The notes below the pieces were generated by a model. That model worked only from the letters and a program-made list of their open reading frames with translations, searched no databases and was not told the origin of the DNA. This document shows, one piece after another, positions 1 to 64,000 of a stretch of 64,000 bases of DNA. This stretch comes from Candidatus Poribacteria bacterium. Its GTDB lineage: Bacteria > Poribacteria > WGA-4E > WGA-3G. Both the position numbers and the translations under genes were made by a program. The stretch is taken from contig OZ242029.1 of the NCBI GenBank assembly GCA_965205015.1, forward strand, positions 1,632,001-1,696,000, written 5' to 3'. The stretch's first letter is position 1. The number at the start of each line of letters is the position of its first letter.

Positions 1-1390
1 ACATCTTGAGCGTTGTGTGGATGTCGCGTTGTTGTTTTGGAATTAGAAAGGCGCGCGGTGGCTCATTCTTTCCTTTCGCTATAGCATTGAGCCCCATCTT
101 GTAAAAGTTTGTCTTCAGCGTTACCCGATGTTCCGCAGCGAAAGAGAGAATTGAGAGTGCCGCTGCCTTCTCATACTCTACGATATCTCGCAGTCGCCAC
201 CAGCCGCCGGGCCACGGTTCAGGAAAATTTGTACGGAGTGTGTATTTATCAAGCCCGCGCCGGTATCCTTTCAAAGTGTGATGCGGTTGGAAAATTGGCG
301 TTGCTATCTCCACGCGTGCCGCTTCCGTCAAAATGCCTACCATATTGTGGCGATAGGGGACCGTCCGAAATCCGCCGTGCCACCATGTGTCGTAGACGGC
401 ACTCGAAAGCACGCCTGTAAACCCGTCGCTCGTCAAATCGAAAGCGAGTTGCGCACCGATGAGCGAAAGCGTCCGTTGTAAAAGCGGCGGAATATTCGGG
501 TTGACCGGCTCAAAATAAGGGGGTATCACGAACCGGGGTCCTCGGTAACTCATCTCATGCACATCGTAGACAACCTCTGGAAACCACGCCTCATAAAGTA
601 CCTGCGTCAGTATCTGCGTCTCTATCTGGGTCAGCATAAACCAATCGCGGTTGTTATCGTGTCCCGTATATTTATGATACAACCACGGGATTTCTGACCC
701 TTCATAAGGTGTGCCGACAGTGCGATTATACCAATCCACCACGATGTCCAAACCGTCCGGATTCGCCGAGGGGATGAGCAGAATTATCACATTTTCAAGA
801 ATCTCTTCGAGTTGTGGTGTTTCAGTAGTTGCGAATTGATGTACAAGTTCCATCGACATCTGTGAAGAGGCGATCTCTGTAGAATGCAAATTACAATTAA
901 TCAGCACCACCGCTTTACCCTCTGCCGCAAGTGCATCCAATTCTGCCGCACTGTTTTCATTGATCGGTGCATTGGGCAGCGCGAGTCGTCTTTGAATCTG
1001 TTGGTAGTGTGCCACATTCTCTAAATTCTCTGGTGCGGAAATCAACAACATCAGAAAATCGTTGTCCTCTGTCGTTTTTCCAAGTTCTTCTAACAGCACC
1101 CGATCTGAATTCGCTGCCACATGCCGCATGTAATCAGAAACTGTCTGCCATCCTGCGACCTGATAGTCGGAACCGACTTGGAACCCGAGCACCTCTTCAG
1201 GAGTCATCAGTTGCGCATGTACCGGTTCCTGTAGCAACACAACGAACATTGTTATTATTAGCAACACACTGCGTATATGCCATAGGAGTATAGTATCGAC
1301 CTCCTTGTAGGAGCGAGCGCCGACTCGCGATGTTTTTCGTTGATAAAACGGAGGTATGAAATTGGCGTGAAAGAAGCCAGAGATTTTCAT
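1..1390 (-). CDS. M14-family zinc carboxypeptidase-like exported protein (3' end runs off the window)
   Basis: Manual translation from ATG 1390 (RBS AAGGA): MKISGFF...LLIITMFVVLLQEPVHAQ...NCNLHSTEIAS (HxxE)...PSANPDG...GHDNNRDWF...YDVHEM. Open to position 1 and absent from the ORF track. Confidence 0.85.
   Translation of the reverse strand, partial: MKISGFFHANFIPPFYQRKTSRVGARSYKEVDTILLWHIRSVLLIITMFVVLLQEPVHAQLMTPEEVLGFQVGSDYQVAGWQTVSDYMRHVAANSDRVLLEELGKTTEDNDFLMLLISAPENLENVAHYQQIQRRLALPNAPINENSAAELDALAAEGKAVVLINCNLHSTEIASSQMSMELVHQFATTETPQLEEILENVIILLIPSANPDGLDIVVDWYNRTVGTPYEGSEIPWLYHKYTGHDNNRDWFMLTQIETQILTQVLYEAWFPEVVYDVHEMSYRGPRFVIPPYFEPVNPNIPPLLQRTLSLIGAQLAFDLTSDGFTGVLSSAVYDTWWHGGFRTVPYRHNMVGILTEAARVEIATPIFQPHHTLKGYRRGLDKYTLRTNFPEPWPGGWWRLRDIVEYEKAAALSILSFAAEHRVTLKTNFYKMGLNAIAKGKNEPPRAFLIPKQQRDIHTTLKM
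1305..1331. repeat. GTAG-type REP-like palindrome inside the 5' end of the peptidase CDS
   Basis: gtaggagcgagcgccgactcgcga, read in frame as SRVGARSY on the minus strand. Confidence 0.55.
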
Positions 1391-1752
1391 GATAGGTTCC
1401 TTTTCTATGGAGGTATGCGGCTTAGTTTTTTTTTATATAAATACGCTGTCCTCAGCGGATTTTGTTATTTATGGTGAATTATGAAAATAAGTTTACATTA
1501 GAAGCGAAAACCCGTACCCCTGCTGGCGAGGTTTCCTAACCTCACCAATGTAAACGTAATTGTACACTTTACTATAGTATAATCACAGCCTGTGACTATG
1601 TCAAGTGAGGGGATTCAATTGTCGGTTTTCTATCCGTTGGGTGGGATGTCGCGATTGGGAGGGGCGGAGATCGGAGTTCCCTCCTACAAGAATGGCAGTC
1701 GGCAGTCAGCAGTCAGTAATATGAACTAAATAGCCCTGATGAGCCACATATG

Positions 1753-3112
1753 GTCACTTACCCCCATTTTTTTCTGAAGGTTTGTGGTGAAAGGTTTTTG
1801 TTGTAAAAAGTGTGAGAAAGTCAGTGGGTTTATGATAAAATACCTCCTTACGGCAACCGTTTGTAATCGAGTTTACAAAACATGTAAGGAGGTATTTTAT
1901 GAAAAAGAGATACCCAAAACGGGTAAATCCAGAAACAATGATAGCACGTTTTGGAGAAATCTTCAAGTCTGTTGGTATGAAAAAACCGGTTTTTCGGAAT
2001 CTGGTGTTGGTCTTGATAGCGATCAGTGTTGCCCCGACGTTTCGGATCAATGAAATTGCGTCGCGTTTGTCGCTCGTCGTCAAGCGGGAAAAGTCGAAAC
2101 AGAAAAGGTTTCTGCGTTTCCTTGACACCCCGTTGCCTGTGGATGCGCTGAAACGTGCTTGGTTTGTGTCGGTTGTAGGTTGGTTTTCCAAGGATGCCAA
2201 CGCTCATCTGTATTTGCTCGTTGATGAGACGTCTCTGATTGCCGGGTGGAAAGCACTTGTTGTTTCGATCCCGTTTCGGCATCGTGCGATCCCTGTCTTT
2301 TGGTTCATCTATAGCGATCAACAGCTTCACGAGGGTATCTATAAGAGTCATAATGAAATCATCCAATACTTCTGTGTTCATGTTTATCAAGAGGCTTTAG
2401 GGGTCGTGTCGCGGCATCAACAACGACCTGTTCTGGTGTTTGACCGTGGTTTTGGGCGTGCGCGATACGTCATCAAGTTTCTCAAGGCACGGGATATTGC
2501 GTTCGTGATGCGTGTTGCGAGGCATGTCGGTATCAGGCATGATGGGAGTCTGAAGAAACTTGATGACCTTGAAGCGGGCTGGTATCCGTATATCCTTTAT
2601 CAGTCGCAGGAGCAGATACCGCTTCAACTTTATATCCTCAGAGACGGTGCCTTTAAAGACCCGATGTATCTTATCTCAAATCGCCTCAGTGGACATCAGA
2701 TACATCACTGTTACAAAAGACGCATGCAGATTGAACACGGGTTCCGAGATATAAAGTCGTGCTTCGGCTTTGGCAAACTCGTCTTGAAAAAACCGACACA
2801 AACGCGTCTGGATGTTCTCTGGCTGTGTGCCTGCTTGGCTTATGGATTGGTGTTTATCAGTTATGAGAAGGTCGCCTCTACACACTGGCAGAAGGCACAT
2901 AATAGTAATAACAGAAAAACTTTTTCTGTTATTACTATTATCAAACGCGTGCTCACCGACTTATGGAACCAACATTTTCTCATCTCCTTTTTCACGCAGA
3001 TACATTCCAGGGGCGATCCGCCTTGGGAAACCCTTGGAAACTGACTTTCTCGCATACAAACCTGATGGCATCAACTACAATCTACTCTCGAAAAAAAATG
3101 GGGGTAAGTGAC
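1753..3112 (+). mobile_element. IS4-family insertion sequence (1360 bp)
   Basis: 21-bp TIR gtcacttacccccattttttt (1753-1773; inverse at 3092-3112) and 10-bp target duplication gccacatatg (1743-1752, 3113-3122). Confidence 0.95.
1899..3044 (+). CDS. IS4-family DDE transposase
   Basis: LLVDET, VFDRGF and YKRRMQIEHGFRDIK (YREK signature); lies between the TIRs. Confidence 0.92.
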   Translation: MKKRYPKRVNPETMIARFGEIFKSVGMKKPVFRNLVLVLIAISVAPTFRINEIASRLSLVVKREKSKQKRFLRFLDTPLPVDALKRAWFVSVVGWFSKDANAHLYLLVDETSLIAGWKALVVSIPFRHRAIPVFWFIYSDQQLHEGIYKSHNEIIQYFCVHVYQEALGVVSRHQQRPVLVFDRGFGRARYVIKFLKARDIAFVMRVARHVGIRHDGSLKKLDDLEAGWYPYILYQSQEQIPLQLYILRDGAFKDPMYLISNRLSGHQIHHCYKRRMQIEHGFRDIKSCFGFGKLVLKKPTQTRLDVLWLCACLAYGLVFISYEKVASTHWQKAHNSNNRKTFSVITIIKRVLTDLWNQHFLISFFTQIHSRGDPPWETLGN

Positions 3113-3262
3113 GCCACATATGCACTTGACTTTTTTCTGATTTTGTGGTATTGTAATAGGTGAAATATTTTTAGGGGCGCAACGCGCCGTAGTGTACGTT
3201 ACATTCGGCATTCATGGCAAAAAGAACGCTCTTTTATCTACGTCAGGAGGAAGGGGAAGATA

Positions 3263-3280
3263 ATGAAGGGCATTGTCTCA
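3263..3280 (+). pseudogene. Probable original 5' end (MKGIVS...) of the HEAT-repeat lipoprotein gene, cut off by the tnpB element
   Basis: Purine-rich RBS aggaggaagggg then ATG 3263. The element left-end hairpin follows immediately and the signal peptide continues after 4652. Confidence 0.55.
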
Positions 3281-3343
3281 CAATCCCACTGCTTTAGCTG
3301 TGGGTCAACCCCCGTAACGCCCGTGCTGGTGTCAAAAAAACAT

Positions 3344-3372
3344 TTGCAATTGCCTTAGAAATGTGGTATAAT
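3344..3372 (+). promoter_or_regulatory. sigma70-type promoter of tnpB-1
   Basis: TTGCAA-N17-TATAAT with extended -10 TG. Confidence 0.7.
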
Positions 3373-3376
3373 TACA

Positions 3377-3464
3377 ATATCTCGTTGGCAAGCATTATCA
3401 GCGTTACCGCTTGGTAACGTGCTTGCCTCCCACTGATAAGGGGATAAATCGAGATACGAGATAT
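3377..3464 (+). ncRNA. Structured pseudoknotted 5' leader RNA, copy 1
   Basis: P1 atatctcg/cgagatat; P2 ggcaagca/tgcttgcc; hairpin cgttacc-gctt-ggtaacg; pseudoknot ttatcag/ctgataa; ccc/ggg stem. Confidence 0.75.
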
Positions 3465-3471
3465 ACCACAA

Positions 3472-4564
3472 ATGGCACATAAATCCCATAAGATAGCACT
3501 TCGGGCTACACCCAAGGAAGACGCATGGTTTCGCAGTCAATGCGGTTATGCGCGATTTGCGTCTAACGCTGCTCTCTCTGATTTTAGAGGCGGCTTAGAT
3601 GCTGATATATTTTATTCAGGCATTGATCTCAATAATCGCTTTAATCAAAGGAAAAAAAGCGTATGAATGGACGAAAGCACAGGATCAACGTGCTGCGTTA
3701 TATGCTATTAAAAACCTCACAGGAGGTATAAACCGCTGGAAGGATAAGATCAGTGGATTCCCAAAGTTCAAAAGACGCGGGCATAGGTTATCCTATACCA
3801 CAGACGAACAATCAGTAAGAGTAGAAGGAAAGCGTATCAAGTTGCCCAAAATCGGTTGGGTAAAGATGTTTCAAGAGTTGCGTTTTGAAGGTGAGATCAT
3901 CCGTGTTACCATATCCAAGACGGCACATAGGTGGTTTGTCTCTATCACCGTTGACACAGGAACACCAACCCCCCCACGTGATATACGTGGACTCCCTGTT
4001 ATCGGCGTAGACGTAGGTATCAACTCACTTGCCACCCTTGATACAGGTAAACACTATGAGAACCCAAGACCTTTGAAACGCTATGAGCGAAAACTTGCGA
4101 CAGAGCAGCGCAAGTTAAGTCGTAAGAAGTTTCTATCCAACAATTGGTATAAGCAAAAAGAGAAAGTCGCGAAGGTTCATTACAAGATTGCTTGTATCCG
4201 AAAGGACGCGCACCACCAAGCGACCACAGAGATTGTGAATACGGCGAGTGCGATTGGCATAGAAACCCTGAAAGTTACGAACCTGCTCAAGAACAGGAAA
4301 CTTGCCAAGACATTATCAGATTCAGCCCTTGGCGGTTTCCTTGAGAAACTCAAATCCAAAGCAAAAGTGCTTGGGATACCGCTCAGAGAAGCCCCCCACT
4401 TTTTTGCTTCGAGTAAAACGTGTAGTAGTTGTGGGTATGTCAAAGACGAACTATCGTTATCGAAGCGTGTGTTTCACTGTGATTGGTGCGATACGAAAAT
4501 AGACAGGGACCAAAACGCTGCGATAAATCTCAAGAAGCTCGCCGTGGGCTACACGGAGAGTTAA
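3472..4564 (+). pseudogene. tnpB: TnpB RNA-guided endonuclease, frameshifted in an A7 run (~3652-3658)
   Basis: ORF 3472-3666 carries the N-terminus. ORF 3599-4564 carries GFPKFK, VIGVDVG, IGIETL, Zn finger CSSC...CDWC and DRDQNAA. Removing one A fuses them. Confidence 0.85.
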
Positions 4565-4608
4565 AACGCTTGTGGAGTTTGTGTAAGACCTCCACAGGGA
4601 GGCTACGA

Positions 4609-5844
4609 ATGAAGAAACAAGAATCCCACGACTTTAGGCGTGGGAGTATCAAAAGGGTTGTGATTATTCCACTGGTTGTCTTACTGCTTGCGGGTGTCGG
4701 TTGTGAGACAAAGCAAAAGGGTCCGAGCAATCTATCTGTAGGCAGAAGTAAATTGATTGACAGCGGTAACGCCTTGGAGGCAGTTGACCACCTCGAAAAA
4801 GCTGAACAGGAAGAGGTCAATAAACTGGAACCCCGTGCTCTACTCGTTATCGCTTACTCTCACGGGCTTTCGACGGGAAGCGCAAGTAGTCACGGCGTTG
4901 AAGCCAAGTTCAAAAATCAACGAGCACAACGGATACAAGAACTTACCGAGGCTGAGATAAAGCAAATCCTACAAATTCTCAGCACGCCCTCGCGGGTCCA
5001 AAAAGATGGCTTACAGGCACTTGTGGACAAGGGACCTGAAGCATCGGTAATTATTCTCGACAGCCTCATCAAAGGAAGGTATCCGTCGCTTCATGCAAAT
5101 TTTACGGAAATGCTGATTCAGATAGGGACTGATGCTCTTGATTTGGTTTTAGCGAAGCTGACTGATGAAACGACGCCACCTGCTGTCAAGGTTAAACTCG
5201 TTCAGGTCCTCGCTGAGATCGGCGACGCGAAAGCCATAGATGCATTAAAAGCGGTTCAAAGTGGAACGAGTGAAGCGGGTTTGGCGATGGAAATTAACAC
5301 GACGCTCTATCAGCTGGGTGAGGAATCCTATAAAAAGGACATCATCGCCGGTTTAAGTCATAGTGATGTTGTCGTCCGACGCGCCGCTGCGAAAGCCATG
5401 GCAAATCTCGGCGATGTGGCATCCAAAACACTCATTGCAGGGTTAAAAGATACCGACTCTGAAGTCGTTGCATCACTTGTGGAAGCGCTCGCAGTGCATC
5501 GCGATGCTGACGCTGTCGATGAACTCGTAAATATTCTGACCGGTGGATTGAGCAAGGATCCGAAGCAAGCAGCGATTAATACACTCGACATTTATGGACA
5601 AAACAAGCTTGCGAGAGGCTTGGCAAAGCGCATTACAATGCTGCTCATTGGCGGAACTGTTAGTGAGGCAGACAATCGGCTCCATCTCGTTCAACTTCTG
5701 AAGCGGGAACCGTTTCTGAAGCAGATTCAGGTGACAGAATTGTACGACAACCTTGAGTTCAAGCTTTATGAATATCATAAAGAAAAAGAACAGAGCGAAC
5801 TCGTTAAAACGTCGCTTAAACAACTCCTTGATGCACTTCAGTAA
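4609..5844 (+). CDS. HEAT-repeat lipoprotein (paralog A); start codon supplied by the element right end
   Basis: Lipobox LLAGVGC; HEAT/PBS-like repeats (VVRRAAAKAMANLGD); ATG 4609 with AGGGAGG upstream. Confidence 0.75.
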   Translation: MKKQESHDFRRGSIKRVVIIPLVVLLLAGVGCETKQKGPSNLSVGRSKLIDSGNALEAVDHLEKAEQEEVNKLEPRALLVIAYSHGLSTGSASSHGVEAKFKNQRAQRIQELTEAEIKQILQILSTPSRVQKDGLQALVDKGPEASVIILDSLIKGRYPSLHANFTEMLIQIGTDALDLVLAKLTDETTPPAVKVKLVQVLAEIGDAKAIDALKAVQSGTSEAGLAMEINTTLYQLGEESYKKDIIAGLSHSDVVVRRAAAKAMANLGDVASKTLIAGLKDTDSEVVASLVEALAVHRDADAVDELVNILTGGLSKDPKQAAINTLDIYGQNKLARGLAKRITMLLIGGTVSEADNRLHLVQLLKREPFLKQIQVTELYDNLEFKLYEYHKEKEQSELVKTSLKQLLDALQ

Positions 5845-5888
5845 GTCTGTGATAGACCCAAGTCTAAAGACTTGGGCTTCTGCAATCG

Positions 5889-7100
5889 TTACGCAGAAGC
5901 ATTTGTGGATTTCAGAATCGGATGGTTGGATTCAACGGAGCAGCCTACGATCTTGTCAAACAAAACAATAGGACTTACAACCCCTAAGCCAAAGGAAGCT
6001 ATCCCTTCCTTAAGAATATTCAGCGCAGCGTTCTCGTCGCGGTCAAGGTGCGTATTGCAACTTGGACACGTCCAGTCCCTGTCTGCTAACGTGAGGTTTT
6101 GATTTTTATGTCCACAAACACAACAGGCTTTTGTCGTCGGAGACCACCGATTGATTTTCAGCACGGAGCGAATACGCTTATGAGACTGGTGCTTGAGTTT
6201 CCGCAGGAACTCACCAAACGCAAGATCCGAGACCTGTTTCCCCCACAAGCGTTTCATACCCGCAAGGTTCAGGTCCTCAAAGAACAGTATATCAAACTTA
6301 CGACACAGTTCTATCGCCAGTTTCCAATGGTGATCTGTCCGTTGGTTCGCCGTTTTCTTGTGGATACGCGCAACGGTCTTGCGTTCGCGTTCTTGGTTGT
6401 TAGACCCTTTGACCTTACGGGAATACGCCTTTTGTGCTTCCGCTAACTTTTCAGCGTTCTGTTTGTAGAACATCGGAGACGTATATCTATGACCATCACT
6501 GCCAATCAGAAAGTCCTTGATACCCATATCAAACCCTTCAGCTTTACCCGTCTTGGGTTCGATCTTGATTTCGGTATAGTCTTCTGTCAGCGTAATATAC
6601 ATATCTCCGAGGGCATCTCGTGTTACGTGAACTTCGATGATGTGTCCCTCGATTTCACGATGCAGGGCGAAGCGATACCAACGTCCATTCAGTCGGATTT
6701 TATAGGTCGGGTGATTTCTTTGGTTTTTCTGCTTATCCAACACTTTTTCAAGCTTGACCTGTTCACCCCGAAACGTCATCCCTTTGTGTTTCTTGCAAGA
6801 CTTGAACTTTGGGTGACCTCTGCCAAGGGTTTTCATTTCTCTAAAGGATTGTGCCAAACGCTTTAGCACATTTTGCAACGCCCAAGAGTAAGGGATATTC
6901 CAATGCTGATACTTCTCAAGTTTCTTCAGTTTCGTCAAATGTTTCGACAGTTTCACATACGAAAGTCCCTTACCATAGCGGCGGTAATATCGCATACAGA
7001 GTGCCAAAAAATGATTTTTCACAACGCCACAGATATTGCAATCGTCGTGCAAGTGACGCAACGTCTTATCCTTGAAAAGTTTATGGGTCGTGTTTCGCAT
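5889..7100 (-). CDS. tnpB: TnpB RNA-guided endonuclease, intact RuvC D-E-D
   Basis: GHPKFK, EGFDMG, FFEDLNL, CCVC...CPSC, DRDENAA. Confidence 0.93.
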   Translation of the reverse strand: MRNTTHKLFKDKTLRHLHDDCNICGVVKNHFLALCMRYYRRYGKGLSYVKLSKHLTKLKKLEKYQHWNIPYSWALQNVLKRLAQSFREMKTLGRGHPKFKSCKKHKGMTFRGEQVKLEKVLDKQKNQRNHPTYKIRLNGRWYRFALHREIEGHIIEVHVTRDALGDMYITLTEDYTEIKIEPKTGKAEGFDMGIKDFLIGSDGHRYTSPMFYKQNAEKLAEAQKAYSRKVKGSNNQERERKTVARIHKKTANQRTDHHWKLAIELCRKFDILFFEDLNLAGMKRLWGKQVSDLAFGEFLRKLKHQSHKRIRSVLKINRWSPTTKACCVCGHKNQNLTLADRDWTCPSCNTHLDRDENAALNILKEGIASFGLGVVSPIVLFDKIVGCSVESNHPILKSTNASA

Positions 7101-7106
7101 GGACTT

Positions 7107-7195
7107 TCAAGTCTCAAGTCTTTAACCCCTATACAGTGGGTGAGACCGACACGTAACCTTGCGGTTATGCTGTATATGTCGGTCCAACTTGATAT
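7107..7195 (-). ncRNA. Structured pseudoknotted 5' leader RNA, copy 2
   Basis: Minus strand: tcaagt/acttga; gaccgaca/tgtcggtc; hairpin taacc-gcaa-ggtta; pseudoknot tatacag/ctgtata; ccc/ggg. Confidence 0.75.
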
Positions 7196-7199
7196 TCTC

Positions 7200-7229
7200 A
7201 TTATACCACACTTTCGGACCAAATGTCAA
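7200..7229 (-). promoter_or_regulatory. sigma70-type promoter of tnpB-2
   Basis: TTGACA-N18-TATAAT on the minus strand. Confidence 0.75.
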
Positions 7230-7601
7230 GCAAAAAATGAACGCTTTGGTCCTTTCCAAGAGGGCGAGACTGTATCCCAAAGCTAAAGCATTGGGTTTTC
7301 GTCTCGGAAGTTTAGATAATTTGTTTCTTATCTGTCTGTACTTAAATTGTTGACAGAAAAATGTATTTATTTTAGAATATTCTTTACGTCAGTACTTGCC
7401 CAGATGTGTAATCCCTGTTTGGGAGGTTTGAATACGTTGTGATATGAAGAACCTACGGTTTTTCCTGCCAAACGCTACTGAAAAGTATTGGATCGACACT
7501 GTTTTATCTGTTTGCAAGTTGCGCACTATCTTCATGGAGTAGGCAACCGGCACGAACGGGTAAGTCTAATCGAGATTTCAGGAGGAAAAGAAAAACGGAA
7601 C

Positions 7602-8792
7602 ATGAAAAAACTTTTGCTGATATTACTACTGATAGGAGTCGTGAGTTTCGGCTGTCGGCAGGAACAGGTCATCACCCAACTTGAAGTGGGTAGGAGTAAG
7701 TTGTTAGACGCAGGGCTCACACTGGAAGCTGTCCAGCATCTTGAGAATGCTGAAAACGAAGAACAAAACAAAGTTGAACCTCGTGCACTCCTAATTATTG
7801 CTTATAGCCATGCTATTTCAACGGGCGCGGCAAGATTGCATAATGTGGAAGCCAGATATCAAACTGAACGTGATCGCCGTGTCGGTGAATTAGGCGAATA
7901 TGAGATGAAGAGGATTCTACATATCCTTGGGGAACGCCATAGGGTTCAGAAAGATGCCATGCAGGTTCTCGTTGATAAAGGGGCGCCCGCCGTGCCTTTC
8001 CTGTTAGAGGACCTCGTTAAAAACCGCTATCGCAACGTCCATGGTGACTTCGTTCAAATTTTGAAAGACATCGGTAGCCCGGCTATTAACGACCTCCTCG
8101 AGGCGGTTGGTGACAGCAAGACACCCGCTGCTGTGAAAATTCAACTCGTCCGTATCGTAGGAGATATAGGAGACGCATCCGCCATCACTAAGTTAGAGGC
8201 ACTCCATAATGCAACCCCTGATGAAGGGTTGAAGATGGAAATTAACACCGCACTCTATCATCTCGGAAACGAAGAGGCCGAATCAAAAATCGTTGAGGGC
8301 TTGACCCATGCGAACCCCGTTGTCCGACGCGCCGCCGCAAAGTCTATGATGTTCCTCAAAGAACACCCAACTGACATGTTGATTGATGCGCTTGACGATT
8401 CCGATGACACCGTGCGTATGGACATTGCTAAAGCGCTGCAGAAATATCCTGACGCGGGTGCTGTTGACGGTCTTGTCGCAATCCTCACAAACGGCTCAAG
8501 TCTCAATACGAAGCAAACCGCTATCGATACTTTGAACCTTTACGCCGAAAACGGACTCGCTGATGGATTGGCTGGACGTTTGATCGTGTTATTAGCGAAC
8601 CCTGAAGTTGTTGACCATGAAGATAGGCTCCGTATCGTTCAACTTCTCAAAAAACCTGCTTTGATAAAACAGATTCAGGAGGCTGACCAGTACGACAATC
8701 TGCCCCATAAGCTTGACGTTTACTTCAGGGAGAACGAAACCAACGATATGGTGAAAGACGCACTCAATGAACTCCTCCTTGTGCTTGAGTAG
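7602..8792 (+). CDS. HEAT-repeat lipoprotein (paralog B)
   Basis: MKKLLLILLLIGVVSFGC lipobox; colinear with paralog A (VGRSKLLD, EPRALLIIAYSH, LKMEINTALY, VVRRAAAK). Confidence 0.85.
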   Translation: MKKLLLILLLIGVVSFGCRQEQVITQLEVGRSKLLDAGLTLEAVQHLENAENEEQNKVEPRALLIIAYSHAISTGAARLHNVEARYQTERDRRVGELGEYEMKRILHILGERHRVQKDAMQVLVDKGAPAVPFLLEDLVKNRYRNVHGDFVQILKDIGSPAINDLLEAVGDSKTPAAVKIQLVRIVGDIGDASAITKLEALHNATPDEGLKMEINTALYHLGNEEAESKIVEGLTHANPVVRRAAAKSMMFLKEHPTDMLIDALDDSDDTVRMDIAKALQKYPDAGAVDGLVAILTNGSSLNTKQTAIDTLNLYAENGLADGLAGRLIVLLANPEVVDHEDRLRIVQLLKKPALIKQIQEADQYDNLPHKLDVYFRENETNDMVKDALNELLLVLE

Positions 8793-9042
8793 ATACTTTT
8801 AATTGTTCGCAAAGCGTTAAATGAGGGGTCTTTGTTTATTGAATGTTTCTCTTCTATCCGCCTGCGTGTTTTTGCTTGGGGTTTTGCTTGGGTGTTTCTG
8901 CGTATTTCTGCGTATTGTTGCAGGCTGCTGTCTTAAGATAATTGTCGTAACGGTAGCCCGTAAGCGTAGCGGAGGGCGGATTAACGTGTGGTTACCTTGA
9001 TATACCAATCCACCTGACCGACCTGCAAGGTAAAATTAAAAA

Positions 9043-10209
9043 ATGCAAAATTATCCAACGGGTATCAAGATTACCAAAGTTGAACAGGTTACCGTCGAAA
9101 TTGATCAACCTGCTATTGGTTGTAACTCCCGCGCAACGGAGATTCACCAACCGGATCCGAATGCGAAATGGAACGAACGTATCATCCGCATCTATACCAA
9201 CGATGGTACCCTTGGTTGGGGGACTGGCAGTTGGGGAGCGACAACGGCTGAAAATGCGGAAGGCGTGCTCAATCAAAACCCGTTTGACCTCTTAAACCCT
9301 GAGGACGGGGTTGTTGAAGAATTTCGCGGTCTTGAAAACGCCCTATGGGACACAATCGGCAAAATCCTTGAGAAACCTGCCTATCAGCTCATCGGTGATG
9401 ATGTTTTTTCAAACGGATTGCCCGCTTACGACAGCACTATCTATTTCAACGATCTCCTGTATGAGACAAAAGCCGAAGGACTTCAACGCATCGAGAATGA
9501 TGTCAAAAGTAGTCTCGCCAATGGGTTTACCGCATGCAAAATGAAAATCGGGCGCGGTAGCTATCTCATGGAACGCATGGCGGGACTGCAACGGGACATA
9601 GAACTCGTCCAACTTGCCCGTAGCACCGCAGGCGAAGGCTTCAATATCCTCGTTGATGCAAACAATGCCTACACCTACGATGAAGTCATCACCTTTTTGA
9701 ACGAAACGAGTGATTGTGATGTCTTTTGGATAGAAGAGATGTTTGAGGAAGAAGTTGAATTGTACCGCAACCTCAAAGCGTTCATCCAAGAAAAGGGATT
9801 GAAAACCTTCATTGCCGATGGCGAAACCCGTACGCGCGACCCGCTTGAATTCTATGATCCTTTCTTTGAGGCGGGTGTTATCGATGTCATTCAGCACGAT
9901 ATGAAGGGGCTTGGCGTTACTGGCTGGCGGCGACTTGCCGATATGGCTGCGGCGCACGGTGTCCGGTGCGCCCCTCATAACTGGGGGTCTCTTCTCGGTT
10001 TCTACCTCAGTCTCCAATTCGGCAAAACGATTCCCCATTTCCTCTACGGCGAAGTCGCAACCCTCACGAGCGATGTAATCGATACTTCTAACTACGTTTT
10101 CACCGGTGGAACGTTCACGGTACCGGATACCCCCGGACTTGGACTGGCGCTCAATGAAGATGTGTACGACGATCGCTACGCCGGAAAAGAGGACTGGCAG
10201 ATCAGCTAA
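9043..10209 (+). CDS. Mandelate racemase/muconate-lactonizing enzyme (enolase superfamily) protein
   Basis: KMKIG, VDAN, WIEE, ADGE, APHNW, PDTPGLG. Confidence 0.88.
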   Translation: MQNYPTGIKITKVEQVTVEIDQPAIGCNSRATEIHQPDPNAKWNERIIRIYTNDGTLGWGTGSWGATTAENAEGVLNQNPFDLLNPEDGVVEEFRGLENALWDTIGKILEKPAYQLIGDDVFSNGLPAYDSTIYFNDLLYETKAEGLQRIENDVKSSLANGFTACKMKIGRGSYLMERMAGLQRDIELVQLARSTAGEGFNILVDANNAYTYDEVITFLNETSDCDVFWIEEMFEEEVELYRNLKAFIQEKGLKTFIADGETRTRDPLEFYDPFFEAGVIDVIQHDMKGLGVTGWRRLADMAAAHGVRCAPHNWGSLLGFYLSLQFGKTIPHFLYGEVATLTSDVIDTSNYVFTGGTFTVPDTPGLGLALNEDVYDDRYAGKEDWQIS

Positions 10210-10355
10210 TTCTTTACTGAGGATAACGCCCGGTTCCTCCATAAACGGGACGCGTATGAAGGCATCCGGTTTCTAAAAGCGACCCGCCTCTACCTCTCCC
10301 CCAAATGCTTTGCTGTCCCCGACTAATTGAGCTACAACCCATTCCATCACCCCAC

Positions 10356-10385
10356 TCGGTAGGCGAGGTTTCTAACCTCGCCGGT
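10356..10385. repeat. GTAG-type REP-like palindrome (related copy ~1524-1548)
   Basis: cggtaggcgaggtttctaacctcgccgg versus ggcgaggtttcctaacctcacc. Confidence 0.6.
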
Positions 10386-10539
10386 TCTCCGTTTAAGGTA
10401 TCTCCACTGTGATACCACCCAACGCCTAAAGGCGTGGGCTTCGGTTTCATCGCAACTGCGGTTTTCGCTCAAGCGTCCACCGTCTTACTGTCGCTCCACC
10501 CGCGGGTTCTTATTCCGAATCAGATCGGTTTTATCTGGT

Positions 10540-11652
10540 TTAGGTCCAGGGTACCCCAACCCGCAAAATGTTTCGCGCAGCGTTGATATCCCGATCATGG
10601 TACGAACCACAGTCAGAACACGTCCAATATCGGTCTGAAAGCGTTAGGTCTTTGTTGCGATAGCCACAATCCGAACAAGGTTTTGTGGTCGCTGCCCAAC
10701 GCCCCGCTTTCAATAAGGTTTTACCGTATTTGGCACACATCCAGCGAAGTATCAATGAGAACTCACCAAAAGCGAGGTCAGAGACTTTGCGACCCCACAG
10801 CCGTTTCATACCCTCAAGGTTCAGCGTCTCAATCGCAATCTTATCGTATCTACGCACAAGCCGAAGTGCCAACTTGAAGAACCAGTCGCGTCTTCTATTG
10901 GCTATATCCTTATTGACGCGTGCGAGGTGTCGTTTGGCACGAAACCAGCTGTTAGAAAGATACTGCTTACGAGAGAGTGCCTTGTTTGCGGAACGAATTT
11001 CATTGAGGCTTTGCTTGAAAAACTCCGGGGACGCTATCTTGATACCGTCTGAAAGCGTCAGGAATGTTTTCATACCGAAATCTGCCCCTGCCTCATGACC
11101 GGTCAATGGGAGTTTTTCGGAAGGTTCACAATCCTCACACGTCAGATACAAATAGTAGTCACCTACGGGATCACGCTTGATTGTTACAGTTTTTATCGTG
11201 CCTGTCCACTCACGGTGTTTCCAAAACGTAAATGACGTGTTTAGGCACTTGATATGAATGCGATTGTCTTCTATCTCATAACCGGCTTGCGTGAACGTCA
11301 ATGAGTTATACTTGTGTTGTGGCTTTATCTTTGGCTTGCCGACTTTGCGCGGTGATAACCCTTTCTTTTTCGCATCGAGGTAGTCAAAGAACTTGTCATA
11401 TCCAAGATGAATACGCTTGGCGACTTGTTGGATTACCTGACTTGGCAGTTGTTTCCAATGCGGTTGCGTCCGATGTTTCAACTTCGTTATATGCGCGCAG
11501 ATACGCCCAAACGAGGCATACTTGCCATAGATACGATAATAGCGTCTCTGCAATAAAAGCAAGTGGACATGCACGCCATGCAAGTCGTCAAGCAGATTCC
11601 CCATCTGTATGAGATTCGACTGATGATAGAACTCATATTTTTCGGTGTTCAT
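10540..11652 (-). CDS. tnpB: TnpB RNA-guided endonuclease, intact RuvC D-E-D
   Basis: AGADFG, IAIETLNL, CSDC...CSDC, DRDINAA. Confidence 0.93.
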   Translation of the reverse strand: MNTEKYEFYHQSNLIQMGNLLDDLHGVHVHLLLLQRRYYRIYGKYASFGRICAHITKLKHRTQPHWKQLPSQVIQQVAKRIHLGYDKFFDYLDAKKKGLSPRKVGKPKIKPQHKYNSLTFTQAGYEIEDNRIHIKCLNTSFTFWKHREWTGTIKTVTIKRDPVGDYYLYLTCEDCEPSEKLPLTGHEAGADFGMKTFLTLSDGIKIASPEFFKQSLNEIRSANKALSRKQYLSNSWFRAKRHLARVNKDIANRRRDWFFKLALRLVRRYDKIAIETLNLEGMKRLWGRKVSDLAFGEFSLILRWMCAKYGKTLLKAGRWAATTKPCSDCGYRNKDLTLSDRYWTCSDCGSYHDRDINAARNILRVGVPWT

Positions 11653-11658
11653 GGACGC

Positions 11659-11747
11659 TCAAGTATCAAGTCTTTAACCCCTATAGAGTGGGTAGGACCG
11701 ACACGTTACCAAGCGGTAACGCTCTATATGTCGGTCCAACTTGATAC
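11659..11747 (-). ncRNA. Structured pseudoknotted 5' leader RNA, copy 3
   Basis: Minus strand: gtatcaagt/acttgatac; ggaccgaca/tgtcggtcc; hairpin cgttacc-gctt-ggtaacg; pseudoknot tatagag/ctctata; ccc/ggg. Confidence 0.75.
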
Positions 11748-11751
11748 GCTC

Positions 11752-11780
11752 ATTATACAATATTTGGGGCGAAATGTCAA
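11752..11780 (-). promoter_or_regulatory. Consensus sigma70 promoter of tnpB-3
   Basis: TTGACA-N17-TATAAT on the minus strand. Confidence 0.8.
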
Positions 11781-12146
11781 GTCTTTTTTTGATAAAGGTT
11801 TGGACCTTTCCAAGAGAGCGGATTTTCATCCCAAACCTGAAGGATTGGGAAACCTTCAATCCGTCAATGCCCGTAAGATCGATCTCCCGATCGCGACTCT
11901 TCGTCAAAAGTGCTATATCTATCCTCTACCACTTTTCCCTGACAAGTCCCCCTTTTATGTGGTATAATTATTAACGTGAATTTGACTTCAGCAGCGTAGG
12001 TTGGGTTGAGCGGAACATCAAAAACCAAACGCTTATGACGCAGGAAATTTCCATTCCAAAAGGCTTGGATGCTCTGAAATTCCAGCGAAACCCAACACTT
12101 CAACTGCTTGTAGGGGTATATGAACGGAAAAAAGAAGGAGTGTATC

Positions 12147-12743
12147 ATGTATATCAAAAGATTGGCGTGTTTAATTTTGCCCTGTTTTATCTTCGCGTCT
12201 TTTTATGTTCCTAAAGTGCTGGCACAGGATATAGAAGTCACCGATCTCGAATCGAGGAGCGTTGTCGGCGATTACGTTGTCGGCGAGGAGGGACTTGAGA
12301 TAGGGAGCGTCTATCTCATTGACAGGGATTATTTCGTCAAGGATATGTCAAAAGAGTTGGAAGGCGCGACGTTTATCATGACGGCAATGGACGATGAAGG
12401 CTCTCAGGGTGCTGATTTCATCACATTTAGCGTTGATGTTCCTGTCGTCGTTTGGCTGGCTGCTGACAAAAGATGGGGGAGTCCGCCAAAATGGGCTTCA
12501 GACGGTGAAGGATGGGAAGAGCAACCTGATTATTTGGTGCAAACCAATGAGGAGGATACGAATATTTTCGTCCTTCGGAACAAGGAATTTCCCGCAGGTG
12601 ACATATCCCTCGGTGGGAACAACGATGCACCTGCGAACTTGGCGCCCATGTACTGGGTATTCCTAATGCCTGGTACCGGAGCGGCGGCTGTGGAGGCAAC
12701 GGACAAGCTCACGACGACATGGGGGAGATTAAAGAGCAATTAG
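12147..12743 (+). CDS. Exported hypothetical protein with C-terminal AVE..KLTTTWG motif
   Basis: RBS AAGGAG, signal peptide ending VLA-Q, C-terminus AVEATDKLTTTWGRLKSN. Confidence 0.8.
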   Translation: MYIKRLACLILPCFIFASFYVPKVLAQDIEVTDLESRSVVGDYVVGEEGLEIGSVYLIDRDYFVKDMSKELEGATFIMTAMDDEGSQGADFITFSVDVPVVVWLAADKRWGSPPKWASDGEGWEEQPDYLVQTNEEDTNIFVLRNKEFPAGDISLGGNNDAPANLAPMYWVFLMPGTGAAAVEATDKLTTTWGRLKSN

Positions 12744-12775
12744 TCGTGTGCTTTGCACCAGATTTGGGTGGTTCT

Positions 12776-13915
12776 ATGAAGAAGATTCTTGTCGCAATGA
12801 GCGGTGGCGTAGATAGTTCCGTTACCGCTGCCATGATGGTGGACGCAGGGTATGATGTCACCGGCATCACCATGCGCCTCGGCGCGCCCGATACCATCGA
12901 GGTAGAACCGGAACGTCCTAACTGCTGTTCGCTTGAAGGCATTGAGGATGCACGCCGCGTCGCCACGCAACTCGGCATCCCGTTCTACGGCGTGAATTAC
13001 GAAGACGCTTTCCGCGAACGGATTATCGACTATTTCGTGGAGGAATACCTCGTCGGTAGAACCCCCAGTCCCTGTATGGTATGTAACCGGGAGCTGAAAT
13101 TTGGGAGACTCCTCGACCTTGCCAAAACATTGGAGTGCGATGCAATCGCCACAGGGCACTATGCCCGTATTGAACAGCACCCAGAGACAGAACGCCATCT
13201 CTTACGCAAAGCGCGAGATGTCAGCAAAGACCAATCCTATTTCCTTGCCGCGCTCACACAGGAGCAATTACGCTGCGCGATGATGCCACTCGGTGAATAC
13301 ACGAAGGCTGAAGTCCGTGACCTCGCCCGAAAATATCAACTGCGAACGGCTGAGAAGATTGAGAGTCAAGAACTCTGCTTCGTTGCTGATACCAACTATA
13401 GGCGCTTCCTTCAAGACAGAGTCCCTGAGAAGATTCACGGGGGCGATATTATAGATGAAGAAGGCAATGTTCTCGGTAAGCATGACGGTGTACCGTTTTA
13501 TACCGTCGGGCAACGGCGTGGATTGGGTATCGCAGTCGGGAAACCGCTCTATGTAACGCAGCTCAACGCAACAGACAATACCGTTGTGGTCGGCGAATCC
13601 GATGCCCTTCTTGAGGACACCATGCATGTCGAACGGATTAACCTTATCGCCATTGAGAAATTGACAGAACCGATTCGTGCGCACGTCAAAATCCGATCCC
13701 GTGATGACGGCGGTCCCGCGACAATCACACCTATCGGCGACACAGAAGCAGTCGTGAAGTTTGATGAACCGCGCCGTGCGATTACCCCCGGACAGGCTAC
13801 GGTCTTTTACGATGGGGAATACGTCCTCGGGGGCGGTTGGATTGTAGACGCTCGCGACACCACTGGGGAAGGAGTTTGTAACCCCGAACCTACCCGCAAG
13901 GTCGATTTAAAATAA
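12776..13915 (+). CDS. mnmA: tRNA 2-thiouridine(34) synthase
   Basis: AMSGGVDSSV, GRTPSPCMVCN, ATGHYA, KDQSYFL, ESQELCF, YTVGQRRGLG, TPGQA. Confidence 0.97.
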   Translation: MKKILVAMSGGVDSSVTAAMMVDAGYDVTGITMRLGAPDTIEVEPERPNCCSLEGIEDARRVATQLGIPFYGVNYEDAFRERIIDYFVEEYLVGRTPSPCMVCNRELKFGRLLDLAKTLECDAIATGHYARIEQHPETERHLLRKARDVSKDQSYFLAALTQEQLRCAMMPLGEYTKAEVRDLARKYQLRTAEKIESQELCFVADTNYRRFLQDRVPEKIHGGDIIDEEGNVLGKHDGVPFYTVGQRRGLGIAVGKPLYVTQLNATDNTVVVGESDALLEDTMHVERINLIAIEKLTEPIRAHVKIRSRDDGGPATITPIGDTEAVVKFDEPRRAITPGQATVFYDGEYVLGGGWIVDARDTTGEGVCNPEPTRKVDLK

Positions 13916-13961
13916 GCTTGCGACAACGGAGCAAGCGACTCTTGGGAAAGGGGTGTCACAT

Positions 13962-14915
13962 ATGAAACCCACGTCGTTCTCCCGCAAGGTAAATTTAAAA
14001 ATTCTCTGTCTCCTCGGTCCCACAGCAGTTGGCAAAACGGAGATAGCCATTCAACTCGCACAACGGCTCAATGCCGAGATTGTCTCCGTCGATTCCCGCC
14101 AAATCTATCGGCAGATGGACATCGGCACCGCCAAACCTACCCCTGAAGAACAGCAGGCGGCACGGCATCACCTCATAGACTGCGTTGACATTTCCGAACC
14201 CTTCTCCGTTGCCGACTATCAATCCCTCGCAGACATAGCGATTGCCGACATCCAAAACAGGGGGAAGCGGGTGTTGCTCGTTGGCGGGGCAGGACTCTAT
14301 TTCCGAGCGATTGTTGATGGGTTGTTTGAGGGACCCGGAGCCGACCTTTCGCTCCGAAAACGGCTTGAGGCGGAAGCAGCACAACTTGGTGTTAATAACC
14401 TCCACAACCGGCTTCGAGCCTGCGATCCGGAATCTGCCCACCGAATCCATCCGAACAACCTCGTCCGTGTCATCCGTGCTTTAGAGGTCTATAAATTGAC
14501 AGGCACCCCCATGTCTAAACTCCAGCAGCAGTGGCATCCGGAAAAACAGCGGTATCCGTTCATCGCCTTCGGATTCACGATGCCGCGTGCGCTGCTATAC
14601 CGGCGTATTGAACAACGTGTGGATGTGATGCTTGCGAACGGGCTGATAGCGGAGGTTGAATCGTTGTTAGCGATGGGATATGAGCGTGAGACAGTCGCGC
14701 TCCAAAGTTTCGGCTATCGGGAGTTGATCGCGTATCTCGACGGAGACTGCACGTATCTGGAAGCGATCTCTCAGTTGAAACAAAACACCCGTCGATTCGC
14801 CAAGCGACAGTTAACGTGGTTCCGCAAGGACACCCGAATTGAATGGCTGGATCGGGAGTCAACACCTGATGTCATTTCGTATATTTTGAAAAAATTTAGC
14901 GGTGTTTCGCGTTGA
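13962..14915 (+). CDS. miaA: tRNA dimethylallyltransferase
   Basis: GPTAVGKT, DSRQIYRQMDIGTAKP, RVIRALEV, FAKRQLTWF. Confidence 0.97.
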   Translation: MKPTSFSRKVNLKILCLLGPTAVGKTEIAIQLAQRLNAEIVSVDSRQIYRQMDIGTAKPTPEEQQAARHHLIDCVDISEPFSVADYQSLADIAIADIQNRGKRVLLVGGAGLYFRAIVDGLFEGPGADLSLRKRLEAEAAQLGVNNLHNRLRACDPESAHRIHPNNLVRVIRALEVYKLTGTPMSKLQQQWHPEKQRYPFIAFGFTMPRALLYRRIEQRVDVMLANGLIAEVESLLAMGYERETVALQSFGYRELIAYLDGDCTYLEAISQLKQNTRRFAKRQLTWFRKDTRIEWLDRESTPDVISYILKKFSGVSR

Positions 14916-14968
14916 CTTCATTGCTCCAATCTGCTACACTCAATTGCCGAGGCGTTGGAGGAGAAAAA

Positions 14969-16615
14969 ATGAGACGTTTTGGGACACAGGGACCCGTTAA
15001 TCCGCAAGAGCACTACGTTGTTGCGCGGACCGAGGAGATCGCCGATTTCATCGAACGTGTTGAAGGAGGTAAATATATTGTCTTGTTTGCCCCCCGCCAA
15101 ACAGGCAAAACTACCTTCTTTCAGGCTGCGTTGGAAACGCTCACGATCGGTAACGCTGCTACCGCTCAAGCCGAATCCGCTTCAAAGTTCACCTATTTCC
15201 CTATTCAACTGAATTTTGATGTGTATAAGAACACGTCTGTTGCCGATTTTTATGCCAACCTTTACCAAGATATTTGCGAAGAAATTGAGAACTTGTTCCA
15301 ACGACGCGGCGGAACACCGCCTGAGGCTTTAAGTCAATTGTTGGCAGACACAAAACTAACCGACCATCACGCAATGCGGCGGTTTTTTAGACACCTCGCG
15401 CGTTTCCTAACGCCCCAGAAATTCGTCTTAATCATTGACGAGTTTGATGGCATCCCACCCGCTGCTCTGAGCGATTTTCTTCATACCCTCCGTCATATCT
15501 ACATTTCCGGTAAACCTCGGTGCCCACACAGTGTCGGTATCATTGGCGTTAAGAGTATCGCGCAACTCAACTACGACCGATCTATCTCTCCCTTCAATAT
15601 CCAAGATGAGTTCCATCTGCCCAACTTTACCCTCGAACAGGTGCAGGAACTGCTTGGACAATATACAGACGAAGTCGGACAACCCTTCGTCCCAGAAGTT
15701 ATAACCTCTATTCATCAGCAGACTGCCGGGCAACCTGTGCTTGTCAACCGATTCGCGCAGATTCTCACCGAAGAGTTGGACATTCCGAGGACCGAGCCGA
15801 TTACCATGGCTCGCTTTTCAGAGGCACACACGGAGCTCCTTCATGGACAGAATACTAACATTGAGCATCTAACCACTAATATCCGCAAAAACCCACGCTT
15901 TGAAAGCGTTCTGATGCGCATTATGGCACGTGATGAAGGTGTGGACTTCAATATGGACGATGACATTATCAGTGAACTCGCCATGTATGGGGTCATCAGG
16001 AGAGCTACTGATGGTATGTGTGAAATTCTCAACCCGATCTATCTGTATCGTATCATGAGAACCTTTAAACCGACAGTGAATGGGTTGGAGCATGAGTACC
16101 TTTCCAGTGGAAGCAGTGAAGACTTTCTCAAGTATATTACGCCGACCGGACAGATTGATATGGCAGCATTGCTTGACAACTTTCGAGATTTCATTGTCCG
16201 TGTCGGGTTCCAAATTTTACAGGTGCCTGATACGCCACAAGAGTCCGTTGGAAGGCATCTCTTACTTGCATATCTCGACCAGTTTGTTAAACTTATCGGT
16301 GGTTTTATGCATATTGAAGTGCAAACCGGCAGGGGCAGGATGGACCTTATCATCACCCACAATCAGCGAAAGTATATCATAGAAACGAAAATTTGGAGAG
16401 GCGACAATCGTTATCAGGCAGGCAAAAAGCAACTCGCATCCTATCTCAGTTCTGAAGGTCTAACAGAAGGATACTACGTTGTCTTTGACCATCGACAGGA
16501 CCCGGAACCGCGAGTAGAGATGGAAATGGTAGAGGGTTTAACGGTTCGGAGTTACATCATTCCTGTGATGCAAGAACCACCTTCAAGCGTCCCAGATCCC
16601 CGCAGCAGACGTTAA
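14969..16615 (+). CDS. AAA-like ATPase with C-terminal PD-(D/E)XK nuclease-like domain
   Basis: APRQTGKT, IIDEFD, SPFNI; C-terminal GRMDL...IETK...QLASY. Confidence 0.8.
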   Translation: MRRFGTQGPVNPQEHYVVARTEEIADFIERVEGGKYIVLFAPRQTGKTTFFQAALETLTIGNAATAQAESASKFTYFPIQLNFDVYKNTSVADFYANLYQDICEEIENLFQRRGGTPPEALSQLLADTKLTDHHAMRRFFRHLARFLTPQKFVLIIDEFDGIPPAALSDFLHTLRHIYISGKPRCPHSVGIIGVKSIAQLNYDRSISPFNIQDEFHLPNFTLEQVQELLGQYTDEVGQPFVPEVITSIHQQTAGQPVLVNRFAQILTEELDIPRTEPITMARFSEAHTELLHGQNTNIEHLTTNIRKNPRFESVLMRIMARDEGVDFNMDDDIISELAMYGVIRRATDGMCEILNPIYLYRIMRTFKPTVNGLEHEYLSSGSSEDFLKYITPTGQIDMAALLDNFRDFIVRVGFQILQVPDTPQESVGRHLLLAYLDQFVKLIGGFMHIEVQTGRGRMDLIITHNQRKYIIETKIWRGDNRYQAGKKQLASYLSSEGLTEGYYVVFDHRQDPEPRVEMEMVEGLTVRSYIIPVMQEPPSSVPDPRSRR

Positions 16616-16803
16616 TTAGGTAAGGACGATTCGTTATTCGCTGTGTTTTTATAGCACAAATTTTATGAAGATTAACGGTAATTGACGGGCAATAAATGGT
16701 CTCCCTACTACAAACAGATAGGTTCGTAGTCGTGCGATTCATCGCGCGTTTAGAAAATATCAGCTGATATAATTGTTGGCAATTATATCAATGGAGGAAA
16801 AAG

Positions 16804-17016
16804 ATGCAACAGAACTACACTGCTGTCATCCAACAGAGCAACGGTTGGTGGATCGGGTGGGTGCAAGAGATTCCGGGTGTTAATTGTCAAGAACGGACCA
16901 GAGATGAACTGCTGGTTGCTTTAGAGATTACACTTCGCGAAACGACAGTCTACAATCGGGAAGAGGTTCTGCGAGCAGCAGAAAATCAACATGAGGAAGT
17001 AATCATCCAAATTTAG
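16804..17016 (+). CDS. HicB-like antitoxin
   Basis: 70 aa, WWIGWVQEIPGVNCQERTRDEL, directly upstream of a hicA remnant. Confidence 0.75.
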   Translation: MQQNYTAVIQQSNGWWIGWVQEIPGVNCQERTRDELLVALEITLRETTVYNREEVLRAAENQHEEVIIQI

Positions 17017-17055
17017 TTCGTGCGCGGAGAATCGGATCTGTTTTGCTTTACGTTT

Positions 17056-17246
17056 ATGAGACGAAGAGCACTCATTAAACATCTCAGAGAACACGGTTGC
17101 TATTTTCTGCGGGAAGGCGGCCGATACTCGCGGTGGGGAATTCCGTACAGGGTATCAAAACTTCAACTTCCGTGCCGAGACACAACGAGATTGCCGAGTC
17201 GCTTGTCGCGAAAATCTGCAAAGATTTAAAAATCCCAGAACCATAA
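17056..17246 (+). pseudogene. HicA-like toxin, frameshifted
   Basis: MRRRALIKHLREHGCYFLREGGRYS then a frame change at the G4 run (~17135) to NSVQGIKTSTSVPRHNEIAESLVAKICKDLKIPEP*. Confidence 0.8.
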
Positions 17247-17259
17247 CTCACGAAATATC

Positions 17260-19758
17260 TCAAGACCGCTCTAAGATTCCATGTTCTTTGCAATAATCAC
17301 GAATAATTGGTAAGAAATCATCTGCATACTTTTCAGTTTTTACAGGACCAATACCGTGAATCTGCATAAATTCGTCTTTGGTTTGGGGGAAAAAAGTCGC
17401 CATCACTTCCAACGTTTTGTTTGAAAAGACAACAAACGCCGGAACGTCTTCTGCATCAGCAATCATTTTGCGTTTGTTTCGAAGTTGCTCAAAAAGTTCC
17501 AGAGCGTATGCGTGCGGTTCTTCAGATGCTGTCTCAGATGTATTCAGTGCTTCGGTCTCCACCGGTAATCCCCAAAACTGATCGCTTCTGTTAAGCACAC
17601 CCCACCCCTTCTGTGTCACGCGGAGACTGCCGTGTCGGGCATCTCGCTCCAGAAGTTTGTGCTGGAGAAATTGGAGAGACAAATATCGCCATTGTGTTTT
17701 ACTGTAATCTGTGCCAATTCCATGCGTGGAGAGTTGATCATGCCTGTTATTCAGGATTTTTTTTTGTTGCGAACCCCGCAATACATCAATAATATACGCT
17801 TCTCCAAACAGCTGGCCTGTCCGCAGAACGCAGGAAAGAAATTTTTGCGCCGAAGTCGTCAAATCAATCCGTTCCATTTCCGAGTTGCGGCAGTTATCAC
17901 ACATCCCACAATTCTGATTTTCGTATTGCTCCCCGAAATAGGCTAACAACACTTTTCGGCGGCATGCTATTGATGTTGCCCACGAAACAAGCGTCCGCAA
18001 TCGTTCCTGTCGTCCCTGTCTTTCGGATGATGCCCCTTGATTGATGAAGTATTCGATAGTGTCCACGTCACCATAACTGAATAACAAGAGGCAGTCTGCT
18101 GGAAGTCCATCGCGTCCACTGCGTCCAATCTCTTGATAGTAAGATTCCGGTTCCTTCGGCAAACCCGCATGTAGCACAAAACGGACATCTGCTTTATCGA
18201 TACCCATACCGAAGGCGATCGTGGCGACTATCACTTGGATATCACCCTTAATGAAAGCGTCCTGATTTTGTTTGCGGATTTCGTCATCTAAATCTGCGTG
18301 ATAGGGAAGGACAGAAATCTGTCTGGCGGTTAGATCGCGGCATAAGGATTCAACCTGTTTGATCGTTTGACAATAGATAATGCCGGGTTCTTGGCGATGC
18401 TTATGGAGAAACGCAAGGGTCTGATCAAACAATTCAACCTTCGGCTCAACAGCGATAAAGAGGTTTTCTCGATTAAAACTTCCAATGAACTCATGTCGTT
18501 CGTCGAACTTAAGTAATTTTTTAATGTCTCTTCGAACTCGCGGCGTTGCAGTGGCAGTGAGGGCAAGGCAAACCGCACTTTGGAATCGTTCGCGGATAGA
18601 AACCAATTCTCGATAATCCGGACGAAAATCGTGTCCCCACTGTGAAATGCAGTGCGCTTCATCAATCGCAAGACAGGCGACATCTGCTTCATCAAGCATT
18701 ATGCGTATTTCAGACTTCATGAGCGTTTCAGGTGCAAGATAAAGCAATTTGATTTCACCCTGTTTGACCGCCTGCATTGTGGCAACGTATTCAGCATTTC
18801 CGACAGTATGGTTAAGAAAAGCCGCACGAATACCACGGTTTGTCAACTGCATCACCTGGTCCTGCATGAGCGAAATCAGTGGAGAAACGACTACGGTCAT
18901 ACCCTCAAAAATGAGCGCGGGCAATTGATAGCAAAGCGACTTCCCACCACCTGTTGGTAGAACAACCAGCGCATCTTGTCCTTTGAGAATGTGATTAATA
19001 ATATCTTCCTGAAATGGACGGAATTCCGTATGCTTGAAAATATTTTCGAGAATCTCTAAAGGGGATCGTGTCAATATTTGAGGGAGTGGGAGTTTCTCTT
19101 CATGGGAAGGTTTCTGTTCTTTCTGTTTTACCGCTTCGAGAAACCAACCCGAAATTTGCGCGTAGCAACGCTCACCTACTTCTGGTATATCTTCTGGTTT
19201 CCACCAATGTGCTAAAGATACACGCAAGAGCGTCCCGGTAGGAAGGGTCTCAGGAGGTTCCTGAAAACCCGCAAAAGTAAATGTGCAACCGCCGTTTTCG
19301 GTGGGGTAGCGATACCGGACCTTCCGCCCCTCCGTATCGCGAGTGAGAGGCTGGTCGGTTCGCCAAAATATAGTACTGTAGGGTGGAATGCCGCTCCGCT
19401 TGGCAATGTGAAGTCTACCACGCGCAGTGTTTTGCAATAAACCTTCATAGAGGACTCGTGGATGCCCAGTTTTCGGCGGCATTAAAAGTTCAATCGCACT
19501 CACCAGGTCTTTCATGTTTTCTGTGGTGTGGAGACGCGATTTCTTATGCACGACAAAGTTTTCATTGTGCGGTGGAATCAACGAAGTTTCGGGTTCTCCC
19601 GTAATCTCCCAAATATCACCAACCTCATATTCCCGATTCGCGCCGTCATGTGGATCAGCATTGAACGGAACCAGCCGGACGCTTTCCCCTTTTTGTGTAA
19701 TCGCGCCGATACACGCACCACTTCCCATTCGGGTTTTCGCAACAATGAGGACTCTCAC
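17260..19758 (-). CDS. recQ: RecQ helicase with an extra ~210-aa N-terminal dual-OB-fold-like domain
   Basis: PTGGGKS, DEAH, LTATA, ATIAFGMGID, QEIGRSGRDG, Zn CRR..CGMCDNC, RQC and HRDC; N-terminus MRVLIVAKTRMGSGACIGAI..VRLVP. Confidence 0.9.
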   Translation of the reverse strand: MRVLIVAKTRMGSGACIGAITQKGESVRLVPFNADPHDGANREYEVGDIWEITGEPETSLIPPHNENFVVHKKSRLHTTENMKDLVSAIELLMPPKTGHPRVLYEGLLQNTARGRLHIAKRSGIPPYSTIFWRTDQPLTRDTEGRKVRYRYPTENGGCTFTFAGFQEPPETLPTGTLLRVSLAHWWKPEDIPEVGERCYAQISGWFLEAVKQKEQKPSHEEKLPLPQILTRSPLEILENIFKHTEFRPFQEDIINHILKGQDALVVLPTGGGKSLCYQLPALIFEGMTVVVSPLISLMQDQVMQLTNRGIRAAFLNHTVGNAEYVATMQAVKQGEIKLLYLAPETLMKSEIRIMLDEADVACLAIDEAHCISQWGHDFRPDYRELVSIRERFQSAVCLALTATATPRVRRDIKKLLKFDERHEFIGSFNRENLFIAVEPKVELFDQTLAFLHKHRQEPGIIYCQTIKQVESLCRDLTARQISVLPYHADLDDEIRKQNQDAFIKGDIQVIVATIAFGMGIDKADVRFVLHAGLPKEPESYYQEIGRSGRDGLPADCLLLFSYGDVDTIEYFINQGASSERQGRQERLRTLVSWATSIACRRKVLLAYFGEQYENQNCGMCDNCRNSEMERIDLTTSAQKFLSCVLRTGQLFGEAYIIDVLRGSQQKKILNNRHDQLSTHGIGTDYSKTQWRYLSLQFLQHKLLERDARHGSLRVTQKGWGVLNRSDQFWGLPVETEALNTSETASEEPHAYALELFEQLRNKRKMIADAEDVPAFVVFSNKTLEVMATFFPQTKDEFMQIHGIGPVKTEKYADDFLPIIRDYCKEHGILERS

Positions 19759-20243
19759 GGTAAAATGTCTTCGACCTCCAAATCGAGGGTTTTCGCTAAT
19801 TTAGCCGCGACCAAGGAGCGGTGACATGCCTCCGGTGCGGTTTCTACACAAAAGAGAGCAACGACTTTGGCATCCGATTCCAGTTCATCCAACAGACTTT
19901 GGGGTTCAAATTCGGCAAGGCATTCAGTCTGATAGGCTTCAATAAACGCTTCTCCCAATGTGGTGCGTTTGCGTTTAGCCGTTTTGCTTGCTTTATCGGC
20001 CGCTGCCTGTTTCTCTCGGACGGTTTTCGTTGGACCGAGGTCTTTTCGGTAGATATATCGGATGCCGAGTTCTGATAGACGCGCTTGCAGTCGCACACTG
20101 TTGGCGAATGCATAAGTTGCACCGCGGAGACCGCGCCGACTACGGATATCGCAAAATGTATCGACCTCTGCCTGGCAGAGTGCCTCAAAAAAACCGGATT
20201 CGTCAAAGCCGTATACACCGATGGTAACAATTTTAATTTTCAT
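19755..20243 (-). CDS. DUF488-family protein
   Basis: VTIGVYG, DIRSRR, LFCVETAPEACHRS; ATGA overlap with recQ. Confidence 0.85.
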   Translation of the reverse strand: MKIKIVTIGVYGFDESGFFEALCQAEVDTFCDIRSRRGLRGATYAFANSVRLQARLSELGIRYIYRKDLGPTKTVREKQAAADKASKTAKRKRTTLGEAFIEAYQTECLAEFEPQSLLDELESDAKVVALFCVETAPEACHRSLVAAKLAKTLDLEVEDILP

Positions 20244-20254
20244 AGTGGATAGAA

Positions 20255-20809
20255 TTATGTGTATTTTTTTCGAGAATGAAACGTCTCTTCGCCAAACATT
20301 GACAATTGTCCACCCGTCAGACGTTCAACGACTTGCTCCTGTGTCACTTGGACGTCATTTTCGTCGATGTGGATGACCGGTATATCCTGTGTTGTAAGGG
20401 TCGCACCGATAAGTTTACATCGGTGGCACTCCTCTGGTTTCCCTTCACTGCACATCAAGACAACAGAGTGTTGTTGCGAGAAGGCAGTGTGCAGGCGTTC
20501 AATACCGCGTTGGTAGTATTCCCTCTCTTTGACCTTTTCGTAGTCAAGTCTTCCGTTGACGTAACACGTTTCGTCGTCGGGTCTACCACCGAGTGTGTCT
20601 CCCATGAACACATATCGGATGCCGTGCTGTTCGAGTTCCTTCGCTAACGCGGCTTTGGCGAATTCCGGTTTATAGCGTGAATAGGGGGCGGAGCGGACAT
20701 CGATAAGGTAGGCGATCTCATGCCGATGCAGCACTTCGATAAATTCTGCAATCGAACGACTTCCGTAGCCTATGGTATAGATTGGAATGGGCCTAAGTGA
20801 TCTTTCCAT
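20255..20809 (-). CDS. DUF488-family protein
   Basis: IYTIGYG, DVRSAPYSR, LGGRP, LMCSEGKPEECHR. Confidence 0.88.
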   Translation of the reverse strand: MERSLRPIPIYTIGYGSRSIAEFIEVLHRHEIAYLIDVRSAPYSRYKPEFAKAALAKELEQHGIRYVFMGDTLGGRPDDETCYVNGRLDYEKVKEREYYQRGIERLHTAFSQQHSVVLMCSEGKPEECHRCKLIGATLTTQDIPVIHIDENDVQVTQEQVVERLTGGQLSMFGEETFHSRKKYT

Positions 20810-20861
20810 AATAGATATATCATATCACAGGGTCCCCGAAAAGGCAATTGAATCCTGCTGT

Positions 20862-21545
20862 TTAAAATAAAGAGGCTACCACCCGAAAGCCGATGTCTAC
20901 CAGCCAGACCAACACGATTAACCACTCCACTCTTTTTCTTTTTAGATCGGCAACAATTGCGACCCCCACTGAAAGGACAATAAGATACCATAGCGCAAAT
21001 GGAGTCATCTGACTGAGAAGCGTAAGCTTCAGAGTTCCGAGGGGGTGGTCTCCGAAGAGAAGATGGAGCCCCGGAATCATTTGGAGGTCTATCGGCGTTT
21101 GGACATCATTAATGTCCTTGAAACCTAACAACAGCACTGCATTGATGAGATTTGAAAGGACCAGAATTAATTCCACATGCACCACAACGGCGAACTTTTG
21201 CTTAAATTTCAACGCCTGCTGGCTCCCGAGGAATTGGGAACCGAAATAGAGTATTCCGGCAGAAATTAAACATTTGGCGAACAATAAAAACGGCGTAAAG
21301 AGAAGGGTTAGAAAGCTCAGTCTCTCTACAGTTGTTTGATTTTGTTCGATGTGAGGTGCATCAAGACCGGGTTCGAGCATTTTAATCTGTTGTGAAAATG
21401 GCAAAACTGCCCACGCAATGCCGATGGACACCAAAGCGATAATGATGAACGCTTTAAACCCGTCGGGTTGATCCTTTAGCACCCGAAACGCTGCGCTCGG
21501 TTTACCGATAATATTTGCGAAAATCTTCAATGTCCGATACATCAT
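20862..21545 (-). CDS. Yip1-like membrane protein
   Basis: About five hydrophobic segments, N-terminal KPSAAF pattern, downstream of ABC genes. Confidence 0.65.
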   Translation of the reverse strand: MMYRTLKIFANIIGKPSAAFRVLKDQPDGFKAFIIIALVSIGIAWAVLPFSQQIKMLEPGLDAPHIEQNQTTVERLSFLTLLFTPFLLFAKCLISAGILYFGSQFLGSQQALKFKQKFAVVVHVELILVLSNLINAVLLLGFKDINDVQTPIDLQMIPGLHLLFGDHPLGTLKLTLLSQMTPFALWYLIVLSVGVAIVADLKRKRVEWLIVLVWLVDIGFRVVASLF

Positions 21546-21603
21546 AGACCTCTTTTGCTGTTTGGAGCCAGTTCAGCTGTTAGCATCTTCTGGGACACGT
21601 TTA

Positions 21604-23211
21604 TTATACGCTAACGGGACGTACCCTTGCGAAGTATTCTCTTCTTTTGGTGAGAATGACTCCCACCCCGATTGTGAGCGTGTATGCGGCGATGTACAAA
21701 TAGATGTGGAACTGATACGCAACATAGTGAATGCTGAAAACCCCACCGAAAATAATCAAACCGAGGGCAAAGGTCAGAATGTCGTCCATTCCTTTTTTCT
21801 GTCGCGGTTCTCGTGAAAAGGGGAGTATCGCCACTGATCCCCAGTAGAAGGAGAGGTAACACAGACAACCCGTGAGACTCGGTAACAGATAAACCACTGC
21901 CAAAAGAGGGTTCCAAAGAAGGACAGAGATTCCGGTGAAAACAGTGAAGTAGGGAACGATGAAGTAAGCGATAATCGCTAATTTCACACCCTTAAAGAAA
22001 TGTGCATGGGATTCCATCGGGGCAATTGTAAAAATCCATGCCGCTTTCCAATCTTCTGAGTACTTGAGGACACTGAGGAGATAACTCAGAAGAAACGTGC
22101 AAATATAGAACGAATAGATCGGAACGCCGACTGCCACCCCGATGCTAAACGGAAGACCCATGAGTTCAGGAATCATCTGGAGCATAGGAATGATAGCAGC
22201 CAGGGGAATCCCGATCATCGCGAAGAATCTGACTTTTATGTTGCGGTCCCTTTTCAGGTAGATGGATACGAGTTGGAAACCCGCTTGTGTCTCAGTATTT
22301 TTCAGGAACACCGTTAAACGGCTGCCTACCCTGTTTACCTTCCGTATGGTACTCGGCGACTCCAACAAGCGCGAAACGTGTCCGGCGTATTTCAGCGAGA
22401 TCCGTCCCAGTGGGAGGACGACGCATAAAATCGTCGAGAGGACAGCCAGAATCGACAGATATAAAAAGAGTACCTGTGTCTCTCCAAGTGTGAAATGGAC
22501 AAGCCCAGCAAACCAACTGCACGGCAGGATGTAAATCCATTTCAATTCTCCAATCTGATTCCAGTCAACGAGCGCAACGCGAAAAATTGAGATAAGACGC
22601 GGTAGAAAATAAAAACATAGTGGCACCAGAATCGCGAGAACCAACTGTGAATATGCAACGAGGTTTCGGAATCTCTCCCACCGATACAGTTTTATCAAAT
22701 ATCCATAGAACGCTGAAATGAATCCGACAACGAAGAACGCTGCCATGAAGGATACGGGTAGATAAATTGCTGGAAAGAGAGTGGGTGCGTTTTTCGACCA
22801 TATCCCTAAAATTGCTGGCGGAAGGTTCAATACCGCTGCGAAAACAACTATGTAAAGCAATACATGGGTGAATTTCACAAGAAAGTAGGTTCGCGATGAA
22901 ACGGGGAGATGCGCCAACGTCCGATAATCTGTTGGGTTGATGATCACCTCAAGCCGAGAGATGACAGTGAACGCCAGCATCGTCATTGAGATGAACAGTG
23001 TGAGGAGCGTGAAACTGAAGCTATCGAGTGCGAAGGCGGAGAAGGATACAAATGTACTTGAAATCGCATACAAACCTACCAATAGAGCCGGAGAATTATT
23101 GAGAAAAGATTTTGAAGGTTCCCTACGCGCGTTCACACGCCTATCGGTCTTCAGCAGCAGTCTGTATTGATGGGGTTCAGCACCAAGGATTTTAAGAAAT
23201 CTGTTAAACAT
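21604..23211 (-). CDS. ABC exporter permease
   Basis: Polytopic membrane protein, LAHLPVSSRTYFLVK; overlaps the ABC ATPase. Confidence 0.75.
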   Translation of the reverse strand: MFNRFLKILGAEPHQYRLLLKTDRRVNARREPSKSFLNNSPALLVGLYAISSTFVSFSAFALDSFSFTLLTLFISMTMLAFTVISRLEVIINPTDYRTLAHLPVSSRTYFLVKFTHVLLYIVVFAAVLNLPPAILGIWSKNAPTLFPAIYLPVSFMAAFFVVGFISAFYGYLIKLYRWERFRNLVAYSQLVLAILVPLCFYFLPRLISIFRVALVDWNQIGELKWIYILPCSWFAGLVHFTLGETQVLFLYLSILAVLSTILCVVLPLGRISLKYAGHVSRLLESPSTIRKVNRVGSRLTVFLKNTETQAGFQLVSIYLKRDRNIKVRFFAMIGIPLAAIIPMLQMIPELMGLPFSIGVAVGVPIYSFYICTFLLSYLLSVLKYSEDWKAAWIFTIAPMESHAHFFKGVKLAIIAYFIVPYFTVFTGISVLLWNPLLAVVYLLPSLTGCLCYLSFYWGSVAILPFSREPRQKKGMDDILTFALGLIIFGGVFSIHYVAYQFHIYLYIAAYTLTIGVGVILTKRREYFARVRPVSV

Positions 23212-23980
23212 TTCTGTGTTCCGTCATGGTTTGAATGACGCCGGCGGACTTTACACCGACTTCGTCTGCGTCCGTCATGAGTGCGAAGATCTCCTCAAGA
23301 GAGGTCCGATGTGCCATCTCCCGCAGTTCATCAATGCTCCCGTCAGCCACAATTTTTCCGCGATTCAAAATCAGAACACGGTGGCAGATGTTCTCGGCAA
23401 CGTCCAGAATATGGGTGCAATAGAGAACCGTTTTTCCGATACCCGCGAGGTCTTGCAAAATTTTCTTCATCAGTGTCACGGTTGAGACATCAAGGTTGCT
23501 AAAGGGTTCATCAAGGAAAAGGACATCGGGATTATGGAGGAGCGCGGAGATAATCAGTACCTTCTGCCGCATCCCTTTTGATAAACTGCTAATCCGTTGA
23601 TGTGCCGCCCGCGTGAGTTGAAACACCTCAAGAAAATCATCTATTTTCTCAGCGATCGAATTTTCAGACATGTGATACAGTTGACCGACCAATTGTAGGT
23701 ATTCAACGGATGTGAGCGTCTCGTAGAGGATTGCGTCTTCAGGGACATACCCGATGCGTCTTTTGAGTTCAATATTGTCTGTCTGACTATCACATCCTGC
23801 AACAACGATTTGTCCGCGCGTCGGTTGTAGCATACCAACCAGCATTTTTACAGTTGTCGATTTACCTGCCCCGTTTGGACCCAGATAGCCGACAATTTGA
23901 CCCGGCGGGATTTCAAAACTGATATTGTCAACAGCGACAGTGCGACCATAGGTTTTCGTAAGTTCAGACACACAAATCAT
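23204..23980 (-). CDS. ABC transporter ATP-binding protein
   Basis: GPNGAGKST, LSKGMRQK, FLDEP, TH. Confidence 0.93.
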   Translation of the reverse strand: MICVSELTKTYGRTVAVDNISFEIPPGQIVGYLGPNGAGKSTTVKMLVGMLQPTRGQIVVAGCDSQTDNIELKRRIGYVPEDAILYETLTSVEYLQLVGQLYHMSENSIAEKIDDFLEVFQLTRAAHQRISSLSKGMRQKVLIISALLHNPDVLFLDEPFSNLDVSTVTLMKKILQDLAGIGKTVLYCTHILDVAENICHRVLILNRGKIVADGSIDELREMAHRTSLEEIFALMTDADEVGVKSAGVIQTMTEHRNV

Positions 23981-24365
23981 AGAAATAACCTCCATTCACC
24001 CGCGCCGCGAACGATGAAACGACAGAAATACCACCAGATGTTACAGCACGCGGCGTATGCCTTCTACTTTTAATTATAAACATAAAATCGAAAAAGTTAA
24101 TACCCAATTTGCACTTTTTTGCAGAATTTTTAGGAATTTGGGCAATTTTTTCATTTTTCTGCTTTCTTTTCCCAAAAATCAGTGAGATATCTACAGAATA
24201 CTCCGGATCTCACAAAAAACAGATAATGCTTCAGCACAATCCGATAGGGTCTTGAACCAAATACCAGTGTTCCAAAATATCGTTGCCATTTTTCTCCAGT
24301 GTATGCTATATTATCCGCAATAAAAACAGACTATCAGAACTGCGTCTTCCGCACTCCCTCACCTA

Positions 24366-24920
24366 ATGATGAAGAACTATAGCGTCAGAATGATTCGTGA
24401 GAATATGGAGAATATCCCGCAATTTCCGATGCCAGAGGGGTATGCCATCCGGAATTATCGCCGGAATGAGGGACATATCTGGACACGGATTCTGAAAGCC
24501 GGCGAACCCTATATGGAAATTGACGACGGGCTTTTTGATCGCGAGTTTAAACGCCATCTCTCAGTAATGGAGGATAGAAGTTTTTACCTAACGACGGACG
24601 TAGGCGAGGAAATCGGCACAATCACGGCGTGGTGGCAAAATATAGAGGGAGAGGTGTGGGGACAGATACACTGGGTCGTGATTCATCCCGACTATCAAGG
24701 ACATGGGCTTTCGAAACCGATGATGACCGTAGCGATGGAGCGTCTGAAACAATCCCACGATCGCTGTTTTCTCGGCACGTCAACCGGGCGTATGGCAGCA
24801 ATAAAAGTGTATCTTGACTTTGGTTTCATGCCGGACCTTTCACATGAGAATAGCAAAGAAGCTTGGACAGAGGTCGCATCCGTTTTGGAGCACCCTATTT
24901 TAAAGGAGATTGCATTGTGA
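24366..24920 (+). CDS. GNAT N-acetyltransferase
   Basis: VIHPDYQGHGLSK, AIKVYLDFGF. Confidence 0.88.
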   Translation: MMKNYSVRMIRENMENIPQFPMPEGYAIRNYRRNEGHIWTRILKAGEPYMEIDDGLFDREFKRHLSVMEDRSFYLTTDVGEEIGTITAWWQNIEGEVWGQIHWVVIHPDYQGHGLSKPMMTVAMERLKQSHDRCFLGTSTGRMAAIKVYLDFGFMPDLSHENSKEAWTEVASVLEHPILKEIAL

Positions 24921-26128
24921 ACGGGACAATAATTCCATCTCTTAGCGAGCAGCAGATCACCGATTACCATGAGGACGGCTATGTAATTCTGCGGAGTGTC
25001 TTATCCGCGAAGGAGGCGGATGAACTTCGGGGCGTCGTCCAAGAAGAGGTAAAACGCGATGCCTATCCATCGACACTTAAATATCCTGAGCCGGCGAAAT
25101 ATACGGTAAGTGGCAACCGTCTCGCCGAACCCGGACTCACCGCAATTGCTGAGCATCCGACGGTTATCGGTGCCGTAGAATCCGCCCTCGGTCAACCGGC
25201 ACATCTCACGGCTTATGTCGCGTATCTGCGGACACCCGGCGATAAAGGGGGTAGGGCGCATTGCGACTACAAACGCTGGCGGCCTGTCGGATCATCAATG
25301 AACTGGGTGTTCGCCATCATCCCACTGACCGATTTTGATACGGCGTACGGTCCCTTTCTTGTGTCACCCAAATCACACAAATTGACACAGGTAATTGATT
25401 CGGACGCACACATCTTAGATCTCACGCGTCCTGATCCGGAGCAGTTACCCGATTTCATTGATCCGGAACTCAAAGCAGGGGACTTACTTGTCGTCAACGA
25501 GCACGTCTGGCACGAAGCACCCCCTGGCACCACAACCGAGGATCGGTGCGGGATTTTCAATAAATATTGTGCAATAGACGCGCCGCCCGCCGCGGGATAT
25601 TACCCTTACAATCCCGACGCGTTGGACGCATTGAGCGACGATGGGAAGCGTCTGATTCCCGTCTGTTTTGACAAGCCGATTGCGACGACGCGCCTGCTTA
25701 TTGAGGATTCATCGACTCAGGAATCGAAATTCTTGCTCCACCGCAATGCCGAAACAAATTCTTGGGAGTTGCCGGGAGGCGAAGGTTGGGAAGAGGAGAA
25801 AGGAGTCGGTTGGGATGTCGGTGCGCGGATCGGTTCACTTCAAGAGCTCACCCAAACCCAACTCGGTTTAGATGTCGCTTGGATGTCTTATATTGAAGAT
25901 GTTGAGGAAGCAGATGGGATCTGCCGCATCTACGGATTCTCCGATGAAAGCTTAGACATCGATGCCCTCGCAAATGGCGGTTACGACTGGTTTACAAAGT
26001 CCGAGCTGCAACGACACCTCGGTGAGGGTGACGCTGTTTGCGGTGCTGTTGATACATGGCAGCAAGCGGATGTGATTCGGGGTAAAGGCACGGCATGTCG
26101 TCAGAGCCGATACCAGTTTGATGCCTAA
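24917..26128 (+). CDS. PhyH-family Fe(II)/2OG dioxygenase with a Nudix-like C-terminal domain
   Basis: YHEDGYV, HCD, AGDLLVVNEHVWH; C-terminal WELPGG; GTG start overlaps the GNAT stop. Confidence 0.75.
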   Translation: MNGTIIPSLSEQQITDYHEDGYVILRSVLSAKEADELRGVVQEEVKRDAYPSTLKYPEPAKYTVSGNRLAEPGLTAIAEHPTVIGAVESALGQPAHLTAYVAYLRTPGDKGGRAHCDYKRWRPVGSSMNWVFAIIPLTDFDTAYGPFLVSPKSHKLTQVIDSDAHILDLTRPDPEQLPDFIDPELKAGDLLVVNEHVWHEAPPGTTTEDRCGIFNKYCAIDAPPAAGYYPYNPDALDALSDDGKRLIPVCFDKPIATTRLLIEDSSTQESKFLLHRNAETNSWELPGGEGWEEEKGVGWDVGARIGSLQELTQTQLGLDVAWMSYIEDVEEADGICRIYGFSDESLDIDALANGGYDWFTKSELQRHLGEGDAVCGAVDTWQQADVIRGKGTACRQSRYQFDA

Positions 26129-26129
26129 A

Positions 26130-27038
26130 CTATCTCTTGGAATCGGCTTCGAGCCGCTTTTTCTGCTCTTCGAGCATCTTCTGCTGACGCTTGACGCGTT
26201 CTGGGACTAAACGTTCCCGCTGTGCCGTCGGTTTAAAGTCCAATCTCTCTTTCCCTAATCCGTGCAGCACGGCTAATTCCACGGGTGAGAAATCGTCTGG
26301 ATTCTCACGGTTGAAATTCATCGGTTCCTTCAGGGAAACTGGTGGATTCGTGATGAAACGGGCGCGTCCCGATGGGTTCTGCGAGGCGGCGTGCAAGATG
26401 AACGGATGCAACAGCACAACATCGCCCGCGTTCCCCGTGATTTCTACAAAGTCTTGGCATTTGTCAATGAGTTGCCCAAATCCGCCAGGCAACACCCCTT
26501 CTGGATGTGCATACAACCGCTGTGCGACATGTTGGACTGAATCGCACGCCACAAACGTCCCACCACTTTTTGGATAGATATCCGACCAGACGACGATTGT
26601 GAGCAACCCCTGCTCCGGGCTATCTAAGAAATGACGGAAGAAATCGCCATCTTTGTGCCACCCACCGACTTCTGGAGAAGGTGGTTGCCAAGGTGTGTCC
26701 GCGCCTAACGCAAAGTTAATAATGAAACCGTCGCCCCATCCGGGCTTTGCGTCGCCCCAAAAATTGACAATCCTGTCTTCACCGCCGAGCAGATCACAGA
26801 TGGCATCCCACGCCCTCGGTGCAACGTCCTCAATCAGTACTCTGTTCATAGAAGGCAGATGAACTCGGGGTTCTTCCCAAGTTGTTGGATCGTCTGGGTC
26901 ATAACCGAGTCGTTTGAAAGCAAAGTCTCGCCATTCTTCTGCCAACTCGCGTGGAAAGCAGTCTTTCAGAATAACATGTCCCTTCTCAACGAAGTGGTTA
27001 ACATCTTCTTGGGTAAGTGTCCTATAGGTTTTTGCCAT
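26130..27038 (-). CDS. PhyH-family dioxygenase-like protein
   Basis: WHKD, GDVVLLHPFILH. Confidence 0.75.
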   Translation of the reverse strand: MAKTYRTLTQEDVNHFVEKGHVILKDCFPRELAEEWRDFAFKRLGYDPDDPTTWEEPRVHLPSMNRVLIEDVAPRAWDAICDLLGGEDRIVNFWGDAKPGWGDGFIINFALGADTPWQPPSPEVGGWHKDGDFFRHFLDSPEQGLLTIVVWSDIYPKSGGTFVACDSVQHVAQRLYAHPEGVLPGGFGQLIDKCQDFVEITGNAGDVVLLHPFILHAASQNPSGRARFITNPPVSLKEPMNFNRENPDDFSPVELAVLHGLGKERLDFKPTAQRERLVPERVKRQQKMLEEQKKRLEADSKR

Positions 27039-27128
27039 GTTTTAATTATTCCTTGCGGTTCGGTCAGAGGGTTGGTTAAACAACATTACCCACCGTAGGT
27101 CCGCCTATTCCGTTGTTGCAGGCTACAA

Positions 27129-28337
27129 TTATTGAATACTTTCTAACAACGTTTCTACGAGTTTTGTTGCGAACGCGTCGTCATTGATATGAGCGTCCAT
27201 CTCAATAACCGTCACGTTATCCCCGATGTGTGATTTCAGATTCTCGATCCAGGCAGATCGGGCTTCGGGTGAGTCGAAGGGTTGTCCTGTTTTGTCAATT
27301 GCCGATACACCTTGGATTGGAATAATAACCGTTGTAGGTCCCTGCGCTTCACTGAGTTTACGAGCCATGATGCGTCCGAGCTCAGCAGTCTCTTCAGGGG
27401 TTGTCCGCATGAGTGTCACAGTTGGGTTGTGCTGATAGAACAACCGGTCGCTGAACTCCTCTGGCACTGTGTCAGGCGGACCGAAATTCACCATATCTAA
27501 GGCGCCCGGCGCGACAACTTGCGGCAGCCCGGATTCTCCTGCGGCTTCCAATCGATCGGGACCGGCACTGAGGACGCCACCGACCAATTCGTCAGCAAGC
27601 TCGGTTGTTGTCACATCTAACACGCCAGCGAGGAAACCGCCTTTGACCAAATCTTCCATCGCTTGTCCACCGGTGCCTGTTGCGTGAAAGACGAGAACTT
27701 CATAACCAGCGTCTTCGAGGATCTCCCGCGCTTTTGTGACACACGGGGTTGTCACGCCGAACATCGTCGCCGCGATTAAAGGCTTATCTGCTGTTGCCTC
27801 TGGCATCTCCGCGTTGACCATTCCGACGATCGCCCCAGCGGCGTTGGCGAGAATCTGTCGAGACAACCGGTTGATACCCGCGATGTCCACAACAGAGTAC
27901 ATCATGCATATATCTTTGGATTGGACATAAGGACTCGTGTCCCCCGATGCCAAGGTCGACACCATAATTTTCGGGACACCTACTGGGACTGCCTGCATTG
28001 CTGTTGTGCCGATGGTAGTGCCTGCGGAGCCACCGAGTGAGATGATCCCGTCAATTTCGCCTGCCGCCTGTTTTTCAGCAACAAGCGTCGCGGCACCTTG
28101 CGCCATTACAGCGACACTATTGCCTCGATCTCCTTCATCTCTCAATGCCTGAAGGGATGAGCCTCCCGCTTGAGCGACTTCATCTGCAGAAACGTCCGAC
28201 GTTAATTGTGGTTCTCCCAATATACCCGTATTCATAACACATGTTGAAGTGCCAGTTGATTCTATTTGCGCTTTGATAAACGAGAATTCCAAGCCTTTCG
28301 TGTCCATTGTGCCGACGATGCAAACTGTTTTTGCCAT
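27129..28337 (-). CDS. Tm-1-like ATP-binding domain protein (UPF0261)
   Basis: GTMDTKG, GGSAGT, TMFGVTTPCV, FHATGTGG, PGALDMVNFG. Confidence 0.9.
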   Translation of the reverse strand: MAKTVCIVGTMDTKGLEFSFIKAQIESTGTSTCVMNTGILGEPQLTSDVSADEVAQAGGSSLQALRDEGDRGNSVAVMAQGAATLVAEKQAAGEIDGIISLGGSAGTTIGTTAMQAVPVGVPKIMVSTLASGDTSPYVQSKDICMMYSVVDIAGINRLSRQILANAAGAIVGMVNAEMPEATADKPLIAATMFGVTTPCVTKAREILEDAGYEVLVFHATGTGGQAMEDLVKGGFLAGVLDVTTTELADELVGGVLSAGPDRLEAAGESGLPQVVAPGALDMVNFGPPDTVPEEFSDRLFYQHNPTVTLMRTTPEETAELGRIMARKLSEAQGPTTVIIPIQGVSAIDKTGQPFDSPEARSAWIENLKSHIGDNVTVIEMDAHINDDAFATKLVETLLESIQ

Positions 28338-28695
28338 TTCGTTTCCTCTGATCTGATGGGGTTGGGCTTCGTTTCCAACCTTTATGCCGGTTTAGACCGT
28401 AGTCGTCTTATTCCTGATAACATTCTCTGAACGCGTTGTGTTGTGGAGTGAACTGTTTTTGACCGAAATCACATTACAGTAGATTATTATAAGACGTGTG
28501 GGAGGACATGTCAAGTTTTTAAAATTGACACAATTCCGGAGATATGATACAATGATTTTCAGTTGTCTTTGATACTTTGAGGACTGACGCATTCACCGTA
28601 AATGACTAAATCTGTGTTCGTCCTGGCTTCATTACAAAACATTTTAACTAATGATTGATAACGTTCTTGTCTTTACTATGTCAGGTTAGGCGTGA

Positions 28696-29172
28696 ATGCG
28701 CGGATTGTGGAGGAAATGTGTGAAATCAATTCATTCTAAACAAGCAGGATTAACGTCAATACAAATCTTAGTTGTCGTCATCGTTCTCGGGATTATCGCG
28801 GCTGTCCTTTTGGCACCTCGATTGCTCGGACAGGCGGGGCGCGCGTTGCAAGCGCAAGCCGCTGAGGATATTGAAACGCTTGGTATTGCGCTTGATAGGT
28901 ATGCCAAAGATAATGGTGATTATCCCTCGACTGAGCAGGGTTTGAAAGCACTCTGGGAAAGACCTGAGGCGCCACCAAGACCCATAAACTGGGTAGAGCC
29001 CTATATTCAGATCCCAATCACGGAGGATCCGTGGGGGAATCCTTATATCTATGTTCGCCCCGGTAACCACGACCGGTACGGGTACGATCTCATCTCTTTC
29101 GGTAGTGATGGTGTTGAAGGTGGAACAGGTGAAGCGGAGGATATCGTTAGCTGGATCCGGCGTGATGAGTAA
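28696..29172 (+). CDS. gspG: Type II secretion major pseudopilin-like protein
   Basis: Prepilin-like QAGLTSIQ plus hydrophobic helix, YPSTEQGLKAL, DPWGNPY, SFGSDG..GG. Confidence 0.8.
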   Translation: MRGLWRKCVKSIHSKQAGLTSIQILVVVIVLGIIAAVLLAPRLLGQAGRALQAQAAEDIETLGIALDRYAKDNGDYPSTEQGLKALWERPEAPPRPINWVEPYIQIPITEDPWGNPYIYVRPGNHDRYGYDLISFGSDGVEGGTGEAEDIVSWIRRDE

Positions 29173-29357
29173 TTTAATTTCACCTCGCGGGAGAACGACA
29201 TAGGTTTGCGCCATTGACGTGTCTTCCTGAGTATCCACTCTCCATTTCATTCTGAGCTACGGATCTGATTGTAGGAGGCACCTCCGGTTCCCGACAGAAT
29301 AACCGAAAACCTGCTCGTAACGAAGTGGAGTGCAGCCCAGGAGGCCATCAGTAAAAC

Positions 29358-30362
29358 ATGAAGATTACTCAGATTGATGTTATCAAAGTAAGAGTGCCGT
29401 ATCATGAAGGCATTTATGAACTCATGACGCGCCGTAATCTCTACCAGATTGATTACGTCTACAAGGTGTACACCGATGTAGGACTCGTCGGGATTGGCGA
29501 TGGGGCATTTCAGGCGGACGATGTCGTTGCGCGTTACATTGGTAGAAACCCATTTGAGTTTATGAACGGTTGGGCACCGACCCCCCTTCAACAGGCTTTT
29601 TACGACATTATGGGGAAGGCTCTTGGCGTGCCGGTGCATCAACTTTTGGGTGAAAAAGTTCACGACAAAACGCAATTCGGCTACTGGTCGATTGATATGA
29701 CCCCAGAGGAATGGGCGGCAGAAGCGGAGCACGCTTATGCGCTCGGCTATCGGCTCCACAAAATCAAAGCCCGCCCGTGGTTTGAAGTACTTGAGCAGGT
29801 AGAAGCAATCGCGGCGGTTGTGCCAGATGATTATCGACTCCGTGTCGATGCAAATGACTCGTTTGAAACCCCAGAGCGTACTCTCGAAGTCGCACGTCGA
29901 CTTCAAGATTACAATATAGAGTCATTTGAAACGCCGATTCCACAAGCCGATATTGTTGGATACCAGGAGATCAAGCGACACACCGATATGCCGATCACAA
30001 TTCACTTCGGCAACCCGGACCCAATCGAAGCAATACGGGCAAATATGAACGATTCGTTTATTATCGCTTATCCGGACTCACGCGCTGCCAATGCTATACG
30101 GGAGGCGGTCATTTCAAACGCTGCCCATCTTCCCGTCTGGCTACAGATTGTCGGGCTCGGTATTACGACCTGTTATGTCATGCATCTTGCTGCGGTGATG
30201 CCGAATGCAACCCTGCCAGCGATTACGCTGAACGCTTTGCGCGCTTTTGACCTTGTTACGCCTTCAACGATTCCACTTGTTGATGGATACGCAACGATTC
30301 CAGATAAACCGGGATTAGGCGTTGAATTGGATGAGGACGCGCTTGAGAATTGCCGCGTCTAA
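29358..30362 (+). CDS. Mandelate racemase/muconate cycloisomerase-family enzyme
   Basis: YDIMGKALGVPV, KIK, RVDAN, ETP, PGLGVELD. Confidence 0.85.
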   Translation: MKITQIDVIKVRVPYHEGIYELMTRRNLYQIDYVYKVYTDVGLVGIGDGAFQADDVVARYIGRNPFEFMNGWAPTPLQQAFYDIMGKALGVPVHQLLGEKVHDKTQFGYWSIDMTPEEWAAEAEHAYALGYRLHKIKARPWFEVLEQVEAIAAVVPDDYRLRVDANDSFETPERTLEVARRLQDYNIESFETPIPQADIVGYQEIKRHTDMPITIHFGNPDPIEAIRANMNDSFIIAYPDSRAANAIREAVISNAAHLPVWLQIVGLGITTCYVMHLAAVMPNATLPAITLNALRAFDLVTPSTIPLVDGYATIPDKPGLGVELDEDALENCRV

Positions 30363-30394
30363 TGGAGATATAAGATGAAGGTATTTACTATCTG

Positions 30395-30652
30395 TTGTAC
30401 GTTGATGGAAAAGTAGATGGTGAGAAACCGAGCGGCGGTACGTTGGATACGAGCGAATCGCCTATCTGGATAGGTGCCCGTCCCGGCAATGTTGCGGCGA
30501 CAGGCCTCTTTGACGAAGTTGGATTCTTCACTGAGGCACTCTCTAAAGATCAACTCAACGATGTGCTGGAGAATGGGTTAGCCGATTATGCCGCTGTTGA
30601 GGCGGCTGGCAAATTAACAACAACTTGGGCTTTGCTGAAAGCAAAAAAATAA
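30395..30652 (+). pseudogene. 5'-truncated LamG-like jellyroll protein with C-terminal KLTTTW motif
   Basis: LYVDG...IGA...GLFDEV...AVEAAGKLTTTWALLK; no signal peptide or N-terminal half. Confidence 0.7.
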
Positions 30653-30698
30653 ATAACAGGCACATCCGTGTGCTAAACAGAAATGGAGAAGACGCATT

Positions 30699-32117
30699 AT
30701 GCAAATGCACGTAGGTGGAGAATGGATTGATAAATCCGATAAAATTGACGTACTGAGTCCTTTTGACGGTTCAGTTGTTGACACCGTTCCCAGGGGGGAC
30801 GCAGCCGACGTCGAGACCGCTATTCAAACTGCTGAACGCGGGGCAAAGATCATGGCGGGTATGACCGGCTATGAACGCTACGAGGTCCTGCGTAAAGTTG
30901 CGGACTTGATGGTGGAACGGGCGGACGAACTCGCCGAGGTGATCACTCGCGAAGAGGGGAAAATCCTCGCCGAGGCGACGATTGAGGCGACACGCGCTTC
31001 CGAAATTATAGCCCTCTCTGCGGAAGAAGCAAAACGGTTGACCGGTGAAACGATTCCTCTTGAAGGCGCGCCGGGTGTGAAAGACAAACTCGGCTTTACA
31101 GTACGCATGCCGTGTGGTATCGTCGCTGGTATTAGTCCCTTCAACTTCCCACTGCACCTCGTTTGTCACAAGGCAGGTCCCGCAATTGCTGGTGGAAATG
31201 CTATTATCATCAAACCTGCGACGGACACACCCCTCTCCGCACTGAAGCTGGTGGAACTCTTTTTAGAAGCAGGGACCCCGCCTGAGGCGATTCAGTGTGT
31301 GACAGGTCCCGGCGGCGAAATCGGTGATACCCTTTGTGCGGATCAGCGCGTCCGGAAGATTACCTTTACGGGTAGCCGTGATGTCGGCGAGCATATCTGT
31401 AAGGTCGCCGGATTAAAGCGTGTCACGATGGAACTCGGCTCGAATTCACCGCTCATCGTTATGCCCGATGCGGATCCCGAAAAGGTCGCGCGTGCAGCAG
31501 CGGCATCCGGTTATTCCAATGCAGGACAGGTCTGTATCTCAACACAGCGCGTCATCGCACATGAAAAAATCTACGGTGATTTCTTAGATGCTTTCCAGGC
31601 GGAAGTTACCCAGATTAGCACCGGTGACCCACTCGCAGAAGGGACACGGATGGGACCGATGATTCGCGAAGGCGATGCGACTCGTGTTGCCGAATGGATT
31701 CAGGAGGCTGTCTCGGATGGCGCAGAACTCCTCACCGGTGGCGATAAGCAGGATCAATTTGTTACGCCTGCCATCCTTGCCAACGTCAAGCCAGAGATGA
31801 AGATCTCCTGTGATGAGGTCTTCGGACCGGCAGTCGGTGTAACGCGCGTTAATGACATTGACGAAGCGATCGCCCTCGCCAACGATACGAATTACGGACT
31901 GAGTGCCGCGATCTTCACACAGAACGTTGATTGGGCAATGAAGTTTGTCCGTGAGGTCGAATCTGGCAACCTGATGGTGAACTGGGGCACGCAGTGGCGT
32001 GCGGATCTGATGCCGTATGGCGGCGTCAAAGAGAGCGGTATGGGCAAAGAGGGTCCGAAATACGCCATAGAAGAGATGACTGAATTGAAGATGGCGATCT
32101 TCCATTTAGATGGTTAG
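30699..32117 (+). CDS. Aldehyde dehydrogenase
   Basis: SPFNFP, KPA, FTGS, MELG, NAGQVC, EVFGP, YGL, GGVKESG. Confidence 0.95.
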   Translation: MQMHVGGEWIDKSDKIDVLSPFDGSVVDTVPRGDAADVETAIQTAERGAKIMAGMTGYERYEVLRKVADLMVERADELAEVITREEGKILAEATIEATRASEIIALSAEEAKRLTGETIPLEGAPGVKDKLGFTVRMPCGIVAGISPFNFPLHLVCHKAGPAIAGGNAIIIKPATDTPLSALKLVELFLEAGTPPEAIQCVTGPGGEIGDTLCADQRVRKITFTGSRDVGEHICKVAGLKRVTMELGSNSPLIVMPDADPEKVARAAAASGYSNAGQVCISTQRVIAHEKIYGDFLDAFQAEVTQISTGDPLAEGTRMGPMIREGDATRVAEWIQEAVSDGAELLTGGDKQDQFVTPAILANVKPEMKISCDEVFGPAVGVTRVNDIDEAIALANDTNYGLSAAIFTQNVDWAMKFVREVESGNLMVNWGTQWRADLMPYGGVKESGMGKEGPKYAIEEMTELKMAIFHLDG

Positions 32118-32130
32118 CGGATTTTTTGAG

Positions 32131-32163
32131 AACGGGCAGATAACGACATCTGCCCGTTTTTTT
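32131..32163. terminator. Intrinsic terminator between convergent genes
   Basis: aacgggcagat/atctgcccgtt stem followed by a T run. Confidence 0.7.
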
Positions 32164-32767
32164 ATGCCTTTTGTGCTGCCATGCTGGCGAGGATACCGAG
32201 GATTTTATCGCACCGTTCGATTGTGTAGGCTGCCATGTCAAGTTGAAGTTTCTTGCCCTCCAACTTAAGGAATACCCAATCTATGCCTGACGTGGTGGCA
32301 CCATAGACGCAGGGGATGTCATTCCCGCTTTCGGTATTAAAACGTTGGGCGGCAACCATCTCTGCGACACACTGTCCAAGCCCGATTGTCAAATTATCCC
32401 TTTTTGCTTCAACCAGGATGATAGCGGGTGCCTCCAAATGAAATTGGGCCGGCGACAGGCTTACCAAAAAATCACAAACGCCGGTCAATCCGTTTTCGGC
32501 ATCAACATTAAAGTCAATCCCCGAGAAAAAACTGATATGACGGTTGAAGTGCTCCCAGAGTTCAACCAGAATTACGGAGATAATCAGTTCTGATTTTGCC
32601 TTCTCCGTGCCCATAGCAAAAGCTAACGGCACATTCCGCTCCAGTGCTGTGGTAAGATGTGCACTCGGTTCCACGGGTTCTGCGTCGGAAAAGATACCGG
32701 CGGCATTAACCTCTTCCAAGTCAAATGCTTTCTTCACCGTTTCTAAAGTCCAATCACTATATGCCAT
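32162..32767 (-). CDS. Conserved hypothetical protein, PD-(D/E)XK restriction-endonuclease-like
   Basis: GVCDF...LVEAK...GQCVAEM...YGATTSG..W. Confidence 0.65.
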   Translation of the reverse strand: MAYSDWTLETVKKAFDLEEVNAAGIFSDAEPVEPSAHLTTALERNVPLAFAMGTEKAKSELIISVILVELWEHFNRHISFFSGIDFNVDAENGLTGVCDFLVSLSPAQFHLEAPAIILVEAKRDNLTIGLGQCVAEMVAAQRFNTESGNDIPCVYGATTSGIDWVFLKLEGKKLQLDMAAYTIERCDKILGILASMAAQKA

Positions 32768-32924
32768 GAGAGGAAGCCTCCGTTCTTTAATCTGATAATA
32801 TCTATATTTTACCAAACGGCTCTGGTATTTTTCAAGTTAAAGAGAAAAGGCGCGGTAGCAACCGCGCCTTCTAAATAGAGGGACTGAGGTCTGAAATCTC
32901 GCTAAAAATTGGCTTTTCGATAGC

Positions 32925-34997
32925 CTACTCTTCCTCTTCGGTTTTCGACTCGGTGATTACCTTCTGCGCGACATCGTCAGGTGTGATCTCGTAATGTGAG
33001 AATTCCATTATAAAGGTGCCACGGGCACTCGTCATCGACTTGAGATCGATGGAATACCGGAGCATCTCCGAAAGCGGGACGTTTGCTTGGATGATCTGCT
33101 TTCTCCCCAACTGTTCAACACCCATTACTTGTCCACGCCGTCCGTTCAAGTCGCCGATAATGCTCCCCATAAACTGTTCAGGCACCGTAATCGCGACGCT
33201 CATAACCGGTTCGAGCAAGCACGGATCGGCTTGTTCGGCAGCGGCAGAAAAGGCGATAGAACCCGCGATCTGGAACGCCATGTCCGAAGAGTCAACAGGG
33301 TGATATTTGCCATCATAGAGATCAATTTGGATATCGACGATTGGGAAGCCAGCAAGTAAACCTCTATCCATTCTCTCACGGATGCCTTTTTCGACAGCCG
33401 GGATATAGTTACGCGGGATCGCGCCGCCGACGATGTTGTTAACAAACTCAAAACCTTCACCGCGTTGCAAAGGGGCAAGATTAATCGTGACATCGCCGAA
33501 CTGTCCTCTTCCACCGGATTGGCGTTTATGTCTACCTTGGACGCTCCGAACGCTGCGACGAATCGTTTCCCGATATGGCACTTTTGGCGGTGAGAGTCCC
33601 GTCTCGACGCCGAATTTGTCTGCCATTCGTTCCCGATTAATGTTAATGTGCAGGTCTCCGAGCCCAGAGATGAGAAGTTGTTTCGTAACTTCGTTACGTT
33701 CAATCCTAAACGTCGGATCTTCTTCGGACATCCGTGTGAGTGATGTTATCAACTTTTCATCGTCGCCTTCGCGCGTCGGGTGGATAGCATAGGAAATAAC
33801 GGAGTTTGGGAAATCAACACCTGGGAGTTGAATTGAGGCGTCTCTGTCGCAGAGCGTATCCCCGGTCTGGGTCACAGCAAGTTTCGTGAGTGCGCCGATG
33901 TCGCCTGCTTCTACCTGTGGTGTACTGATTGCCTCCTGACCGTTCATGAAGGCGGTTTTTCCAAGGCGTTCAATTTGTCCTTGCGTCGAGTTACTGACCT
34001 GAGTATCCCCTTGTAATGTGCCAGAGTAGACACGGAAGAAGCTCAATTGCCCCGCAAACGGGTCGGCAATCGTTTTGAAGACAACAGCGGACATCGGTGC
34101 ATCCAGTGAGGGTTCGCGACTGTCCTCTTCATTCTCTGCAGATGTAACTGCGCCTGCGTCGACCGGAGATGGGCAGCCGATCAACAGCATATCCATCAAT
34201 TGTTGCACGCCGATATTGTTTAAGGCAGCACCACAAAGCACAGGGGTAAACTGGTTCTCGAAAATCCCAAGTTGCAAGCCGTTCTGAATCTCTTCGTCTG
34301 ATAGCTCTCCTTCAAAAAACTTCTCAATGAGTTCATCGTCGCTTTCTGCAGCGACTTCGACGAGTGCTTCGCGGGTTTCTTCAGCCTGTGTCTCCAAGTC
34401 CGCGGGGATTTCGGCTTTTGCAGCACGCTTACTTCCATCGGGTTGCAAATAAGCCGCCATCTGTATGACATCGACGACACCGGCGAACTGCTCCTCTTTG
34501 CCGATCGGGAGTTGAATCGGAACCGCCCGAGTCTCTAAAATTTCTTCAACGCTTGCGAGTGCGTTTTCAAAACTGGCGTTCTCTTTATCCATTTTATTGA
34601 TAAAGATGAGGCGTGGCAGTTCATATTTGTCTGTGACTTCCCATACCTTTTCGGTGCCACCTTCGACACCGGTAGTTGCATCGACAACGACAATGACAGC
34701 GTCGACGACTCGGAGTACACTGTGGAGGTCGCCATAAAAATCTTCTGCGCCCGGAGTATCAATCAGATTTAGTTTATGTCCTTCCCATTCTGCAATACAG
34801 ACTGAACAGTTGAGGGTTGTTTTACGTTCAATCTCGTCAGCGGCATAGTCAGCTACAGAATTTCCACTATCGACAGCCCCCATTCGCTCAATAGCACCCC
34901 CGTTATAAAGCATCGCTTCAACGAGTGATGTTTTGCCTGCTCCTGAATGCGCGATAATTGCAATGTTTCGGATCTGGTCTGTCCTGTATTGTTTCAT
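32925..34997 (-). CDS. fusA: Elongation factor G paralog (EF-G2-like)
   Basis: AHSGAGKT, DTPG, NKMD, EEDPTF, YRETI, KRQSGGRGQFG, DGKYHPVDSS, LLEPV; not in an str operon. Confidence 0.9.
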   Translation of the reverse strand: MKQYRTDQIRNIAIIAHSGAGKTSLVEAMLYNGGAIERMGAVDSGNSVADYAADEIERKTTLNCSVCIAEWEGHKLNLIDTPGAEDFYGDLHSVLRVVDAVIVVVDATTGVEGGTEKVWEVTDKYELPRLIFINKMDKENASFENALASVEEILETRAVPIQLPIGKEEQFAGVVDVIQMAAYLQPDGSKRAAKAEIPADLETQAEETREALVEVAAESDDELIEKFFEGELSDEEIQNGLQLGIFENQFTPVLCGAALNNIGVQQLMDMLLIGCPSPVDAGAVTSAENEEDSREPSLDAPMSAVVFKTIADPFAGQLSFFRVYSGTLQGDTQVSNSTQGQIERLGKTAFMNGQEAISTPQVEAGDIGALTKLAVTQTGDTLCDRDASIQLPGVDFPNSVISYAIHPTREGDDEKLITSLTRMSEEDPTFRIERNEVTKQLLISGLGDLHININRERMADKFGVETGLSPPKVPYRETIRRSVRSVQGRHKRQSGGRGQFGDVTINLAPLQRGEGFEFVNNIVGGAIPRNYIPAVEKGIRERMDRGLLAGFPIVDIQIDLYDGKYHPVDSSDMAFQIAGSIAFSAAAEQADPCLLEPVMSVAITVPEQFMGSIIGDLNGRRGQVMGVEQLGRKQIIQANVPLSEMLRYSIDLKSMTSARGTFIMEFSHYEITPDDVAQKVITESKTEEEE

Positions 34998-35289
34998 ACG
35001 TCCAAAAATTTCTCCTTTTACTGTTAACCACACGGAATAGAGCGAGCTACGCCGTTTAAAGATAAATCTTAGCACAATATGGCAAAAATGTCAAGAAAAT
35101 ATTTCTATTAATGCTGTCCCAAGCAAAAACGCCTGACATAACGTGTCGGATTTAAGGTATAATTAATTCAATTAATTATGGAAACTGTTCTCTATAAAAC
35201 TAAGTCAAGCCCGTAGGGGTTGACGGCTCTGGAGAAATGAACTTCAAAGTTCAAACTTCCGTGCTTTACCCGCAAGGTAAATTAAAAAT

Positions 35290-35658
35290 ATGCAAAATCT
35301 TTTCTTTGCGTTCGGTTCAGGTTTAAGTCTGCTTGGTGTTGTTTTCGGGGCGTTTGGGGCGCATGCGTTGCGATCAAAACTCTCGCCGGAGATGCTTGAG
35401 ACGTTTGAAGTCGCAGTTCGGTATCAGATGTATCACAGTCTGGGGATGATTGCTGCGGCGTGGGCGGTATCGCAGTGGCAGAACCAACTCACGGTGGTAT
35501 CGGGATGGTGCTTTTTGGCAGGTATCCTAATTTTTTCGGGCAGTCTCTATATCCTGAGCCTCACGGGGGTTCGATGGCTCGGTGCGATTACGCCGATCGG
35601 GGGGTTGGCATTTATTATCGGTTGGGGTTGTCTGACACTCGCTGCGATTCGCGGGTAA
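35290..35658 (+). CDS. DUF423 membrane protein
   Basis: GAFGAH, YQMYH, FSGSLY, GAITPIGG. Confidence 0.93.
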   Translation: MQNLFFAFGSGLSLLGVVFGAFGAHALRSKLSPEMLETFEVAVRYQMYHSLGMIAAAWAVSQWQNQLTVVSGWCFLAGILIFSGSLYILSLTGVRWLGAITPIGGLAFIIGWGCLTLAAIRG

Positions 35659-35824
35659 AACGTCTGTGTTTCAGTCTGTTTAGGGTTGACAGTTGGGACA
35701 TGTTGGTGTAAAATAATGAGAACGAAAAGAACGTGATCTATCCACTTTGTGACGACCGCGAGCGTCCTTAACTCGAAAAACGAAATATTCGATGCTCCGG
35801 CTATAAATCTAAGGAGAATCTCTC

Positions 35825-36499
35825 ATGAAAAAGTTGAATATCCAATGGGTTTACGCGTGCATTTGCTTGGGCTTTATGCTAATTGGGCACACCACACAGG
35901 CGATTCGTTATGAGTTTGATAGTGACAAGGAGATTGCCGATTGGGAGTTGGGACCCCAGGCAACCGCAAAGGTGAAAGACGGTATGCTTGAACTTACCGT
36001 TGCCGGTGGGCAGAATTCAGGTATCTACTTTGGGGAAGAAAATTGGACGGATTATCGCATGGAAGTCAAAGCACGAAAACTTGCTGGACCCTATTTCCAT
36101 CTGTTCGTTCGGACGCAAGAACCCGCGGTGGATTTCTATTTCATGGAGATCAGTTACAACTCACATACAACTTCGATTTTCATGTTTCAAGGCGGTGGCG
36201 CAAATGAGATTACCGGCGGTCCGCGCCCAAAACGTCCCGACTCAAAGGACACCAAAGGTGGTGATGCATATACCATCGTCTTTGAAATAGAAGGGGAAAC
36301 CCTCAGAACCTACATTGATGGAAAACTGATGGTTGAAAACCAAGATAAAACCTACGATAAAGGTCGTCCCGGTTTAGGCGGTAGGGATTCAACTGTTGCG
36401 TATGAATATGTTGAAATCAATGGTGAGGGTATCCCACCGACAGCAGTGGAACCTGCTGACAAATTGGCTACGCTATGGGGTGAATTGAAGCGTAAGTGA
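35825..36499 (+). CDS. Exported DUF1080/lectin-like beta-sandwich protein with C-terminal KLAT.WG motif
   Basis: Signal peptide, WTDY, YIDGK, GRPGL, AVEPADKLATLWGELK. Confidence 0.7.
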   Translation: MKKLNIQWVYACICLGFMLIGHTTQAIRYEFDSDKEIADWELGPQATAKVKDGMLELTVAGGQNSGIYFGEENWTDYRMEVKARKLAGPYFHLFVRTQEPAVDFYFMEISYNSHTTSIFMFQGGGANEITGGPRPKRPDSKDTKGGDAYTIVFEIEGETLRTYIDGKLMVENQDKTYDKGRPGLGGRDSTVAYEYVEINGEGIPPTAVEPADKLATLWGELKRK

Positions 36500-36648
36500 A
36501 CCAAAGTGGTTAGCTCGTAATGAAATTATGCCTTAAATGGCATAATTTGTCTTTGCTTTACATTTGGAGAGCGGATTTAAGGAACGCACGTCCAAGATGG
36601 GACGCACGTCGTTTGACCGCAAGGAATAATTAAAAAAGGAGGAAGACA

Positions 36649-37500
36649 TTGAAGAATCTTGCTATTCTTTTTCTCACGGTTTTAATTTCTACGCAGGTTG
36701 AAGCCAATTACAATTTTGCGCTTCACACCGATTCGCACCCTTGGGCGCGTGAAGACCTAAAAGGGGCTCAGGCGGAAATTGATACCTTGATTAAGATTAT
36801 TGATAATAAGGTAAACCTAACGGCTTTTGAACCCAAAGATATTAAGGGATTAGCCGATTGGGTCAAGGCACACACGGAGGGGGGTGGAAACACTCTTATT
36901 CTGACAGGGATCACCCCTTCAACAATTTATCCGACTGGTAATGCGAAACCCGATGGCTCGCTTCTTGAAGAGTTCCTTGATGCCGGCAACACGATTTTCA
37001 ATACGGGTGAATACACCTTCTACACATCGGAAGGACCCGCGGAAACGAATGGGCAAGCTGCATTACCCCATATCATTGACGTTCCAGAAGCTTTCGTGTG
37101 GATGAATAGAGGTCCGGACGCCTGGCAAGCCAATCCAGTGGAAATGACGCCGACACAGGAAGGCAAAGACCTCATACCGAGTCTGAAAGAGTATAACACC
37201 TCTTATCCGTTCCACGTGGAAGATTATGAGAAATCGCCGTGGGAGTTAGAGATCGCGCTGGCTGAAAATAAGGATGACGATTTACGGGTTGACCCCGCTG
37301 TAATATTCAACGAAGAGACTGGGGGTCGACTCGGTATTTTCGTTCAGGTCTATGTGGGGGATGTACCGCATCCGGGTGTCTCGTGGGGCGATATTATGGG
37401 GGAATTCATCGTTAACTATTACCTACCAGAGGTCTTATCGGTTGAACCTGTCGATAAATTAACAACGACTTGGGGAAACCTGAAAGGAGAGAAAAAATGA
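36649..37500 (+). CDS. Exported hypothetical protein with C-terminal KLTTTWG motif
   Basis: RBS AGGAGG, TTG start, signal peptide VEA-N, SVEPVDKLTTTWGNLK. Confidence 0.75.
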   Translation: MKNLAILFLTVLISTQVEANYNFALHTDSHPWAREDLKGAQAEIDTLIKIIDNKVNLTAFEPKDIKGLADWVKAHTEGGGNTLILTGITPSTIYPTGNAKPDGSLLEEFLDAGNTIFNTGEYTFYTSEGPAETNGQAALPHIIDVPEAFVWMNRGPDAWQANPVEMTPTQEGKDLIPSLKEYNTSYPFHVEDYEKSPWELEIALAENKDDDLRVDPAVIFNEETGGRLGIFVQVYVGDVPHPGVSWGDIMGEFIVNYYLPEVLSVEPVDKLTTTWGNLKGEKK

Positions 37501-38267
37501 ACAAATTAGCATATCTTTTGGTGGCTGCAACGTTTTTGATGAGCTGTGTACTGGCGCATGCAGTCGATCCAGATAAGGATTTACTTATCTATTTACCTTT
37601 TGATGAGGGTAAAGGGAACACGGCGGAAGATGTTGGGCCTAATGGATTCGTTGGTGATATAAAGAACGCAAAATGGGTAGAGGGTGTCTCAGGTCAAGCA
37701 CTCCAATTTAAGGGTGGGAGTGTCAACTTTGATCCACTCAAAATTGATCAACCCAAGGAAATGACGATCGAATTCTGGTTCAAACCGGACGAGAAAATTG
37801 ACAGTGGCGCCCGAATTGATCTGCTCTATCGTTTGCAAGGTGGTGGACGACCTCATGTTACGTTCAATCGTGGTGGCATATTATTCGGATACTACTTTGC
37901 GACGCAAGGTGTGGAATTACCGATACACACGAATCATGATGCGTTTGAGCCGGAATGGTATTACTTCGTCGGGACGCAGACCAAACAGACTGGGTGGATG
38001 TATATTAACGGGGAGCTTGATAACGAAACGGATGCCGGTGGGGATGCCCGCATGGATTTCGGTACCCAAGGGATGTGCATCGCGGCGAGTCAGGGCAACG
38101 CCAACTTCTTCAATGGCATGATTGACGAATTTAAGATGTGGAGTGTCGCTTTCACTGCTGACGATGTCAAAGCCAGTATGGAAGCAACGCTTGCTGTGCA
38201 AGCGGAGGGTAAGTTGACAACGACATGGGGTAAGCTTAAATCGGGTTCTGATGGAATCAGGTTTTAA
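37497..38267 (+). CDS. LamG-like jellyroll protein with C-terminal KLTTTWG motif
   Basis: YLPFDEG, GQALQF, TIEFWFK, MYING, FNGMIDE, AVQAEGKLTTTWGKLK. Confidence 0.85.
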   Translation: MNKLAYLLVAATFLMSCVLAHAVDPDKDLLIYLPFDEGKGNTAEDVGPNGFVGDIKNAKWVEGVSGQALQFKGGSVNFDPLKIDQPKEMTIEFWFKPDEKIDSGARIDLLYRLQGGGRPHVTFNRGGILFGYYFATQGVELPIHTNHDAFEPEWYYFVGTQTKQTGWMYINGELDNETDAGGDARMDFGTQGMCIAASQGNANFFNGMIDEFKMWSVAFTADDVKASMEATLAVQAEGKLTTTWGKLKSGSDGIRF

Positions 38268-38285
38268 GCGTCTTACCTAACATGT

Positions 38286-41093
38286 CTACCGAATGAATGA
38301 GATATGGAGCGGACGGGTTGCTGAGCGGCCCTCCGCATCCACACAAGTTAACACATGCTTCCCTCTGGTAGGCGTAAGCCAGTATTGCTCTCCCGCGCTC
38401 CCTTGGAAAATTAACTCACCATCCAAAAACCAGAACAGATCCTGTGTCCGACTCGAAGCCGAGGCGGTCAATCGGATCTTTTGGTTTTCCAGCGGCACCC
38501 CTCCCCGAATGTAATAGATAGTGTTTTCTGCTGGAGATAAAATAATCGGAGCGTTCCCTGCAATTGTTCCGGTACACAAAGGGTTATGCTCGGGTAGAAT
38601 AGACACAGCAAAACCATTCTCTGCCAACCACGTCGCCGCATCGGCGGGCCACTCCTCAAATATGCGTGCTTCCGCTACAGATATGTCATCCCTACGGGGT
38701 TTCCTTTTAAGCACGCCAGCGGGGTGCGATGTCTGTAGCCCCAAATTCCCATAGTTAGGAATCCGACAGTGGGAGCAGAGACTGTATCCTGTTGTTTTGT
38801 CAACGTAGATGCGTTTATGAATTGAGCAGACCGCTACAGACGAGATACCCGGGATATACACATCCTCTTTATGCGTAGGACAGTGCGGTGAAACTGGTGC
38901 GCCACTCAAGGCACATACGTGTCGTGTTTTGATTTGTTCCGGCTTGGTAAACCAGCGGTGTGTGTCTTGTCCTGTTAAGGCAGTGAAGAGCGCGAATAGA
39001 ATCGGGGTTGCTGCATCTGTACCGCTCAGCATTGGCGTCCCTTTTCCATCGAAGTTCCCAAGCCATACACCGATTGTTAATGTCGGCGAGTATCCAATAC
39101 ACCACGCATCCCGATGTCCATAAGAGGTCCCGGTCTTCCACGCAATCTTCGGTAGGGTCATTGTCCTTTCAAAGGCTTCTGGATTTTTAACCGTGTTGGT
39201 AGGCAGTTGTGATTTTGTTAACATCTCGGTTATGATGAAGCTTGTCTCTTTTCGGAGTAAACGTTGCGTGAAATGGCTTTCGGAGCGTTCGCTGTGCTCA
39301 CTTTCGGCTGTCGGAAACCGTCGGTTAAGAGAGATTGAACGTTCAGATCCGTCTTGGGACTGACTGCTGATGGCTGATGGCTGATTGCCACTCTTCTGTT
39401 GGCTATTTCTTGGGAGGGTCAGTTGATAGGGTCCAAATTCTCCCATATTTGCCAACCCAGCATAAAGTGTTGTCAATTCAAGCAGATTTACTTCGCATCC
39501 ACCGAGAACCATAGAAAGTCCGTACTTTTGGGCAGGGGCGAGTGTAGAGATGCCAGCCTGTTTGAGGAAGGCGTGTAGTGTCGAACCCCCAACTCGTGCT
39601 GTGCGGTTTTCCAAGCGTGCCGTGAGATTAACGGCGGGAACATTGAGAGAACGTGCCAATGCCTGACGGGCAGTGACATAACCGTTATATTTTCCATCGT
39701 AGTTCACCGGCGTATAGTCAGCATGGGTAACAGGGACATCGAATAACAGTGTCTCCGGTGTAATCAAGCCCTCTTCCATTGCCAGTGCGTAAACGAAAGG
39801 TTTAAGGGCGGAACCGGGAGAACGCGGGGCGAGCGTCCCATTTATTTGTCCTAATGCCTTCCGGTCGAAAAAGTCGTGGGAACCTACCATTGCTAAGACG
39901 TGGCGGTTTTGGGTATCCATGACGATGACTGCACCTGTGCTGGTGCTATGAGACCCGCGCAAACTGGGTTGACGCTCTGCGTCCACCAGATATTCGTTAA
40001 GGATGCGTGCCGCAGTTTCCTGAACTTTCGTGTCTATTGTTGTGTATATCCTGCCATCTTTTGTTGATTTCGCAGACCAGCGGTTTTTCTTAACCAACAT
40101 CCGTGAGAGGTGGGGTGCTTTGAATGGAAGTGGGTGGCGTTTGTGCGGGATCGGTTCTTGAACTGCCTCTTGCCACTGCTGTTCAGAAATTTGTCGACGC
40201 GCCAGGAGCCGATTCAGGACTTTTTCACGTGCCTTTCGGGCGTTTTCTGGGAACCTGTCAGGTCGTAAACGTTCTGGGGCGTTCGGAATGGCGGCAAGAA
40301 GTGCGGCTTCCCCAAGGCTAAGGGCATGCTGGGGTTTGTTGAAGTAGAATCGCGAGGCTGCTGCTGTTCCGACTATATTTCCACCATACGGGAGCATGTT
40401 AAAATAAAACGCTAAGATCTCTGATTTGGAATAAGCATGTTCAAGTTGAACTGCGCGGAACATCTCGATGAGTTTGTTCGGAATGTTACGGGCTTTGGGT
40501 TCCATCAATCGAGCGAGTTGCATGGTGATGGTTGACCCCCCACGCACAACTTCACCCGCTCTCAAATTGTCATAGATGGCTGTTGCAATCGACACAGGAT
40601 TGATGCCATAGTGATAGTAAAACCACTTATCTTCTGAAGTTAGTATTGCTTGGTGTAGGAAATGGCTATCGGCCGTCGGTTGTCGGTTGTCAGTAATGCG
40701 TGTGGCAGGAAACATCGCTGTATCCTCCACAGCGTCTTCTGGTAGACTGGGGCGCAAGCCGCGTGTGGGAAACCTGCGGGACAATGCTGACTGCTGATGG
40801 CTGATGGCTATTCGCCACATGCCATCGTCAGCTAAAAATGCTCGAAGCCACTCACCGTTTCTGTCCAACACAATCTGAGATACAGGTGGATGGAGACGTG
40901 CTTTGGGTAACGGAAAACACCAGTTTGCGAGCATAAAGAGAGTCGCAATCAACAGGGGAGGGAATATGAAAATTATCAGTCTTCGGAAGAGAGGTTGCCG
41001 GTTGTCGGTTGTCGGTTGTCGGTTATAAGAGGGCCTTGTTAAACGAAAACCTCTTAACTGAAAACTGAAAACTGAAAACTGAAAACTCTTCAT
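38286..41093 (-). CDS. pbpC: Penicillin-binding protein 1C with several in-frame repeat insertions
   Basis: SEDKWF, GGSTITMQ, SPGSALK (SxxK), SLN, KTGT, C-terminal WFLDG; coupled to the alpha-2-macroglobulin gene. Confidence 0.93.
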   Translation of the reverse strand: MKSFQFSVFSFQLRGFRLTRPSYNRQPTTDNRQPLFRRLIIFIFPPLLIATLFMLANWCFPLPKARLHPPVSQIVLDRNGEWLRAFLADDGMWRIAISHQQSALSRRFPTRGLRPSLPEDAVEDTAMFPATRITDNRQPTADSHFLHQAILTSEDKWFYYHYGINPVSIATAIYDNLRAGEVVRGGSTITMQLARLMEPKARNIPNKLIEMFRAVQLEHAYSKSEILAFYFNMLPYGGNIVGTAAASRFYFNKPQHALSLGEAALLAAIPNAPERLRPDRFPENARKAREKVLNRLLARRQISEQQWQEAVQEPIPHKRHPLPFKAPHLSRMLVKKNRWSAKSTKDGRIYTTIDTKVQETAARILNEYLVDAERQPSLRGSHSTSTGAVIVMDTQNRHVLAMVGSHDFFDRKALGQINGTLAPRSPGSALKPFVYALAMEEGLITPETLLFDVPVTHADYTPVNYDGKYNGYVTARQALARSLNVPAVNLTARLENRTARVGGSTLHAFLKQAGISTLAPAQKYGLSMVLGGCEVNLLELTTLYAGLANMGEFGPYQLTLPRNSQQKSGNQPSAISSQSQDGSERSISLNRRFPTAESEHSERSESHFTQRLLRKETSFIITEMLTKSQLPTNTVKNPEAFERTMTLPKIAWKTGTSYGHRDAWCIGYSPTLTIGVWLGNFDGKGTPMLSGTDAATPILFALFTALTGQDTHRWFTKPEQIKTRHVCALSGAPVSPHCPTHKEDVYIPGISSVAVCSIHKRIYVDKTTGYSLCSHCRIPNYGNLGLQTSHPAGVLKRKPRRDDISVAEARIFEEWPADAATWLAENGFAVSILPEHNPLCTGTIAGNAPIILSPAENTIYYIRGGVPLENQKIRLTASASSRTQDLFWFLDGELIFQGSAGEQYWLTPTRGKHVLTCVDAEGRSATRPLHISFIR
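39271..39410. repeat. In-frame heptamer-flanked repeat insertion in pbpC
   Basis: gctgatg/gctgact arrays and a tcggctg/tcggaaa array; encodes NSQQKSGNQPSAISSQ...SESHF. Confidence 0.7.
40663..40812. repeat. In-frame heptamer-flanked repeat insertion in pbpC
   Basis: gtcggtt arrays at left and gctgatg arrays at right; encodes IAISHQQSALSRRFPTRG...TDNRQPTADSH. Confidence 0.75.
40990..41090. repeat. Heptamer-array palindromic element forming the pbpC N-terminus
   Basis: (ggttgtc)x4-like array 40993-41020 and (aactgaa)x4 41056-41083 flanking an aagagg/cctctt stem. Confidence 0.85.
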
Positions 41094-44000
41094 TATTCTG
41101 CAACCACTGCGATACGCATGCTACCCGTTACAGCAGATTTTGTTGTATCGTACATCGCCTCGGCGGCAATAGGGGGTAAGGTGAATTCACCTTGTGTGAC
41201 GGCGCGTAGCGCGTAATAGAATTTACGTTCGCGTTGACGTGGGAACGTACCGAAAAAGATGAGCCTGTCATCGCGAATATCAATATAATCCGGTTTGAAA
41301 TCCTGGGCTTTCAACCATGAAATACCCTCTCGGGATTCTAATCGCGGGTTCTCAATTTCAAATCCTGTAGGCAACATATCAACGACAACAACGTTTTCGA
41401 GATTGGCGGTGAGGGCTTTGACGTTTACCTCAGCGATGATCAGTTCCCCATGTGTGAAGGTGCCAGTACGTTCTTCACCGTCCTTGTTAAAATAGCGTCT
41501 ACGCACCTGAAGTTCGCGTTCATATTCTTCGATGAAGGAATCACGTTGGATGCCAAACGCGCTCCAATAATAGTAGCAACTGCCTTCACCTTTAACAGAG
41601 AGCTGGACACGCATCCCGTCCCATGCTGGATCGGTGTGACAGATCTCCGTTGCGTCGAAGTTGGCGAAATGTTCACCGTTGAGCGTCAGGGTACCGGTGT
41701 AATTTCTGTCCATCTGTTTCTTCAGGATCTTGCCGAGTGCCAAAAATGCAAAGGCGTTTTCTTGTGTTGTTGCCCATCGGTTCCCGTCAGATGCTGCCTC
41801 ACTTAGATTTTGGACGAGCATCGGGATTGACGGGTGGTTTTCGTTAACTTCCGCAAGAACGTCTAACATGATGGCTTGGGCTCGAATGGGGGAATCAAGC
41901 GTCCCGCCTGTCTGGCGTTGTCCGTTGCCCTTATTAAAATTGGGTGATACTGACACCGGTAGCATTGACAGGGCAGTTTCCAGTTCGCCACTGAGGGCGA
42001 AGGCTCCTGCGAGTTGAAAGTGGCTATAATCGCTGAGTCCACTCAAGCCTCTGTTTTTCAGATAGTGCATCGTGCCTCGGTCGGGATGTCCAGCAGCAGC
42101 TAAGACATAAGCAGCATAGGTTGCTAATGAAATCTTTTTTCGTATCTCTTGTGCTTCCCCAAGCGAGCTTCTAAAGTCGTCTTCCGTGTTTGGCGAGAAT
42201 TTCGCCTCTGTTTTTAAACCTTCCAGCAGTGCGTCGTAAACCCGGTCTGATACCTCATAGCCCGCCTTTCGTGCCTCGACGAGGAAGTGAGACGCATAGA
42301 TACTGCTCCATGGGTTCACGTAAGTGCCACCGGGCCAATAAGCGAAACGGTCATCTGACTTCAACATACTTTCGATTTTCGTGATACCCGATGTAATATA
42401 GTGGTCCACTGAGTCTTCTGCTGCCAGCATCGGTTCGACACTTCGCGCCAAGTCGCTGAAGTAAAGCAGCGGAAAAACCTTGCTCGTTGTTTGTTCCAGA
42501 CAGCCGTGCGGGTAACGTATAAGGTAGCGGAGACTGTCCGCAAACCTGATATTTGGGAACGGCGATAACGTGAGACTAAACTCTGACGAATCGGGTATTA
42601 AATTCGACGGGAGAATAAAGTCAACAGATTCACCTGCGCGTACCACTCCTTGCCCAGTTTGTGTGACAGGTGGAGCGACGGAACGCAGTGGGATTTTTAC
42701 ATCTAATTGTGTTATTTGTGCGTTACCGTGTGCAGAAAGATTGAAGTTGGCTTCCCCGATTGCATCCTGAACGAGAATATCGAAAAAAACTTGTGCCTCT
42801 GTACCTGCGTCGACCCGCTGGTCTATACTGAGTTTGTCTACTGTATATTGGCTATCGGAAACCAGCGGAAACTGTTGGCTTTCAGCAGAGGGGGGCTTTT
42901 GCTGATCGCGACGCAAGTCTCCGCGTGTGGGAGACCTACGGGACAATGCTGATGACGGATCGCTGACACCTATTGCTGAAAGGAGTTGCACGTCGCCTGA
43001 TGCTTGCAATTCGACCGTAAATTCCCCTGCCGCACCCGTGCCGTTAAAGAGGGTGACCGGTACACGCACCTTATCACCACCTGCGAGGAATCGGGGGAAT
43101 GTTGGTGTTAAGACAATGGGTTCGCGGACGGTCAGATACGCTTCCGTACTGCCGTAATCACCACCCGCGAATGCGACTGCCATCAACCGCAGTGTTCCAT
43201 TGAACTGTGGAATCTTGAATTGAGCAGTCCCGCGACCGTTTCCATCGGTTTTCACGAATCCCGACCAGAGTGAAATTGGCTTTACTCGCTGGATGCTGCC
43301 TGTGCTCAATCGCTTCCGTAGTGCTGCCTGCCGTGTCGTGGCTGCATCTCCCCCTGTACTTGAATTGTCGGTGACATTTGCGATTTCGGGGAGGATCCCA
43401 CTATACAGGTCGAAGGAGCGCGTCTTAAGCCCGCGCTGTCGATAGAAGTAGTCGTGTGGGTTGGGTGTTTTGAAGTCGGTTAGCGCGAGGATCCCTTCAT
43501 CAACAGCTGCGATACAAACATCATATTTTTGCCAAGAACGTCTCCCGTGGACTTGAAACGCTATCGTCACTTCGCTGTTCGGTAGGACTGTCACTCCTTT
43601 AGAGTCGTCAGTTTTCAGTTTTAACCATTCACTCGTGCGTTGCTGTCTTGTATCGGAGTCGAGTGGATGGTTAAGGTTATCAGTTAAGGAGGAATTTTGT
43701 CTAACCAAACCATCTGTTAACTGCTGACCGTTAGCTGACAACTGAATCGAAAGTCGCCGTCGTGTTTCATCTATCTTGAGTGGAATTACGCCAAACGCGC
43801 GCGCGGGGAGAGGCGACTTCTTATCCGTCACGGTTCCTTCCATCGGGATGGCGCGTATTAACGTCGCGGAGAGATACACATTCGGTCTATAGGCGTACCG
43901 GACTGGAATTGATAAAGTTGTGGTGTTATTTTTCATCACGATTGTCCGGTAACTCAACACCTTTTCGCGTTCGACCGTCAGCAGGAGTGTGCCCGGGAAC

Positions 44001-46888
44001 GGTGCTTTAACATATAGTTTTGCTGTTTGTCCCGGATGGTAAGCAGGCTTGTTAAGCGTCAGTTCCAGTCGAGTCGGATGTTCCATAGAAACTGGGATGT
44101 TTCCCCATCCGCTAACGTAAAATCCGAGTTCTGCAGTCGCTGTTGAGGTGATGTCCTCAAGACGGACGCGGTATTCACCATAATCTGAGGGCGTTAAGGT
44201 CACCGTCTGCACTGTTTCTGCTGAAGTTAATGTAACCGTTTCCACTTCTGTTGTTTGAGGTTCAGAGACGTACGCGTAACGCCCGGCACCGTTCTGACGG
44301 AGTATCGTATTCCAATGGACTTTATGGAGGCTTAGTTTTAGGTCTCTCCCGGGTGCAACTGCCATTGCATCGTTAACAGCAATGTAGTCGAATCGAAGGG
44401 GTTGGTTAATTTTTACGTCCCCGGTCTTTGTCTGTCGAAGTCCAACGTAATGCGAGTACGGGTGTATCACAACTCGATGAGAAGCGGTGACGGATCTGCC
44501 ACCGGCTTCACTAACAGTCGCTGTCAGGGTGCCGTTTAGCAGAGAGGGGGCTTTCAGCGTTTCGGGAATCGTGAATTGATAGGACGCTTTGCCCGCTGCG
44601 TCAGTTTTCGCTTCTCCCAATCCGATTCTTTGTTTTTCAAAATTGGAGCGGGCATTCCCGAAGACAAACGAGTTCCACTGTGTTGCACTTGCGCTGAGTG
44701 CTGAATTGACAAACGAAACTGCTTCCAATTCACAAGAGACTTCCACCTTGCGACCGACTGCTGGGGGTCCGAATAGGTTAATAGCGGAGACTTCAATGCC
44801 GAGTTCCTCTCCAAGCTTATAGGTAGATTTATCCGCTGTTACAGCGACTTTTATCCGATCGGGCATAAATTCTTCAACCTGAAATTGGACTCTTCCAACG
44901 ACGCGATCCGCGATCCGCATCTTAGCAATATAGTTACCAGTCAGGGCGTAGCCAGGGATCGGAATTTGCATATCGCAGGCACCGTTTTTGTTTGTTTGCA
45001 GCCTTAACTCTCGCATGATTCTACCGTTTGGGGAGAGCACTTCAATCCGGGCGGGAAGCGGTTGCGGTGTTACCTGCTTTGGTCCTCGAACAATTCCAGC
45101 AAGTTGGACGGTTTCACCCGGGCGGTAGACCCCTCTGCTGGTGTAGAGAAAGGCTTCATAACCTTTTTGCAGGTAGGCAGAGCCAGCGATGTTGAAGTCT
45201 GCTGTCGCGATTTCGTGCCGGTTGAGTTGAATGAAGGCGAGATCGTCCCGTTTCGCGACGGTGATCATAAACGGTGTGAAGTCTTCTGTCTTCTCCGCAA
45301 CATCTGTGAACTCGACATGCCCTGCCCAGTTGGTTCTTCCTTCGAGGAGTGTCTGGTTATTATCACTGATAAGTTTGACGTGCGCTGCTGGTACGGGCGA
45401 GCCAGTGGCGAGCGATTTCACCCAAACGTATAGTCTGTTTTCTGTGCGTTTGGCACTGATCCCCAAATCTGTAATGAGCACCCATTGATGTGCACTATCC
45501 CACTCCCTCTCTGCGTTTCGCGCCACAACCTTGAAGATACCGACGTGTTCATCTGAGAGGTATTCTTCCAAGGAGATAGGGGTTGTTCCCTCTTCGTTCA
45601 ATTGGGAGGGGATATCAAGTTCTTCTGTATGAATGGATTTACCTAAGTTTCTGCTCCAGCGACTCCATTGTTCTAATTTCGATACATAGATAAGATTGTT
45701 CGCAAAAACTTTTTCAATACTGAGTTTCACGCGTTTAACGTTAATTGTTGCCAGACCTAAGTTCAGGTGCCCTTTTCTCGCGAGGAAGAAGCCGTCGCCG
45801 AGAAACCGAAGTTGGGGGCGGATATCCGGGATTTTCAGGCGCGTCATGTAATCTTGTTTTAAGACGGCATCGTTTCGGGCTGTGAGACCCCGCCGAATCT
45901 TCAGCGTGTAGGTAGTACGCCGTTTGAAGTTGCCGTGAATCTGCACGTTTCGATAGTCGGATGTCACCTGATAGGCGACTGCGGGTGTCAGTTCTATGTA
46001 CGGCTCAATGGTATTACTGAGTACCGGTGCACTGAAACTCACTGAGATATAGGGCGTTCCATCGCTTTCCCAAACGTCAGCGTATGTTACACCGAGTGTT
46101 CCGCGCCCTCGGAGTATTACGGGTGTAACGCTCGCTTTTACTAAACCTATTTTCCCACCCGTACATTTGAACCCTTTTTCAATCTTAATCTTTATTTCTC
46201 GGTCTGCAGTGCCGCGTTTTATGCGTTTTGTCTCGAATGTTACCGTCCGTGCTGTTGCTGTATTGGTTTGAATCTGGTATGGAATTTCTGTCTCGTCGTC
46301 CAGTTCAATAGAGAGGTGTGCCTTTAAATCGACAATGGTTACCGGATAATTAAATGCTATCGTGCCGAAACCTGTTGCGTGTTCACGGGCGTCATTGGCG
46401 GTAAATTCCATGCGTGCTTGCTGCACTGCGAAAGGATCGGTAGCAAATTTAAACTCTTTTTGTCCGGTGAGTAGGAATGTCTCAGAAGGGTTGAGTTCTG
46501 GGGTGAGTTGAACAGTATATTGTGCGGAGGGGGCTAAAGGTGCATCTAAAAAGAAACCGACTCTATCGCGCGCGATCCAACGTGCACTGCCTTGAACGGC
46601 GGGCGTAAACCGAAGGGCTTCTGCTGGAACTTCGGTCCCGACGCGCGACTTATCAATAATTGCCTCCGAGAACGTAATCGAAAAATCGACCCATTGTGGA
46701 ACCTCACCTTGTGGCGTGAAGGTTTTGACACTGTATCGTGTCTTGGCACGCACGCTCCCTTGGACAATGTAGAAGATACAGGCAGCAAGGAGTAAGGACA
46801 TCAGTCCGATCACGCCGATTAAGCTTTTTAAGAGCAAATTTCGATTTCCAGATTTCGCCGAAAAATTTTTGGAGAGTTTGGCCACCAT
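41093..46888 (-). CDS. Bacterial alpha-2-macroglobulin
   Basis: RGVYRPGE, VEEFMPDR, AVDEGIL, PQFNG, thioester motif YPHGCLEQ, DIRDDR, AEAMY. Confidence 0.95.
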   Translation of the reverse strand: MVAKLSKNFSAKSGNRNLLLKSLIGVIGLMSLLLAACIFYIVQGSVRAKTRYSVKTFTPQGEVPQWVDFSITFSEAIIDKSRVGTEVPAEALRFTPAVQGSARWIARDRVGFFLDAPLAPSAQYTVQLTPELNPSETFLLTGQKEFKFATDPFAVQQARMEFTANDAREHATGFGTIAFNYPVTIVDLKAHLSIELDDETEIPYQIQTNTATARTVTFETKRIKRGTADREIKIKIEKGFKCTGGKIGLVKASVTPVILRGRGTLGVTYADVWESDGTPYISVSFSAPVLSNTIEPYIELTPAVAYQVTSDYRNVQIHGNFKRRTTYTLKIRRGLTARNDAVLKQDYMTRLKIPDIRPQLRFLGDGFFLARKGHLNLGLATINVKRVKLSIEKVFANNLIYVSKLEQWSRWSRNLGKSIHTEELDIPSQLNEEGTTPISLEEYLSDEHVGIFKVVARNAEREWDSAHQWVLITDLGISAKRTENRLYVWVKSLATGSPVPAAHVKLISDNNQTLLEGRTNWAGHVEFTDVAEKTEDFTPFMITVAKRDDLAFIQLNRHEIATADFNIAGSAYLQKGYEAFLYTSRGVYRPGETVQLAGIVRGPKQVTPQPLPARIEVLSPNGRIMRELRLQTNKNGACDMQIPIPGYALTGNYIAKMRIADRVVGRVQFQVEEFMPDRIKVAVTADKSTYKLGEELGIEVSAINLFGPPAVGRKVEVSCELEAVSFVNSALSASATQWNSFVFGNARSNFEKQRIGLGEAKTDAAGKASYQFTIPETLKAPSLLNGTLTATVSEAGGRSVTASHRVVIHPYSHYVGLRQTKTGDVKINQPLRFDYIAVNDAMAVAPGRDLKLSLHKVHWNTILRQNGAGRYAYVSEPQTTEVETVTLTSAETVQTVTLTPSDYGEYRVRLEDITSTATAELGFYVSGWGNIPVSMEHPTRLELTLNKPAYHPGQTAKLYVKAPFPGTLLLTVEREKVLSYRTIVMKNNTTTLSIPVRYAYRPNVYLSATLIRAIPMEGTVTDKKSPLPARAFGVIPLKIDETRRRLSIQLSANGQQLTDGLVRQNSSLTDNLNHPLDSDTRQQRTSEWLKLKTDDSKGVTVLPNSEVTIAFQVHGRRSWQKYDVCIAAVDEGILALTDFKTPNPHDYFYRQRGLKTRSFDLYSGILPEIANVTDNSSTGGDAATTRQAALRKRLSTGSIQRVKPISLWSGFVKTDGNGRGTAQFKIPQFNGTLRLMAVAFAGGDYGSTEAYLTVREPIVLTPTFPRFLAGGDKVRVPVTLFNGTGAAGEFTVELQASGDVQLLSAIGVSDPSSALSRRSPTRGDLRRDQQKPPSAESQQFPLVSDSQYTVDKLSIDQRVDAGTEAQVFFDILVQDAIGEANFNLSAHGNAQITQLDVKIPLRSVAPPVTQTGQGVVRAGESVDFILPSNLIPDSSEFSLTLSPFPNIRFADSLRYLIRYPHGCLEQTTSKVFPLLYFSDLARSVEPMLAAEDSVDHYITSGITKIESMLKSDDRFAYWPGGTYVNPWSSIYASHFLVEARKAGYEVSDRVYDALLEGLKTEAKFSPNTEDDFRSSLGEAQEIRKKISLATYAAYVLAAAGHPDRGTMHYLKNRGLSGLSDYSHFQLAGAFALSGELETALSMLPVSVSPNFNKGNGQRQTGGTLDSPIRAQAIMLDVLAEVNENHPSIPMLVQNLSEAASDGNRWATTQENAFAFLALGKILKKQMDRNYTGTLTLNGEHFANFDATEICHTDPAWDGMRVQLSVKGEGSCYYYWSAFGIQRDSFIEEYERELQVRRRYFNKDGEERTGTFTHGELIIAEVNVKALTANLENVVVVDMLPTGFEIENPRLESREGISWLKAQDFKPDYIDIRDDRLIFFGTFPRQRERKFYYALRAVTQGEFTLPPIAAEAMYDTTKSAVTGSMRIAVVAE
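42845..42980. repeat. In-frame repeat insertion in the alpha-2-macroglobulin gene, homologous to the pbpC insertion
   Basis: 42922-42953 ccgcgtgtgggagacctacgggacaatgctga matches 40759-40790 at 30/32 positions. Confidence 0.8.
43600..43746. repeat. In-frame heptamer-flanked insertion in the alpha-2-macroglobulin gene
   Basis: tcagttt arrays, ttaagg/ttaa core and gctgac arrays; encodes SANGQQLTD...LKLKTDDS. Confidence 0.65.
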
Positions 46889-47173
46889 CAGAAGTGCCTC
46901 CTCTGCAAGGCAAAGATACTTAAATTCCAAGCAATTTCTATAAGCAATTTTTATGCCAATTGAACTTTGGTTCTTATGTTAACGTAGATTGCCACTTTGT
47001 AGCATAAACTGTAAGTTTGTGAAAATGTCTTTAAGTGACGTTATGTGTAAATATAAACACATAGGGACGGATGTGGCGATCCGCCCCTACACGTGAAGGG
47101 TTTTTAAGTGTAGTATTTGCGCCAAAACTCGTTCTGAGTAGAATTGAGTACTTTGATGCCAGCGTAAAAGCCT

Positions 47174-48421
47174 TTAGAACCAGAAGCGTGACATTAAAAT
47201 AATCTGATCGGTCCCTTGAAGTTGACGGCGTGTGCCTTTGTCTTTGGTCGTATCATTGGCATTGTGATCCGCGTTGGCGAGGTTTGCCCAGTAAAAGAGA
47301 GAAATTGCCCCGTTTTCGATAAAATTGTACTGAGCATTGAATGTGACCCGTTGGCTTGCATCTCCCTTAACCGTTCGATCTGGGTCAAACAGACCGTATC
47401 GACCCGCAACAGTGAGTTGGGGGAGAATACGATATTTTGCGCCGACGTAATACCCTTTTGAATCAACGGCATCCGGTGCGAAAGAGACAACCTCTCCGCT
47501 ATTTCCAAAATTGAATTCACCCTCAATACTCACGCCTGCGTAAGAAGCAGTGAGAAATGCCCCGATGAGTCGTTCCCAGTCTTCGGTTGATTTTTCAAGG
47601 ATTGCGGACGCGCCTGCTCGAATCGGTCCGAGTTGTGCACCAAGGGTCCCGAGTCCGCCTTTCGCTGCGGTGGTGTTGGTATTAAAGAAAGCGGCATTGT
47701 AGAAAACCTTTCCAGCACTTCCGCCGATCTCAACGCCGACATCCCGTTTATTAGAACCGAGTCCATACCCTTCTCGAACAAGGATATTATGGTCCTTCTG
47801 TTTGATAGCGAAGGGCAGTCGAAATTGTCCGACTTTGACATAGAGGTGTTTTGGAATCGCATCTACCGTTGCAAACGCATTCATCGTTGTCCCAGCGTTG
47901 TTGGAAAGGGTGAGTCGAACGTGTTCAGAGGCTTCCGCGTTGAACGTTACTTCTGCTTGCATGAGCAGAAATCTGTCGATCGAAGAGTGGCATGAATTGC
48001 ATCCAGCGATGGCCCCACCCCCTTCGCTGTCTTCTTCGTTGGCATGCGTTGTTTTGATAAAAGCCGTCTGGAAATCAAGAGAAGTTGTGAGTCGTTTGAC
48101 GACTTCCTTGACTTCTTCCGTCACGGCTTCCATATCGAAATCTTCGGGAAATTCGAAATAGTTCTCTTCAAAAATCTCACCGACCCGATTTCGGGGACCG
48201 CCGCCAGCCGGGTCAAGATGACAAAAGCTGCACTCTTTCTCAAGTTCGGTTGCAAACTCAGGTCGTGCCTCTACAATGATCGGGAAAAAAAGACTCAGTG
48301 AAATACTGACGATGAGCGCGAGCCATGGAAGTAATGATACACCTCCGGATATGTCCAGCCGTTTTGGCAGCGAAATGATATGACTCAGGTATCTCACCCA
48401 GTCGTTACAGTGTGAATTCAA
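47174..48421 (-). CDS. Outer-membrane porin-like beta-barrel with two N-terminal CxxCH motifs
   Basis: CSFCH, CNSCH, VKVGQFRLPF, RDVGV, amphipathic strands, C-terminal Phe; start codon uncertain. Confidence 0.7.
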   Translation of the reverse strand: MNSHCNDWVRYLSHIISLPKRLDISGGVSLLPWLALIVSISLSLFFPIIVEARPEFATELEKECSFCHLDPAGGGPRNRVGEIFEENYFEFPEDFDMEAVTEEVKEVVKRLTTSLDFQTAFIKTTHANEEDSEGGGAIAGCNSCHSSIDRFLLMQAEVTFNAEASEHVRLTLSNNAGTTMNAFATVDAIPKHLYVKVGQFRLPFAIKQKDHNILVREGYGLGSNKRDVGVEIGGSAGKVFYNAAFFNTNTTAAKGGLGTLGAQLGPIRAGASAILEKSTEDWERLIGAFLTASYAGVSIEGEFNFGNSGEVVSFAPDAVDSKGYYVGAKYRILPQLTVAGRYGLFDPDRTVKGDASQRVTFNAQYNFIENGAISLFYWANLANADHNANDTTKDKGTRRQLQGTDQIILMSRFWF

Positions 48422-48438
48422 AAGGTTCTCCTTATCTT

Positions 48439-49002
48439 TTAGTCAAGTTTCGTGAAAACGTAATCGATGTCTTCGGCTTGGACATGGCATCCCCAACAGA
48501 TACGCCCTTGAAATTTGAGGCTGAACGCGGCATCTGGCGCGTCTCGGAGGTATTCAGTGAACTCCCAATCATTGTGATCGGGGTCCGTGCCTGCTTTTTT
48601 CCGCATAATCGCGATGAGCCCGATATAATCCTTACCCGGACGGGTCGCATCTTTTACGACGATACTTCCATCCGGATATGGAAACTGCTGGGTCCCATTC
48701 GGTGCAATGGTGGCCCGTGTTTGATTGACGTAAACGTTTTTTGTGCCGTTGTGTGGGTCGCCACCAGGCGTAGGCGGGATAGGTTCTGCATTTAATTTGA
48801 GCCATTGTGTGTAACCTGCCACATCGTCGGGCAAGCCGGGGAGTACCACTACCGGTTCTTGAGGTTGAACGGGTTCCTCTACGGTCGTAGTTTCTTCTTC
48901 GGATTGTTGAATAATTTCTTCGAGTTGTTTTTCGCTGGCACAGGCGGTGAAGAGTAAAGTTATCGCCAGGACAGCCAGCAGGTTTCGTGTGTGCGTTTTC
49001 AT
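48439..49002 (-). CDS. Cytochrome P460-family lipoprotein
   Basis: Lipobox LFTAC, YPDGSIVVKD, IMRK, WEF, C-terminal CWGCH..DYVF. Confidence 0.85.
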   Translation of the reverse strand: MKTHTRNLLAVLAITLLFTACASEKQLEEIIQQSEEETTTVEEPVQPQEPVVVLPGLPDDVAGYTQWLKLNAEPIPPTPGGDPHNGTKNVYVNQTRATIAPNGTQQFPYPDGSIVVKDATRPGKDYIGLIAIMRKKAGTDPDHNDWEFTEYLRDAPDAAFSLKFQGRICWGCHVQAEDIDYVFTKLD

Positions 49003-49232
49003 GATGAGTACCTCATTTTTAGATGATGGGTCTTGAAGTCTTTCTTAATCCCCGCCATACCTGTTTAATATACCACGAAATGCCGAATATGTCAAGTGTA
49101 TAAAGTTTTGACACAGAGCCATTCAATTTTTCTGTAAACCGTTTTGCAGATTTGTCCGTTTGCAGTTGGAATATTCTCTGTAACCTTTAAAGGACGTATC
49201 CCTTACAGAGATAATATAGGAGGCGTAACCGA

Positions 49233-49736
49233 ATGACAAAAGAGCAGTACGACAGTTGTTATAACACAGGCACCTATCTGACCCTTCCGTATGGTGAGTT
49301 TGTTGAAGCTTATGCGCTTGGGTTGTTAGCACATAAAGACACAGCACAAAGGGTGCGGGAATGGGTTTATGAACAAGGATTTGAACGCGCCGCCGATCTT
49401 GACATAACAGCCTCGGCGGAATTGTGGTCCTTGTTTCGGAATCTCACGCGCGAGCTGTGTATTGAAATGTTGAAGTTACCTGAAGCAAAGAATCCACTTG
49501 CATGCCCTGATTCTGGGCGGGCTGCAGTGCCTACCACTAAACTTGAGGTGTTTTACCAATTGCTGCGAGAGGTGCCTTTCAAGTATAAGCGCGCTTTGCT
49601 CTTGACGTACCTATTTGAAGAGAGTCCGGAACAGATTGCCTATATCTTAAATAAGCCTCCTGAGGAAGTGCATGATCTGATAGATAGAGGAAATGCTGAG
49701 TTAGGCGTAGCGTTCCTTCGTGTTTCGATGCGTTAG
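49233..49736 (+). CDS. Degenerate ECF sigma-factor-like protein
   Basis: sigma2-like AYALGLLAHKDTAQRVRE; sigma4-like VPFKYKRALLLTYLFEESPEQIAYILNKPPEEVHDLIDRG. Confidence 0.65.
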   Translation: MTKEQYDSCYNTGTYLTLPYGEFVEAYALGLLAHKDTAQRVREWVYEQGFERAADLDITASAELWSLFRNLTRELCIEMLKLPEAKNPLACPDSGRAAVPTTKLEVFYQLLREVPFKYKRALLLTYLFEESPEQIAYILNKPPEEVHDLIDRGNAELGVAFLRVSMR

Positions 49737-49850
49737 AACTTATGAAGGGTGCTGCCCGAGCCGTTCAATGTAAGGACGAGCTGTACTCTCGCTCTGTCTA
49801 TGCCGGTCCTAACACCAACGAAAAAAATAATGGCACAAAGAGGTGAATAA

Positions 49851-50384
49851 ATGACTAAAGACGATTTCAGCTTGTGCTATAACAAAAAAAACACTAAAGA
49901 TAGTAAGACTTTGGGAGCCAATGTTTTTGGCCTTGCCTACCGGATCGTTCCGGACGCCGACGCAGCGTGGGAAATTCGGGAGGAGGTGATGGAGATAGGT
50001 CTCAAACGTTGTGCCGAATTTGAAGTAGAAACGGCTTGGGAGGGGAAGGGACACTGGCCTGGCTTAAAAAAACTAACACGTGACCGCTGCGAAAGAATGA
50101 TTTCACGACCGGCGCGAGAAAATCCGCTGGCAAAAGAGACATTAAACCAGTGGCCTTATGACCCATGGGCAGCCGCCATTGCAAACCTGTCTTTTAGATA
50201 TCGACAAATTTTTCTTTTAGGTATGGGATTTAGTAATTGCCCGCGAAACATATACGCCTTACTAAATAAACACAGGTCCAAAAATGAGAAGAAACTTACG
50301 CTGAAAGAGGTCAAAAATCTTCAGGTGAAGGCATCAACTCTCATGGTAACAAACCTCACGGAATCTTATTTACCTAGTACTTAA
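49851..50384 (+). CDS. Degenerate ECF sigma-factor-like protein (paralog of the previous ORF)
   Basis: Shared start MTKxxxxxCYN; VFGLAYRIVPDADAAWEIREEV; LTRxxC and NPLA; AIANLSFRYRQIFLL. Confidence 0.55.
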   Translation: MTKDDFSLCYNKKNTKDSKTLGANVFGLAYRIVPDADAAWEIREEVMEIGLKRCAEFEVETAWEGKGHWPGLKKLTRDRCERMISRPARENPLAKETLNQWPYDPWAAAIANLSFRYRQIFLLGMGFSNCPRNIYALLNKHRSKNEKKLTLKEVKNLQVKASTLMVTNLTESYLPST

Positions 50385-50395
50385 AGGAGAATCCC

Positions 50396-52561
50396 TTGGA
50401 CGGAATTATACATCCTAATGTAGAGCAGGTCTGCCGGAAGTACATCTACAAAGATGGGGCATCAGCGGAAATCGCTACTCTCGTTCATGAAAATCCTATT
50501 TCGACTGAAGACCTTGATACCCGTGTGCTGACTTACCTAATGGAAAATAGTCCTTACGCGCGTCACTGGGATACTATAGCTGCGCGTCTAAGAGTGGGCG
50601 ATATTTACACCCAAAAAGCTTTTAACACCCTTGACGCGCCAGCACAGCAGTGTTTACGCTTACGCGCCCTTAATGGTTGTTCTATACCCGAAATTGCCTC
50701 AACGTGTCGGCTGACCCCGCAAAAAGTTCATGCAGTACTGAGAGCGGCGCGATACAATTTCTGGAAAGCGTTTGTTATCTCCGAGGCGCGTGTTCTCCAC
50801 AAATGTCGCCAGTTCGTCTATTCTGATACCGATGCGATGGAGGCTGCGATCGCCAGCTGCTCCCACAGTTGTTCAATTTCCAAGACAGACGTGCTCGCCT
50901 ACTTAGACACCACGCCGGTATCTTGGGAGAATTGGGATACCTTGGCAATTGACTTCAAGGCATTGGACGCTGGAACCGCAGCGCGTGATGTCCAAGAAAT
51001 TTTCGAGACGCTTGAAGCCTCCGAGAAAGCCCTCCTCCGTTTGCGAGTCGTCGATGGACACACCATTGCGACAATCGCGAGGACGCGTGACGAGACAAAA
51101 GCGCATGTCGAAGCGTCCTTAATAACCTATCGGACAAAGTTTTGGAGGACACTCGTTGAAACAGATTGCGTCGTCCTGCGCGAATGCAGACGCTTAATTC
51201 ATGATGATAGAGACGCTGAAGAAATCGCGGTCGCTATCCAGAAGCGTGGCGTACCTGTCGAAAACGTGCGTCGACACATATATGACTATCTGGTGGAACG
51301 TTGGGATACCACACCCGACTGGGACGATCCGGCGTTTATTAAAGTTGTCGAAGCCGTGGTTGACCCAACTGTTCCAAAGAGTGCTGGCTTTGAAGCCGCA
51401 AAGACAGCCTATAATCTGCTTGAATATCCAGAGCAAGACCTTTTGAAATTCAAAGGGGTCGAGGGTGTATCAGATGAAATAATTGCGCAAGTATCCATGG
51501 AACCTCTTAATCAGGTTAAAGAGAAAGCCGGTGCAGCAAAGGAGACGTTTTGGAAACTCTTCACGCGTGAACGGTGGTCCACGCTGGCGTACTTTATCGA
51601 AAAACTCTGTGAAGACGCTGATTCGTCTTCTACTGATATCCTCAAGGTTGAGGCGGAGTACCTCGCCGCTAAGGCGGCTTATAATTCACTGGATGAAATA
51701 GACAAAGAGGTCTTGAGACAGCGGTGTGTGCAAGGACTCTCTGTAGAAGAAATCGCCGCTAAACAGCGGGTCTTCCCTATTGAGGTTGCGGAAACTTTGA
51801 CGGAAGCTCGTAAAAAATTCTATCAAGAATTTTTAGCCGAAATCTATCGTCTCTGGGGGCTGAAGACACCCATTGAAATCGGAGGGGACGAGGATGATAT
51901 AAGTAACGCTTGGGAGACACTACAGGAACAACTTTACAAATTCGTTCCAGAGAATTTCCGCGGTTGGTTAACGACTGCTGCGCAACACTCAAAACTCGAT
52001 TCTAAGAAAAAAGATTACCACCGGAGACTTATTCCCAAAGACCATGGACTCACCTATATGAATCCTGAAGGCGAATTAGTCCCTGTCATATCCGTGCGTC
52101 CACTACAGGCAGATGAAGTGCTTGAAAGAGAAGAATCGGAAAAAAAAGAGTTAAAGTTTTGGGAGAATGAAAGGGAACGCTGGCATGAATTGCTAACAAG
52201 GACCACCGAAGCAATTTTAGGGTCTAAAAAGCCGGAAAAAAAGTTATATCTTTTGATGAATTACATTCTCCAACCGAAACTCAACGAGCTCAGGGGCGCC
52301 GAAACCCGCGTGCCTCACGAGTTTCAGAAGCCCGGCGAGGCGATGGCGGTATCCCACGTCGATCACCAATATCAATCCGAAGTCACGCAGACATGGATCG
52401 GTGAACCCATAGATGCAACGGATAGGAGCATCCGCCGCTACGTTGGCGAAATCATATCCCTTGTGGAGGCGTCTGCAGAAGAGGTTGGCATAGAAGGAAC
52501 AGAACTTGTTGCAGGTTGTGCCCCTATAAAAGAATCGGATGTCAAGAAGAGACGGGATTAG
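50396..52561 (+). CDS. Multi-repeat sigma70-like protein with four sigma4-like HTH units
   Basis: Four L-x4-(Q/E)-x-L-x-L-x3-G-x-S-x2-IA...V...ARxxF-like units, interleaved CRxxI/VxxDxxAxE segments, and a late FRGWLTTAAQH sigma2-like segment. Confidence 0.7.
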   Translation: MDGIIHPNVEQVCRKYIYKDGASAEIATLVHENPISTEDLDTRVLTYLMENSPYARHWDTIAARLRVGDIYTQKAFNTLDAPAQQCLRLRALNGCSIPEIASTCRLTPQKVHAVLRAARYNFWKAFVISEARVLHKCRQFVYSDTDAMEAAIASCSHSCSISKTDVLAYLDTTPVSWENWDTLAIDFKALDAGTAARDVQEIFETLEASEKALLRLRVVDGHTIATIARTRDETKAHVEASLITYRTKFWRTLVETDCVVLRECRRLIHDDRDAEEIAVAIQKRGVPVENVRRHIYDYLVERWDTTPDWDDPAFIKVVEAVVDPTVPKSAGFEAAKTAYNLLEYPEQDLLKFKGVEGVSDEIIAQVSMEPLNQVKEKAGAAKETFWKLFTRERWSTLAYFIEKLCEDADSSSTDILKVEAEYLAAKAAYNSLDEIDKEVLRQRCVQGLSVEEIAAKQRVFPIEVAETLTEARKKFYQEFLAEIYRLWGLKTPIEIGGDEDDISNAWETLQEQLYKFVPENFRGWLTTAAQHSKLDSKKKDYHRRLIPKDHGLTYMNPEGELVPVISVRPLQADEVLEREESEKKELKFWENERERWHELLTRTTEAILGSKKPEKKLYLLMNYILQPKLNELRGAETRVPHEFQKPGEAMAVSHVDHQYQSEVTQTWIGEPIDATDRSIRRYVGEIISLVEASAEEVGIEGTELVAGCAPIKESDVKKRRD

Positions 52562-52600
52562 ATGGCGGGGAATCAGGGGTATCAAGTTGTAGACCTCTGG

Positions 52601-53425
52601 GATCCGCTACAAGATTTCCTGTTTTGTCCGATTGGTACCCAGTTATCTCTTAAGTGTTTTAGGAAAGGGCAGTTTGAAAACTAATATCTAACGTGCGTGA
52701 AATTCACGCCACTGATAAATATCTAACGAAACAAGGAGAGACTCATGTCGATTACGAAGTTGCAAAATGGCGGCGTCGAGTATAAAATCCGAGTGAAGTC
52801 TGGGGATTTAGCAGCCAAAGGTGAAGGGATGATGAGGATTGTGCCTGCGACTGATGGGCAATTCTCGGTCAACGTGTTATTCCCCAATGAAACGGGTACG
52901 CTGCAGCCTTTAGATTTAACCGCCGTGGAACGTGTCGCATTGGTGGAGAGAAAAATTGGCTGGTTTGGCAAGAACCAATGGGTAAAACCTCTGGTGATCA
53001 CAGCAGGTAATTTCATCGGGGTTCCGCTCGTACTTGACGCGCTTGTAGGTGGTATCCAAACTGCTGGTGAAGCAATTCAGATGCTTGCCGGGGGAACTTT
53101 TATGGCTACTACCTATGGTACTGGGGTTTACACAGGGACGAGACTCACGCGCTTGGCAAGATTCATTCTCACAACCGAAGATGAGAAGCATGCCGTTTTG
53201 GAAGGTTCTGAGAACGCTTTCTGTTTTCTGGATGGTGTGTATACGGCGCCGAACATTCAATTGGAAGAGGTAGCATCTGAAATCCCGGAGGCGCCGGCAG
53301 CAGATGAAGCCTCTGAGGCACCGGCAGCCGATCCTACACCGGCACCGGCTTAAGGGACAGAATCTACGAGTGGGGCTTCCCGCCTCACTCGTTGGCTTTG
53401 GAAGGAATCAAAAATGCGTCTCTTT
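52601..53425 (+). repeat. Duplicated cassette copy 1 (leader, gene, hairpin and start of the next gene)
   Basis: Colinear with 54851-55649 over long identical stretches. Confidence 0.92.
52745..53353 (+). CDS. Small membrane protein with a Gly-rich hydrophobic insert (family member 1)
   Basis: RBS AAGGAG; near-identical paralog at 54994. Confidence 0.8.
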   Translation: MSITKLQNGGVEYKIRVKSGDLAAKGEGMMRIVPATDGQFSVNVLFPNETGTLQPLDLTAVERVALVERKIGWFGKNQWVKPLVITAGNFIGVPLVLDALVGGIQTAGEAIQMLAGGTFMATTYGTGVYTGTRLTRLARFILTTEDEKHAVLEGSENAFCFLDGVYTAPNIQLEEVASEIPEAPAADEASEAPAADPTPAPA

Positions 53426-53878
53426 AAAGAGCCGAACTTTCCGCTCGATGTACTTAAAGGCACAGCCGCACCTCTCGGCACGGGACACGCCTTCTGTATC
53501 CGAGAGGACCCGAATATTGGGCTCCACGGCTGGTTCAAATTTGTGAGCAACAGTCAGAGGCAACAGTTGGCACTGACAGACGTATCCCGACTTGAGATGT
53601 CTCGGGGTATGTTGGAGGTAAATCCTCGAAAATGGGCGGCACCTACAGCGGTTGCAGCGCTGAGTCTTTTCACCCCATTACCTGCGTTTCTGGAATTCGT
53701 TGGAATTGCAGTTGCAGCGGTGTCCAGTGGTTTCACGAAAACGCGTGTGCGTTTCGTCTGTGAGACAGTCGGGGGTGATCATTTTACGGGGAGTCTTTCT
53801 CTAACGGGTTTCGTTGCAGCGAGAACCTTGTGGCAGAAACAGGGAGAATCTCGGTTAAACCCGATGTTCCTAAATTAA
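53414..53878 (+). CDS. Small membrane protein (family member 2)
   Basis: LALTDVSRLE...hydrophobic hairpin...VRFVCET. Confidence 0.7.
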   Translation: MRLFKEPNFPLDVLKGTAAPLGTGHAFCIREDPNIGLHGWFKFVSNSQRQQLALTDVSRLEMSRGMLEVNPRKWAAPTAVAALSLFTPLPAFLEFVGIAVAAVSSGFTKTRVRFVCETVGGDHFTGSLSLTGFVAARTLWQKQGESRLNPMFLN

Positions 53879-54026
53879 CTATAGTTTGGACAGTTGTAGC
53901 ATAGGAGACCGTTGGTCTCCTGTGCATCACTATCCCCGATTTTTGTGAGAGTGCCTCGCGGAAATGCAACTGAAAAAAAATAAACTCGGAAACGGAAGCG
54001 AGGGTTCCTCCAGATGGAGGCGAACG

Positions 54027-54476
54027 ATGGAAAAGACACAGCAATCCACACAAGAGTTCCGCGTGAAGGTTATCCATGGAAATTACCAAAAAGGGCGGAG
54101 ACACTGGTTTCGCGTGACGGTTCTCTCCGAGGATAAAATCCACGGGCGTTTTGAGATGAAAACGGAGAAAGGGGACTCGGAAACCCTTGAAATGGAGGCG
54201 ATCGTCAGGTTTGAACAGACCACGAGCGGCAAATTCAGGGTAGGCGACTGGATGATGCACTACTTGCTGCCGCATTCGGTGTCAATGTTAGCGGCGAGTG
54301 CCTCTCTGGTTGATTTACAAGGCATGGAGCTGGCATCACGAAATGTCCGGTTTGTGTGTGCCACAGAGAATAAGTATTTCTGTGGGGAGATAGCACGAAA
54401 CGGTTTCCGTTTAGCACAAGCGTTGATCCAGCAGACAGAACAGGCAGATGCGGTAAAGTCAGGGAATTTCTGCTGA
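54027..54476 (+). CDS. Small protein (family member 3)
   Basis: RBS GGAGG; LEMEAIVRFE...VRFVCAT. Confidence 0.7.
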   Translation: MEKTQQSTQEFRVKVIHGNYQKGRRHWFRVTVLSEDKIHGRFEMKTEKGDSETLEMEAIVRFEQTTSGKFRVGDWMMHYLLPHSVSMLAASASLVDLQGMELASRNVRFVCATENKYFCGEIARNGFRLAQALIQQTEQADAVKSGNFC

Positions 54477-54482
54477 CTTGTT

Positions 54483-54740
54483 CTATGCCTCACCGGTTTC
54501 ATCTCGGACACATCGAAAGCCGAGCGACATGTTCGTTAACATTCTTGTGTTCCCATTTCGTTGAAAAACACGTAACGTTTGGTACCAATCTGCGTAGCTT
54601 CCACCTCGGGACACTGCGTGGCTCCGCGGATTGATGCCTTCAAAGTTCTCTACTATCCATTGAAGGTTCTGCTTTGTCGCGACCGGATTTTTAAAAGGTG
54701 AGTTCTCATAGAAGTAGGGTTCGTAGTCATCAAGGCACCC
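54483..54740 (-). pseudogene. C-terminal fragment of an FGE-sulfatase (SUMF1/C-type-lectin fold) protein
   Basis: WEGCLDDY..YFYENSP.KNP...SRGGSY...LGFRCVR; the N-terminal part is missing next to the duplication junction. Confidence 0.7.
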
Positions 54741-54850
54741 CTCCCATCTGAACGTGCGATGAATCGCACTACTATGAACTGGCCCGCTTGTAGTGGGGCA
54801 ATTCATGGTTCTCCCGTCGATTACCGAAATATTTTCTGAAACTTCATTGA

Positions 54851-55649
54851 GGTCTGCTACGAGATTTACCGTTTTGTCCGATTGGTACCCGGTTATCTCT
54901 TAAGTGTTTAAGAAAAGTCAGTTTGAAAACTGATATCTAACGTGCGTGGACTACACGCCACTGAGAAATATCTAACGAAACAAGGAGAAACTCATGTCGA
55001 TTACGAAGTTGAAAAATGGAGGTGTCGAGTATAAAATCCGAGTGAAGTCTGGGGATTTAGCAGCCAAAGGTGAAGGGATGATGCGGATTGTGCCTATGAC
55101 TGATGGGCAATTCTCGGTCAACATGTTATTCCCCAGTGAAACGGGTACGCTGCAGCCTTTGGATTTAACCGCCGTGGAACGTGTCGAATTAGTGAAGAGA
55201 AAAATTGGCTGGTTTGGCAAGAACCAATGGGTTAAACCGCTCGTCGTTACAGCGGGGAATTTCATCGGGATGTACATCGCGGCGCCGTTCGTAATTGGCG
55301 CATTCAGTGCTCACATAGCTGAAGCAGCAATGCTCGTCGGGGGTACTTTCGTTGCGACAACTTATGGTGCTGGCGTGTATACTGGCTCGAAACTCAATCG
55401 CTTGGCAAGATTCATTCTCACAACCGAAGATGAGAAGCATGCCGTTTTGGAAGGTTCTGAGAACGCTTTCTGTTTTCTGGATGGTGTGTATACGGCGCCG
55501 AACATTCAATTGAAAGAGATAGTCCCTGAAACCTCTGAGGAACCGGCAGCCGATCCTGCACCGGCACCGGCTTAAGGGACAGAATCTACGAGTGGGGCTT
55601 CCCGCCTCACTCGTTGGCTTTGGAAGGAATCAAAACAATGCGTCTCTTT
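54851..55649 (+). repeat. Duplicated cassette copy 2
   Basis: Colinear with 52601-53425. Confidence 0.92.
54994..55575 (+). CDS. Small membrane protein (family member 4, duplicate of 52745)
   Basis: Near-identical N- and C-terminal parts with a divergent hydrophobic centre. Confidence 0.8.
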   Translation: MSITKLKNGGVEYKIRVKSGDLAAKGEGMMRIVPMTDGQFSVNMLFPSETGTLQPLDLTAVERVELVKRKIGWFGKNQWVKPLVVTAGNFIGMYIAAPFVIGAFSAHIAEAAMLVGGTFVATTYGAGVYTGSKLNRLARFILTTEDEKHAVLEGSENAFCFLDGVYTAPNIQLKEIVPETSEEPAADPAPAPA

Positions 55650-55896
55650 GAAATTCTGCGAATTTTAGAAAAATTGCGTTCAACAAGATCAAACACGGAT
55701 TCGACAGAGGCACCCGCAGTTCAGTCGCACCCCTCGTCTACCGAAGGCACGGAGCGTGAAGCAGAGGGGTAGGTTACGGTGCGGTGAGGGACCCGGACGG
55801 CAATCTGCGAACTTTTACCGGCGGTTCGTTAGCGGTCCTAGAGTTTGGACAGTTGTGAAACTTTGAGAATCTTCATAGGAGAAAGGAACTTTACAG

Positions 55897-58398
55897 ATGA
55901 ACACCCAATCCCACGAGGGACACACCCCCGATACTTCCATTGATCTGCGAACCGGACGCGTTGAGGAAACGATACTTGAAAATCCGGAACTCGTCCAAGC
56001 AATTGAGAGCCACCTGCCCGAGACGGTCCCTTCCCAAATTGACCGTTTCATCCAGCAGTACCTCCGATTAGAACATCTGAAAGCGTTCTTGGCGGCGACT
56101 CCGACTGCCAAGGAGGGTTTTGAAGCCTTACTTGATAAAGCCACGCGTGCCCTCTCATATCAACGTCCGTATCGGATCGCCTTGGTTGGCCGGACGGGTG
56201 TTGGGAAAACGCAAGTGCTGAATACCTTGGTCGGTAGAGAACTCTTAGCCAGTCAGCAGGGACAACCCGTGACCGGCGCTATTACGGAGATTTTCCAAGA
56301 CGCTTCTGAAGGCGAAGAGCGGGCAGTGATCCAGTACAGAGATATGGGAAATATCCGCAGACTCATCCAACAGGAACTCATTGAGCGGTTTGGGTTAACC
56401 AACGCGGATTTAGGGATGCCAGATGAACTGAGTGAAGAATTTGCTACGACGCTTCGAGAGATAGAACCCCCTTTGGGCAATGATCCCGAACGCTTTAAAA
56501 ATGTGCAAACCGCACTTGCAAATGTGATTGATCAGTATCTTCGTTTCAAAGATGCGGATGTGCCGACAGAATTCTCCTTGGCAGATAAGGATGCGTGTGC
56601 GGAACTTAATTCATTGATTACCGAGAACAGCGAACGGAATCAGGATGAAAACACTCGGATAGTCGGGTTAGTCCACTCGGTTGCTTATTACATTCACGGC
56701 GACGTTCATCAGGAAATCGTGCCGGAACTGCAGCTGCCACGGAACACCTGCCTTGTTGATCTGCCCGGTATTTCAGGGGCACCCTTGCACGACATCATTA
56801 TCACTGAAGGAATTCAGGACGCCGATGCCGTGGTGTTCATCGTGAATCCGAAGCGGGTGGGTCAATCAGATGAAAAGGCATTGGTCGGTCGGATTCGAGA
56901 GGCTATCAGTCTGAATGGCGAGCTGGATGCTGCAGAACAGATTTTCCTTGTTCTCAATGCGATTGATGAAAGTGCTGTTGACCCGGAACGCATGGATAGG
57001 GCACCGATGCTGGAGCTTGCGCGTGAATTGTACGTCGACGCTGGAAAAATGCCGAACCGAGATGGCGATGTCCCGTATTTTGAGTTGTCTGCGTTGGCGG
57101 CATCTTTGGCGCGGGTCCAGTTGCAAGGCGGCACGCTTAGCGACCCACGCAAATATGCGGCTATCGTTCAAACCCTCGCCCCCGATGCGGTCCTCGAACG
57201 CGCGGGGACGGACGCTGAGATTGACCATCGAGCGGTGTTGGCAGGGAGTGGCATCTCAAAATTGGTCACAGCCCTGAACGATTTTGCTGGCACACGCGTT
57301 GCGAAACAGATTCAGACTGCCAACGAGGCGATAACAAAGATTGTGAACCGCCTTATCAGTCAGTATCAGATGCAAGTCGCCTCAAAGTCTTCAAAAATCA
57401 GTGGAGACTTTGAGAGTCGCGATGAGGAGAAGCTCGTTCAACGGTGCCGCGAACTTGAAGATTTACTCTTAACCTTTCGGAATACACAACTGAGGAATAA
57501 GGCAGATTTGACGAGCGAGTTACGCAATCAAGCCAATACACTGTGCGACGGTGTTGACGCAGCCGTCCGGGAACAACTGCCGCATCTGTGGAAAAAAAAT
57601 GTTGCCCGGGATACAGACGTCGTCCGTGCGGTGTCGTCTTATACGGTTCAAGCGCGACAGTTGGTTTCGGAGGTTGAGGCGATGGTCTGGTCGGAGTTGA
57701 CCTTCCGACTGAAGTATCTTGCCACCTCGCTTGTGGATCATTATGAGACTGTGTTTGCAGCGGATGCGATGCAAAAGCAGTTGATTGACGGGAGTTACGG
57801 GCATCCTTTGGCGATGGAAGCGTTTGGAGACACCGCGATCGCGGCACTTTCCTCAGAGATGCGGCGCGGTTTGGAAGAGTTCAGTGAGCGGTTAATCGTG
57901 GCGTTTATTCCGGAGCCAGCGTTCCGTTTCATTTCACCAGGGCAAGACGCAAGGCTCAAGACGAAATCTGCACGCGGGAACCTGAGCGGTTTACCGAGAC
58001 TCCCGAAAGCACTGACCCCCATAAATGGACACAAAAACGGAGGAAAGGTTTTAGCTACCTCTGATGACTTGATGGCAATAGTGGCGCGGATTCCACCGAC
58101 ACCTTATGTCGAACCGAGCGTTTTTGACCCGTTTGTTCAAGCGGTGCGTGAACGTTATGCGTCTGTGGTGCTGGTTAACGGCGTAAACGCACTCGTCAAT
58201 GTGTATGAATACGAGATGTTGAAAGCCGAGCGATCCCTCCATACGAACATTGAGAAGTTATTCCGGCAGTTCCGGGATACGCGACTTTCGGATCCGGCGT
58301 TGTTTGAGCGTATGTTGAGAGATACAACCGATCTGACGGCGCGTCAGGAGATTAACGATCTGAATATGAAAATTGCTGAACTCTCTGAAATACAGTAA
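55897..58398 (+). CDS. Dynamin-like GTPase
   Basis: G1 GRTGVGKT, G2 PVT, G3 LVDLPG, G4-like LNAID, long helical C-terminus. Confidence 0.8.
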   Translation: MNTQSHEGHTPDTSIDLRTGRVEETILENPELVQAIESHLPETVPSQIDRFIQQYLRLEHLKAFLAATPTAKEGFEALLDKATRALSYQRPYRIALVGRTGVGKTQVLNTLVGRELLASQQGQPVTGAITEIFQDASEGEERAVIQYRDMGNIRRLIQQELIERFGLTNADLGMPDELSEEFATTLREIEPPLGNDPERFKNVQTALANVIDQYLRFKDADVPTEFSLADKDACAELNSLITENSERNQDENTRIVGLVHSVAYYIHGDVHQEIVPELQLPRNTCLVDLPGISGAPLHDIIITEGIQDADAVVFIVNPKRVGQSDEKALVGRIREAISLNGELDAAEQIFLVLNAIDESAVDPERMDRAPMLELARELYVDAGKMPNRDGDVPYFELSALAASLARVQLQGGTLSDPRKYAAIVQTLAPDAVLERAGTDAEIDHRAVLAGSGISKLVTALNDFAGTRVAKQIQTANEAITKIVNRLISQYQMQVASKSSKISGDFESRDEEKLVQRCRELEDLLLTFRNTQLRNKADLTSELRNQANTLCDGVDAAVREQLPHLWKKNVARDTDVVRAVSSYTVQARQLVSEVEAMVWSELTFRLKYLATSLVDHYETVFAADAMQKQLIDGSYGHPLAMEAFGDTAIAALSSEMRRGLEEFSERLIVAFIPEPAFRFISPGQDARLKTKSARGNLSGLPRLPKALTPINGHKNGGKVLATSDDLMAIVARIPPTPYVEPSVFDPFVQAVRERYASVVLVNGVNALVNVYEYEMLKAERSLHTNIEKLFRQFRDTRLSDPALFERMLRDTTDLTARQEINDLNMKIAELSEIQ

Positions 58399-58482
58399 CA
58401 TTGGGGCGGTGCCATCTGCCCTTAATACCCAATTTTATCAATGATAGGACTTACGCAAATTTAGCAAATACCGGGCTTATGG

Positions 58483-60804
58483 CTACAAAAAATAGCCGAG
58501 GTCCTGAATGAATGTCCGATTTGTTGCAGCAAATGCAAGGTATTGCGGGGACATGCTTAGAGAAGTGATTGCCTCATTATTAATCATCTCAGCTGGTATC
58601 TCCAGCAAATCATACTTCTTAATTCCTCGAAATTTTGTTTCCGCGAACAACTTTCGCCAATGGGGTTTCCAGTATAGACGCTTATTGAGAAAAACTGCGC
58701 GCATAAAAGAGGAATCTATAGTCATGCGACATAATTTTCTATCTTTTGTGGCTACTATAAAATGGTTGAAATCAAAATACGGCCTATCAATGTCATCTGC
58801 CAGGTCATTTGTAATGATAGAAGTAAATTCATCACGCAATTTCCAACTATAATGCGGATGTTCCGTGGTTCCAATCCGCCACATTTTAAATAGGTTATCC
58901 GTATCTTTTGATAACCAGAACTTCCCGAAGTGGCCGTGCTTGATAAAACCTACCCAAGTAACAGGGGCCGAATGTCGCCTCCAAACAGACTCTTCTTTAT
59001 CAACCCATGGTAGGTGAAGTTGGACTGTTCCATCTTGCCCCGCAGAGGCGATGTGTCCACCATCGGACGACCATGAGACCCAATTAACCCATCCTTTATG
59101 TCTGCTAAGTGTTTGCTTATTTTTTTTCTCAACTACGTCCCACAATTTAATGGTCTTGTCCCGACTACCCGAGACGAGAAACGGGCCGTCGGGGGCAAAC
59201 GCAATAGAGGTAATAAAGTCAGTGTGCTCCGTGAGTTCAGCGGATCTCCGAGTTTTTAGTTCATGCAATTGGATAGAGTTTTCCGCCGCTACGGCTAAGA
59301 ACATGCTGTCGCTGGAAAAAGCAACGGAAGTGACCGCATACCCAGCATCCAAGACATACGCAGCATCGACAAACGGACCCTCCAAAAGGACAGGTTTCCG
59401 CGTTCTCTTCGCGGAAACATCTATCTCCGCGGAAACATCCCATAGATAGACAGTTGAACCTGTCACTGTCGCGAGGTGTTTGCTATCTGGAGAAATGGCA
59501 ACCGACGATACAGCGTTAGGGTGGTCAATGATTGCCTGCCCGCTTTCCGTGTACGTAACAGTAGGGTTGTCGGTTGTATCCTTCTTTTTCTTTCTGATCG
59601 AGGGGGTGTCATGCTTGTCCTCTTTTTTCTCGGTTGTGATCGAGGGGGTGTCATGCTTGTCCTCTTTTTTCTCGGTTGCGAGGATCTTCAGAGGGCCTCG
59701 CACGGGAGCGTATTCGGTCTCAGGCATGGATTCAAACACTGTAAGTCCGAAAGAATTTTCAAGGTGAATTTTCAAGCCTGGGAGCCTTGAACTACCCCCT
59801 ACCAAGTGGATTACCGGTTCTTCTCTGCCCTTATCCTTCAGTTCCGCTTTAATCCTTTCTATATGAGGCTTAACTGCCTCGCCTATACGCTCGACTTGTG
59901 TATCAATAATCGGCTGAATATCGTCTTTGGTCAATACGACTGTTTGTCCTCGGAGGACGGATATCTGGTGCCTTAAGCTGTCCCAACTTTCGGGATAATC
60001 ACAATATTCCTCTTTACAGCGGCGGACCTGCCTCCGGAAAAATATTCTGTCTGCCGCTACTTGGTTGCTATTGTTGCTTTTTCTTTTGACAACCTTAAGC
60101 AGCTCGGCGTCCACATCTCTGCCTCCGATTGTTTTGCAGTCTGTGATTTCTATATTGTAGGGATTGCTATCGTCCTCTGAACGGTGTAGATAACTAAAGT
60201 CTAATGTCCAGCCCCCGCAGTCCAGGATCACAATGTCATCCGTAGTTTTTGCGCCCATGGCTTGAAACATCTGTGCTGCTGCTAAAGGCTCCGCTACGAC
60301 CTCGATCGTCTCGAACCCTGCGTTCTTGGCACTTGTCATCAAAATTGCTATCTGATCAGAGTCATATCGTGGGGTATACGTGAGATAGACTGTAGTTGGC
60401 GGCTTCCTTCCAACAAAAACAGGATGCTTTCTTGCCTTTTCGCACAGTTCGGTAAGGAATACAGTCATTAGGTGTTCCGAGGGGTTTGTCTTGCTGGGAT
60501 CTACGCCGAGTAACTTAGAAAGTCGTTTTTGATACCTCCCCAAATCCCTTTTAAAATCCAGTATGGGATTCCATTTTCTTGAAGTTGTTTTAAGTTTCAA
60601 GTCGTGTTCAATGATACGTTCAGCTTCTTCACCTACAATTATCTTTCCGGAGTTCTTTTCACTGGCAAAAACACTCGGAGTGTAAGGCTTAGAGTTCTCT
60701 CCCCACGTCATGAGTTCTATTTGCTCTGTATTTGGATTATAGAACGCCATTTTCGTGCGTGTATGGCCGAAATCTATAGAAACTGCGTCGTTAATATCAG
60801 TCAT
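58483..60804 (-). CDS. Hsp70-like ATPase fused to WD40 repeats
   Basis: SIDFGHTRT, TPSV, AEPLAAA, LDCGGWTLD, GGRDVD, LVGGSSRLP; WD40 units HTDFITSIAFAPDG..SGSRDKTIKLWD. Confidence 0.88.
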   Translation of the reverse strand: MTDINDAVSIDFGHTRTKMAFYNPNTEQIELMTWGENSKPYTPSVFASEKNSGKIIVGEEAERIIEHDLKLKTTSRKWNPILDFKRDLGRYQKRLSKLLGVDPSKTNPSEHLMTVFLTELCEKARKHPVFVGRKPPTTVYLTYTPRYDSDQIAILMTSAKNAGFETIEVVAEPLAAAQMFQAMGAKTTDDIVILDCGGWTLDFSYLHRSEDDSNPYNIEITDCKTIGGRDVDAELLKVVKRKSNNSNQVAADRIFFRRQVRRCKEEYCDYPESWDSLRHQISVLRGQTVVLTKDDIQPIIDTQVERIGEAVKPHIERIKAELKDKGREEPVIHLVGGSSRLPGLKIHLENSFGLTVFESMPETEYAPVRGPLKILATEKKEDKHDTPSITTEKKEDKHDTPSIRKKKKDTTDNPTVTYTESGQAIIDHPNAVSSVAISPDSKHLATVTGSTVYLWDVSAEIDVSAKRTRKPVLLEGPFVDAAYVLDAGYAVTSVAFSSDSMFLAVAAENSIQLHELKTRRSAELTEHTDFITSIAFAPDGPFLVSGSRDKTIKLWDVVEKKNKQTLSRHKGWVNWVSWSSDGGHIASAGQDGTVQLHLPWVDKEESVWRRHSAPVTWVGFIKHGHFGKFWLSKDTDNLFKMWRIGTTEHPHYSWKLRDEFTSIITNDLADDIDRPYFDFNHFIVATKDRKLCRMTIDSSFMRAVFLNKRLYWKPHWRKLFAETKFRGIKKYDLLEIPAEMINNEAITSLSMSPQYLAFAATNRTFIQDLGYFL
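59595..59678. repeat. Perfect 42-bp tandem duplication in the Hsp70-WD40 linker
   Basis: tgatcgagggggtgtcatgcttgtcctcttttttctcggttg x2, a 14-codon unit containing TEKKEDKHDTPSI. Confidence 0.95.
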
Positions 60805-60827
60805 TTTGCATTTTCCCCTTGGATTCG

Positions 60828-62609
60828 TTAAAGGCGTTCATATATAGTGCCAAGTCGAAGAGTCGCATGGTCAAGAATCTGATTCAATTCATTGGAACTC
60901 GCCCCATACCTCTCAGTTTCCCAGTAGTCCAAAAGTTCCGAACACTTTTTCTCCTTTTCCGCGGACGTTGAACCGTTAGAAATTCTAAGACGTCTTGAAA
61001 CAGATGTCCCGTTTTGTCCGAAGAGACGCTGGAGTTCTTGTTTCTTTTGATTCGTTATTTCAGAATCCCCAAGCGTGTTCAAAAGATTGAGGCATCTGAT
61101 GTCTTCCTCAAAGAGGTGCGCGTTTTCTTCAATTTTGGCTTTCGTCTGGTGAAGGCTTTCCAACAATTGGTGAATTTGTGCTATTCGCTCTTCTATACTC
61201 GGTATCAAGTCGTTGAGATAGTTTTCGGATGTCTCGTATACATCATAAATCGTGGGCCATGCTGATTCCTTGAGATACGTTTCTAAGGTTTCAAGGTCTT
61301 TAACAATTTGAGGCGTGGCAGCGAATACCTCTTTCCAAGTATGACTGGAATCTTCTACCCGTTGTTTTTCTTGCTTCCAATCCGCCTTGAGTTCCGCTTG
61401 AGCGTGGCGAAACGCTTCGACAGCTACTGGGAAATCCCTGATCCCTTCTCGTGTTTTCGCCAGAACTTTCCGAAAGTTTTCTACAAGTTCCTGGCGTTTT
61501 TGCAAATCACTCTCAAGAGATTCCCGCAACTCCCTAAGCGTGTGTAGATGCGATACAATCGTTTGTAAGATTTTCCTGCTTTCACTCGCAGTGATTCCGG
61601 TTTCGGATTTCAAACTATCCCTTATTTCGGGTTTCAAACTATCCCTAAATTTTTCACCGCCCTGTTTGTGTGCTTCTTCCGCTTCGACACTGTCTTTTAG
61701 GATTTCCACTGCTTTTTCATACACATTTGATACAATTCTGTAGACAGTTAAGACTTTGAGCAGATGAGGGTCAGGGAGATAGGATAATTGTTTTTGCAAA
61801 GCTTCGGTTTCATGCGTGAGAAGTAAAGGAGGTGCCTCGCTTCCGAATTCTTCACGGAGCAATTCACACTTTCTTTCGGCGTTTCCATCTGAGGATTGGA
61901 CGACAATGATGCTGGCTTCGGGGAGAATGCCAAGTGTCTGTTTGTATTCACCAAATTTTGCGCGAATGCTGCGAACAGTTGCCGGATGCACGTCAGAAAT
62001 CACATAAATAAGTACGTGTGGAATAACCCCGTGCTGCGTTGTTGCTGCGTGTTCGCCGTGAAGGAATTGCTGGATTTCTGCGTCAAGGTGTTGCTGCGTG
62101 CTGCCTATGCCGGGGGTATCAATGAGAGCAATATTGTGGCTTCTGAGAAATTCTGAGTTCACAAAAAAGTCTATCAAAGCGGTTTCCGAGACGTTCTTGC
62201 CGCCTGCAATCCAGTCTTTAAGGGTCTCGTTAACATCCTCAAGTGCCAGATCCTCATGCTCCCTCTTGCGCCAATGGACCCGAAACTTATCGGATTGTTT
62301 TTCACTGCCGTATTGGAAGCGATTGATTGTTTCTGTGGTTACAGTATACCCTATAGGCGCACACGTCTCACCGACCATTTCATTTAAGAGGGTTGATTTT
62401 CCTGCTCCTTGTGGGCCCAGGAGAACACCAACGATGGGTTCCTTAGACATTTGCGCACTGAATACAGAAGCCAATCGCGCCTTCAGTTTCCTTGCAAATT
62501 CGGCAGTTTTAGGGTAGGAAAGCAGAAGTTCACAAACATCTTCTGCAAACTCGCGGACGAGTTTTTCGAGGTCTCCGGCGGAAATAGCGTAAGGATTTGG
62601 TGTCGTCAT
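60828..62609 (-). CDS. Dynamin-like GTPase with coiled-coil C-terminus
   Basis: GPQGAGKSTLLN, TVTT, LIDTPG; G4 not recognisable. Confidence 0.78.
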   Translation of the reverse strand: MTTPNPYAISAGDLEKLVREFAEDVCELLLSYPKTAEFARKLKARLASVFSAQMSKEPIVGVLLGPQGAGKSTLLNEMVGETCAPIGYTVTTETINRFQYGSEKQSDKFRVHWRKREHEDLALEDVNETLKDWIAGGKNVSETALIDFFVNSEFLRSHNIALIDTPGIGSTQQHLDAEIQQFLHGEHAATTQHGVIPHVLIYVISDVHPATVRSIRAKFGEYKQTLGILPEASIIVVQSSDGNAERKCELLREEFGSEAPPLLLTHETEALQKQLSYLPDPHLLKVLTVYRIVSNVYEKAVEILKDSVEAEEAHKQGGEKFRDSLKPEIRDSLKSETGITASESRKILQTIVSHLHTLRELRESLESDLQKRQELVENFRKVLAKTREGIRDFPVAVEAFRHAQAELKADWKQEKQRVEDSSHTWKEVFAATPQIVKDLETLETYLKESAWPTIYDVYETSENYLNDLIPSIEERIAQIHQLLESLHQTKAKIEENAHLFEEDIRCLNLLNTLGDSEITNQKKQELQRLFGQNGTSVSRRLRISNGSTSAEKEKKCSELLDYWETERYGASSNELNQILDHATLRLGTIYERL

Positions 62610-64000
62610 TGAAGGGATGTCTCCAACTCTTTTAAAGTCTCGTCAATGTTTTCCAATAATGTCTCTGCTCCAAGTTTTTGACTCTGGTGCTTTTGGCTTT
62701 CGGAACCCAAACTCCTGATTTTTTCCTCGGCTTCTTTCTCAAAACTTTCAAACTCGTTTCCCATTTCTGTTCTGTAAGTTCTAATCAGTTTCTCAAGTTC
62801 GCGATTCGTGTTGTCGTAGGCTAACGTTAGGATACCGTTCAAAATAGTTTCTATCTCAGCAGTTGTCTTTTCCCTTTGCATAATTTCTTCTTCGCGGACT
62901 TTGAAGACCGTTGAGATCGACCAAAGTGCACCCGCGGCAAGTGCCATCAAACCTGATGGCTCAACCAATGCTGCTGCACCCACACCCTTAAAAACTTTCT
63001 CAAAAGTACCTGAGGCTATCATCAGCGGGTACATGAGACTCTGCGGGGTTTGGCTCCGCCTCCACACACTATCGGGTAACTGACGAAGATTGTCTACATA
63101 GCGAATTGATAATTTAACCGCAGGGGATTCAACTGAACCTTCCCAGTGGCGCTGCATCTGCTCAGCTATATCGCGGCACAATTTATCCATGGATTCAATG
63201 TAAGAAAGAAAGATAGGCTCAATTTTCTTGAGGCACACGTCAACATAAAGCCGCTGAATCTCCTCTACCTCTGTTATCAGCCGTTTAGCCTTCATGTCCC
63301 TGAATTGATCCATGACTTCTGTGGTTATGGGTCTGTAGCCATACGCACCAAACGTCTCACTCATTCGGGTTTGTGTGTCTGAAGAAATATCTGCAGCTTT
63401 CTGGTCAAAAGTCGCTTTGAGGGGTTTATAGGTCTCGTTAAACCAGTTTTCAAATTTTGAGAGTTCCTCATTATTGAGACCAACGTGTAGTAGGAAGGTT
63501 TCAACCTCAAATTTGAGTTCCTGTAGAAAATCACGCGATCGGCTGTTGATTTCTTTATCGGTTTCACCCAACTTTTCTTCAAGAAATTCGAGCAGTTGAG
63601 AAAAGTTGCTGGCTTCCAGCGCCTTCTTTTTCTCATTTGGGTCCTGCGTTTGATCGGCCTTCCTTTTTTCTGTCGTACTGACTGAAAAATACTTGATATC
63701 TCCCGGCGGCAGGTCAAGCACTTCCGAAATGATTTGCACGTTGCTGCGCCGCTGTTCCTTCCATGCTCTCGTTTCTATGTATGTGTCGATTTTCGTTTGG
63801 ACGAAATAAATGGCATCTGTAATTGCGCGAAGTCGTTTTAAGGCTTCTTTTTCTGCCTGTGTTATTAGGCCGTTAAGGACAAAAAGAAAGGCGTTCCCAC
63901 TTAACAAGTAAGGCAACCTATCTTCGTCGTCGATCAAATCATCGAGATGTGGGGTGTCCATAATTGCAGTCCAGGTATGATGATTTTTCAAAAAGTCGTT
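62606..64000 (-). CDS. Dynamin-like GTPase, C-terminal part (5' end outside the window)
   Basis: IMDTP, FVQTKID, hydrophobic paddle GVGAAALVEPSGLMALAAGALW; frame open to 64000; ATGA overlap with the next gene. Confidence 0.75.
   Translation of the reverse strand, partial: NDFLKNHHTWTAIMDTPHLDDLIDDEDRLPYLLSGNAFLFVLNGLITQAEKEALKRLRAITDAIYFVQTKIDTYIETRAWKEQRRSNVQIISEVLDLPPGDIKYFSVSTTEKRKADQTQDPNEKKKALEASNFSQLLEFLEEKLGETDKEINSRSRDFLQELKFEVETFLLHVGLNNEELSKFENWFNETYKPLKATFDQKAADISSDTQTRMSETFGAYGYRPITTEVMDQFRDMKAKRLITEVEEIQRLYVDVCLKKIEPIFLSYIESMDKLCRDIAEQMQRHWEGSVESPAVKLSIRYVDNLRQLPDSVWRRSQTPQSLMYPLMIASGTFEKVFKGVGAAALVEPSGLMALAAGALWSISTVFKVREEEIMQREKTTAEIETILNGILTLAYDNTNRELEKLIRTYRTEMGNEFESFEKEAEEKIRSLGSESQKHQSQKLGAETLLENIDETLKELETSLQ

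Follow-up and report, generated by a model that had tools for sequence, protein, structure and literature searches.

A pseudoknotted leader RNA with two alternative closing strands lies upstream of tnpB in IS200/IS605-type elements of Poribacteria

Three IS200/IS605-type elements that carry tnpB only lie in a 64-kb stretch of Poribacterial DNA (the window), and theirs are the only tnpB genes that tblastn finds there. Copy 1 (3268-4652, plus strand; left boundary approximate) begins at GGGCATTG, where its likeness to the LE of copy 3 starts, and ends with the last base of TATCAA (4647-4652), 3' of its RE hairpin. Its tnpB (3472-4564, +) is broken by one frameshift into ORFs 3472-3666 and 3599-4564, to which residues 3-62 and 60-384 of an intact relative align.

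Copy 2 (5849-7314, minus strand) has an LE that starts 3' of the target TTATC (7319-7315), common to related copies, and an RE that terminates with TATCAC at 5849. Its empty site is represented by an RNA-library contig of a relative, which joins 5843 to 7326 with the element absent. The tnpB of copy 2 (5889-7100, -) encodes the 403-aa protein P0001, which matches the Pfam models OrfB_IS605 (1e-17) and Cas12f1-like_TNB (3.2e-17). In copy 3 (10409-11872, -), the LE starts 3' of TTAC (11876-11873), the RE terminates with TATCAC at 10409, and tnpB (10540-11652, -) encodes P0002 (370 aa; OrfB_IS605, 2.3e-21; Cas12f1-like_TNB, 4.6e-18).

The LE and RE hairpins are subterminal and alike in form, CCCAnnnn-TTTAG-nnnnTGGG. 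At the LE they are found at 3285-3304 (+; CCCACTGC TTTAG CTGTGGG) in copy 1, at 7276-7295 (-; CCCAATGC TTTAG CTTTGGG) in copy 2, and at 11830-11849 (-; CCCAATCC TTCAG GTTTGGG) in copy 3. At the RE they lie at 4625-4644 (+), followed by the TATCAA already mentioned, at 5857-5876 (-), followed by TCTATCAC with its last base at 5849, and at 10418-10438 (-), followed by TGGTATCAC with its last base at 10409. Likeness among copies of the element begins directly 3' of TTATC, TTAC or TTACC.

The earlier note had described these elements as lacking tnpA. This is borne out by tblastn with seven Poribacterial Y1 transposases, none of which has a match below E = 0.2 in the window. In five genomes (G001-G005), matches to Y1_Tnp number 1-6 per genome, versus 6-42 hits to the leader described below. 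Judging from sequence, the tnpB elements that carry the leader are non-autonomous.

The leader is an RNA of approximately 95 nt that lies between a sigma70-type promoter and the start of tnpB in all three cases. Because LE and RE hairpins flank it, it is placed inside the element. The promoters are near-consensus, as had been proposed: TTGCAA-17-TATAAT in copy 1 (3344-3372, +; -35 at 3344-3349, -10 at 3367-3372), TTGACA-18-TATAAT in copy 2 (7200-7229, -; -35 at 7229-7224, -10 at 7205-7200), and TTGACA-17-TATAAT in copy 3 (11752-11780, -; -35 at 11780-11775, -10 at 11757-11752), with TGn in the spacers of copies 1 and 2. In all three, an A belonging to P1, the closing helix of the leader, sits 7 nt past the -10 element; this spacing predicts that transcription starts at A7193 (-) in copy 2, and A11745 (-) is the predicted start in copy 3.

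Related copies have the same arrangement, with a -35 element, a spacer of 17-18 nt and a -10 element in 97 of 111. Among these 111, TTGACA occurs in 65, TATAAT in 41, TTTAAT in 26, and the TG extension in 77. One RNA-library contig (X1; record 8, 7056-7264) extends 70 nt upstream of the predicted start, perhaps because of read-through transcription or of DNA in that library. At the other end of the leader, the ATG is found 19-21 nt past UAAA in 94 of the 105 copies having an ATG. A crude scan detects a Shine-Dalgarno-like word ahead of 17 of the 29 long ORFs of the window, but none in the three window leaders.

The strands of the leader follow one another in the order P1, P2, pseudoknot strand, P3, P2, hairpin, A-rich strand, P1. 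The hairpin, P4, is a short CCC/GGG stem whose loop pairs with the 7-nt bulge that joins P2 and P3, making the pseudoknot, and a (U/A)UAAA strand then runs back to P1. In copy 1 (3378-3471, +), the 5' strand of P1 is 3378-3384, P2 is 3387-3394/3420-3427, the P3 hairpin is 3402-3419, and the 5' strand of the pseudoknot is 3395-3401, with its 3' strand (3433-3439) inside P4 (3429-3431/3440-3442). In copy 2 (7194-7097, -), the 5' strand of P1 is 7193-7187, and the strands of the pseudoknot are 7176-7170 and 7136-7130. The same strands in copy 3 (11746-11649, -) are 11745-11739, 11728-11722 and 11688-11682.

Sequences differ among the three while pairing is kept. P2 is GGCAAGCA/TGCTTGCC versus GGACCGACA/TGTCGGTCC, the pseudoknot is TTATCAG/CTGATAA, TATACAG/CTGTATA or TATAGAG/CTCTATA, and P1 is TATCTCG/CGAGATA versus (A)TCAAGT/ACTTGA(T). 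These pairings and variants had been reported before, and every sequence detail proved to be in place. The core pattern occurs at exactly three sites in the window, versus 0 expected from 100 shuffles, and a covariance model (R1) recovers the same three sites and no others, at 91.0, 85.7 and 99.4 bits for copies 1, 2 and 3, respectively. Neither the LE region, nor the coding sequence, nor the RE/omega-RNA region offers a third partner for the variable words of the pseudoknot and P1, and the fold is therefore self-contained.

Does this fold survive in a larger sample? In an alignment of 103 distinct copies (A3), 98.3% of the cells predicted to pair do so, versus 83.8% after shuffling and 30-47% with the partner offset by 1-3 columns. 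The 50 distinct copies of a second alignment (A5), harvested with the model and thus free of the constraint of the search pattern, are 95.9% paired, with changes on both sides in 30 of the 32 pairs. The covarying pseudoknotted fold that had been proposed between promoter and tnpB holds in both. The pseudoknot itself is 98.6% paired in A3, where each of its middle four pairs shows all four Watson-Crick types, and covaries in 7/7 pairs in A5; P4 covaries to CCU/AGG and CCG/CGG in the divergent copies of A5.

The fold is also selected on the sense strand, since G.U outnumbers A.C (97 versus 11 in A3; 96 versus 22 in A5). At one pair of the pseudoknot, copies whose TnpB N-termini are near-identical trace a path from G-C in L074 through G.U in L110 and L114 to A-U in L046.

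P1 has its 3' strand in two tandem copies. The first and second copies of this strand are 3450-3456 and 3457-3463 (+) in copy 1, 7119-7113 and 7112-7106 (-) in copy 2 (ATG at 7100-7098), and 11671-11665 and 11664-11658 (-) in copy 3 (ATG at 11652-11650). Each covaries with the 5' strand. The closure that uses the first is 95.1% paired in A3; for the closure that uses the second the figure is 93.8%, both sides have changed in 6 of its 7 pairs, and at the most variable position the two closures show the same range of pair types. Tandem strands are present also in divergent subclasses that have different P2, P3 and pseudoknot sequences. The second copy usually stops 5 nt short of the AUG, leaving the AUG outside the helix.

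The two closures are nearly equal in computed energy. Over 88 leaders the gap averages -0.24 kcal/mol (sd 1.55), with 44 of the 88 within 1 kcal/mol, in a calculation that leaves out tertiary contacts and the pseudoknot, either of which might tip the balance wholly towards one closure. Energies this close make two states possible; they do not imply switching in the cell. What is new here is the tandem 3' strand, its dual covariation, the near-equal closures, and the placement of the second copy beside an AUG that lacks a Shine-Dalgarno.

Building a covariance model and searching Poribacteria genomes, as the earlier note had suggested, reveals a large family. Four genomes contain 24-42 hits each and a fifth contains 6; across the phylum, 78 of the 150 genomes sampled have hits. 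The leader is linked exclusively to tnpB: all 70 of the full-length downstream ORFs tested carry OrfB_IS605 and Cas12f1-like_TNB, and the leader stands beside tnpA in 0 of 10 tnpA loci. These TnpB proteins are 18-94% identical to P0001. The leader is far better conserved than they are, perhaps because a 5' module recombines: in two chimeric leaders (L036, L058) the halves of P2 are mismatched. The size of the family, the tandem duplication, the LE/RE hairpins and the frameshift in copy 1 had all gone unmentioned before.

The leader belongs to no family of Rfam 15. At gathering score, the 4227 models of that release give 0 hits in the whole window and none in 36 related loci (286 kb); at E<=10 over positions 1-14000 there is no match at any leader, and a scan of 201 nt with lax filters returns nothing on the leader's strand. 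IS605-orfB-I (RF03065), which had been named as a family to check and which PMC11701678 gives among the entries of Rfam 15, hits neither the window nor the 36 loci.

What might such a leader do? The earlier note had offered a ribozyme, a second RNA component of the elements and a cis-regulatory switch as possibilities. The leader probably controls the amount of TnpB nuclease that is made. We would give about an even chance to the view that it is a cis-acting 5' leader of the tnpB mRNA, in which a bistable P1 gates access of the ribosome and the fold at the 5' terminus stabilises the transcript. Here, the element's own sigma70-type promoter would start transcription at base 1 of P1, and the 5' end of the mRNA would therefore be buried in a helix. 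The RNA folds into P1, a coaxial P2-P3 arm and P4, with the pseudoknot formed by the P4 loop and the bulge, and the 5' strand of P1 can close with either of the tandem 3' copies.

Closure with the first copy would leave the second copy, and usually 5 nt before the AUG, single-stranded, allowing a ribosome to load on an mRNA without a Shine-Dalgarno. Closure with the second would bring the end of the helix usually to within 5 nt of the AUG, and loading would be hindered; this occlusion is argued only from the distance between helix and AUG, there being no Shine-Dalgarno to cover. A protein, a ligand or the kinetics of folding might shift the balance. The compact 5'-terminal fold would, in addition, protect the long tnpB/omega-RNA transcript against decay that depends on its 5' end.

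A purely constitutive role is, of course, compatible with most of the same data. A fixed 5' fold would then stabilise the transcript and insulate the start codon from the sequence that flanks it, and the second strand would be an unstructured landing site, with no switching. One promoter-plus-leader does serve very different TnpBs, as would be expected of a portable cassette, the predicted 5' end lies within P1, P3 takes insertions of about 25 nt (L002, L070, L174), and no effector is evident. A passive landing site, however, would not need to keep its complementarity to the 5' strand, and here both copies covary with that strand to a like degree, in divergent subclasses as well. We regard a constitutive role as rather unlikely, and the tandem alternative strands beside the AUG, as far as comparison of sequences can tell, favour a cis-acting switch. 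A self-cleaving ribozyme or processing signal, pistol-like and circularly permuted, would instead cut the leader and so set the 5' end of the mRNA. Ribozymes are often tied to mobile elements; the leader has an A-rich strand 3' of its hairpin, and sequence near its three-helix junction is almost invariant while outer pairs covary. Its topology fits that of pistol as described by Harris et al. (2015; PMC4604425), in which two stems are stacked and the defining tertiary contact pairs a hairpin loop with the strand that links their left shoulders; helices that covary around a conserved core are described there and in a review (PMC6154101). PMC11300833 reports that a hammerhead can adopt pistol's secondary structure and connectivity, so that this topology can house more than one active site. 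None of the Rfam ribozyme models matches the leader, however, and the strictly conserved 2-nt junction at pistol's right shoulders is absent, the junction having length 0 in the main class. The counterparts of pistol's junction G and U are paired in A3 (C-G in 102/103, A-U in 103/103); in the divergent copies of A5 these pairs change on both sides, and the neighbour of the C-G switches from G-C to A-U in 8 of 50. The strand order is unlike pistol's, the tandem P1 strands are left without a role, and the RNA-library contigs, which cannot show ends, list no site where molecules begin or end. We regard cleavage as improbable.

The abundance of the leader, conservation beyond the needs of pairing, and the intact leader of copy 1 before a frameshifted tnpB could instead suggest a stable RNA of ~90 nt, released or terminated from the transcript, that acts in trans, either as a small RNA or as an additional RNA partner for TnpB or TnpA, bound to a transposon or host protein. 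The foot of P4, CCCA...GGG, is also similar to that of the LE/RE hairpins, which a Y1 transposase would bind. Against this, the pseudoknot words differ from the stems of the LE/RE hairpins within one element, no terminator lies 3' of the leader, the fixed distance to the ATG argues for a role in cis, and the single frameshift arose too recently to serve as a test of decay. Nor is the leader a mimic of each element's guide RNA, because the omega-RNA scaffolds and TnpBs behind like leaders differ widely. We regard a role in trans as quite improbable. It is more doubtful still that the fold forms on DNA, on the top strand that is transposed in single-strand transposition of IS200/IS605 elements. 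Because that strand reads the same as the mRNA, the asymmetry between G.T and A.C cannot separate RNA from top-strand DNA; the elements do, after all, have LE/RE DNA hairpins. The fold, however, runs from the predicted +1 of a conserved promoter to a fixed distance from the ATG, its start, some 120 nt in from the LE boundary, is well past the LE hairpin that a Y1 transposase would be expected to bind, and G.U intermediates such as those of close relatives fit RNA better than DNA.

With the IS200/IS605 family, the leader's carriers share tnpB, similar hairpins at the two ends and a short TTAC-like target, features that assign them to it; the family's Y1 transposase gene, tnpA, is absent from the window elements. 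The omega-RNA of TnpB spans the right end and the last part of tnpB, and the guide that follows it is taken from the flank. Like the leader, the omega-RNA and IS605-orfB-I (RF03065) are structured RNAs of this kind of element, transcribed from the same strand. The leader sits at the opposite end, from promoter to ATG, 1.2-1.4 kb from the RE hairpins (4625-4644, 5876-5857, 10438-10418); it is therefore not the omega-RNA, a separation that the earlier note had drawn correctly. The Poribacteria-1 RNA motif was reportedly found by Weinberg et al. in 2017, in a search of intergenic regions for structured RNAs, and comes from the same phylum; a repeat as abundant as the leader would be an obvious catch in such a search. 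The leader can be told apart from that motif only if the motif is one of the 4227 Rfam models, and the words Poribacteria, IS605 and orfB are absent from the main text of PMC5737381.

With pistol, the leader shares a pseudoknot of 6-7 bp between a short hairpin loop and a left-shoulder strand. Pistol's order is hairpin, linker, P2, pseudoknot strand, P3, cleavage site, P2; in the leader, the hairpin is permuted to the 3' side of P2, the two ends lie in an added closing helix, P1, and the context is tnpB rather than phage genes. At the right-shoulder junction, 2 nt may be unpaired in one divergent subclass (L124).

The leaders of insertion sequence transposases offer a further comparison. The mRNA of IS200 tnpA is said to place a stem-loop over its ribosome site, and IS10 is said to use fold-back inhibition. 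No model of this kind in Rfam matches the leader described here, and the gene it precedes encodes an RNA-guided nuclease, not a transposase. It is a pseudoknotted, multi-helix structure with two closing strands, not a single hairpin, it has no Shine-Dalgarno to hide, and even the nearer helix excludes the ATG, whereas in IS200 a helix covers the Shine-Dalgarno or start codon. In both, however, the start of a gene encoded by an insertion sequence adjoins a conserved helix of its own leader, and a transposon gene is presumably held in check in cis.

Read 5' to 3', the leader in front of each tnpB gene, some 95 nt long, consists of the 5' strand of helix P1, one U, the 5' strand of P2, a 7-nt strand, the P3 hairpin, the 3' strand of P2, and U or UA, followed by CCC, A, a 7-nt loop strand, GGG(G), a linker (U/A)UAAA(N), and the 3' strand of P1. 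Its pseudoknot is the pairing between the two 7-nt strands. The earlier note on this DNA had described a near-consensus promoter and one shared architecture before each of three tnpB genes; both are seen at all three (copy 1, 3378-3471 on the plus strand; copies 2 and 3, 7194-7097 and 11746-11649 on the minus strand), and every stem and pseudoknot sequence that it quoted is present. The core pattern of the leader occurs at these three sites and nowhere else in the window (0 expected by chance), and R1, a covariance model of the leader, returns exactly the same three.

Does the pairing survive when the sequence changes, as that note had also claimed? Two alignments say that it does. The larger, A3, began with 114 pattern instances; five too near the end of a locus were removed to leave 109, and removal of duplicates left 103 distinct copies. 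Here, 98.3% of 3303 cells are standard pairs, against 83.8% in shuffled sequences and 30-47% when the partner strand is slid by 1-3 columns. The pseudoknot is 98.6% paired, and each of its four middle pairs takes all four Watson-Crick types (for example, AU 37, GC 28, CG 23, UA 14). The search pattern behind A3 had, of course, fixed ACGTG, CCCACT, GGGG and TAAA. Because this biases A3, a second set, A5, was harvested with the model: all 42 R1 matches of one genome and 14 weak matches of four others, giving 50 distinct copies. In A5, 95.9% of cells pair, with changes on both sides in 30 of 32 pairs, and all seven pseudoknot pairs covary, although the pseudoknot is absent from R1. P4, invariant in A3, becomes CCU/AGG and CCG/CGG in divergent copies. 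Among the 42 copies of the single genome there are 30 distinct words for the pseudoknot strand, 13 for P1, 9 for P2 and 15 for P3. Among loci with near-identical TnpB N-termini, one pseudoknot pair is G-C (L074), then G.U (L110, L114), then A-U (L046). Because G.U cells outnumber A.C cells (97 against 11 in A3, 96 against 22 in A5), the fold is selected on the coding strand. That a real structure has been selected here on the sense strand is close to certain.

The 3' strand of P1 is doubled, head to tail: ACTTGAT ACTTGAT, ACGTGAT ACGTGAA, CGAGATA CGAGATA, and others. In A3, the first tandem copy pairs with the P1 5' strand in 95.1% of cells and the second in 93.8%; the most variable position reads AU 43, CG 41, GC 12, UA 2 with the first copy and AU 46, CG 39, GC 12, UA 2 with the second. 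The tandem strands persist in divergent subclasses that differ in the sequences of P2, P3 and pseudoknot. When each leader was folded twice, with one 3' copy blocked in turn and with pseudoknot and tertiary terms excluded, the two closures differed in energy by a mean of -0.24 kcal/mol (sd 1.55, 88 leaders), and 44 of the 88 lay within 1 kcal/mol. Between the end of the second tandem copy and the ATG there are usually 5 nt (8 nt in the copy 1 leader), and UAAA is followed by the ATG at 19-21 nt in 94 of 105 ATG-bearing copies. A crude scan found no Shine-Dalgarno-like word in the three window leaders; it found one at 17 of 29 long open reading frames (ORFs) of the window. As read from the sequences, the tandem duplication, with the two registers that it would permit, is a new feature.

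Variation elsewhere in the leader takes several forms. The length of P3, like that of variable stems in many structured RNAs, is evidently free, since G+C-rich insertions of about 25 nt are tolerated in its loop (L002, L070, L119, L120, L174, L184). Two leaders are chimeric (L036:232-328 and L058:961-1057), joining a P2 5' strand CAGGCA/CAGACA to a 3' strand of another type (TGTCGGTCC), so that P2 is disrupted; such mismatched halves are a sign of recombination between copies within the leader. Weak R1 matches of 30-40 bits represent divergent subclasses (L124, L128, L130 and L133; L125 and L131) in which the sequences of P2 and P3 differ. The pseudoknot of L124 is 8 bp long, with two nucleotides possibly unpaired on the right shoulder; no pseudoknot is obvious in L125 or L131. 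All of these keep the tandem P1 3' strands and the ATG.

A promoter consisting of a -35 box, 17-18 nt and a -10 box precedes 97 of 111 copies (TTGACA in 65, TATAAT in 41, TTTAAT in 26, a TG extension in 77). P1 has its first A 7 nt past the -10 box in every window copy, the usual distance to a transcription start, and transcription probably begins there. Nine RNA-library runs from three studies contained 9-12% of the sampled words, and contigs of four were compared with the window. Sponge, coral and marine samples supplied contigs, 88-99% alike, that span tnpB and leader of relatives. In runs X2 and X3 the depth is 0 and 17.4 in the bin before the predicted start (7182-7238) and 96 and 142 over the leader; depth cannot rank the parts of a gene, and absence of cover is not evidence. 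One contig reaches 70 nt upstream of the predicted start. The leader-containing contigs are compatible with transcription, from libraries that may include DNA and with contigs that cannot show ends.

What follows the leader is, wherever it is full-length, TnpB: 70 of 70 ORFs, two from the window and 68 from the 105 at related loci, those under 300 aa or cut by the locus end having been dropped from the Pfam count. These proteins are 18-94% identical to P0001, the TnpB of copy 2, and fall into at least seven N-terminal types. That one promoter-plus-leader module stands nearly unchanged before proteins as far apart as 18-40% identity implies strong selection on the RNA itself. At ten loci with Y1 transposase genes no leader was found; a single 19-bit match there is noise.

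A tblastn search finds exactly three tnpB genes in the window, each with the Pfam domains OrfB_IS605 and Cas12f1-like_TNB. P0001 (403 aa; 5889-7100, minus strand) is 40% identical to P0002, the product of copy 3 (370 aa; 10540-11652, minus strand), and 28% identical to the TnpB of copy 1. The last gene (3472-4564, plus strand) is split into ORFs at 3472-3666 and 3599-4564. An intact relative aligns across both, residues 3-62 to the first and 60-384 to the second, so that the gene carries one frameshift. This lies near 3640-3660, behind an intact leader whose pseudoknot is 7/7 paired, and reflects either recent inactivation or an assembly error.

A hairpin CCCAnnnn-TTTAG-nnnnTGGG stands upstream of each window promoter, and one of the same kind downstream of each tnpB, the latter running out to TATCAC or TATCAA. 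In an alignment of 18 related copies, similarity starts directly 3' of TTATC, TTAC or TTACC. Elements of the IS200/IS605 family insert 3' of a short target, and on sequence grounds the ends and target pattern here are those of that family. The hairpins and the shared start of similarity place the copy 1 element at about 3268-4652 (plus strand, an approximate boundary) and that of copy 3 at 10409-11872 (minus strand); the hairpins and a start after a TTATC-like target place copy 2 at 5849-7314 (minus strand). A 1617-nt RNA-library contig of a relative (run X5) represents an empty copy 2 site, connecting 5843 to 7326 with 15 other letters between; it fits the proposed copy 2 boundaries and target.

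The 64-kb window holds no Y1 transposase gene, in keeping with the earlier description of these elements as lacking tnpA, and five related genomes (G001-G005) have 1-6 Y1_Tnp matches each, against 6-42 leader/tnpB copies. The leader therefore sits inside tnpB-only elements that are non-autonomous. Of the 105 tnpB ORFs behind leaders, 16 stop prematurely, short of 300 aa, as counted from the ORF list. So few Y1 genes beside so many copies, many of them truncated, indicates a large, partly decayed population mobilised in trans. Within its element the leader starts about 120 nt from the left end, distant from the omega-RNA region at the right end; it is, as had been claimed, separate from the omega-RNA.

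Two other features of the elements deserve record. A small inverted repeat, CTTGGAAAGGnCCAAA, lies between the left-end hairpin and the -35 box at 7260-7244 and 11814-11798 (both minus strand), and in L080, L092, L096, L065, L109 and L030; it could be an insulator against read-through or a piece of the left end. A 411-aa ORF (4596-5844, plus strand), with an N-terminus resembling a lipoprotein signal peptide (...LLLAGVGC), has its ATG (4609) and a GGGAGG 7 nt upstream within the right end of copy 1, and its stop, at 5844, 5 nt from the right end of copy 2. Two converging elements thus flank this gene, which may take its start signals from an insertion sequence end.

When one genome of each species was searched for a 19-base pattern from the leader's 3' half, at least 114 loci were found, of which 110 carry the title Poribacteria and one "uncultured bacterium." Three of the loci match the pattern by chance: L001 and L019, with no model match, and L090, with only 17.2 bits. 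In five whole genomes, with 150 candidates scored in each, R1 found 42, 31, 31, 24 and 6 matches. In the wider search of Poribacteria with a covariance model, which the earlier note had proposed, 150 genomes were sampled across the phylum and no more than 27 candidates were scored in each; 78 of these genomes had one match or more, with 150 matches listed and 938 more counted. The leader region of copy 3 had no blastn match in plasmid and phage collections; IMG/VR gave six pattern matches, one of them (L184) a real leader by the model.

Several further readings were considered and dropped. Pseudoknot and P1 words have no third partner in their own element: across 63 elements, matches in the left-end region, coding sequence and right-end/omega-RNA region equal shuffled expectation (the pseudoknot 5' word in the element tail, 1 of 63 against a shuffled mean of 1.4). 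An outer helix folding the extended -10 back on the 6 nt before the ATG (GGTATA/TATACC, GGTTTA/TAAACC) is inconsistent across copies; TAGTCC or TAGACC often accompanies GGTATA, and L088 combines GGTTTA and TATACC. Some subfamilies do have this complementarity (window 7210-7200 with 7106-7101), and there it could block translation of read-through transcripts; it is absent with TAGTCC, TAGACC and AAATCC. CTGATAA in copy 1 resembles the CUGAUGA of a hammerhead core, yet the same stretch is the hypervariable pseudoknot strand elsewhere.

The fixed position from promoter to start, together with the exclusive link to tnpB, argues that the leader acts on the tnpB mRNA in cis. Here, the second P1 strand is the sole feature that a passive fold leaves unexplained. 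Because that strand is maintained, covaries, and can close a helix near the start codon, we favour, at roughly even confidence, a bistable cis-acting leader that gates ribosome loading while burying the 5' end. The second strand would take over the closing helix and so set a helix against the start codon; the leader, moving between its two states, would gate the ribosome and bury the 5' end as well. A constitutive stabiliser or insulator would accommodate all of the leader except that second strand, and we hold it to be doubtful. A permuted ribozyme or processing site of the pistol kind is unlikely, for all its structural likeness. An RNA released to act in trans is quite improbable for a leader so regularly placed before tnpB, and a structure formed by the top strand as DNA is very improbable indeed.

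A bolder proposal goes beyond bistable gating. The leader might be a new class of functional RNA governing production of an RNA-guided nuclease, either as a switch sensing a protein or small molecule, its closing helix shifting from one to the other of two identical registers and so opening or closing the start codon, or as a circularly permuted, pistol-like, self-cleaving ribozyme. We regard this as tentative and, on balance, doubtful. Cas12 descends from TnpB, itself a compact nuclease for genome editing, and natural control of TnpB expression is, to our knowledge, largely unknown. If the proposal is true, the switch or ribozyme would be the first RNA described as dedicated to the regulation of TnpB, with at least a thousand copies across Poribacteria. 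A two-register closing helix beside an AUG that lacks a Shine-Dalgarno sequence is, in any case, a concrete and testable mechanism. As a switch or ribozyme the leader would be a new class; as a constitutive stabiliser and insulator, a natural and portable expression part. The family shows that abundant structured RNAs are still uncatalogued in uncultured phyla.

Comparison with catalogued RNAs places the leader apart. The Rfam search that the earlier note had suggested, with 4227 models of Rfam 15, among them IS605-orfB-I (RF03065; PMC11701678), gave no hit at gathering score, whether in the window or in 36 related loci; no leader was hit at E<=10, and a lax scan of 201 nt was empty on the strand of the leader. 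RF03030 salivarius-1, RF03021 RT-18, RF03012 Mu-gpT-DE, RF03017 RT-13 and RF03015 Transposase-2 had no match in genomes G001 or G003. The name Poribacteria-1 is absent from the literature searched, and the leader is set apart from that motif only if it is among the 4227 models; the main text of Weinberg et al., 2017 (PMC5737381) mentions neither Poribacteria nor IS605. Literature searches, not exhaustive, returned no prior description of a TnpB 5' leader or of Poribacteria TnpB.

In the strength of its covariation, the leader equals established riboswitches and ribozymes. Its nearest structural relative is the pistol ribozyme, which no Rfam match connects to it. In both, a hairpin loop forms a pseudoknot with the strand that connects two stacked stems on their left shoulders. 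Pistol has a strictly conserved 2-nt GU junction on its right shoulders (PMC4604425). In the leader, the order of the strands is permuted, and two base pairs stand in place of that junction.

Follow-up and report, generated by a model that had tools for sequence, protein, structure and literature searches.

The window analysed here, 64,000 nucleotides of DNA from a Candidatus Poribacteria bacterium, contains two adjoining conserved genes that carry short, repetitive and partly palindromic segments within their reading frames. We asked what these segments are, how they came to lie where they do, and whether they end up in protein.

Intact host genes

The segments lie in two genes on the minus strand:

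38286-41093, minus strand: pbpC, encoding penicillin-binding protein 1C (PbpC; 935 aa), with five insert sites and one remnant
41093-46930, minus strand: bacterial A2M (alpha-2-macroglobulin of the YfhM/ECAM type), a 1945-aa ORF with two insert sites

The two ORFs are joined by a stop/start overlap, TAATG. PbpC has the transglycosylase, transpeptidase and C-terminal domains of its class (Pfam Transgly, Transpeptidase and BiPBP_C) together with the catalytic motifs EDKWF (aa 154), SALK (428), SLN (482) and KTG (653), and its orthologues are named PBP1C of Candidatus Poribacteria in their sources. The A2M protein matches Salmonella A2M (4u48) with E = 4e-104 and shows what is expected of a YfhM/ECAM-type protein, namely a series of MG domains and a bait-region domain (Pfam bMG3, MG2, bMG5, bMG6, A2M_BRD, A2M and bMG10), a CLEQ thioester motif at aa 1477, and a neighbouring pbpC. 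Its translation probably starts at the ATG at 46888, which is preceded by GGAGG; this start had been assumed in an earlier, sequence-only reading of the window. The same reading had described the SxxK, SxN, KTG and CLEQ motifs as intact, and all of them were located, the PbpC set being invariant in 97 Poribacteria orthologues.

We compared the region with 16 further Poribacteria loci, designated L with a number. The order A2M-pbpC is kept in all 15 loci that extend upstream of pbpC (L008 starts within pbpC and hence lies outside this count), and every complete gene in these loci is intact (pbpC 14/14, A2M 15/15). Core dN/dS values were 0.06-0.11 for pbpC and 0.07-0.15 for A2M. Both host genes are intact, with strong purifying selection on their cores, and the possibility that they are decaying can be set aside at core values of 0.06-0.15.

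Insertions at fixed positions

The segments map to the following sites:

40990-41090, minus strand: pbpC N-terminal element, (TTTTCAG)x4.6, core hairpin, (CGACAAC)x4.6, the arrays including those from TRF
40662-40811, minus strand: pbpC HS2 insert, aa 95-144, at a gap against Bacteroidota PbpC (aa 96-137)
39582-39605, minus strand: pbpC HS4, what remains of a pal54-family hairpin (read as RTARVGGS) after deletion of 30 of its 54 nt
39273-39398, minus strand: pbpC HS5 insert, aa 566-607, in the transpeptidase domain, at a gap against Bacteroidota PbpC
38676-38747, minus strand: pbpC HS6 insert, aa 783-806, a palindrome without heptamers, at a gap against Bacteroidota PbpC
43583-43732, minus strand: A2M HS1 insert, aa 1067-1116 of P0002, with pal54 enclosed in the right one of its heptamer arms
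42845-42985, minus strand: A2M HS2 insert, including a core32 copy at 42921-42952
1693-1718, plus strand: short intergenic heptamer array of GCAGTCR units, between an M14 peptidase gene and an IS

Compared with distant orthologues, the segments are insertions. When aligned to a Bacteroidota PbpC (33% identity), the window protein leaves aa 96-137, 570-608 and 783-806 unmatched and has 7 additional residues at about aa 495-501. The first two blocks bear out the inserts that had been placed at first reading at 40663-40812 and 39271-39410, and the third coincides with a proposed palindromic "REP pair" at about 38670-38740. In A2M, the inserts proposed at 43600-43746 and 42845-42980 likewise fall at gaps against Salmonella 4u48: about 50 aa of HS1 lie opposite about 5 aa, and aa 1319-1425, the HS2 region, lie opposite about 65 residues. 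The suggestion that distant orthologues might share the segments was therefore not borne out in the Bacteroidota PbpC or Salmonella A2M. In alignments to solved PBP1a and A2M structures the inserts again lie at gaps, HS5 coinciding with a variable segment of 4oon; an AlphaFold2 model of PbpC reached a mean pLDDT of only 39.2. The HS4 remnant, a sixth and degraded pbpC site, had been overlooked in the sequence-only reading.

The 97 Poribacteria PbpC orthologues (805-992 aa, 72-93% identity) share six indel hotspots, whose positions are identical in all of them and with which the window inserts coincide. Lengths range from 2 to 47 aa at HS2, from 0 to 45 aa at HS5 and from 2 to 61 aa at HS6. The segment at 40990-41090, also recognized earlier as an insert, falls in a variable N-terminal tail of 0-64 aa; it reads SFQFSVFSFQLRGFRLTRPSYNRQPTTDNRQP, stands ahead of the membrane anchor and is presumably translated. 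Related copies of this element lie outside any ORF of at least 100 aa in L014 (13695-13769) and L015 (20123-20178), and in the 5' part of 154-160-aa stop-to-stop frames in L013 (12582-12626) and L016 (21968-22002); in L015 and L016 the equivalent element is untranslated, between A2M and pbpC. A2M HS1 is variable in 16/16 loci. The core32 copy of A2M HS2 is missing in the 15 other loci, and a DNA alignment with L007 shows about 39 additional nt in the window after TCAGCA.

Heptamer arms

The elements have two layers, tandem-heptamer arms and small hairpin modules nested in or beside them. Read on the coding strand, the 5' arm is made of NNNTCAG units and the 3' arm of CYGANNN (mostly CCGANNN) units, the two forming an inverted repeat; HS2, for example, runs from a CCATCAG-type left arm through core32 and a second hairpin to a CCGACAA-type right arm, and HS5 has CCATCAG units followed by degenerate CCGANNN units. 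Neither this TCAG-versus-CCGA asymmetry nor the composite make-up of arms and nested hairpins had been noticed at first reading.

A period of seven is specific. At lag 7, at least 13 of 14 matches were found at 35 window positions, compared with 0-2 at lags 5, 6 and 8-11. The signal comes from six window arrays, five in pbpC and one at 1693-1718, and TRF agrees; the similar 7-mers reported earlier in this intergenic stretch are thus present by both measures, and the array there matches a pbpC arm of L012 at 93%. The motif CTGAn3CTGA occurs 11 times on the plus strand of the window, where simulations gave 1.3 on average and 5 at most. Across the 16 loci and the window there are 56 true period-7 arrays, compared with 2-8 at periods 5, 6, 8 and 9, and 49 of the 56 lie within pbpC or A2M (0.93 per kb in pbpC, 0.077 in A2M, 0.027 elsewhere). 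Each tract has only 2-5 units. Counts of coding-strand tetramers spaced 7 nt apart were 97 for TCAG versus 11 for CTGA, and 45 for CCGA versus 0 for TCGG.

The inserts had been described as an array, a core and an inverted array. This design holds as a significant whole-insert fold for three of the six window inserts, whereas the other three have z of -1.4 to -1.9. The N-terminal element, HS2 and A2M HS1 fold significantly as antisense RNA (z -5.4 to -5.8, reached by 0/200 shuffles each). For the N-terminal element the antisense RNA folds at -38.0 kcal/mol (z -5.8) and the sense strand at -19.9 (z -1.8); for HS2 the antisense value is -74.8 kcal/mol (z -5.7); and A2M HS1 gave z of -4.0 for sense DNA, -4.2 for sense RNA and -5.4 for antisense RNA. 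Folds are weak for HS5 (z -1.8 antisense, +0.4 sense), and HS6 has z of -1.3 to -1.9, its palindrome GCTACAGA...TCTGTAGC forming an 11-bp outer stem. It is mostly G.U pairs of the antisense strand that hold the arms together; folds of sense-strand DNA are weak in five of the six window inserts, and the mean z over 58 inserts is -1.1 sense and -1.7 antisense.

Nested hairpin modules

Two modules were followed in detail, and further hairpin modules exist:

40759-40790, minus strand: core32 copy in pbpC HS2, a small hairpin read as SALSRRFPTRG
43621-43674, minus strand: pal54, in A2M HS1, a hairpin of 54 nt whose 15-bp stem encloses a conserved loop of 24 nt

A 32-bp core common to both genes, noted at first reading, was recovered with 30/32 identities between 40759-40790 and 42921-42952, a match that 0/100 shuffles produced, and the translations agree with the SALSRR(F/S)PTRG given for both copies. 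Core32 is a 33-39-nt hairpin that recurs at non-homologous sites, with other copies in L005 (1598-1636), L001 (1549-1598 and 7342-7374), L004 (12318-12360) and L006 (12446-12480); TCAGCA lies directly 5' of it in 5 of the 7 copies long enough to show the 5' junction. Its frame differs between sites, being SALSRRxPTRG in the window and (D)IVPQVSHTRLA in the A2M genes of L001 and L012. Pal54 likewise reads LNHPLDSDTRQQRTSEWLK in window A2M and NSPPIQDSKARVGGST in pbpC HS4. That one module is read in several frames shows that the elements act at the level of DNA.

The pal54 stem is maintained by compensatory changes. In an alignment of nine members, 91% of cells are paired and 8 of the 15 pairs have changed on both sides, a covariation score reached by 0/500 shuffles; sliding the partners by 1-3 columns left at most 45% paired. 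Presence and absence of modules are clear-cut at orthologous sites. At HS4, a DNA alignment of 13 loci shows nine empty sites, three full 54-nt palindromes (L004, L005 and L006) and the remnant in the window, and L014 also has a full pal54; the empty site, AAAAAC|GTC|ACACT, has no flanking heptamers. Core32 and pal54 occur at non-homologous sites in pbpC, A2M and intergenic DNA, and module copies are found in both orientations. Furthermore, a BamA-like protein (Omp85 and POTRA), a copy known from protein sequence only, has 45 residues with 69% identity to the pal54-containing A2M insert peptide.

Origin and turnover of the elements

We consider it likely that the segments are non-autonomous, hairpin-forming repeats in the DNA of one Poribacteria lineage that occupy permissive sites in pbpC (six) and A2M (two) and are translated there. 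The same modules at non-homologous sites, their different frames and their presence or absence agree with the earlier proposal of a family of small repeated elements that creates peptide loops. Turnover would proceed by slippage in 21-nt (7-aa) steps, nested insertion and internal deletion, to which recombination between alleles probably adds. The most likely route of spread would be a trans-acting enzyme handling single-stranded hairpins, with the heptamer arrays as putative landing pads. Neither a target-site duplication nor clear element termini emerged when filled sites were compared with empty ones. The 44 window ORFs include no Y1 transposase, and the three TnpB genes and one DDE transposase present are not linked to the elements; when both genes were compared by BLAST with the remainder of the window and with the locus flanks, the modules were unlike IS or TnpB ends. 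Apart from pbpC and A2M, the BamA-like protein is the single host seen. A search with the HS2 insert matched PbpC proteins only, and a profile-free scan of 1.84 billion representatives returned one unrelated repeat protein only.

The variation could also arise with no transposition at all, if old simple-sequence tracts changed by slippage and the modules were passed on only when heptamer tracts recombined or underwent ectopic gene conversion. Such a history would suit the 7-aa (21-nt) length steps (28 of 81 unique HS2 variants fall in one length class modulo 7, and HS4 lengths are 6/13 and 23/30), the fixed hotspot positions in 97/97 orthologues, and the missing target-site duplications and linked transposase. 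It would also suit how often states change on a 97-sequence core tree, at least 21 for HS2 arm class and at least 10 for pal54 at HS4, counts that come from a FastTree of close relatives and that recombination rather than repeated insertion could produce. The strong concentration in one gene also counts against random transposition. Slippage, however, does not produce 15-bp perfect palindromes, and modules with conserved loops and covarying stems stand at sites without flanking heptamers, such as pbpC HS4; intergenic copies in both orientations and the A2M insert peptide in a BamA-like protein argue the same way. We therefore judge a history free of transposition to be unlikely.

Less probable still is that the repeats serve as adaptive loops that diversify exposed envelope proteins, for example as protease baits or for escape from recognition. 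PbpC, A2M and the BamA-like host are all envelope proteins, allelic diversity at the fixed sites is extreme, and turnover on the tree is rapid. In four of the close pbpC pairs, however, insert dN/dS was 0.80, 0.94, 0.94 and 0.30, against 0.06-0.15 in the core, and a range of 0.3-0.95 is never clearly above 1. The bait region of E. coli ECAM is given as Arg923-Leu942 in PMC4498604. It maps to about aa 1165-1213 of the window protein, where there is no hotspot; HS1 lies about 60 residues ahead of the bait region, and the A2M inserts are outside it. Copies in intergenic DNA also speak against an adaptive role. The near-neutral evolution of the insert peptides, which are rich in Ser, Gln, Asp and Arg, suggests that they are tolerated loops rather than functional domains.

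Reading frame and stop codons

The host frame is open in 58/58 inserts, as expected from the earlier claim that reading frame is preserved, whereas off-frames are open in 15/116. CTGA units in the right arm yield TGA in every frame after three successive units, and these TGA-forming units are replaced by CCGA in coding copies, whereas the untranslated copies in L015 and L016 retain CTGA units. Because only the host frame is open and CTGA is swapped for CCGA, we infer that the inserts are translated as part of PbpC and A2M.

The arms might instead be contingency loci, in which pbpC or A2M would phase-vary between off and on as single 7-nt units are gained or lost: the unit length is not a multiple of 3, the tracts lie inside ORFs, and one begins 6 nt past the pbpC start codon. 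Against this, none of the 29 complete genes in the loci is out of frame, length differences favour 21-nt steps and the tracts are only 2-5 units long, which makes switching very improbable. Least credible of all is that the inserts never reach the finished protein, being excised like intervening sequences or inteins or skipped by the ribosome, an option left open at first reading to which the strong hairpin potential of several inserts would lend itself, but which is at odds with the 58/58 open host frames against 15/116 off-frames, the purging of stop-forming arm units, and the lack of any match to an Rfam intron or other RNA family among the inserts or to an intein or other additional Pfam domain in both host proteins.

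Returning to translated hairpin repeats, two changes bear on selection. At HS4, a stem end that would have produced an in-frame TAA has been altered on both arms (TTAACC..GGTTAA to CGAACC..GGTTCG) with pairing retained, and stops in the arms are without exception removed by turning CTGA into CCGA, by which G.U pairing survives on the antisense strand only. Both may point to hairpin selection within coding sequence. A bolder reading, possible though doubtful, is a Poribacteria-specific system in which hairpins are selected even in coding sequence, with a putative enzyme of its own and continuous remodelling of envelope loops in PbpC, A2M and BamA; modules would then be handled as single strands or antisense RNA and land on heptamer arrays. 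Such a system would constitute a new class of coding-compatible mobile DNA.

Relation to known repeat families

Cyanobacterial STRR heptamers and the small dispersed repeats (SDR) of Nostoc, reportedly described by Mazel in 1990 and by Elhai and colleagues in 2008, resemble the Poribacteria elements in having tandem heptamers with hairpin potential and tiny mobile modules inside heptamer tracts and other repeats, and here too tandem 7-nt units exceed other periods. STRR/SDR elements are mostly intergenic with modules of 21-27 nt, whereas the Poribacteria units are TCAG/CYGA-based, the modules measure 33-54 nt and most copies seen are translated. REPs are extragenic, carry a GTAG or CGTC tag and need a RAYT gene. 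The likeness to REP/REPIN lies in many-copy short palindromes, covarying stems and some inverted pairs; core32 and pal54, in contrast, lack either tag, most copies seen are intragenic, and no RAYT gene was found, in that the 44 window ORFs hold no Y1 transposase.

To our knowledge, palindromes translated in frame have so far been seen as something peculiar to Rickettsia. The Poribacteria elements would add a second case, independent of the first and built differently, from a distant phylum whose genomes are large, and would show that small hairpin repeats can routinely turn into protein sequence. Rickettsia palindromic elements (RPEs; Ogata et al. 2000, 2002) are described in the MITE review PMC10969869 as palindromes of about 100-150 bp found in frame in unrelated conserved genes and also intergenically. 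The two share dispersed palindromic copies, in-frame positions in conserved genes whose ORF survives with a peptide added, and additional intergenic copies; the likeness drawn here is one of architecture. Unlike RPEs, the Poribacteria elements have tandem-heptamer arms and smaller nested hairpins, are read in more than one frame and so have no one peptide that is conserved across a family, are crowded into a few fixed hotspots of one gene pair, and belong to a free-living or sponge-associated phylum rather than an obligate intracellular alphaproteobacterium. ERIC, BOX and Anabaena MITEs appear in the same review as small non-autonomous repeats that sometimes lie within ORFs and form in-frame fusions, adding peptides much as here. 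Those cases are sporadic, whereas the Poribacteria repeats fill eight sites in two adjoining genes, clade-wide and with stop-purged arms. MITE-like size and terminal inverted repeats are present (inserts of about 70-150 bp, within the 50-500 bp of MITEs, with inverted heptamer arrays as arms and whole-insert hairpins in 3/6); a target-site duplication, and a parent IS with matching ends in the window and locus flanks, were not found. A literature search found no report of such coding repeats in Poribacteria.

About 100 alleles of one gene amount to a natural experiment on how such elements are tamed, through stop purging, 21-nt steps and compensatory stem changes, and the pbpC alleles also inform which protein sites tolerate elements and how fast they turn over. 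The inserts also inflate and fragment Poribacteria protein alignments and could mislead annotation and phylogeny.

Hairpin repeats in two intact host genes

The sequence-only reading had described in-frame repeat insertions in two adjacent genes, pbpC (penicillin-binding protein 1C, PbpC) and A2M (bacterial alpha-2-macroglobulin). In our best reading, these heptamer-armed segments are non-autonomous hairpin repeats that would have colonised permissive sites of the host genes and would be translated with them. The genes and their insert sites, including the numbered insertion hotspots (HS), are as follows.

Host genes and insert sites, in window coordinates
38286-41093, minus strand: pbpC ORF, 935 aa; Pfam Transgly, Transpeptidase, BiPBP_C
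41093-46930, minus strand: A2M ORF, 1945 aa; Pfam bacterial macroglobulin domain series
40990-41090: pbpC N-terminal element
about 40662-40811: pbpC HS2
39582-39605: pbpC HS4 remnant
39273-39398: pbpC HS5
38676-38747: pbpC HS6
43583-43732: A2M HS1
42845-42985: A2M HS2

Among the matches listed, the best relatives of the first ORF carry the name penicillin-binding protein 1C and belong to Candidatus Poribacteria, and Salmonella A2M (4u48) matches the window A2M at E = 4e-104. The A2M stop and the pbpC start overlap in TAATG. The likelier A2M start is the ATG at 46888, with GGAGG ahead of it; residues of A2M are numbered here on the full ORF, 14 residues longer. For comparison, the best 120 PbpC relatives listed gave 97 aligned orthologues after 23 near-duplicates were omitted (72-93% identity to the query, 805-992 aa long), and a search of genome contigs gave 16 Poribacteria loci with pbpC (L001-L016) and one Bacteroidota locus. 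A2M lies upstream of pbpC in 15 of the 16 Poribacteria loci, and L008 starts inside pbpC.

Both pbpC and A2M are functional. The catalytic motifs that had been called intact were all found (SALK 428, SLN 482 and KTG 653 in PbpC; CLEQ 1477 in A2M), as was EDKWF 154 in PbpC, and the PbpC set was invariant across the 97 orthologues. The possibility that the genes are decaying, raised earlier against the insertion reading, did not hold: core dN/dS was 0.06-0.15 in all pairs compared, and every complete pbpC (14/14) and A2M (15/15) in the loci was intact.

Length variation is confined to hotspots

Alignment with orthologues, proposed in the sequence-only reading, revealed the inserts as extra segments. 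Against a Bacteroidota PbpC (33% identity, 766 aa), query residues 96-137, 570-608 and 783-806 were unmatched, together with 7 further residues near 497; against Salmonella A2M, about 45 extra residues were present at window A2M residues 1067-1116 and about 42 within residues 1319-1425. The five inserts and the "REP pair" originally marked coincide with alignment gaps, their coordinates being correct to a few bases. Among the 97 orthologues, variation in PbpC length was confined to six hotspots (query residues 1-40, 97-145, 332-344, 497-504, 566-605 and 777-807), each ranging from near-empty up to 45-64 residues, and the HS2 inserts of the query's four closest listed relatives (92-93% identity) were unrelated to its own. 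A2M had two hotspots in the Poribacteria loci, at the same sites as first noticed; A2M HS1 was rejected as part of the bait region, ahead of which it lies by about 60 residues. Judged from alignment gaps only, the inserts would be placed in loops; an AlphaFold2 model of PbpC from the 97-sequence alignment, with a mean pLDDT of 39.2 and a pTM of 0.30, was too poor to use.

The host frame stays open

The host frame was free of stops in all 58 inserts, and off-frames were stop-free in 15 of 116 cases. The alternative that the inserts are simply open in all frames was rejected, both off-frames being open in 0/58. Insert dN/dS was 0.30-0.95 (three of the close pbpC pairs, for instance, gave 0.80, 0.94 and 0.94), with non-homologous inserts partly aligned in the more distant pairs. 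We infer that the inserts are translated; they must remain open, and are otherwise close to neutral.

Heptamer arms and folding

The 7-mer arrays reported earlier were borne out by an excess of period 7. In the window, 35 positions scored 13 or more matches out of 14 at lag 7, compared with 0-2 positions for lags 5, 6 and 8-11, and TRF agreed with the six resulting arrays, five in pbpC and one, intergenic, at 1693-1718. Loci and window together held 58 period-7 arrays, two being runs of N, against 2-8 at periods 5, 6, 8 and 9; pbpC accounted for 42 arrays over 45.2 kb, A2M for 7 over 90.5 kb, and the remaining 256.8 kb for 7. In 33 genes, repeats spaced by 7 nt were strongly oriented on the coding strand (TCAG 97 vs CTGA 11; CCGA 45 vs TCGG 0), and the left arms are thus NNNTCAG and the right arms CCGANNN. 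Three CTGANNN units in a row place TGA in every frame, and a T-to-C change abolishes the stop. As a result, G.U pairing of the arms is confined to the antisense strand, and the stop-removing arm change was always the one preserving antisense pairing. CTGA units are kept in untranslated copies (L015 8708-8738, L016 9846-9874, L014 13680-13820).

RNA folding energies of three inserts (kcal/mol, z-score in brackets)
pbpC N-terminal element: antisense -38.0 (-5.8); sense -19.9 (-1.8)
pbpC HS2: antisense -74.8 (-5.7); sense -45.7 (-2.7)
A2M HS1: antisense -53.9 (-5.4); sense -39.2 (-4.2)

Folds were weak in pbpC HS5, pbpC HS6 and A2M HS2 (antisense z -1.4 to -1.9; sense z +0.4, -1.3 and -2.7, respectively). 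Across the 58 inserts of all loci, the antisense fold was the stabler in 52, with a lower z-score in just 35. Universal palindromy was rejected: z was near 0 in many orthologous inserts, so some copies are clearly palindromic and others have eroded. Rfam gave zero matches at gathering score over the whole window, and one chance-level microRNA match (E = 0.15) in 38200-47000.

Small hairpin modules recur at different sites

Two small hairpin modules, core32 and pal54, are nested in or beside the heptamer arms. core32 consists of CGCAGGTCTCC, a loop and GGAGACCTGCG. The 32-bp core said to be shared by the two genes stood up, with identity at 30/32 between 40759-40790 and 42921-42952 and no such match in 100 shuffles. 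Its copies in the window lie in pbpC HS2 and A2M HS2, and those in other loci upstream of ftsY (L001, L005), in A2M HS1 (L001, L012) and in pbpC HS6 (L004, L006); an eighth match is a 17-nt fragment in L011. The frame differs between copies, which read SALSRRxPTRG in the window and (D)IVPQVSHTRLA in L001 and L012. In the window A2M, core32 corresponds to about 39 nt missing from the nearest allele (L007), immediately 3' of TCAGCA. This hexamer precedes 5 of the 7 copies long enough to show the 5' junction, and may be either a target preference or a component of the module itself.

The right arm of A2M HS1 contains pal54 (43621-43674), a hairpin module of 54 nt that reads LNHPLDSDTRQQRTSEWLK or NSPPIQDSKARVGGST depending on the frame. 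Relatives occur in pbpC (N-terminal region of L006; HS4 of L004, L005, L006 and L014; HS5 of L003), in A2M HS1 of L011 and, in opposite orientation, in intergenic DNA of L016. At pbpC HS4, 9 of 13 anchor-matched loci were empty, 3 had the full palindrome, and the window carried a remnant lacking 30 nt. In an alignment of nine copies, of which four are orthologous and from which the structure itself was derived, 91% of stem cells were paired, both sides had changed in 8/15 pairs, and the covariation score was reached by 0/500 shuffles; slid controls were at most 45% paired. Copies at HS4 have CGAACC..GGTTCG where others have TTAACC..GGTTAA, a version in which the in-frame TAA is gone and the pairs are kept. 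Further modules recurred as peptides at different hotspots, among them GETPKQKHP, RRGEVTSPLQGFR, FYPSTRAFVNVEDEL and VGTGNVIQGMDSVYPQTESP.

Inserts turn over

Lengths at HS2 fell into one class modulo 7 in 28 of 81 unique variants, those at HS3 clustered at 19, 26, 33, 40 and 47, and those at HS4 at 6/13 and 23/30; these classes fit 21-nt steps, the variants being non-independent. In an orthologous intergenic repeat (L015 20100-20240 vs L016 21940-22080), a pal54-family hairpin is present in L016 and missing in L015. The left arm has three heptamers (21 nt) fewer in L016, and 21-nt steps therefore occur outside coding sequence too.

On a FastTree tree of 627 core columns, HS2 arm type required at least 21 changes (mean 32.5 for shuffled labels), pal54 at HS4 at least 10 (shuffled mean 27.7), and the pal54 frame-a peptide 7 for 9 carriers. 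Such counts reflect either repeated gain and loss or allele recombination, which the tree does not tell apart. In the preferred reading, the repeats would be remodelled by recombination and slippage, as well as by deletions and nested insertions.

Matches in other proteins

When the A2M insert was used in a word-indexed search for longer proteins, 2 of 6 candidates matched, PbpC and a BamA-like protein (Omp85 and POTRA). In the latter (P0124), a segment of 45 residues lying after the signal peptide and before the first POTRA domain is 69% identical to the insert. Its predicted N-terminus is in addition a heptamer-arm peptide (NSYQLSVIGYRL, aa 1-30) before the signal peptide, which suggests an upstream repeat drawn into the ORF by gene callers. 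The pbpC HS2 insert gave 11 candidates and matched just its own protein and one PbpC orthologue, protein-set searches having little power with queries so short. Among 1.84 billion representatives, a library in which a 46-aa query is underpowered, the sole match to the 46-aa A2M insert at E <= 0.001 was a 482-aa internally repeated protein, rejected as unrelated.

Relation to known repeats and mobile elements

Derivation of the modules from insertion sequences (IS) of the window was rejected, there being no similarity to IS ends; in the rest of the window the modules resembled nothing except the heptamer array at 1689-1716. REP/RAYT membership failed on location, sequence tag and linked transposase, and a Y1 transposase was absent among the 44 window ORFs. 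MITE membership failed on target-site duplication, which was absent in the insert-site comparisons examined. On these failures, we file the elements as coding palindromes of a new sort, outside any named family. In form, they come closest to the STRR heptamers of cyanobacteria, in which small dispersed repeats are nested. A literature search on Poribacteria with heptamer, palindromic, MITE or insertion repeats found no paper on Poribacteria repeats among those listed. In function, the closest analogue is the Rickettsia palindromic element (PMC10969869).

Transposase-related genes in the window, located at 1.9-11.7 kb, comprise one of the DDE type and three for TnpB.

Mobile elements in the window
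1753-3112: IS with perfect 21-nt inverted repeats (1753-1773, 3092-3112)
1899-3044, plus strand: DDE_Tnp_1 transposase of this IS
3599-4564, plus strand; 5889-7100, minus strand; 10540-11652, minus strand: TnpB genes (OrfB_IS605 and Cas12f1-like TNB), no TnpA nearby

The left end of the IS is 35 nt away from the intergenic heptamer array, which lies outside the element. Two TnpB genes have 85%-similar upstream ends (7098-7213, 11650-11765), a 22-nt repeat that includes a palindrome is found at 3400-3421 and again at 11702-11723, and HEAT-repeat genes (4483-5844, 7488-8792) adjoin TnpB genes.

Other features of the window

At least four window ORFs that otherwise differ (12687-12724, 30593-30630, 36443-36480, 38193-38230), as well as genes adjoining intergenic repeat copies downstream of pbpC in L004-L006 and L014, terminate in a conserved peptide, KL(T/A)T(T/L)WGxLK, which may serve as a tag for sorting or anchoring. 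A stretch of about 2.25 kb is duplicated in tandem (52590-55635, 87-97% identity) and contains ORFs 52745-53353 and 54994-55575, with no Pfam match. In ORF 58483-60804 (minus strand), which encodes an Hsp70/MreB-like ATPase with WD40 repeats, 42 nt (14 aa) are perfectly duplicated in tandem (59595-59678), and this ORF has dynamin-family GTPase genes on either side (55897-58398, plus strand; 60828-62609, minus strand).

Follow-up and report, generated by a model that had tools for sequence, protein, structure and literature searches.

The hallmark of the sigma-70 family is a single sigma2 plus a single sigma4 domain, and in ECF sigmas, which have about 170-200 amino acids, one sigma2 is followed by one sigma4. 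Sigma factors are normally regulated by separate anti-sigma factors, whose genes usually sit directly downstream, or by non-sigma extensions. In the main text of PMC7826278, N-terminal extensions of ECF sigmas are described as rarer and generally shorter than C-terminal ones; ECF121/BldN and ECF36/SigC are among the extended groups treated there, and the split SigO-RsoA system is also mentioned. Section 2.2 of PMC8999054 describes PhyR as an anti-anti-sigma factor with a sigma-like domain that acts by sigma-factor mimicry, and section 3.4 of the same review presents the DAED motif as a contact with the beta-prime subunit.

A protein that breaks the ECF plan of one sigma2 and one sigma4 is encoded in the genome of a sponge-symbiont bacterium, Candidatus Poribacteria. 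In the 64-kb stretch of DNA that was analysed (the window), the ORF list and its translation place the poly-sigma gene at 50396..52561, on the + strand like all features given below; it has a TTG start and, with the stop codon included in these coordinates, encodes 721 residues. Four sigma4 helix-turn-helix (HTH) domains lie N-terminal of a sigma2-like segment, and a fifth HTH follows this segment. The first-pass annotation had proposed concatenated ECF-like units with four sigma4-like HTHs, and this core claim is borne out by Pfam, NCBIfam, a unit HMM, hhalign and VIA-align. All eight motifs that it quoted are found in 50396..52561 where it had placed them, with the short motifs at residues 12-27, 136-151 and 263-278, the sigma4 motifs at residues 79-101, 206-228, 342-364 and 432-454, and the late motif, FVPENFRGWL..., at residues 516-535. 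The annotation had also called the architecture undescribed; in agreement with this, no protein of the poly-sigma type, with multiple sigma4 domains or sigma-like repeats, was found to be described in the full-text literature, and "tandem" is absent from the main text of PMC7826278.

The N-terminal part of poly-sigma consists of three full units of about 125 amino acids and one truncated unit, each with a sigma-70 region-4 HTH at its end. Unit U1 (50396..50776, residues 1-127) is recognized by the unit HMM over residues 1-127 (E 3e-62). Its N-half carries a C-R-x-x-[IV]-[YH]-x-D-x-x-A-x-E-I-A motif and is followed by a sigma4 HTH (nt 50612-50776, residues 73-127, net charge +6), where the best Pfam Sigma70_r4_2 stretch covers residues 73-119. 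In U2 (50777..51145, residues 128-250; HMM domain 126-254) the sigma4 HTH has a net charge of 0 and coincides with an NCBIfam stretch (nt 50993-51145, residues 200-250). U3 (51146..51580, residues 251-395; HMM domain 251-390) is common to all forms of the family, and its sigma4 HTH (nt 51401-51571, residues 336-392) has a net charge of -2. The truncated U4 (51581..51865, residues 396-490) is matched only at positions 57-133 of the unit profile and lacks the C-R motif; its sigma4 HTH (nt 51671-51841, residues 426-482) also has a net charge of -2 and contains a Pfam Sigma70_r4 match at residues 430-455 (28.1 bits, cut-off 24.1). A BLASTP search of poly-sigma against itself returns the identity match only. 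Smith-Waterman alignment between units, with 200 shuffles each, gives z-values of 21.8 (U1/U2), 19.6 (U1/U3), 11.8 (U2/U3), 14.2 (U1/U4), 12.3 (U3/U4) and 6.7 (U2/U4), and for every pair none of the 200 shuffles reaches the observed score. The repeats seen in the first-pass annotation are thus real.

The identity of the unit ends as sigma4-type HTHs is supported by several kinds of evidence. Sigma70_r4_2 is found in poly-sigma in three stretches (E 1.4e-13, 50.7 bits, cut-off 25.7), and NCBIfam TIGR02937 matches with 47.4 bits (cut-off 42.9) through the sigma4 end of its profile only. By hhalign, the unit aligns with an ECF profile built from only 15 sequences, which come from ECF sigmas of 178-303 amino acids, with a probability of 97% (E 8e-11; E 3e-11 when only the sigma4 part is aligned). 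The fold itself, on which the proposal of the annotation depended, is reproduced in the AlphaFold2 model of U3, U4 and the C-terminal part, with pLDDT values of 70-89 in the sigma4 parts, U3 included. The U4 HTH is superposed by VIA-align on solved sigma region-4 domains with Z-scores of 8-9.7, for example on 4nqw_A with Z 9.5 and an rmsd of 0.9 over 63 residues. A Foldseek search with both AlphaFold2 models returned nothing at E<=1e-3, and a profile search of PDB sequences gave two rows, neither of them significant (a designed repeat, E 0.047, and RpoE of 9n9q, E 0.083). In the models, predicted helices of 23-28 residues extend from each recognition helix and join the HTHs. Poly-sigma is acidic overall (net charge -26, pI 5.3), and so are the unit N-halves, with a mean net charge of -5.5 in 36 units. 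Of the four sigma4 heads, only the first is basic; the other three are neutral or acidic, as against a mean of +1.7 in the sigma4 parts of 15 ordinary ECF sigmas. These head charges would fit protein binding as well as DNA binding.

The N-halves of the units are less easily classified. The three short motifs had been called sigma2-like, and this assignment survives only in part. Each N-half has an invariant Cys and a D-x-D-A-x-E helix, an acidic helix whose alignment with the DAED motif of sigma region 2.1/2.2 is weak; for the N-halves alone, hhalign against ECF region 2.1/2.2 gives probabilities of 11-20% (P 1e-3 to 3e-3). They do not amount to a full sigma2. Pfam Sigma70_r2 is absent from the whole protein and, at E<=10, from six sub-pieces of it, and no NCBIfam model recognizes a sigma2 domain anywhere in the protein. 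The alignment of the N-halves with the C-terminal domain by hhalign is not significant.

The C-terminal ~230 amino acids are common to all relatives and comprise a sigma2-like segment, a long helical linker and the fifth HTH. The sigma2-like segment (51866..52033, residues 491-546) has an acidic DEDD at the position of DAED (E in 14 and D in 16 of 18 sequences), followed by YKFVP-x-NFRGWL, of which the P, N and L columns are each conserved in 18/18. These motifs are the most conserved feature of the family outside the HTHs. Against the sigma2 part alone of the 15-sequence ECF profile, residues 491-546 align with a probability of 89% (P 2e-6, 56 columns), and the protein-language-model clusters nearest to residues 483-721 include clusters with Sigma70_r2 (in 47% of the 138 members of one and in 100% of the 92 of another). 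With a mean pLDDT of 64, the AlphaFold2 model of this domain is of middling quality, and structural comparison yields no significant match: the best VIA Z-score is 4.7, and ECF sigma2 parts stand among the top five rows with Z 4.4-4.7, which is noise level and no higher than unrelated helical hairpins. The linker (52034..52381), which separates the sigma2-like segment from the last HTH by about 115 amino acids, is predicted to contain a beta-hairpin and a long helical hairpin (pLDDT 50-79); its KKPEKKL is invariant in the alignment columns, and no family match was found for it. The fifth HTH (52382..52480, residues about 663-695, VTQTWIGEPIDATDRSIRRY...) is modeled with pLDDT 75-81. The stretch homologous to it is matched by Pfam HTH_24 in protein P0020 (E 1.5e-5) and by Sigma70_r4 in P0022 (E 0.0017), and its hhalign alignment with ECF sigma4 is collinear and not significant. 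The C-terminal part as a whole looks like a diverged ECF-type module. The first-pass annotation, which recognized a segment like the end of sigma2 after the fourth sigma4 unit, had thus caught a piece of this larger sigma2-plus-HTH module; its count of four sigma4 heads stands, and the C-terminal HTH had been missed.

In comparison with the extended ECF sigmas treated in the main text of PMC7826278 (ECF121/BldN and ECF36/SigC), poly-sigma shares sigma4-type HTHs, extra sequence N-terminal of the C-terminal module, an acidic DAED-type motif and F-x-x-W-L within this module, and membrane-protein genes directly downstream. It differs in that its extension, of 125-600 amino acids across the family, is built up of degenerate sigma-like units, one to five in number, all of them bearing a sigma4 HTH. 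It also differs in having no curated sigma2 match and in the length of the linker ahead of the last HTH.

Relatives of poly-sigma form a small family in which the number of units varies. Searching 1.84 billion representatives with a profile turned up 12 matches, three of which are ordinary ECF sigmas, and the record P0002 is identical to the 721-residue sequence. The number of sigma4 heads in the relatives is 1, 2, 4 or 5; by the unit HMM there are three full units and one partial unit here, and one to four full units plus one partial in 17 relatives. None of the five Poribacteria genomes closest by EF-G carries a member. A pattern scan detected no relatives in genome, metagenome or viral contig sets, and tblastn detected none in plasmids; a phage or plasmid origin of the gene was considered and dropped, as there were no matches. 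The family is tiny, and its host organisms are uncultured. The last full units group in a single clade of the unit tree (support 100/99), and the units are orthologous by position across the relatives. Poly-sigma has arisen from a degenerate ECF-sigma-like module that was repeatedly duplicated in tandem. The duplications are old, because the units are only 26-38% identical and no DNA-level repeat is present inside the gene.

It is very improbable that the gene is a functionless repeat expansion or an assembly artefact, that is, a decaying gene whose repeats were produced by slippage or mis-assembly. Such a reading could draw on the patchy occurrence of this small family, present in one of 175 Poribacteria genomes, and on a dN/dS of 0.39 across 462 codons between poly-sigma and its ortholog in genome G127, which indicates moderate constraint only. 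However, the frame stays open over 721 codons, and the same count of three full units and one truncated unit recurs in three relatives on other contigs, with 66-81% identity. The low identity between the units, with no repetition at the DNA level, and their position-wise conservation across relatives are also at odds with slippage or mis-assembly. In addition, the whole gene lies within one contig of an independent study, which is gap-free over 49200-52734 with 20 differences. The artefact or decay reading is therefore largely refuted.

The gene directly upstream (49851..50384) encodes a small, diverged ECF-like protein of 177 amino acids. Its TAA stop is overlapped by the ribosome-binding site of poly-sigma, AAGGAG at 50384-50389, 6 bases ahead of the TTG, and poly-sigma is probably translationally coupled to it. 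Three homologs of the 177-aa protein align by hhalign with the ECF profile across both sigma2 and sigma4 (88%, P 3e-6); alignments of the small upstream proteins with the units or the C-terminal domain are not significant. The 177-aa gene has 20 homologs in 5.8 billion clusters, and for 10 of 16 poly-sigma entries the contig is equal in size to that of one of these homologs, the entries without such a match being four long forms and two others. In G127 the gene likewise adjoins poly-sigma, in the same order. Poly-sigma and the gene for the small ECF-like protein, with which it is co-distributed, together make up a two-gene module. A second copy of the module (P0043 plus P0009) is present on this chromosome. 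This arrangement resembles SigO-RsoA in that two sigma-related genes are adjacent and co-inherited, and their products may need each other. SigO and RsoA divide the sigma2 and sigma4 functions between them, whereas here the 177-aa protein aligns to both and looks like a complete mini-ECF, and the large partner has many copies of sigma4 and a sigma2-like segment of its own.

Genomic context is drawn from two loci only, this window and G127. The first conserved gene downstream (52745..53353; 202 aa, hydrophobic around residues 79-110 by hydropathy) is 73-75% identical to a 199-aa gene at the same position in G127, and no family match was obtained for it in Pfam, PADLOC or PHROGs. Its product was considered as an anti-sigma factor; this candidate was dropped, its N-terminal part appearing beta-rich by eye and no family recognizing it. 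The second (53414..53878; 154 aa, hydrophobic segment near residues 75-108) has 84% identity to a 154-aa gene in G127. The conserved cassette ends with a dynamin-like GTPase (55897..58398; 833 aa; Pfam Dynamin_N, 1.1e-10; PADLOC LeoBC, 1.3e-15), which has an 856-aa dynamin-like counterpart, similar by eye, in G127. PADLOC and PHROGs returned nothing among the neighbours of poly-sigma besides the dynamin-like genes. RNA polymerase subunit genes are absent from the 64-kb window, and promoter and terminator scans gave no excess over the shuffled expectation.

The reading that we prefer, tentatively, is that poly-sigma may be a sigma-derived transcription regulator anchored to RNA polymerase (RNAP) by its C-terminal module and equipped with a variable array of extra sigma4 domains. 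The C-terminal module would dock on the RNAP core in the manner of an ECF sigma, with the acidic sigma2 helix contacting the beta-prime clamp helices and the last HTH contacting the beta flap and the -35 region. Through its further sigma4-type heads, the N-terminal array would bind additional -35-like DNA sites or protein partners, possibly in concert with the small ECF-like protein, whose gene would be co-transcribed. The basic first head would be the best candidate for DNA binding, and the acidic inner heads may serve in protein docking or autoinhibition; likely targets would be the adjacent membrane-protein and dynamin-like GTPase genes. A bolder form of this idea, in which poly-sigma would be a true multi-headed sigma with one sigma2-type RNAP anchor and a variable magazine of sigma4 heads, seems quite unlikely. 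If it were true, a single holoenzyme could read composite or alternative -35 elements or bridge several promoters, several polymerases or anti-sigma factors could be docked at once, and gain or loss of units would retune the regulon, which would amount to a new principle of promoter selection or sigma regulation in the sigma-70 family.

Two other functions have to be weighed. The units may not bind DNA at all and may instead act as mimics or decoys that imitate a sigma factor, like the N-terminal domain of PhyR, and sequester an anti-sigma factor or a surface of RNAP, for instance the beta flap or the beta-prime clamp helices; the number of units would then set how many partners are titrated per molecule, and the neighbouring small ECF-like sigma would be set free or held back accordingly. 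We regard this as rather unlikely. The acidic N-halves and the neutral or acidic charge of three of the four heads are in line with it, the paired small ECF-like gene could encode the regulated sigma, and the membrane proteins are encoded directly downstream, the usual place of anti-sigma genes. There are also faint resemblances to PhyR: residues 26-122 weakly match the NCBIfam PhyR model (E 3.4e-4, 20.5 bits against a cut-off of 240 bits), and the small upstream ORF weakly matches the PhyR sigma-like Pfam model (E 5e-4). Like PhyR as portrayed in section 2.2 of PMC8999054, poly-sigma has a degenerate sigma2/sigma4-like module in which promoter recognition may have been lost. Unlike PhyR, it has several sigma-like units in place of one, it belongs to Poribacteria and not to Alphaproteobacteria, and Pfam and NCBIfam find no receiver domain in it; Pfam finds no other sensor domain either. 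Among its neighbours, no NepR-like or zinc anti-sigma domain was found by Pfam, PADLOC or PHROGs, and the N-terminal parts of the downstream proteins appear beta-rich by eye, unlike helical anti-sigma domains. The strong positive charge of the first head is what a DNA binder would be expected to have, and a pure decoy could do without the sigma2 motifs of the C-terminal module, unless beta-prime were its target.

It is unlikely, in turn, that poly-sigma is a multi-HTH DNA-binding regulator independent of RNAP, for which sigma ancestry would be of historical interest only. Such a protein, with up to five HTHs, would bind arrays of short DNA sites, repressing or activating the cassette or serving it as an architectural protein, and may oligomerize through the long helical hairpin predicted in the C-terminal domain, which could mediate dimerization. 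Five HTHs on one chain, joined by the predicted helices, would suit this role. A candidate site, TTCTG[GT]AAA, is present as a single copy ahead of the cassette here (49130) and as two copies spaced by 20 bases ahead of the cassette in G127; otherwise it is found once in the 64-kb window, inside the poly-sigma gene (50759), and nowhere else in 20 kb of G127. However, this motif is based on two loci, and about one chance match is expected per 64 kb. Moreover, the inner heads have no positive charge, and the top conservation of the C-terminal sigma2-like motifs would be unexpected if contact with the polymerase had been lost.

Under the preferred reading of an RNAP-anchored regulator, as under any in which poly-sigma acts on RNAP, the family would provide a natural test of the number of -35 readers per holoenzyme, or of multivalent sigma mimicry, and a template for synthetic multi-input sigma switches. 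A conserved and selected protein with four or five sigma4 heads ahead of a sigma2-like anchor, and with a unit number that changes between close relatives, shows that the sigma module can be used as a repeat building block. Upstream of the 177-aa gene, a second small ECF-like gene (49233..49736, 167 aa), absent from the G127 locus, is a paralog of the 177-aa gene (28% identity, BLASTP E 9e-16), and its Pfam Sigma70_r4_2 score of 25.4 bits falls just below the cut-off of 25.7.

The poly-sigma gene is a single ORF, 50396..52561 (+), that coincides exactly with the interval marked in the first-pass annotation; it starts with TTG and encodes 721 aa. An AAGGAG sequence six bases 5' of the TTG shares bases with the TAA stop codon of the preceding gene, and to judge from this overlap the two genes are probably translationally coupled. 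The identical 721-aa protein is already recorded on a 5.65-Mb contig. The host belongs to Candidatus Poribacteria: EF-G of the window (32925..35075) reaches 95% identity to that of Poribacteria metagenome-assembled genomes, and nearly all of the 80 best-matching loci bear this name. A single 4218-base contig from a different study is gapless over 49200-52734 and shows 20 differences there, so an assembly artefact does not explain the architecture. Comparison with the ortholog in G127, a Poribacteria genome carrying a similar gene cassette, gives a dN/dS of 0.39 (462 codons).

The unit repeats are real. The protein was cut into U1 (residues 1-127), U2 (128-250), U3 (251-395), U4 (396-490), and a C-terminal domain (491-721), and the eight peptide motifs quoted in the first-pass annotation were each found at the residues assigned to them. 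Smith-Waterman scores between units amount to 6.7 to 21.8 standard deviations over 200 shuffles, and for every unit pair the observed score was matched by 0/200 shuffles. U1, U2, and U4 align with the C-terminal domain at chance level, and U3 gives z = 4.6. The other units are 26-38% identical to U1 and there are no DNA-level repeats inside the gene, from which it follows that the duplications are old.

The sigma4-like HTHs proposed for the units were confirmed by Pfam, NCBIfam, profile comparison, AlphaFold2, and VIA-align, and the outcome that would have refuted them, repeats lacking a sigma4 HTH fold, did not arise. Pfam Sigma70_r4_2 matches three stretches (E 1.4e-13, 50.7 bits, cut-off 25.7), Sigma70_r4 matches residues 430-455 (28.1 bits, cut-off 24.1), and the general ECF model of NCBIfam, TIGR02937, scores 47.4 bits against a cut-off of 42.9, the match being confined to the sigma4 end of the model. 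A profile built from 36 full units aligns at 97% probability (E 8e-11) with one built from 15 ordinary ECF sigmas, and its sigma4 part alone does so at E 3e-11. In an AlphaFold2 model of U3, U4, and the C-terminal domain (9 sequences; mean pLDDT 57), the two sigma4 parts reach pLDDT 70-89. By VIA-align, the modeled U4 HTH superposes on region 4 of solved sigma factors with Z of 8-9.7 (SigL 3hug_K, Z 9.7; SigK 4nqw_A, Z 9.5, rmsd 0.9 over 63 residues; SigC 2o8x_A, Z 8.5), and the 50 rows listed are mostly sigma factors or region-4 domains thereof. The core also gives a recurrent weak match to PDB 9n9q chain C, the 261-aa RpoE from an RNA-guided transcription complex (E 0.083 by sequence, E 0.11 by Foldseek, Z 7.6 by VIA), probably through shared sigma4 folds only.

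For the short motifs, the sigma2-like label has weak support. A curated sigma2 model has no match in the whole protein, nor in six pieces of it at E<=10. What stands is a weak profile alignment of the N-halves (the parts of the units before the sigma4 heads), which taken alone align with ECF region 2.1/2.2 at 11% probability (P 0.003), or at 20% in a shifted register (P 0.001). The alignments always land at the same ECF place, where D-x-D-A-x-E of the units falls on the DAED motif, described as an acidic beta-prime contact in section 3.4 of PMC8999054. Across the 36 units the motif reads L-[RQ]-x-C-R-[RQK]-x-[IV]-[YH]-x-D-x-D-A-x-E-I-A, with C in 36/36, R in 33/36, the first D in 35/36, A in 32/36, E in 24/36, and the last A in 35/36. 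The N-halves are modeled with low confidence (pLDDT 35-45).

The C-terminal domain appears from its sequence to be a diverged sigma-like module, and the structural support is weak. Residues 491-546 (…GGDEDDISNAWETLQEQLYKFVPENFRGWLTTAAQHSKLDSKKK…) match regions 2.1-2.4 of a sigma2-only ECF profile across 56 columns (probability 89%, P 2e-6), with DEDD at the DAED position. In YKFVPxNFRGWL, all 18 sequences keep P, N, and L. Next come a predicted beta-hairpin, a helical hairpin of some length, and an invariant KKPEKKL motif, and a fifth HTH (about residues 663-695) closes the domain; Pfam recognizes this HTH in two distant relatives, P0020 (HTH_24, 1.5e-5) and P0022 (Sigma70_r4, 0.0017). The nearest protein-language-model clusters of residues 483-721 include carriers of Sigma70_r2 or Sigma70_r4, a lead rather than a test. 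The model of the domain has a mean pLDDT of 64 and no Foldseek match at E<=1e-3; its best VIA Z is 4.7, with the sigma2 parts of 5uxx_C and 5zx2_F in the top five, and its ECF sigma2 rows tie with unrelated helical hairpins.

The poly-sigma family is conserved, very rare, and patchy, and it varies in unit number. A word-based search found 16 proteins: that of the window, three of 720-747 aa, four of 856-904, and eight of 452-498, among them P0009, which is 65% identical and encoded on the same 5.65-Mb contig outside the window. A profile of the shared core, searched against 1.84 billion representatives, matched 12 proteins at E<=1e-3, of which 8 reach E<=1e-10; the bottom three of the 12 are ordinary ECF sigmas of 185-213 aa, matched on sigma4. 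By a unit HMM, the C-terminal domain is preceded by a truncated unit and one full unit in the short forms, three in the 720-747-aa forms, and four in the long forms, of which P0006 has its fourth full unit split by a small internal duplication; the distant P0020 (438 aa) and P0022 (355 aa) have a single unit. When the 36 full units are placed in a tree, those standing last in each form make one clade (support 100/99) and the added N-terminal units a second, in which U1-type and U2-type groups track position; the additional unit seen in P0006 and P0007 is a duplicate of the U1 type. Expansion was accordingly stepwise, with each unit kept since. Collections of genome, metagenome, and viral contigs, scanned by pattern, yielded no relatives, and neither did plasmids; the gene is present in 1/175 genomes of the phylum Poribacteria and in 0/5 of the genomes closest by EF-G.

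Poly-sigma has a sigma4 domain, as ECF sigmas do, and departs from their layout of one sigma2 and one sigma4; it is not a standard ECF-group member. The first-pass annotation had called the architecture undescribed, and no description was found in the full-text literature or in the main text of the ECF re-classification (PMC7826278), where "tandem", "two ECF", and "multiple ECF" are absent. Full-text searches found no paper with "multiple sigma4" or "sigma factor-like repeats"; the work listed under "tandem sigma" is unrelated by title and abstract, and Poribacteria with "sigma factor" gives nothing relevant by title or abstract. N-terminal extensions are described in PMC7826278 as less frequent and generally shorter than C-terminal ones, and the only split form named there is SigO-RsoA, whose sigma2 and sigma4 are divided between two proteins, unlike in poly-sigma. 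Judged by such comparisons, the architecture is new for the sigma-70 family and its function putative; proteins that have several sigma4 domains but no relation to poly-sigma may exist elsewhere, domain-architecture databases having been outside the search.

The gene is partnered by small ECF-like genes. The cassette in G127 comprises genes for proteins of 171 aa, 499 aa (a short-form poly-sigma), 199 aa, 154 aa, and 110 aa, an 856-aa dynamin-like GTPase, a 300-aa protein, and a 657-aa protein (Hsp70-like by eye). The window has the same order plus a second small gene (167 aa, 49233..49736 (+), 28% identical to the 177-aa protein of 49851..50384 (+)), a 170-aa gene, and a 2.25-kb segmental duplication copying a 202-aa gene. 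The small upstream proteins match an ECF profile across sigma2 and sigma4 (probability 88%, P 3e-6). The 177-aa protein has only 20 homologs, and 10/16 poly-sigma entries, two pairs on the window's chromosome included, lie on a contig equal in length to that of one of these homologs, which stands in for adjacency; no such match exists for the four long forms and two other entries. More distant relatives (E 1e-10 to 1e-16), with open frames mostly of about 225 aa, occur in 34/175 Poribacteria genomes, these without a poly-sigma gene; at the one locus inspected (191-aa ORF, L085 1480-2055) the context differs, between oxidoreductase-like genes by eye. Downstream, the 202-aa and 154-aa proteins have no family match and each has a hydrophobic segment, and the GTPase is recognized by Dynamin_N and by the LeoBC and LeoA models of PADLOC. 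The sequence TTCTG[GT]AAA lies at 49130-49138, upstream of the first small sigma-like gene, and twice, 20 bases apart, upstream of the G127 cassette (L082 14442 and 14462, - strand); its only other occurrence in the 64-kb window is at 50759, inside the poly-sigma gene. This motif is a candidate for a conserved promoter or operator element, two loci being too few to build on.

We tentatively favor, with less than even confidence, a sigma-derived regulator. Its C-terminal module would dock on RNA polymerase in the manner of an ECF sigma, the sigma4-type heads of the N-terminal array would engage additional DNA sites or partners, and together with the co-transcribed small ECF-like protein it would act on the neighboring membrane and dynamin-like genes. 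Among known systems its closest counterpart in working would be an ECF sigma that carries a regulatory extension, or else a sigma mimic. The distribution of charge leaves room for other readings: the whole protein has a net charge of -26, the N-halves -4 to -6, and the sigma4 heads +6 (U1), 0 (U2), -2 (U3), and -2 (U4). The acidic N-halves and the neutral or negative later heads allow a PhyR-like sigma mimic that is multivalent, a doubtful reading; PhyR has a receiver domain, which poly-sigma lacks. The same pattern leaves room for a polymerase-independent multi-HTH DNA binder, which is unlikely. That the repeat is functionless or artefactual is highly improbable, and the gapless independent contig argues against an artefact.

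Adjoining the sigma cassette, genes at 55897-58398 (+), 58483-60804 (-), 60828-62609 (-), and 62606-63991 (-) encode three dynamin-like/LeoBC-like GTPases and an Hsp70-WD40 fusion protein, and the G127 cassette is likewise flanked by its dynamin-like and 657-aa genes; the cluster could be a regulated target, or a defense or membrane-remodeling module. The segmental duplication (52598-53413 and 54848-55652, 87-97% identity) is recent and yields a 193-aa copy of the 202-aa membrane-protein gene and the start of the 154-aa gene. Fragments at 55650-55831 match the G127 110-aa gene, which seems from these to be degraded in the window. A 107-aa ORF at 54483-54806 (-) resembles, by eye, the C-terminal end of the G127 300-aa protein (6906..7808 (-), next to the dynamin-like gene), with a similar ...GFRCV ending, and may be a truncated remnant. 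Elsewhere in the window, the gene of a PBP1C-type penicillin-binding protein (38286-41093 (-)) immediately follows that of a bacterial alpha-2-macroglobulin of 1945 aa (41093-46930 (-)), a known gene pair.
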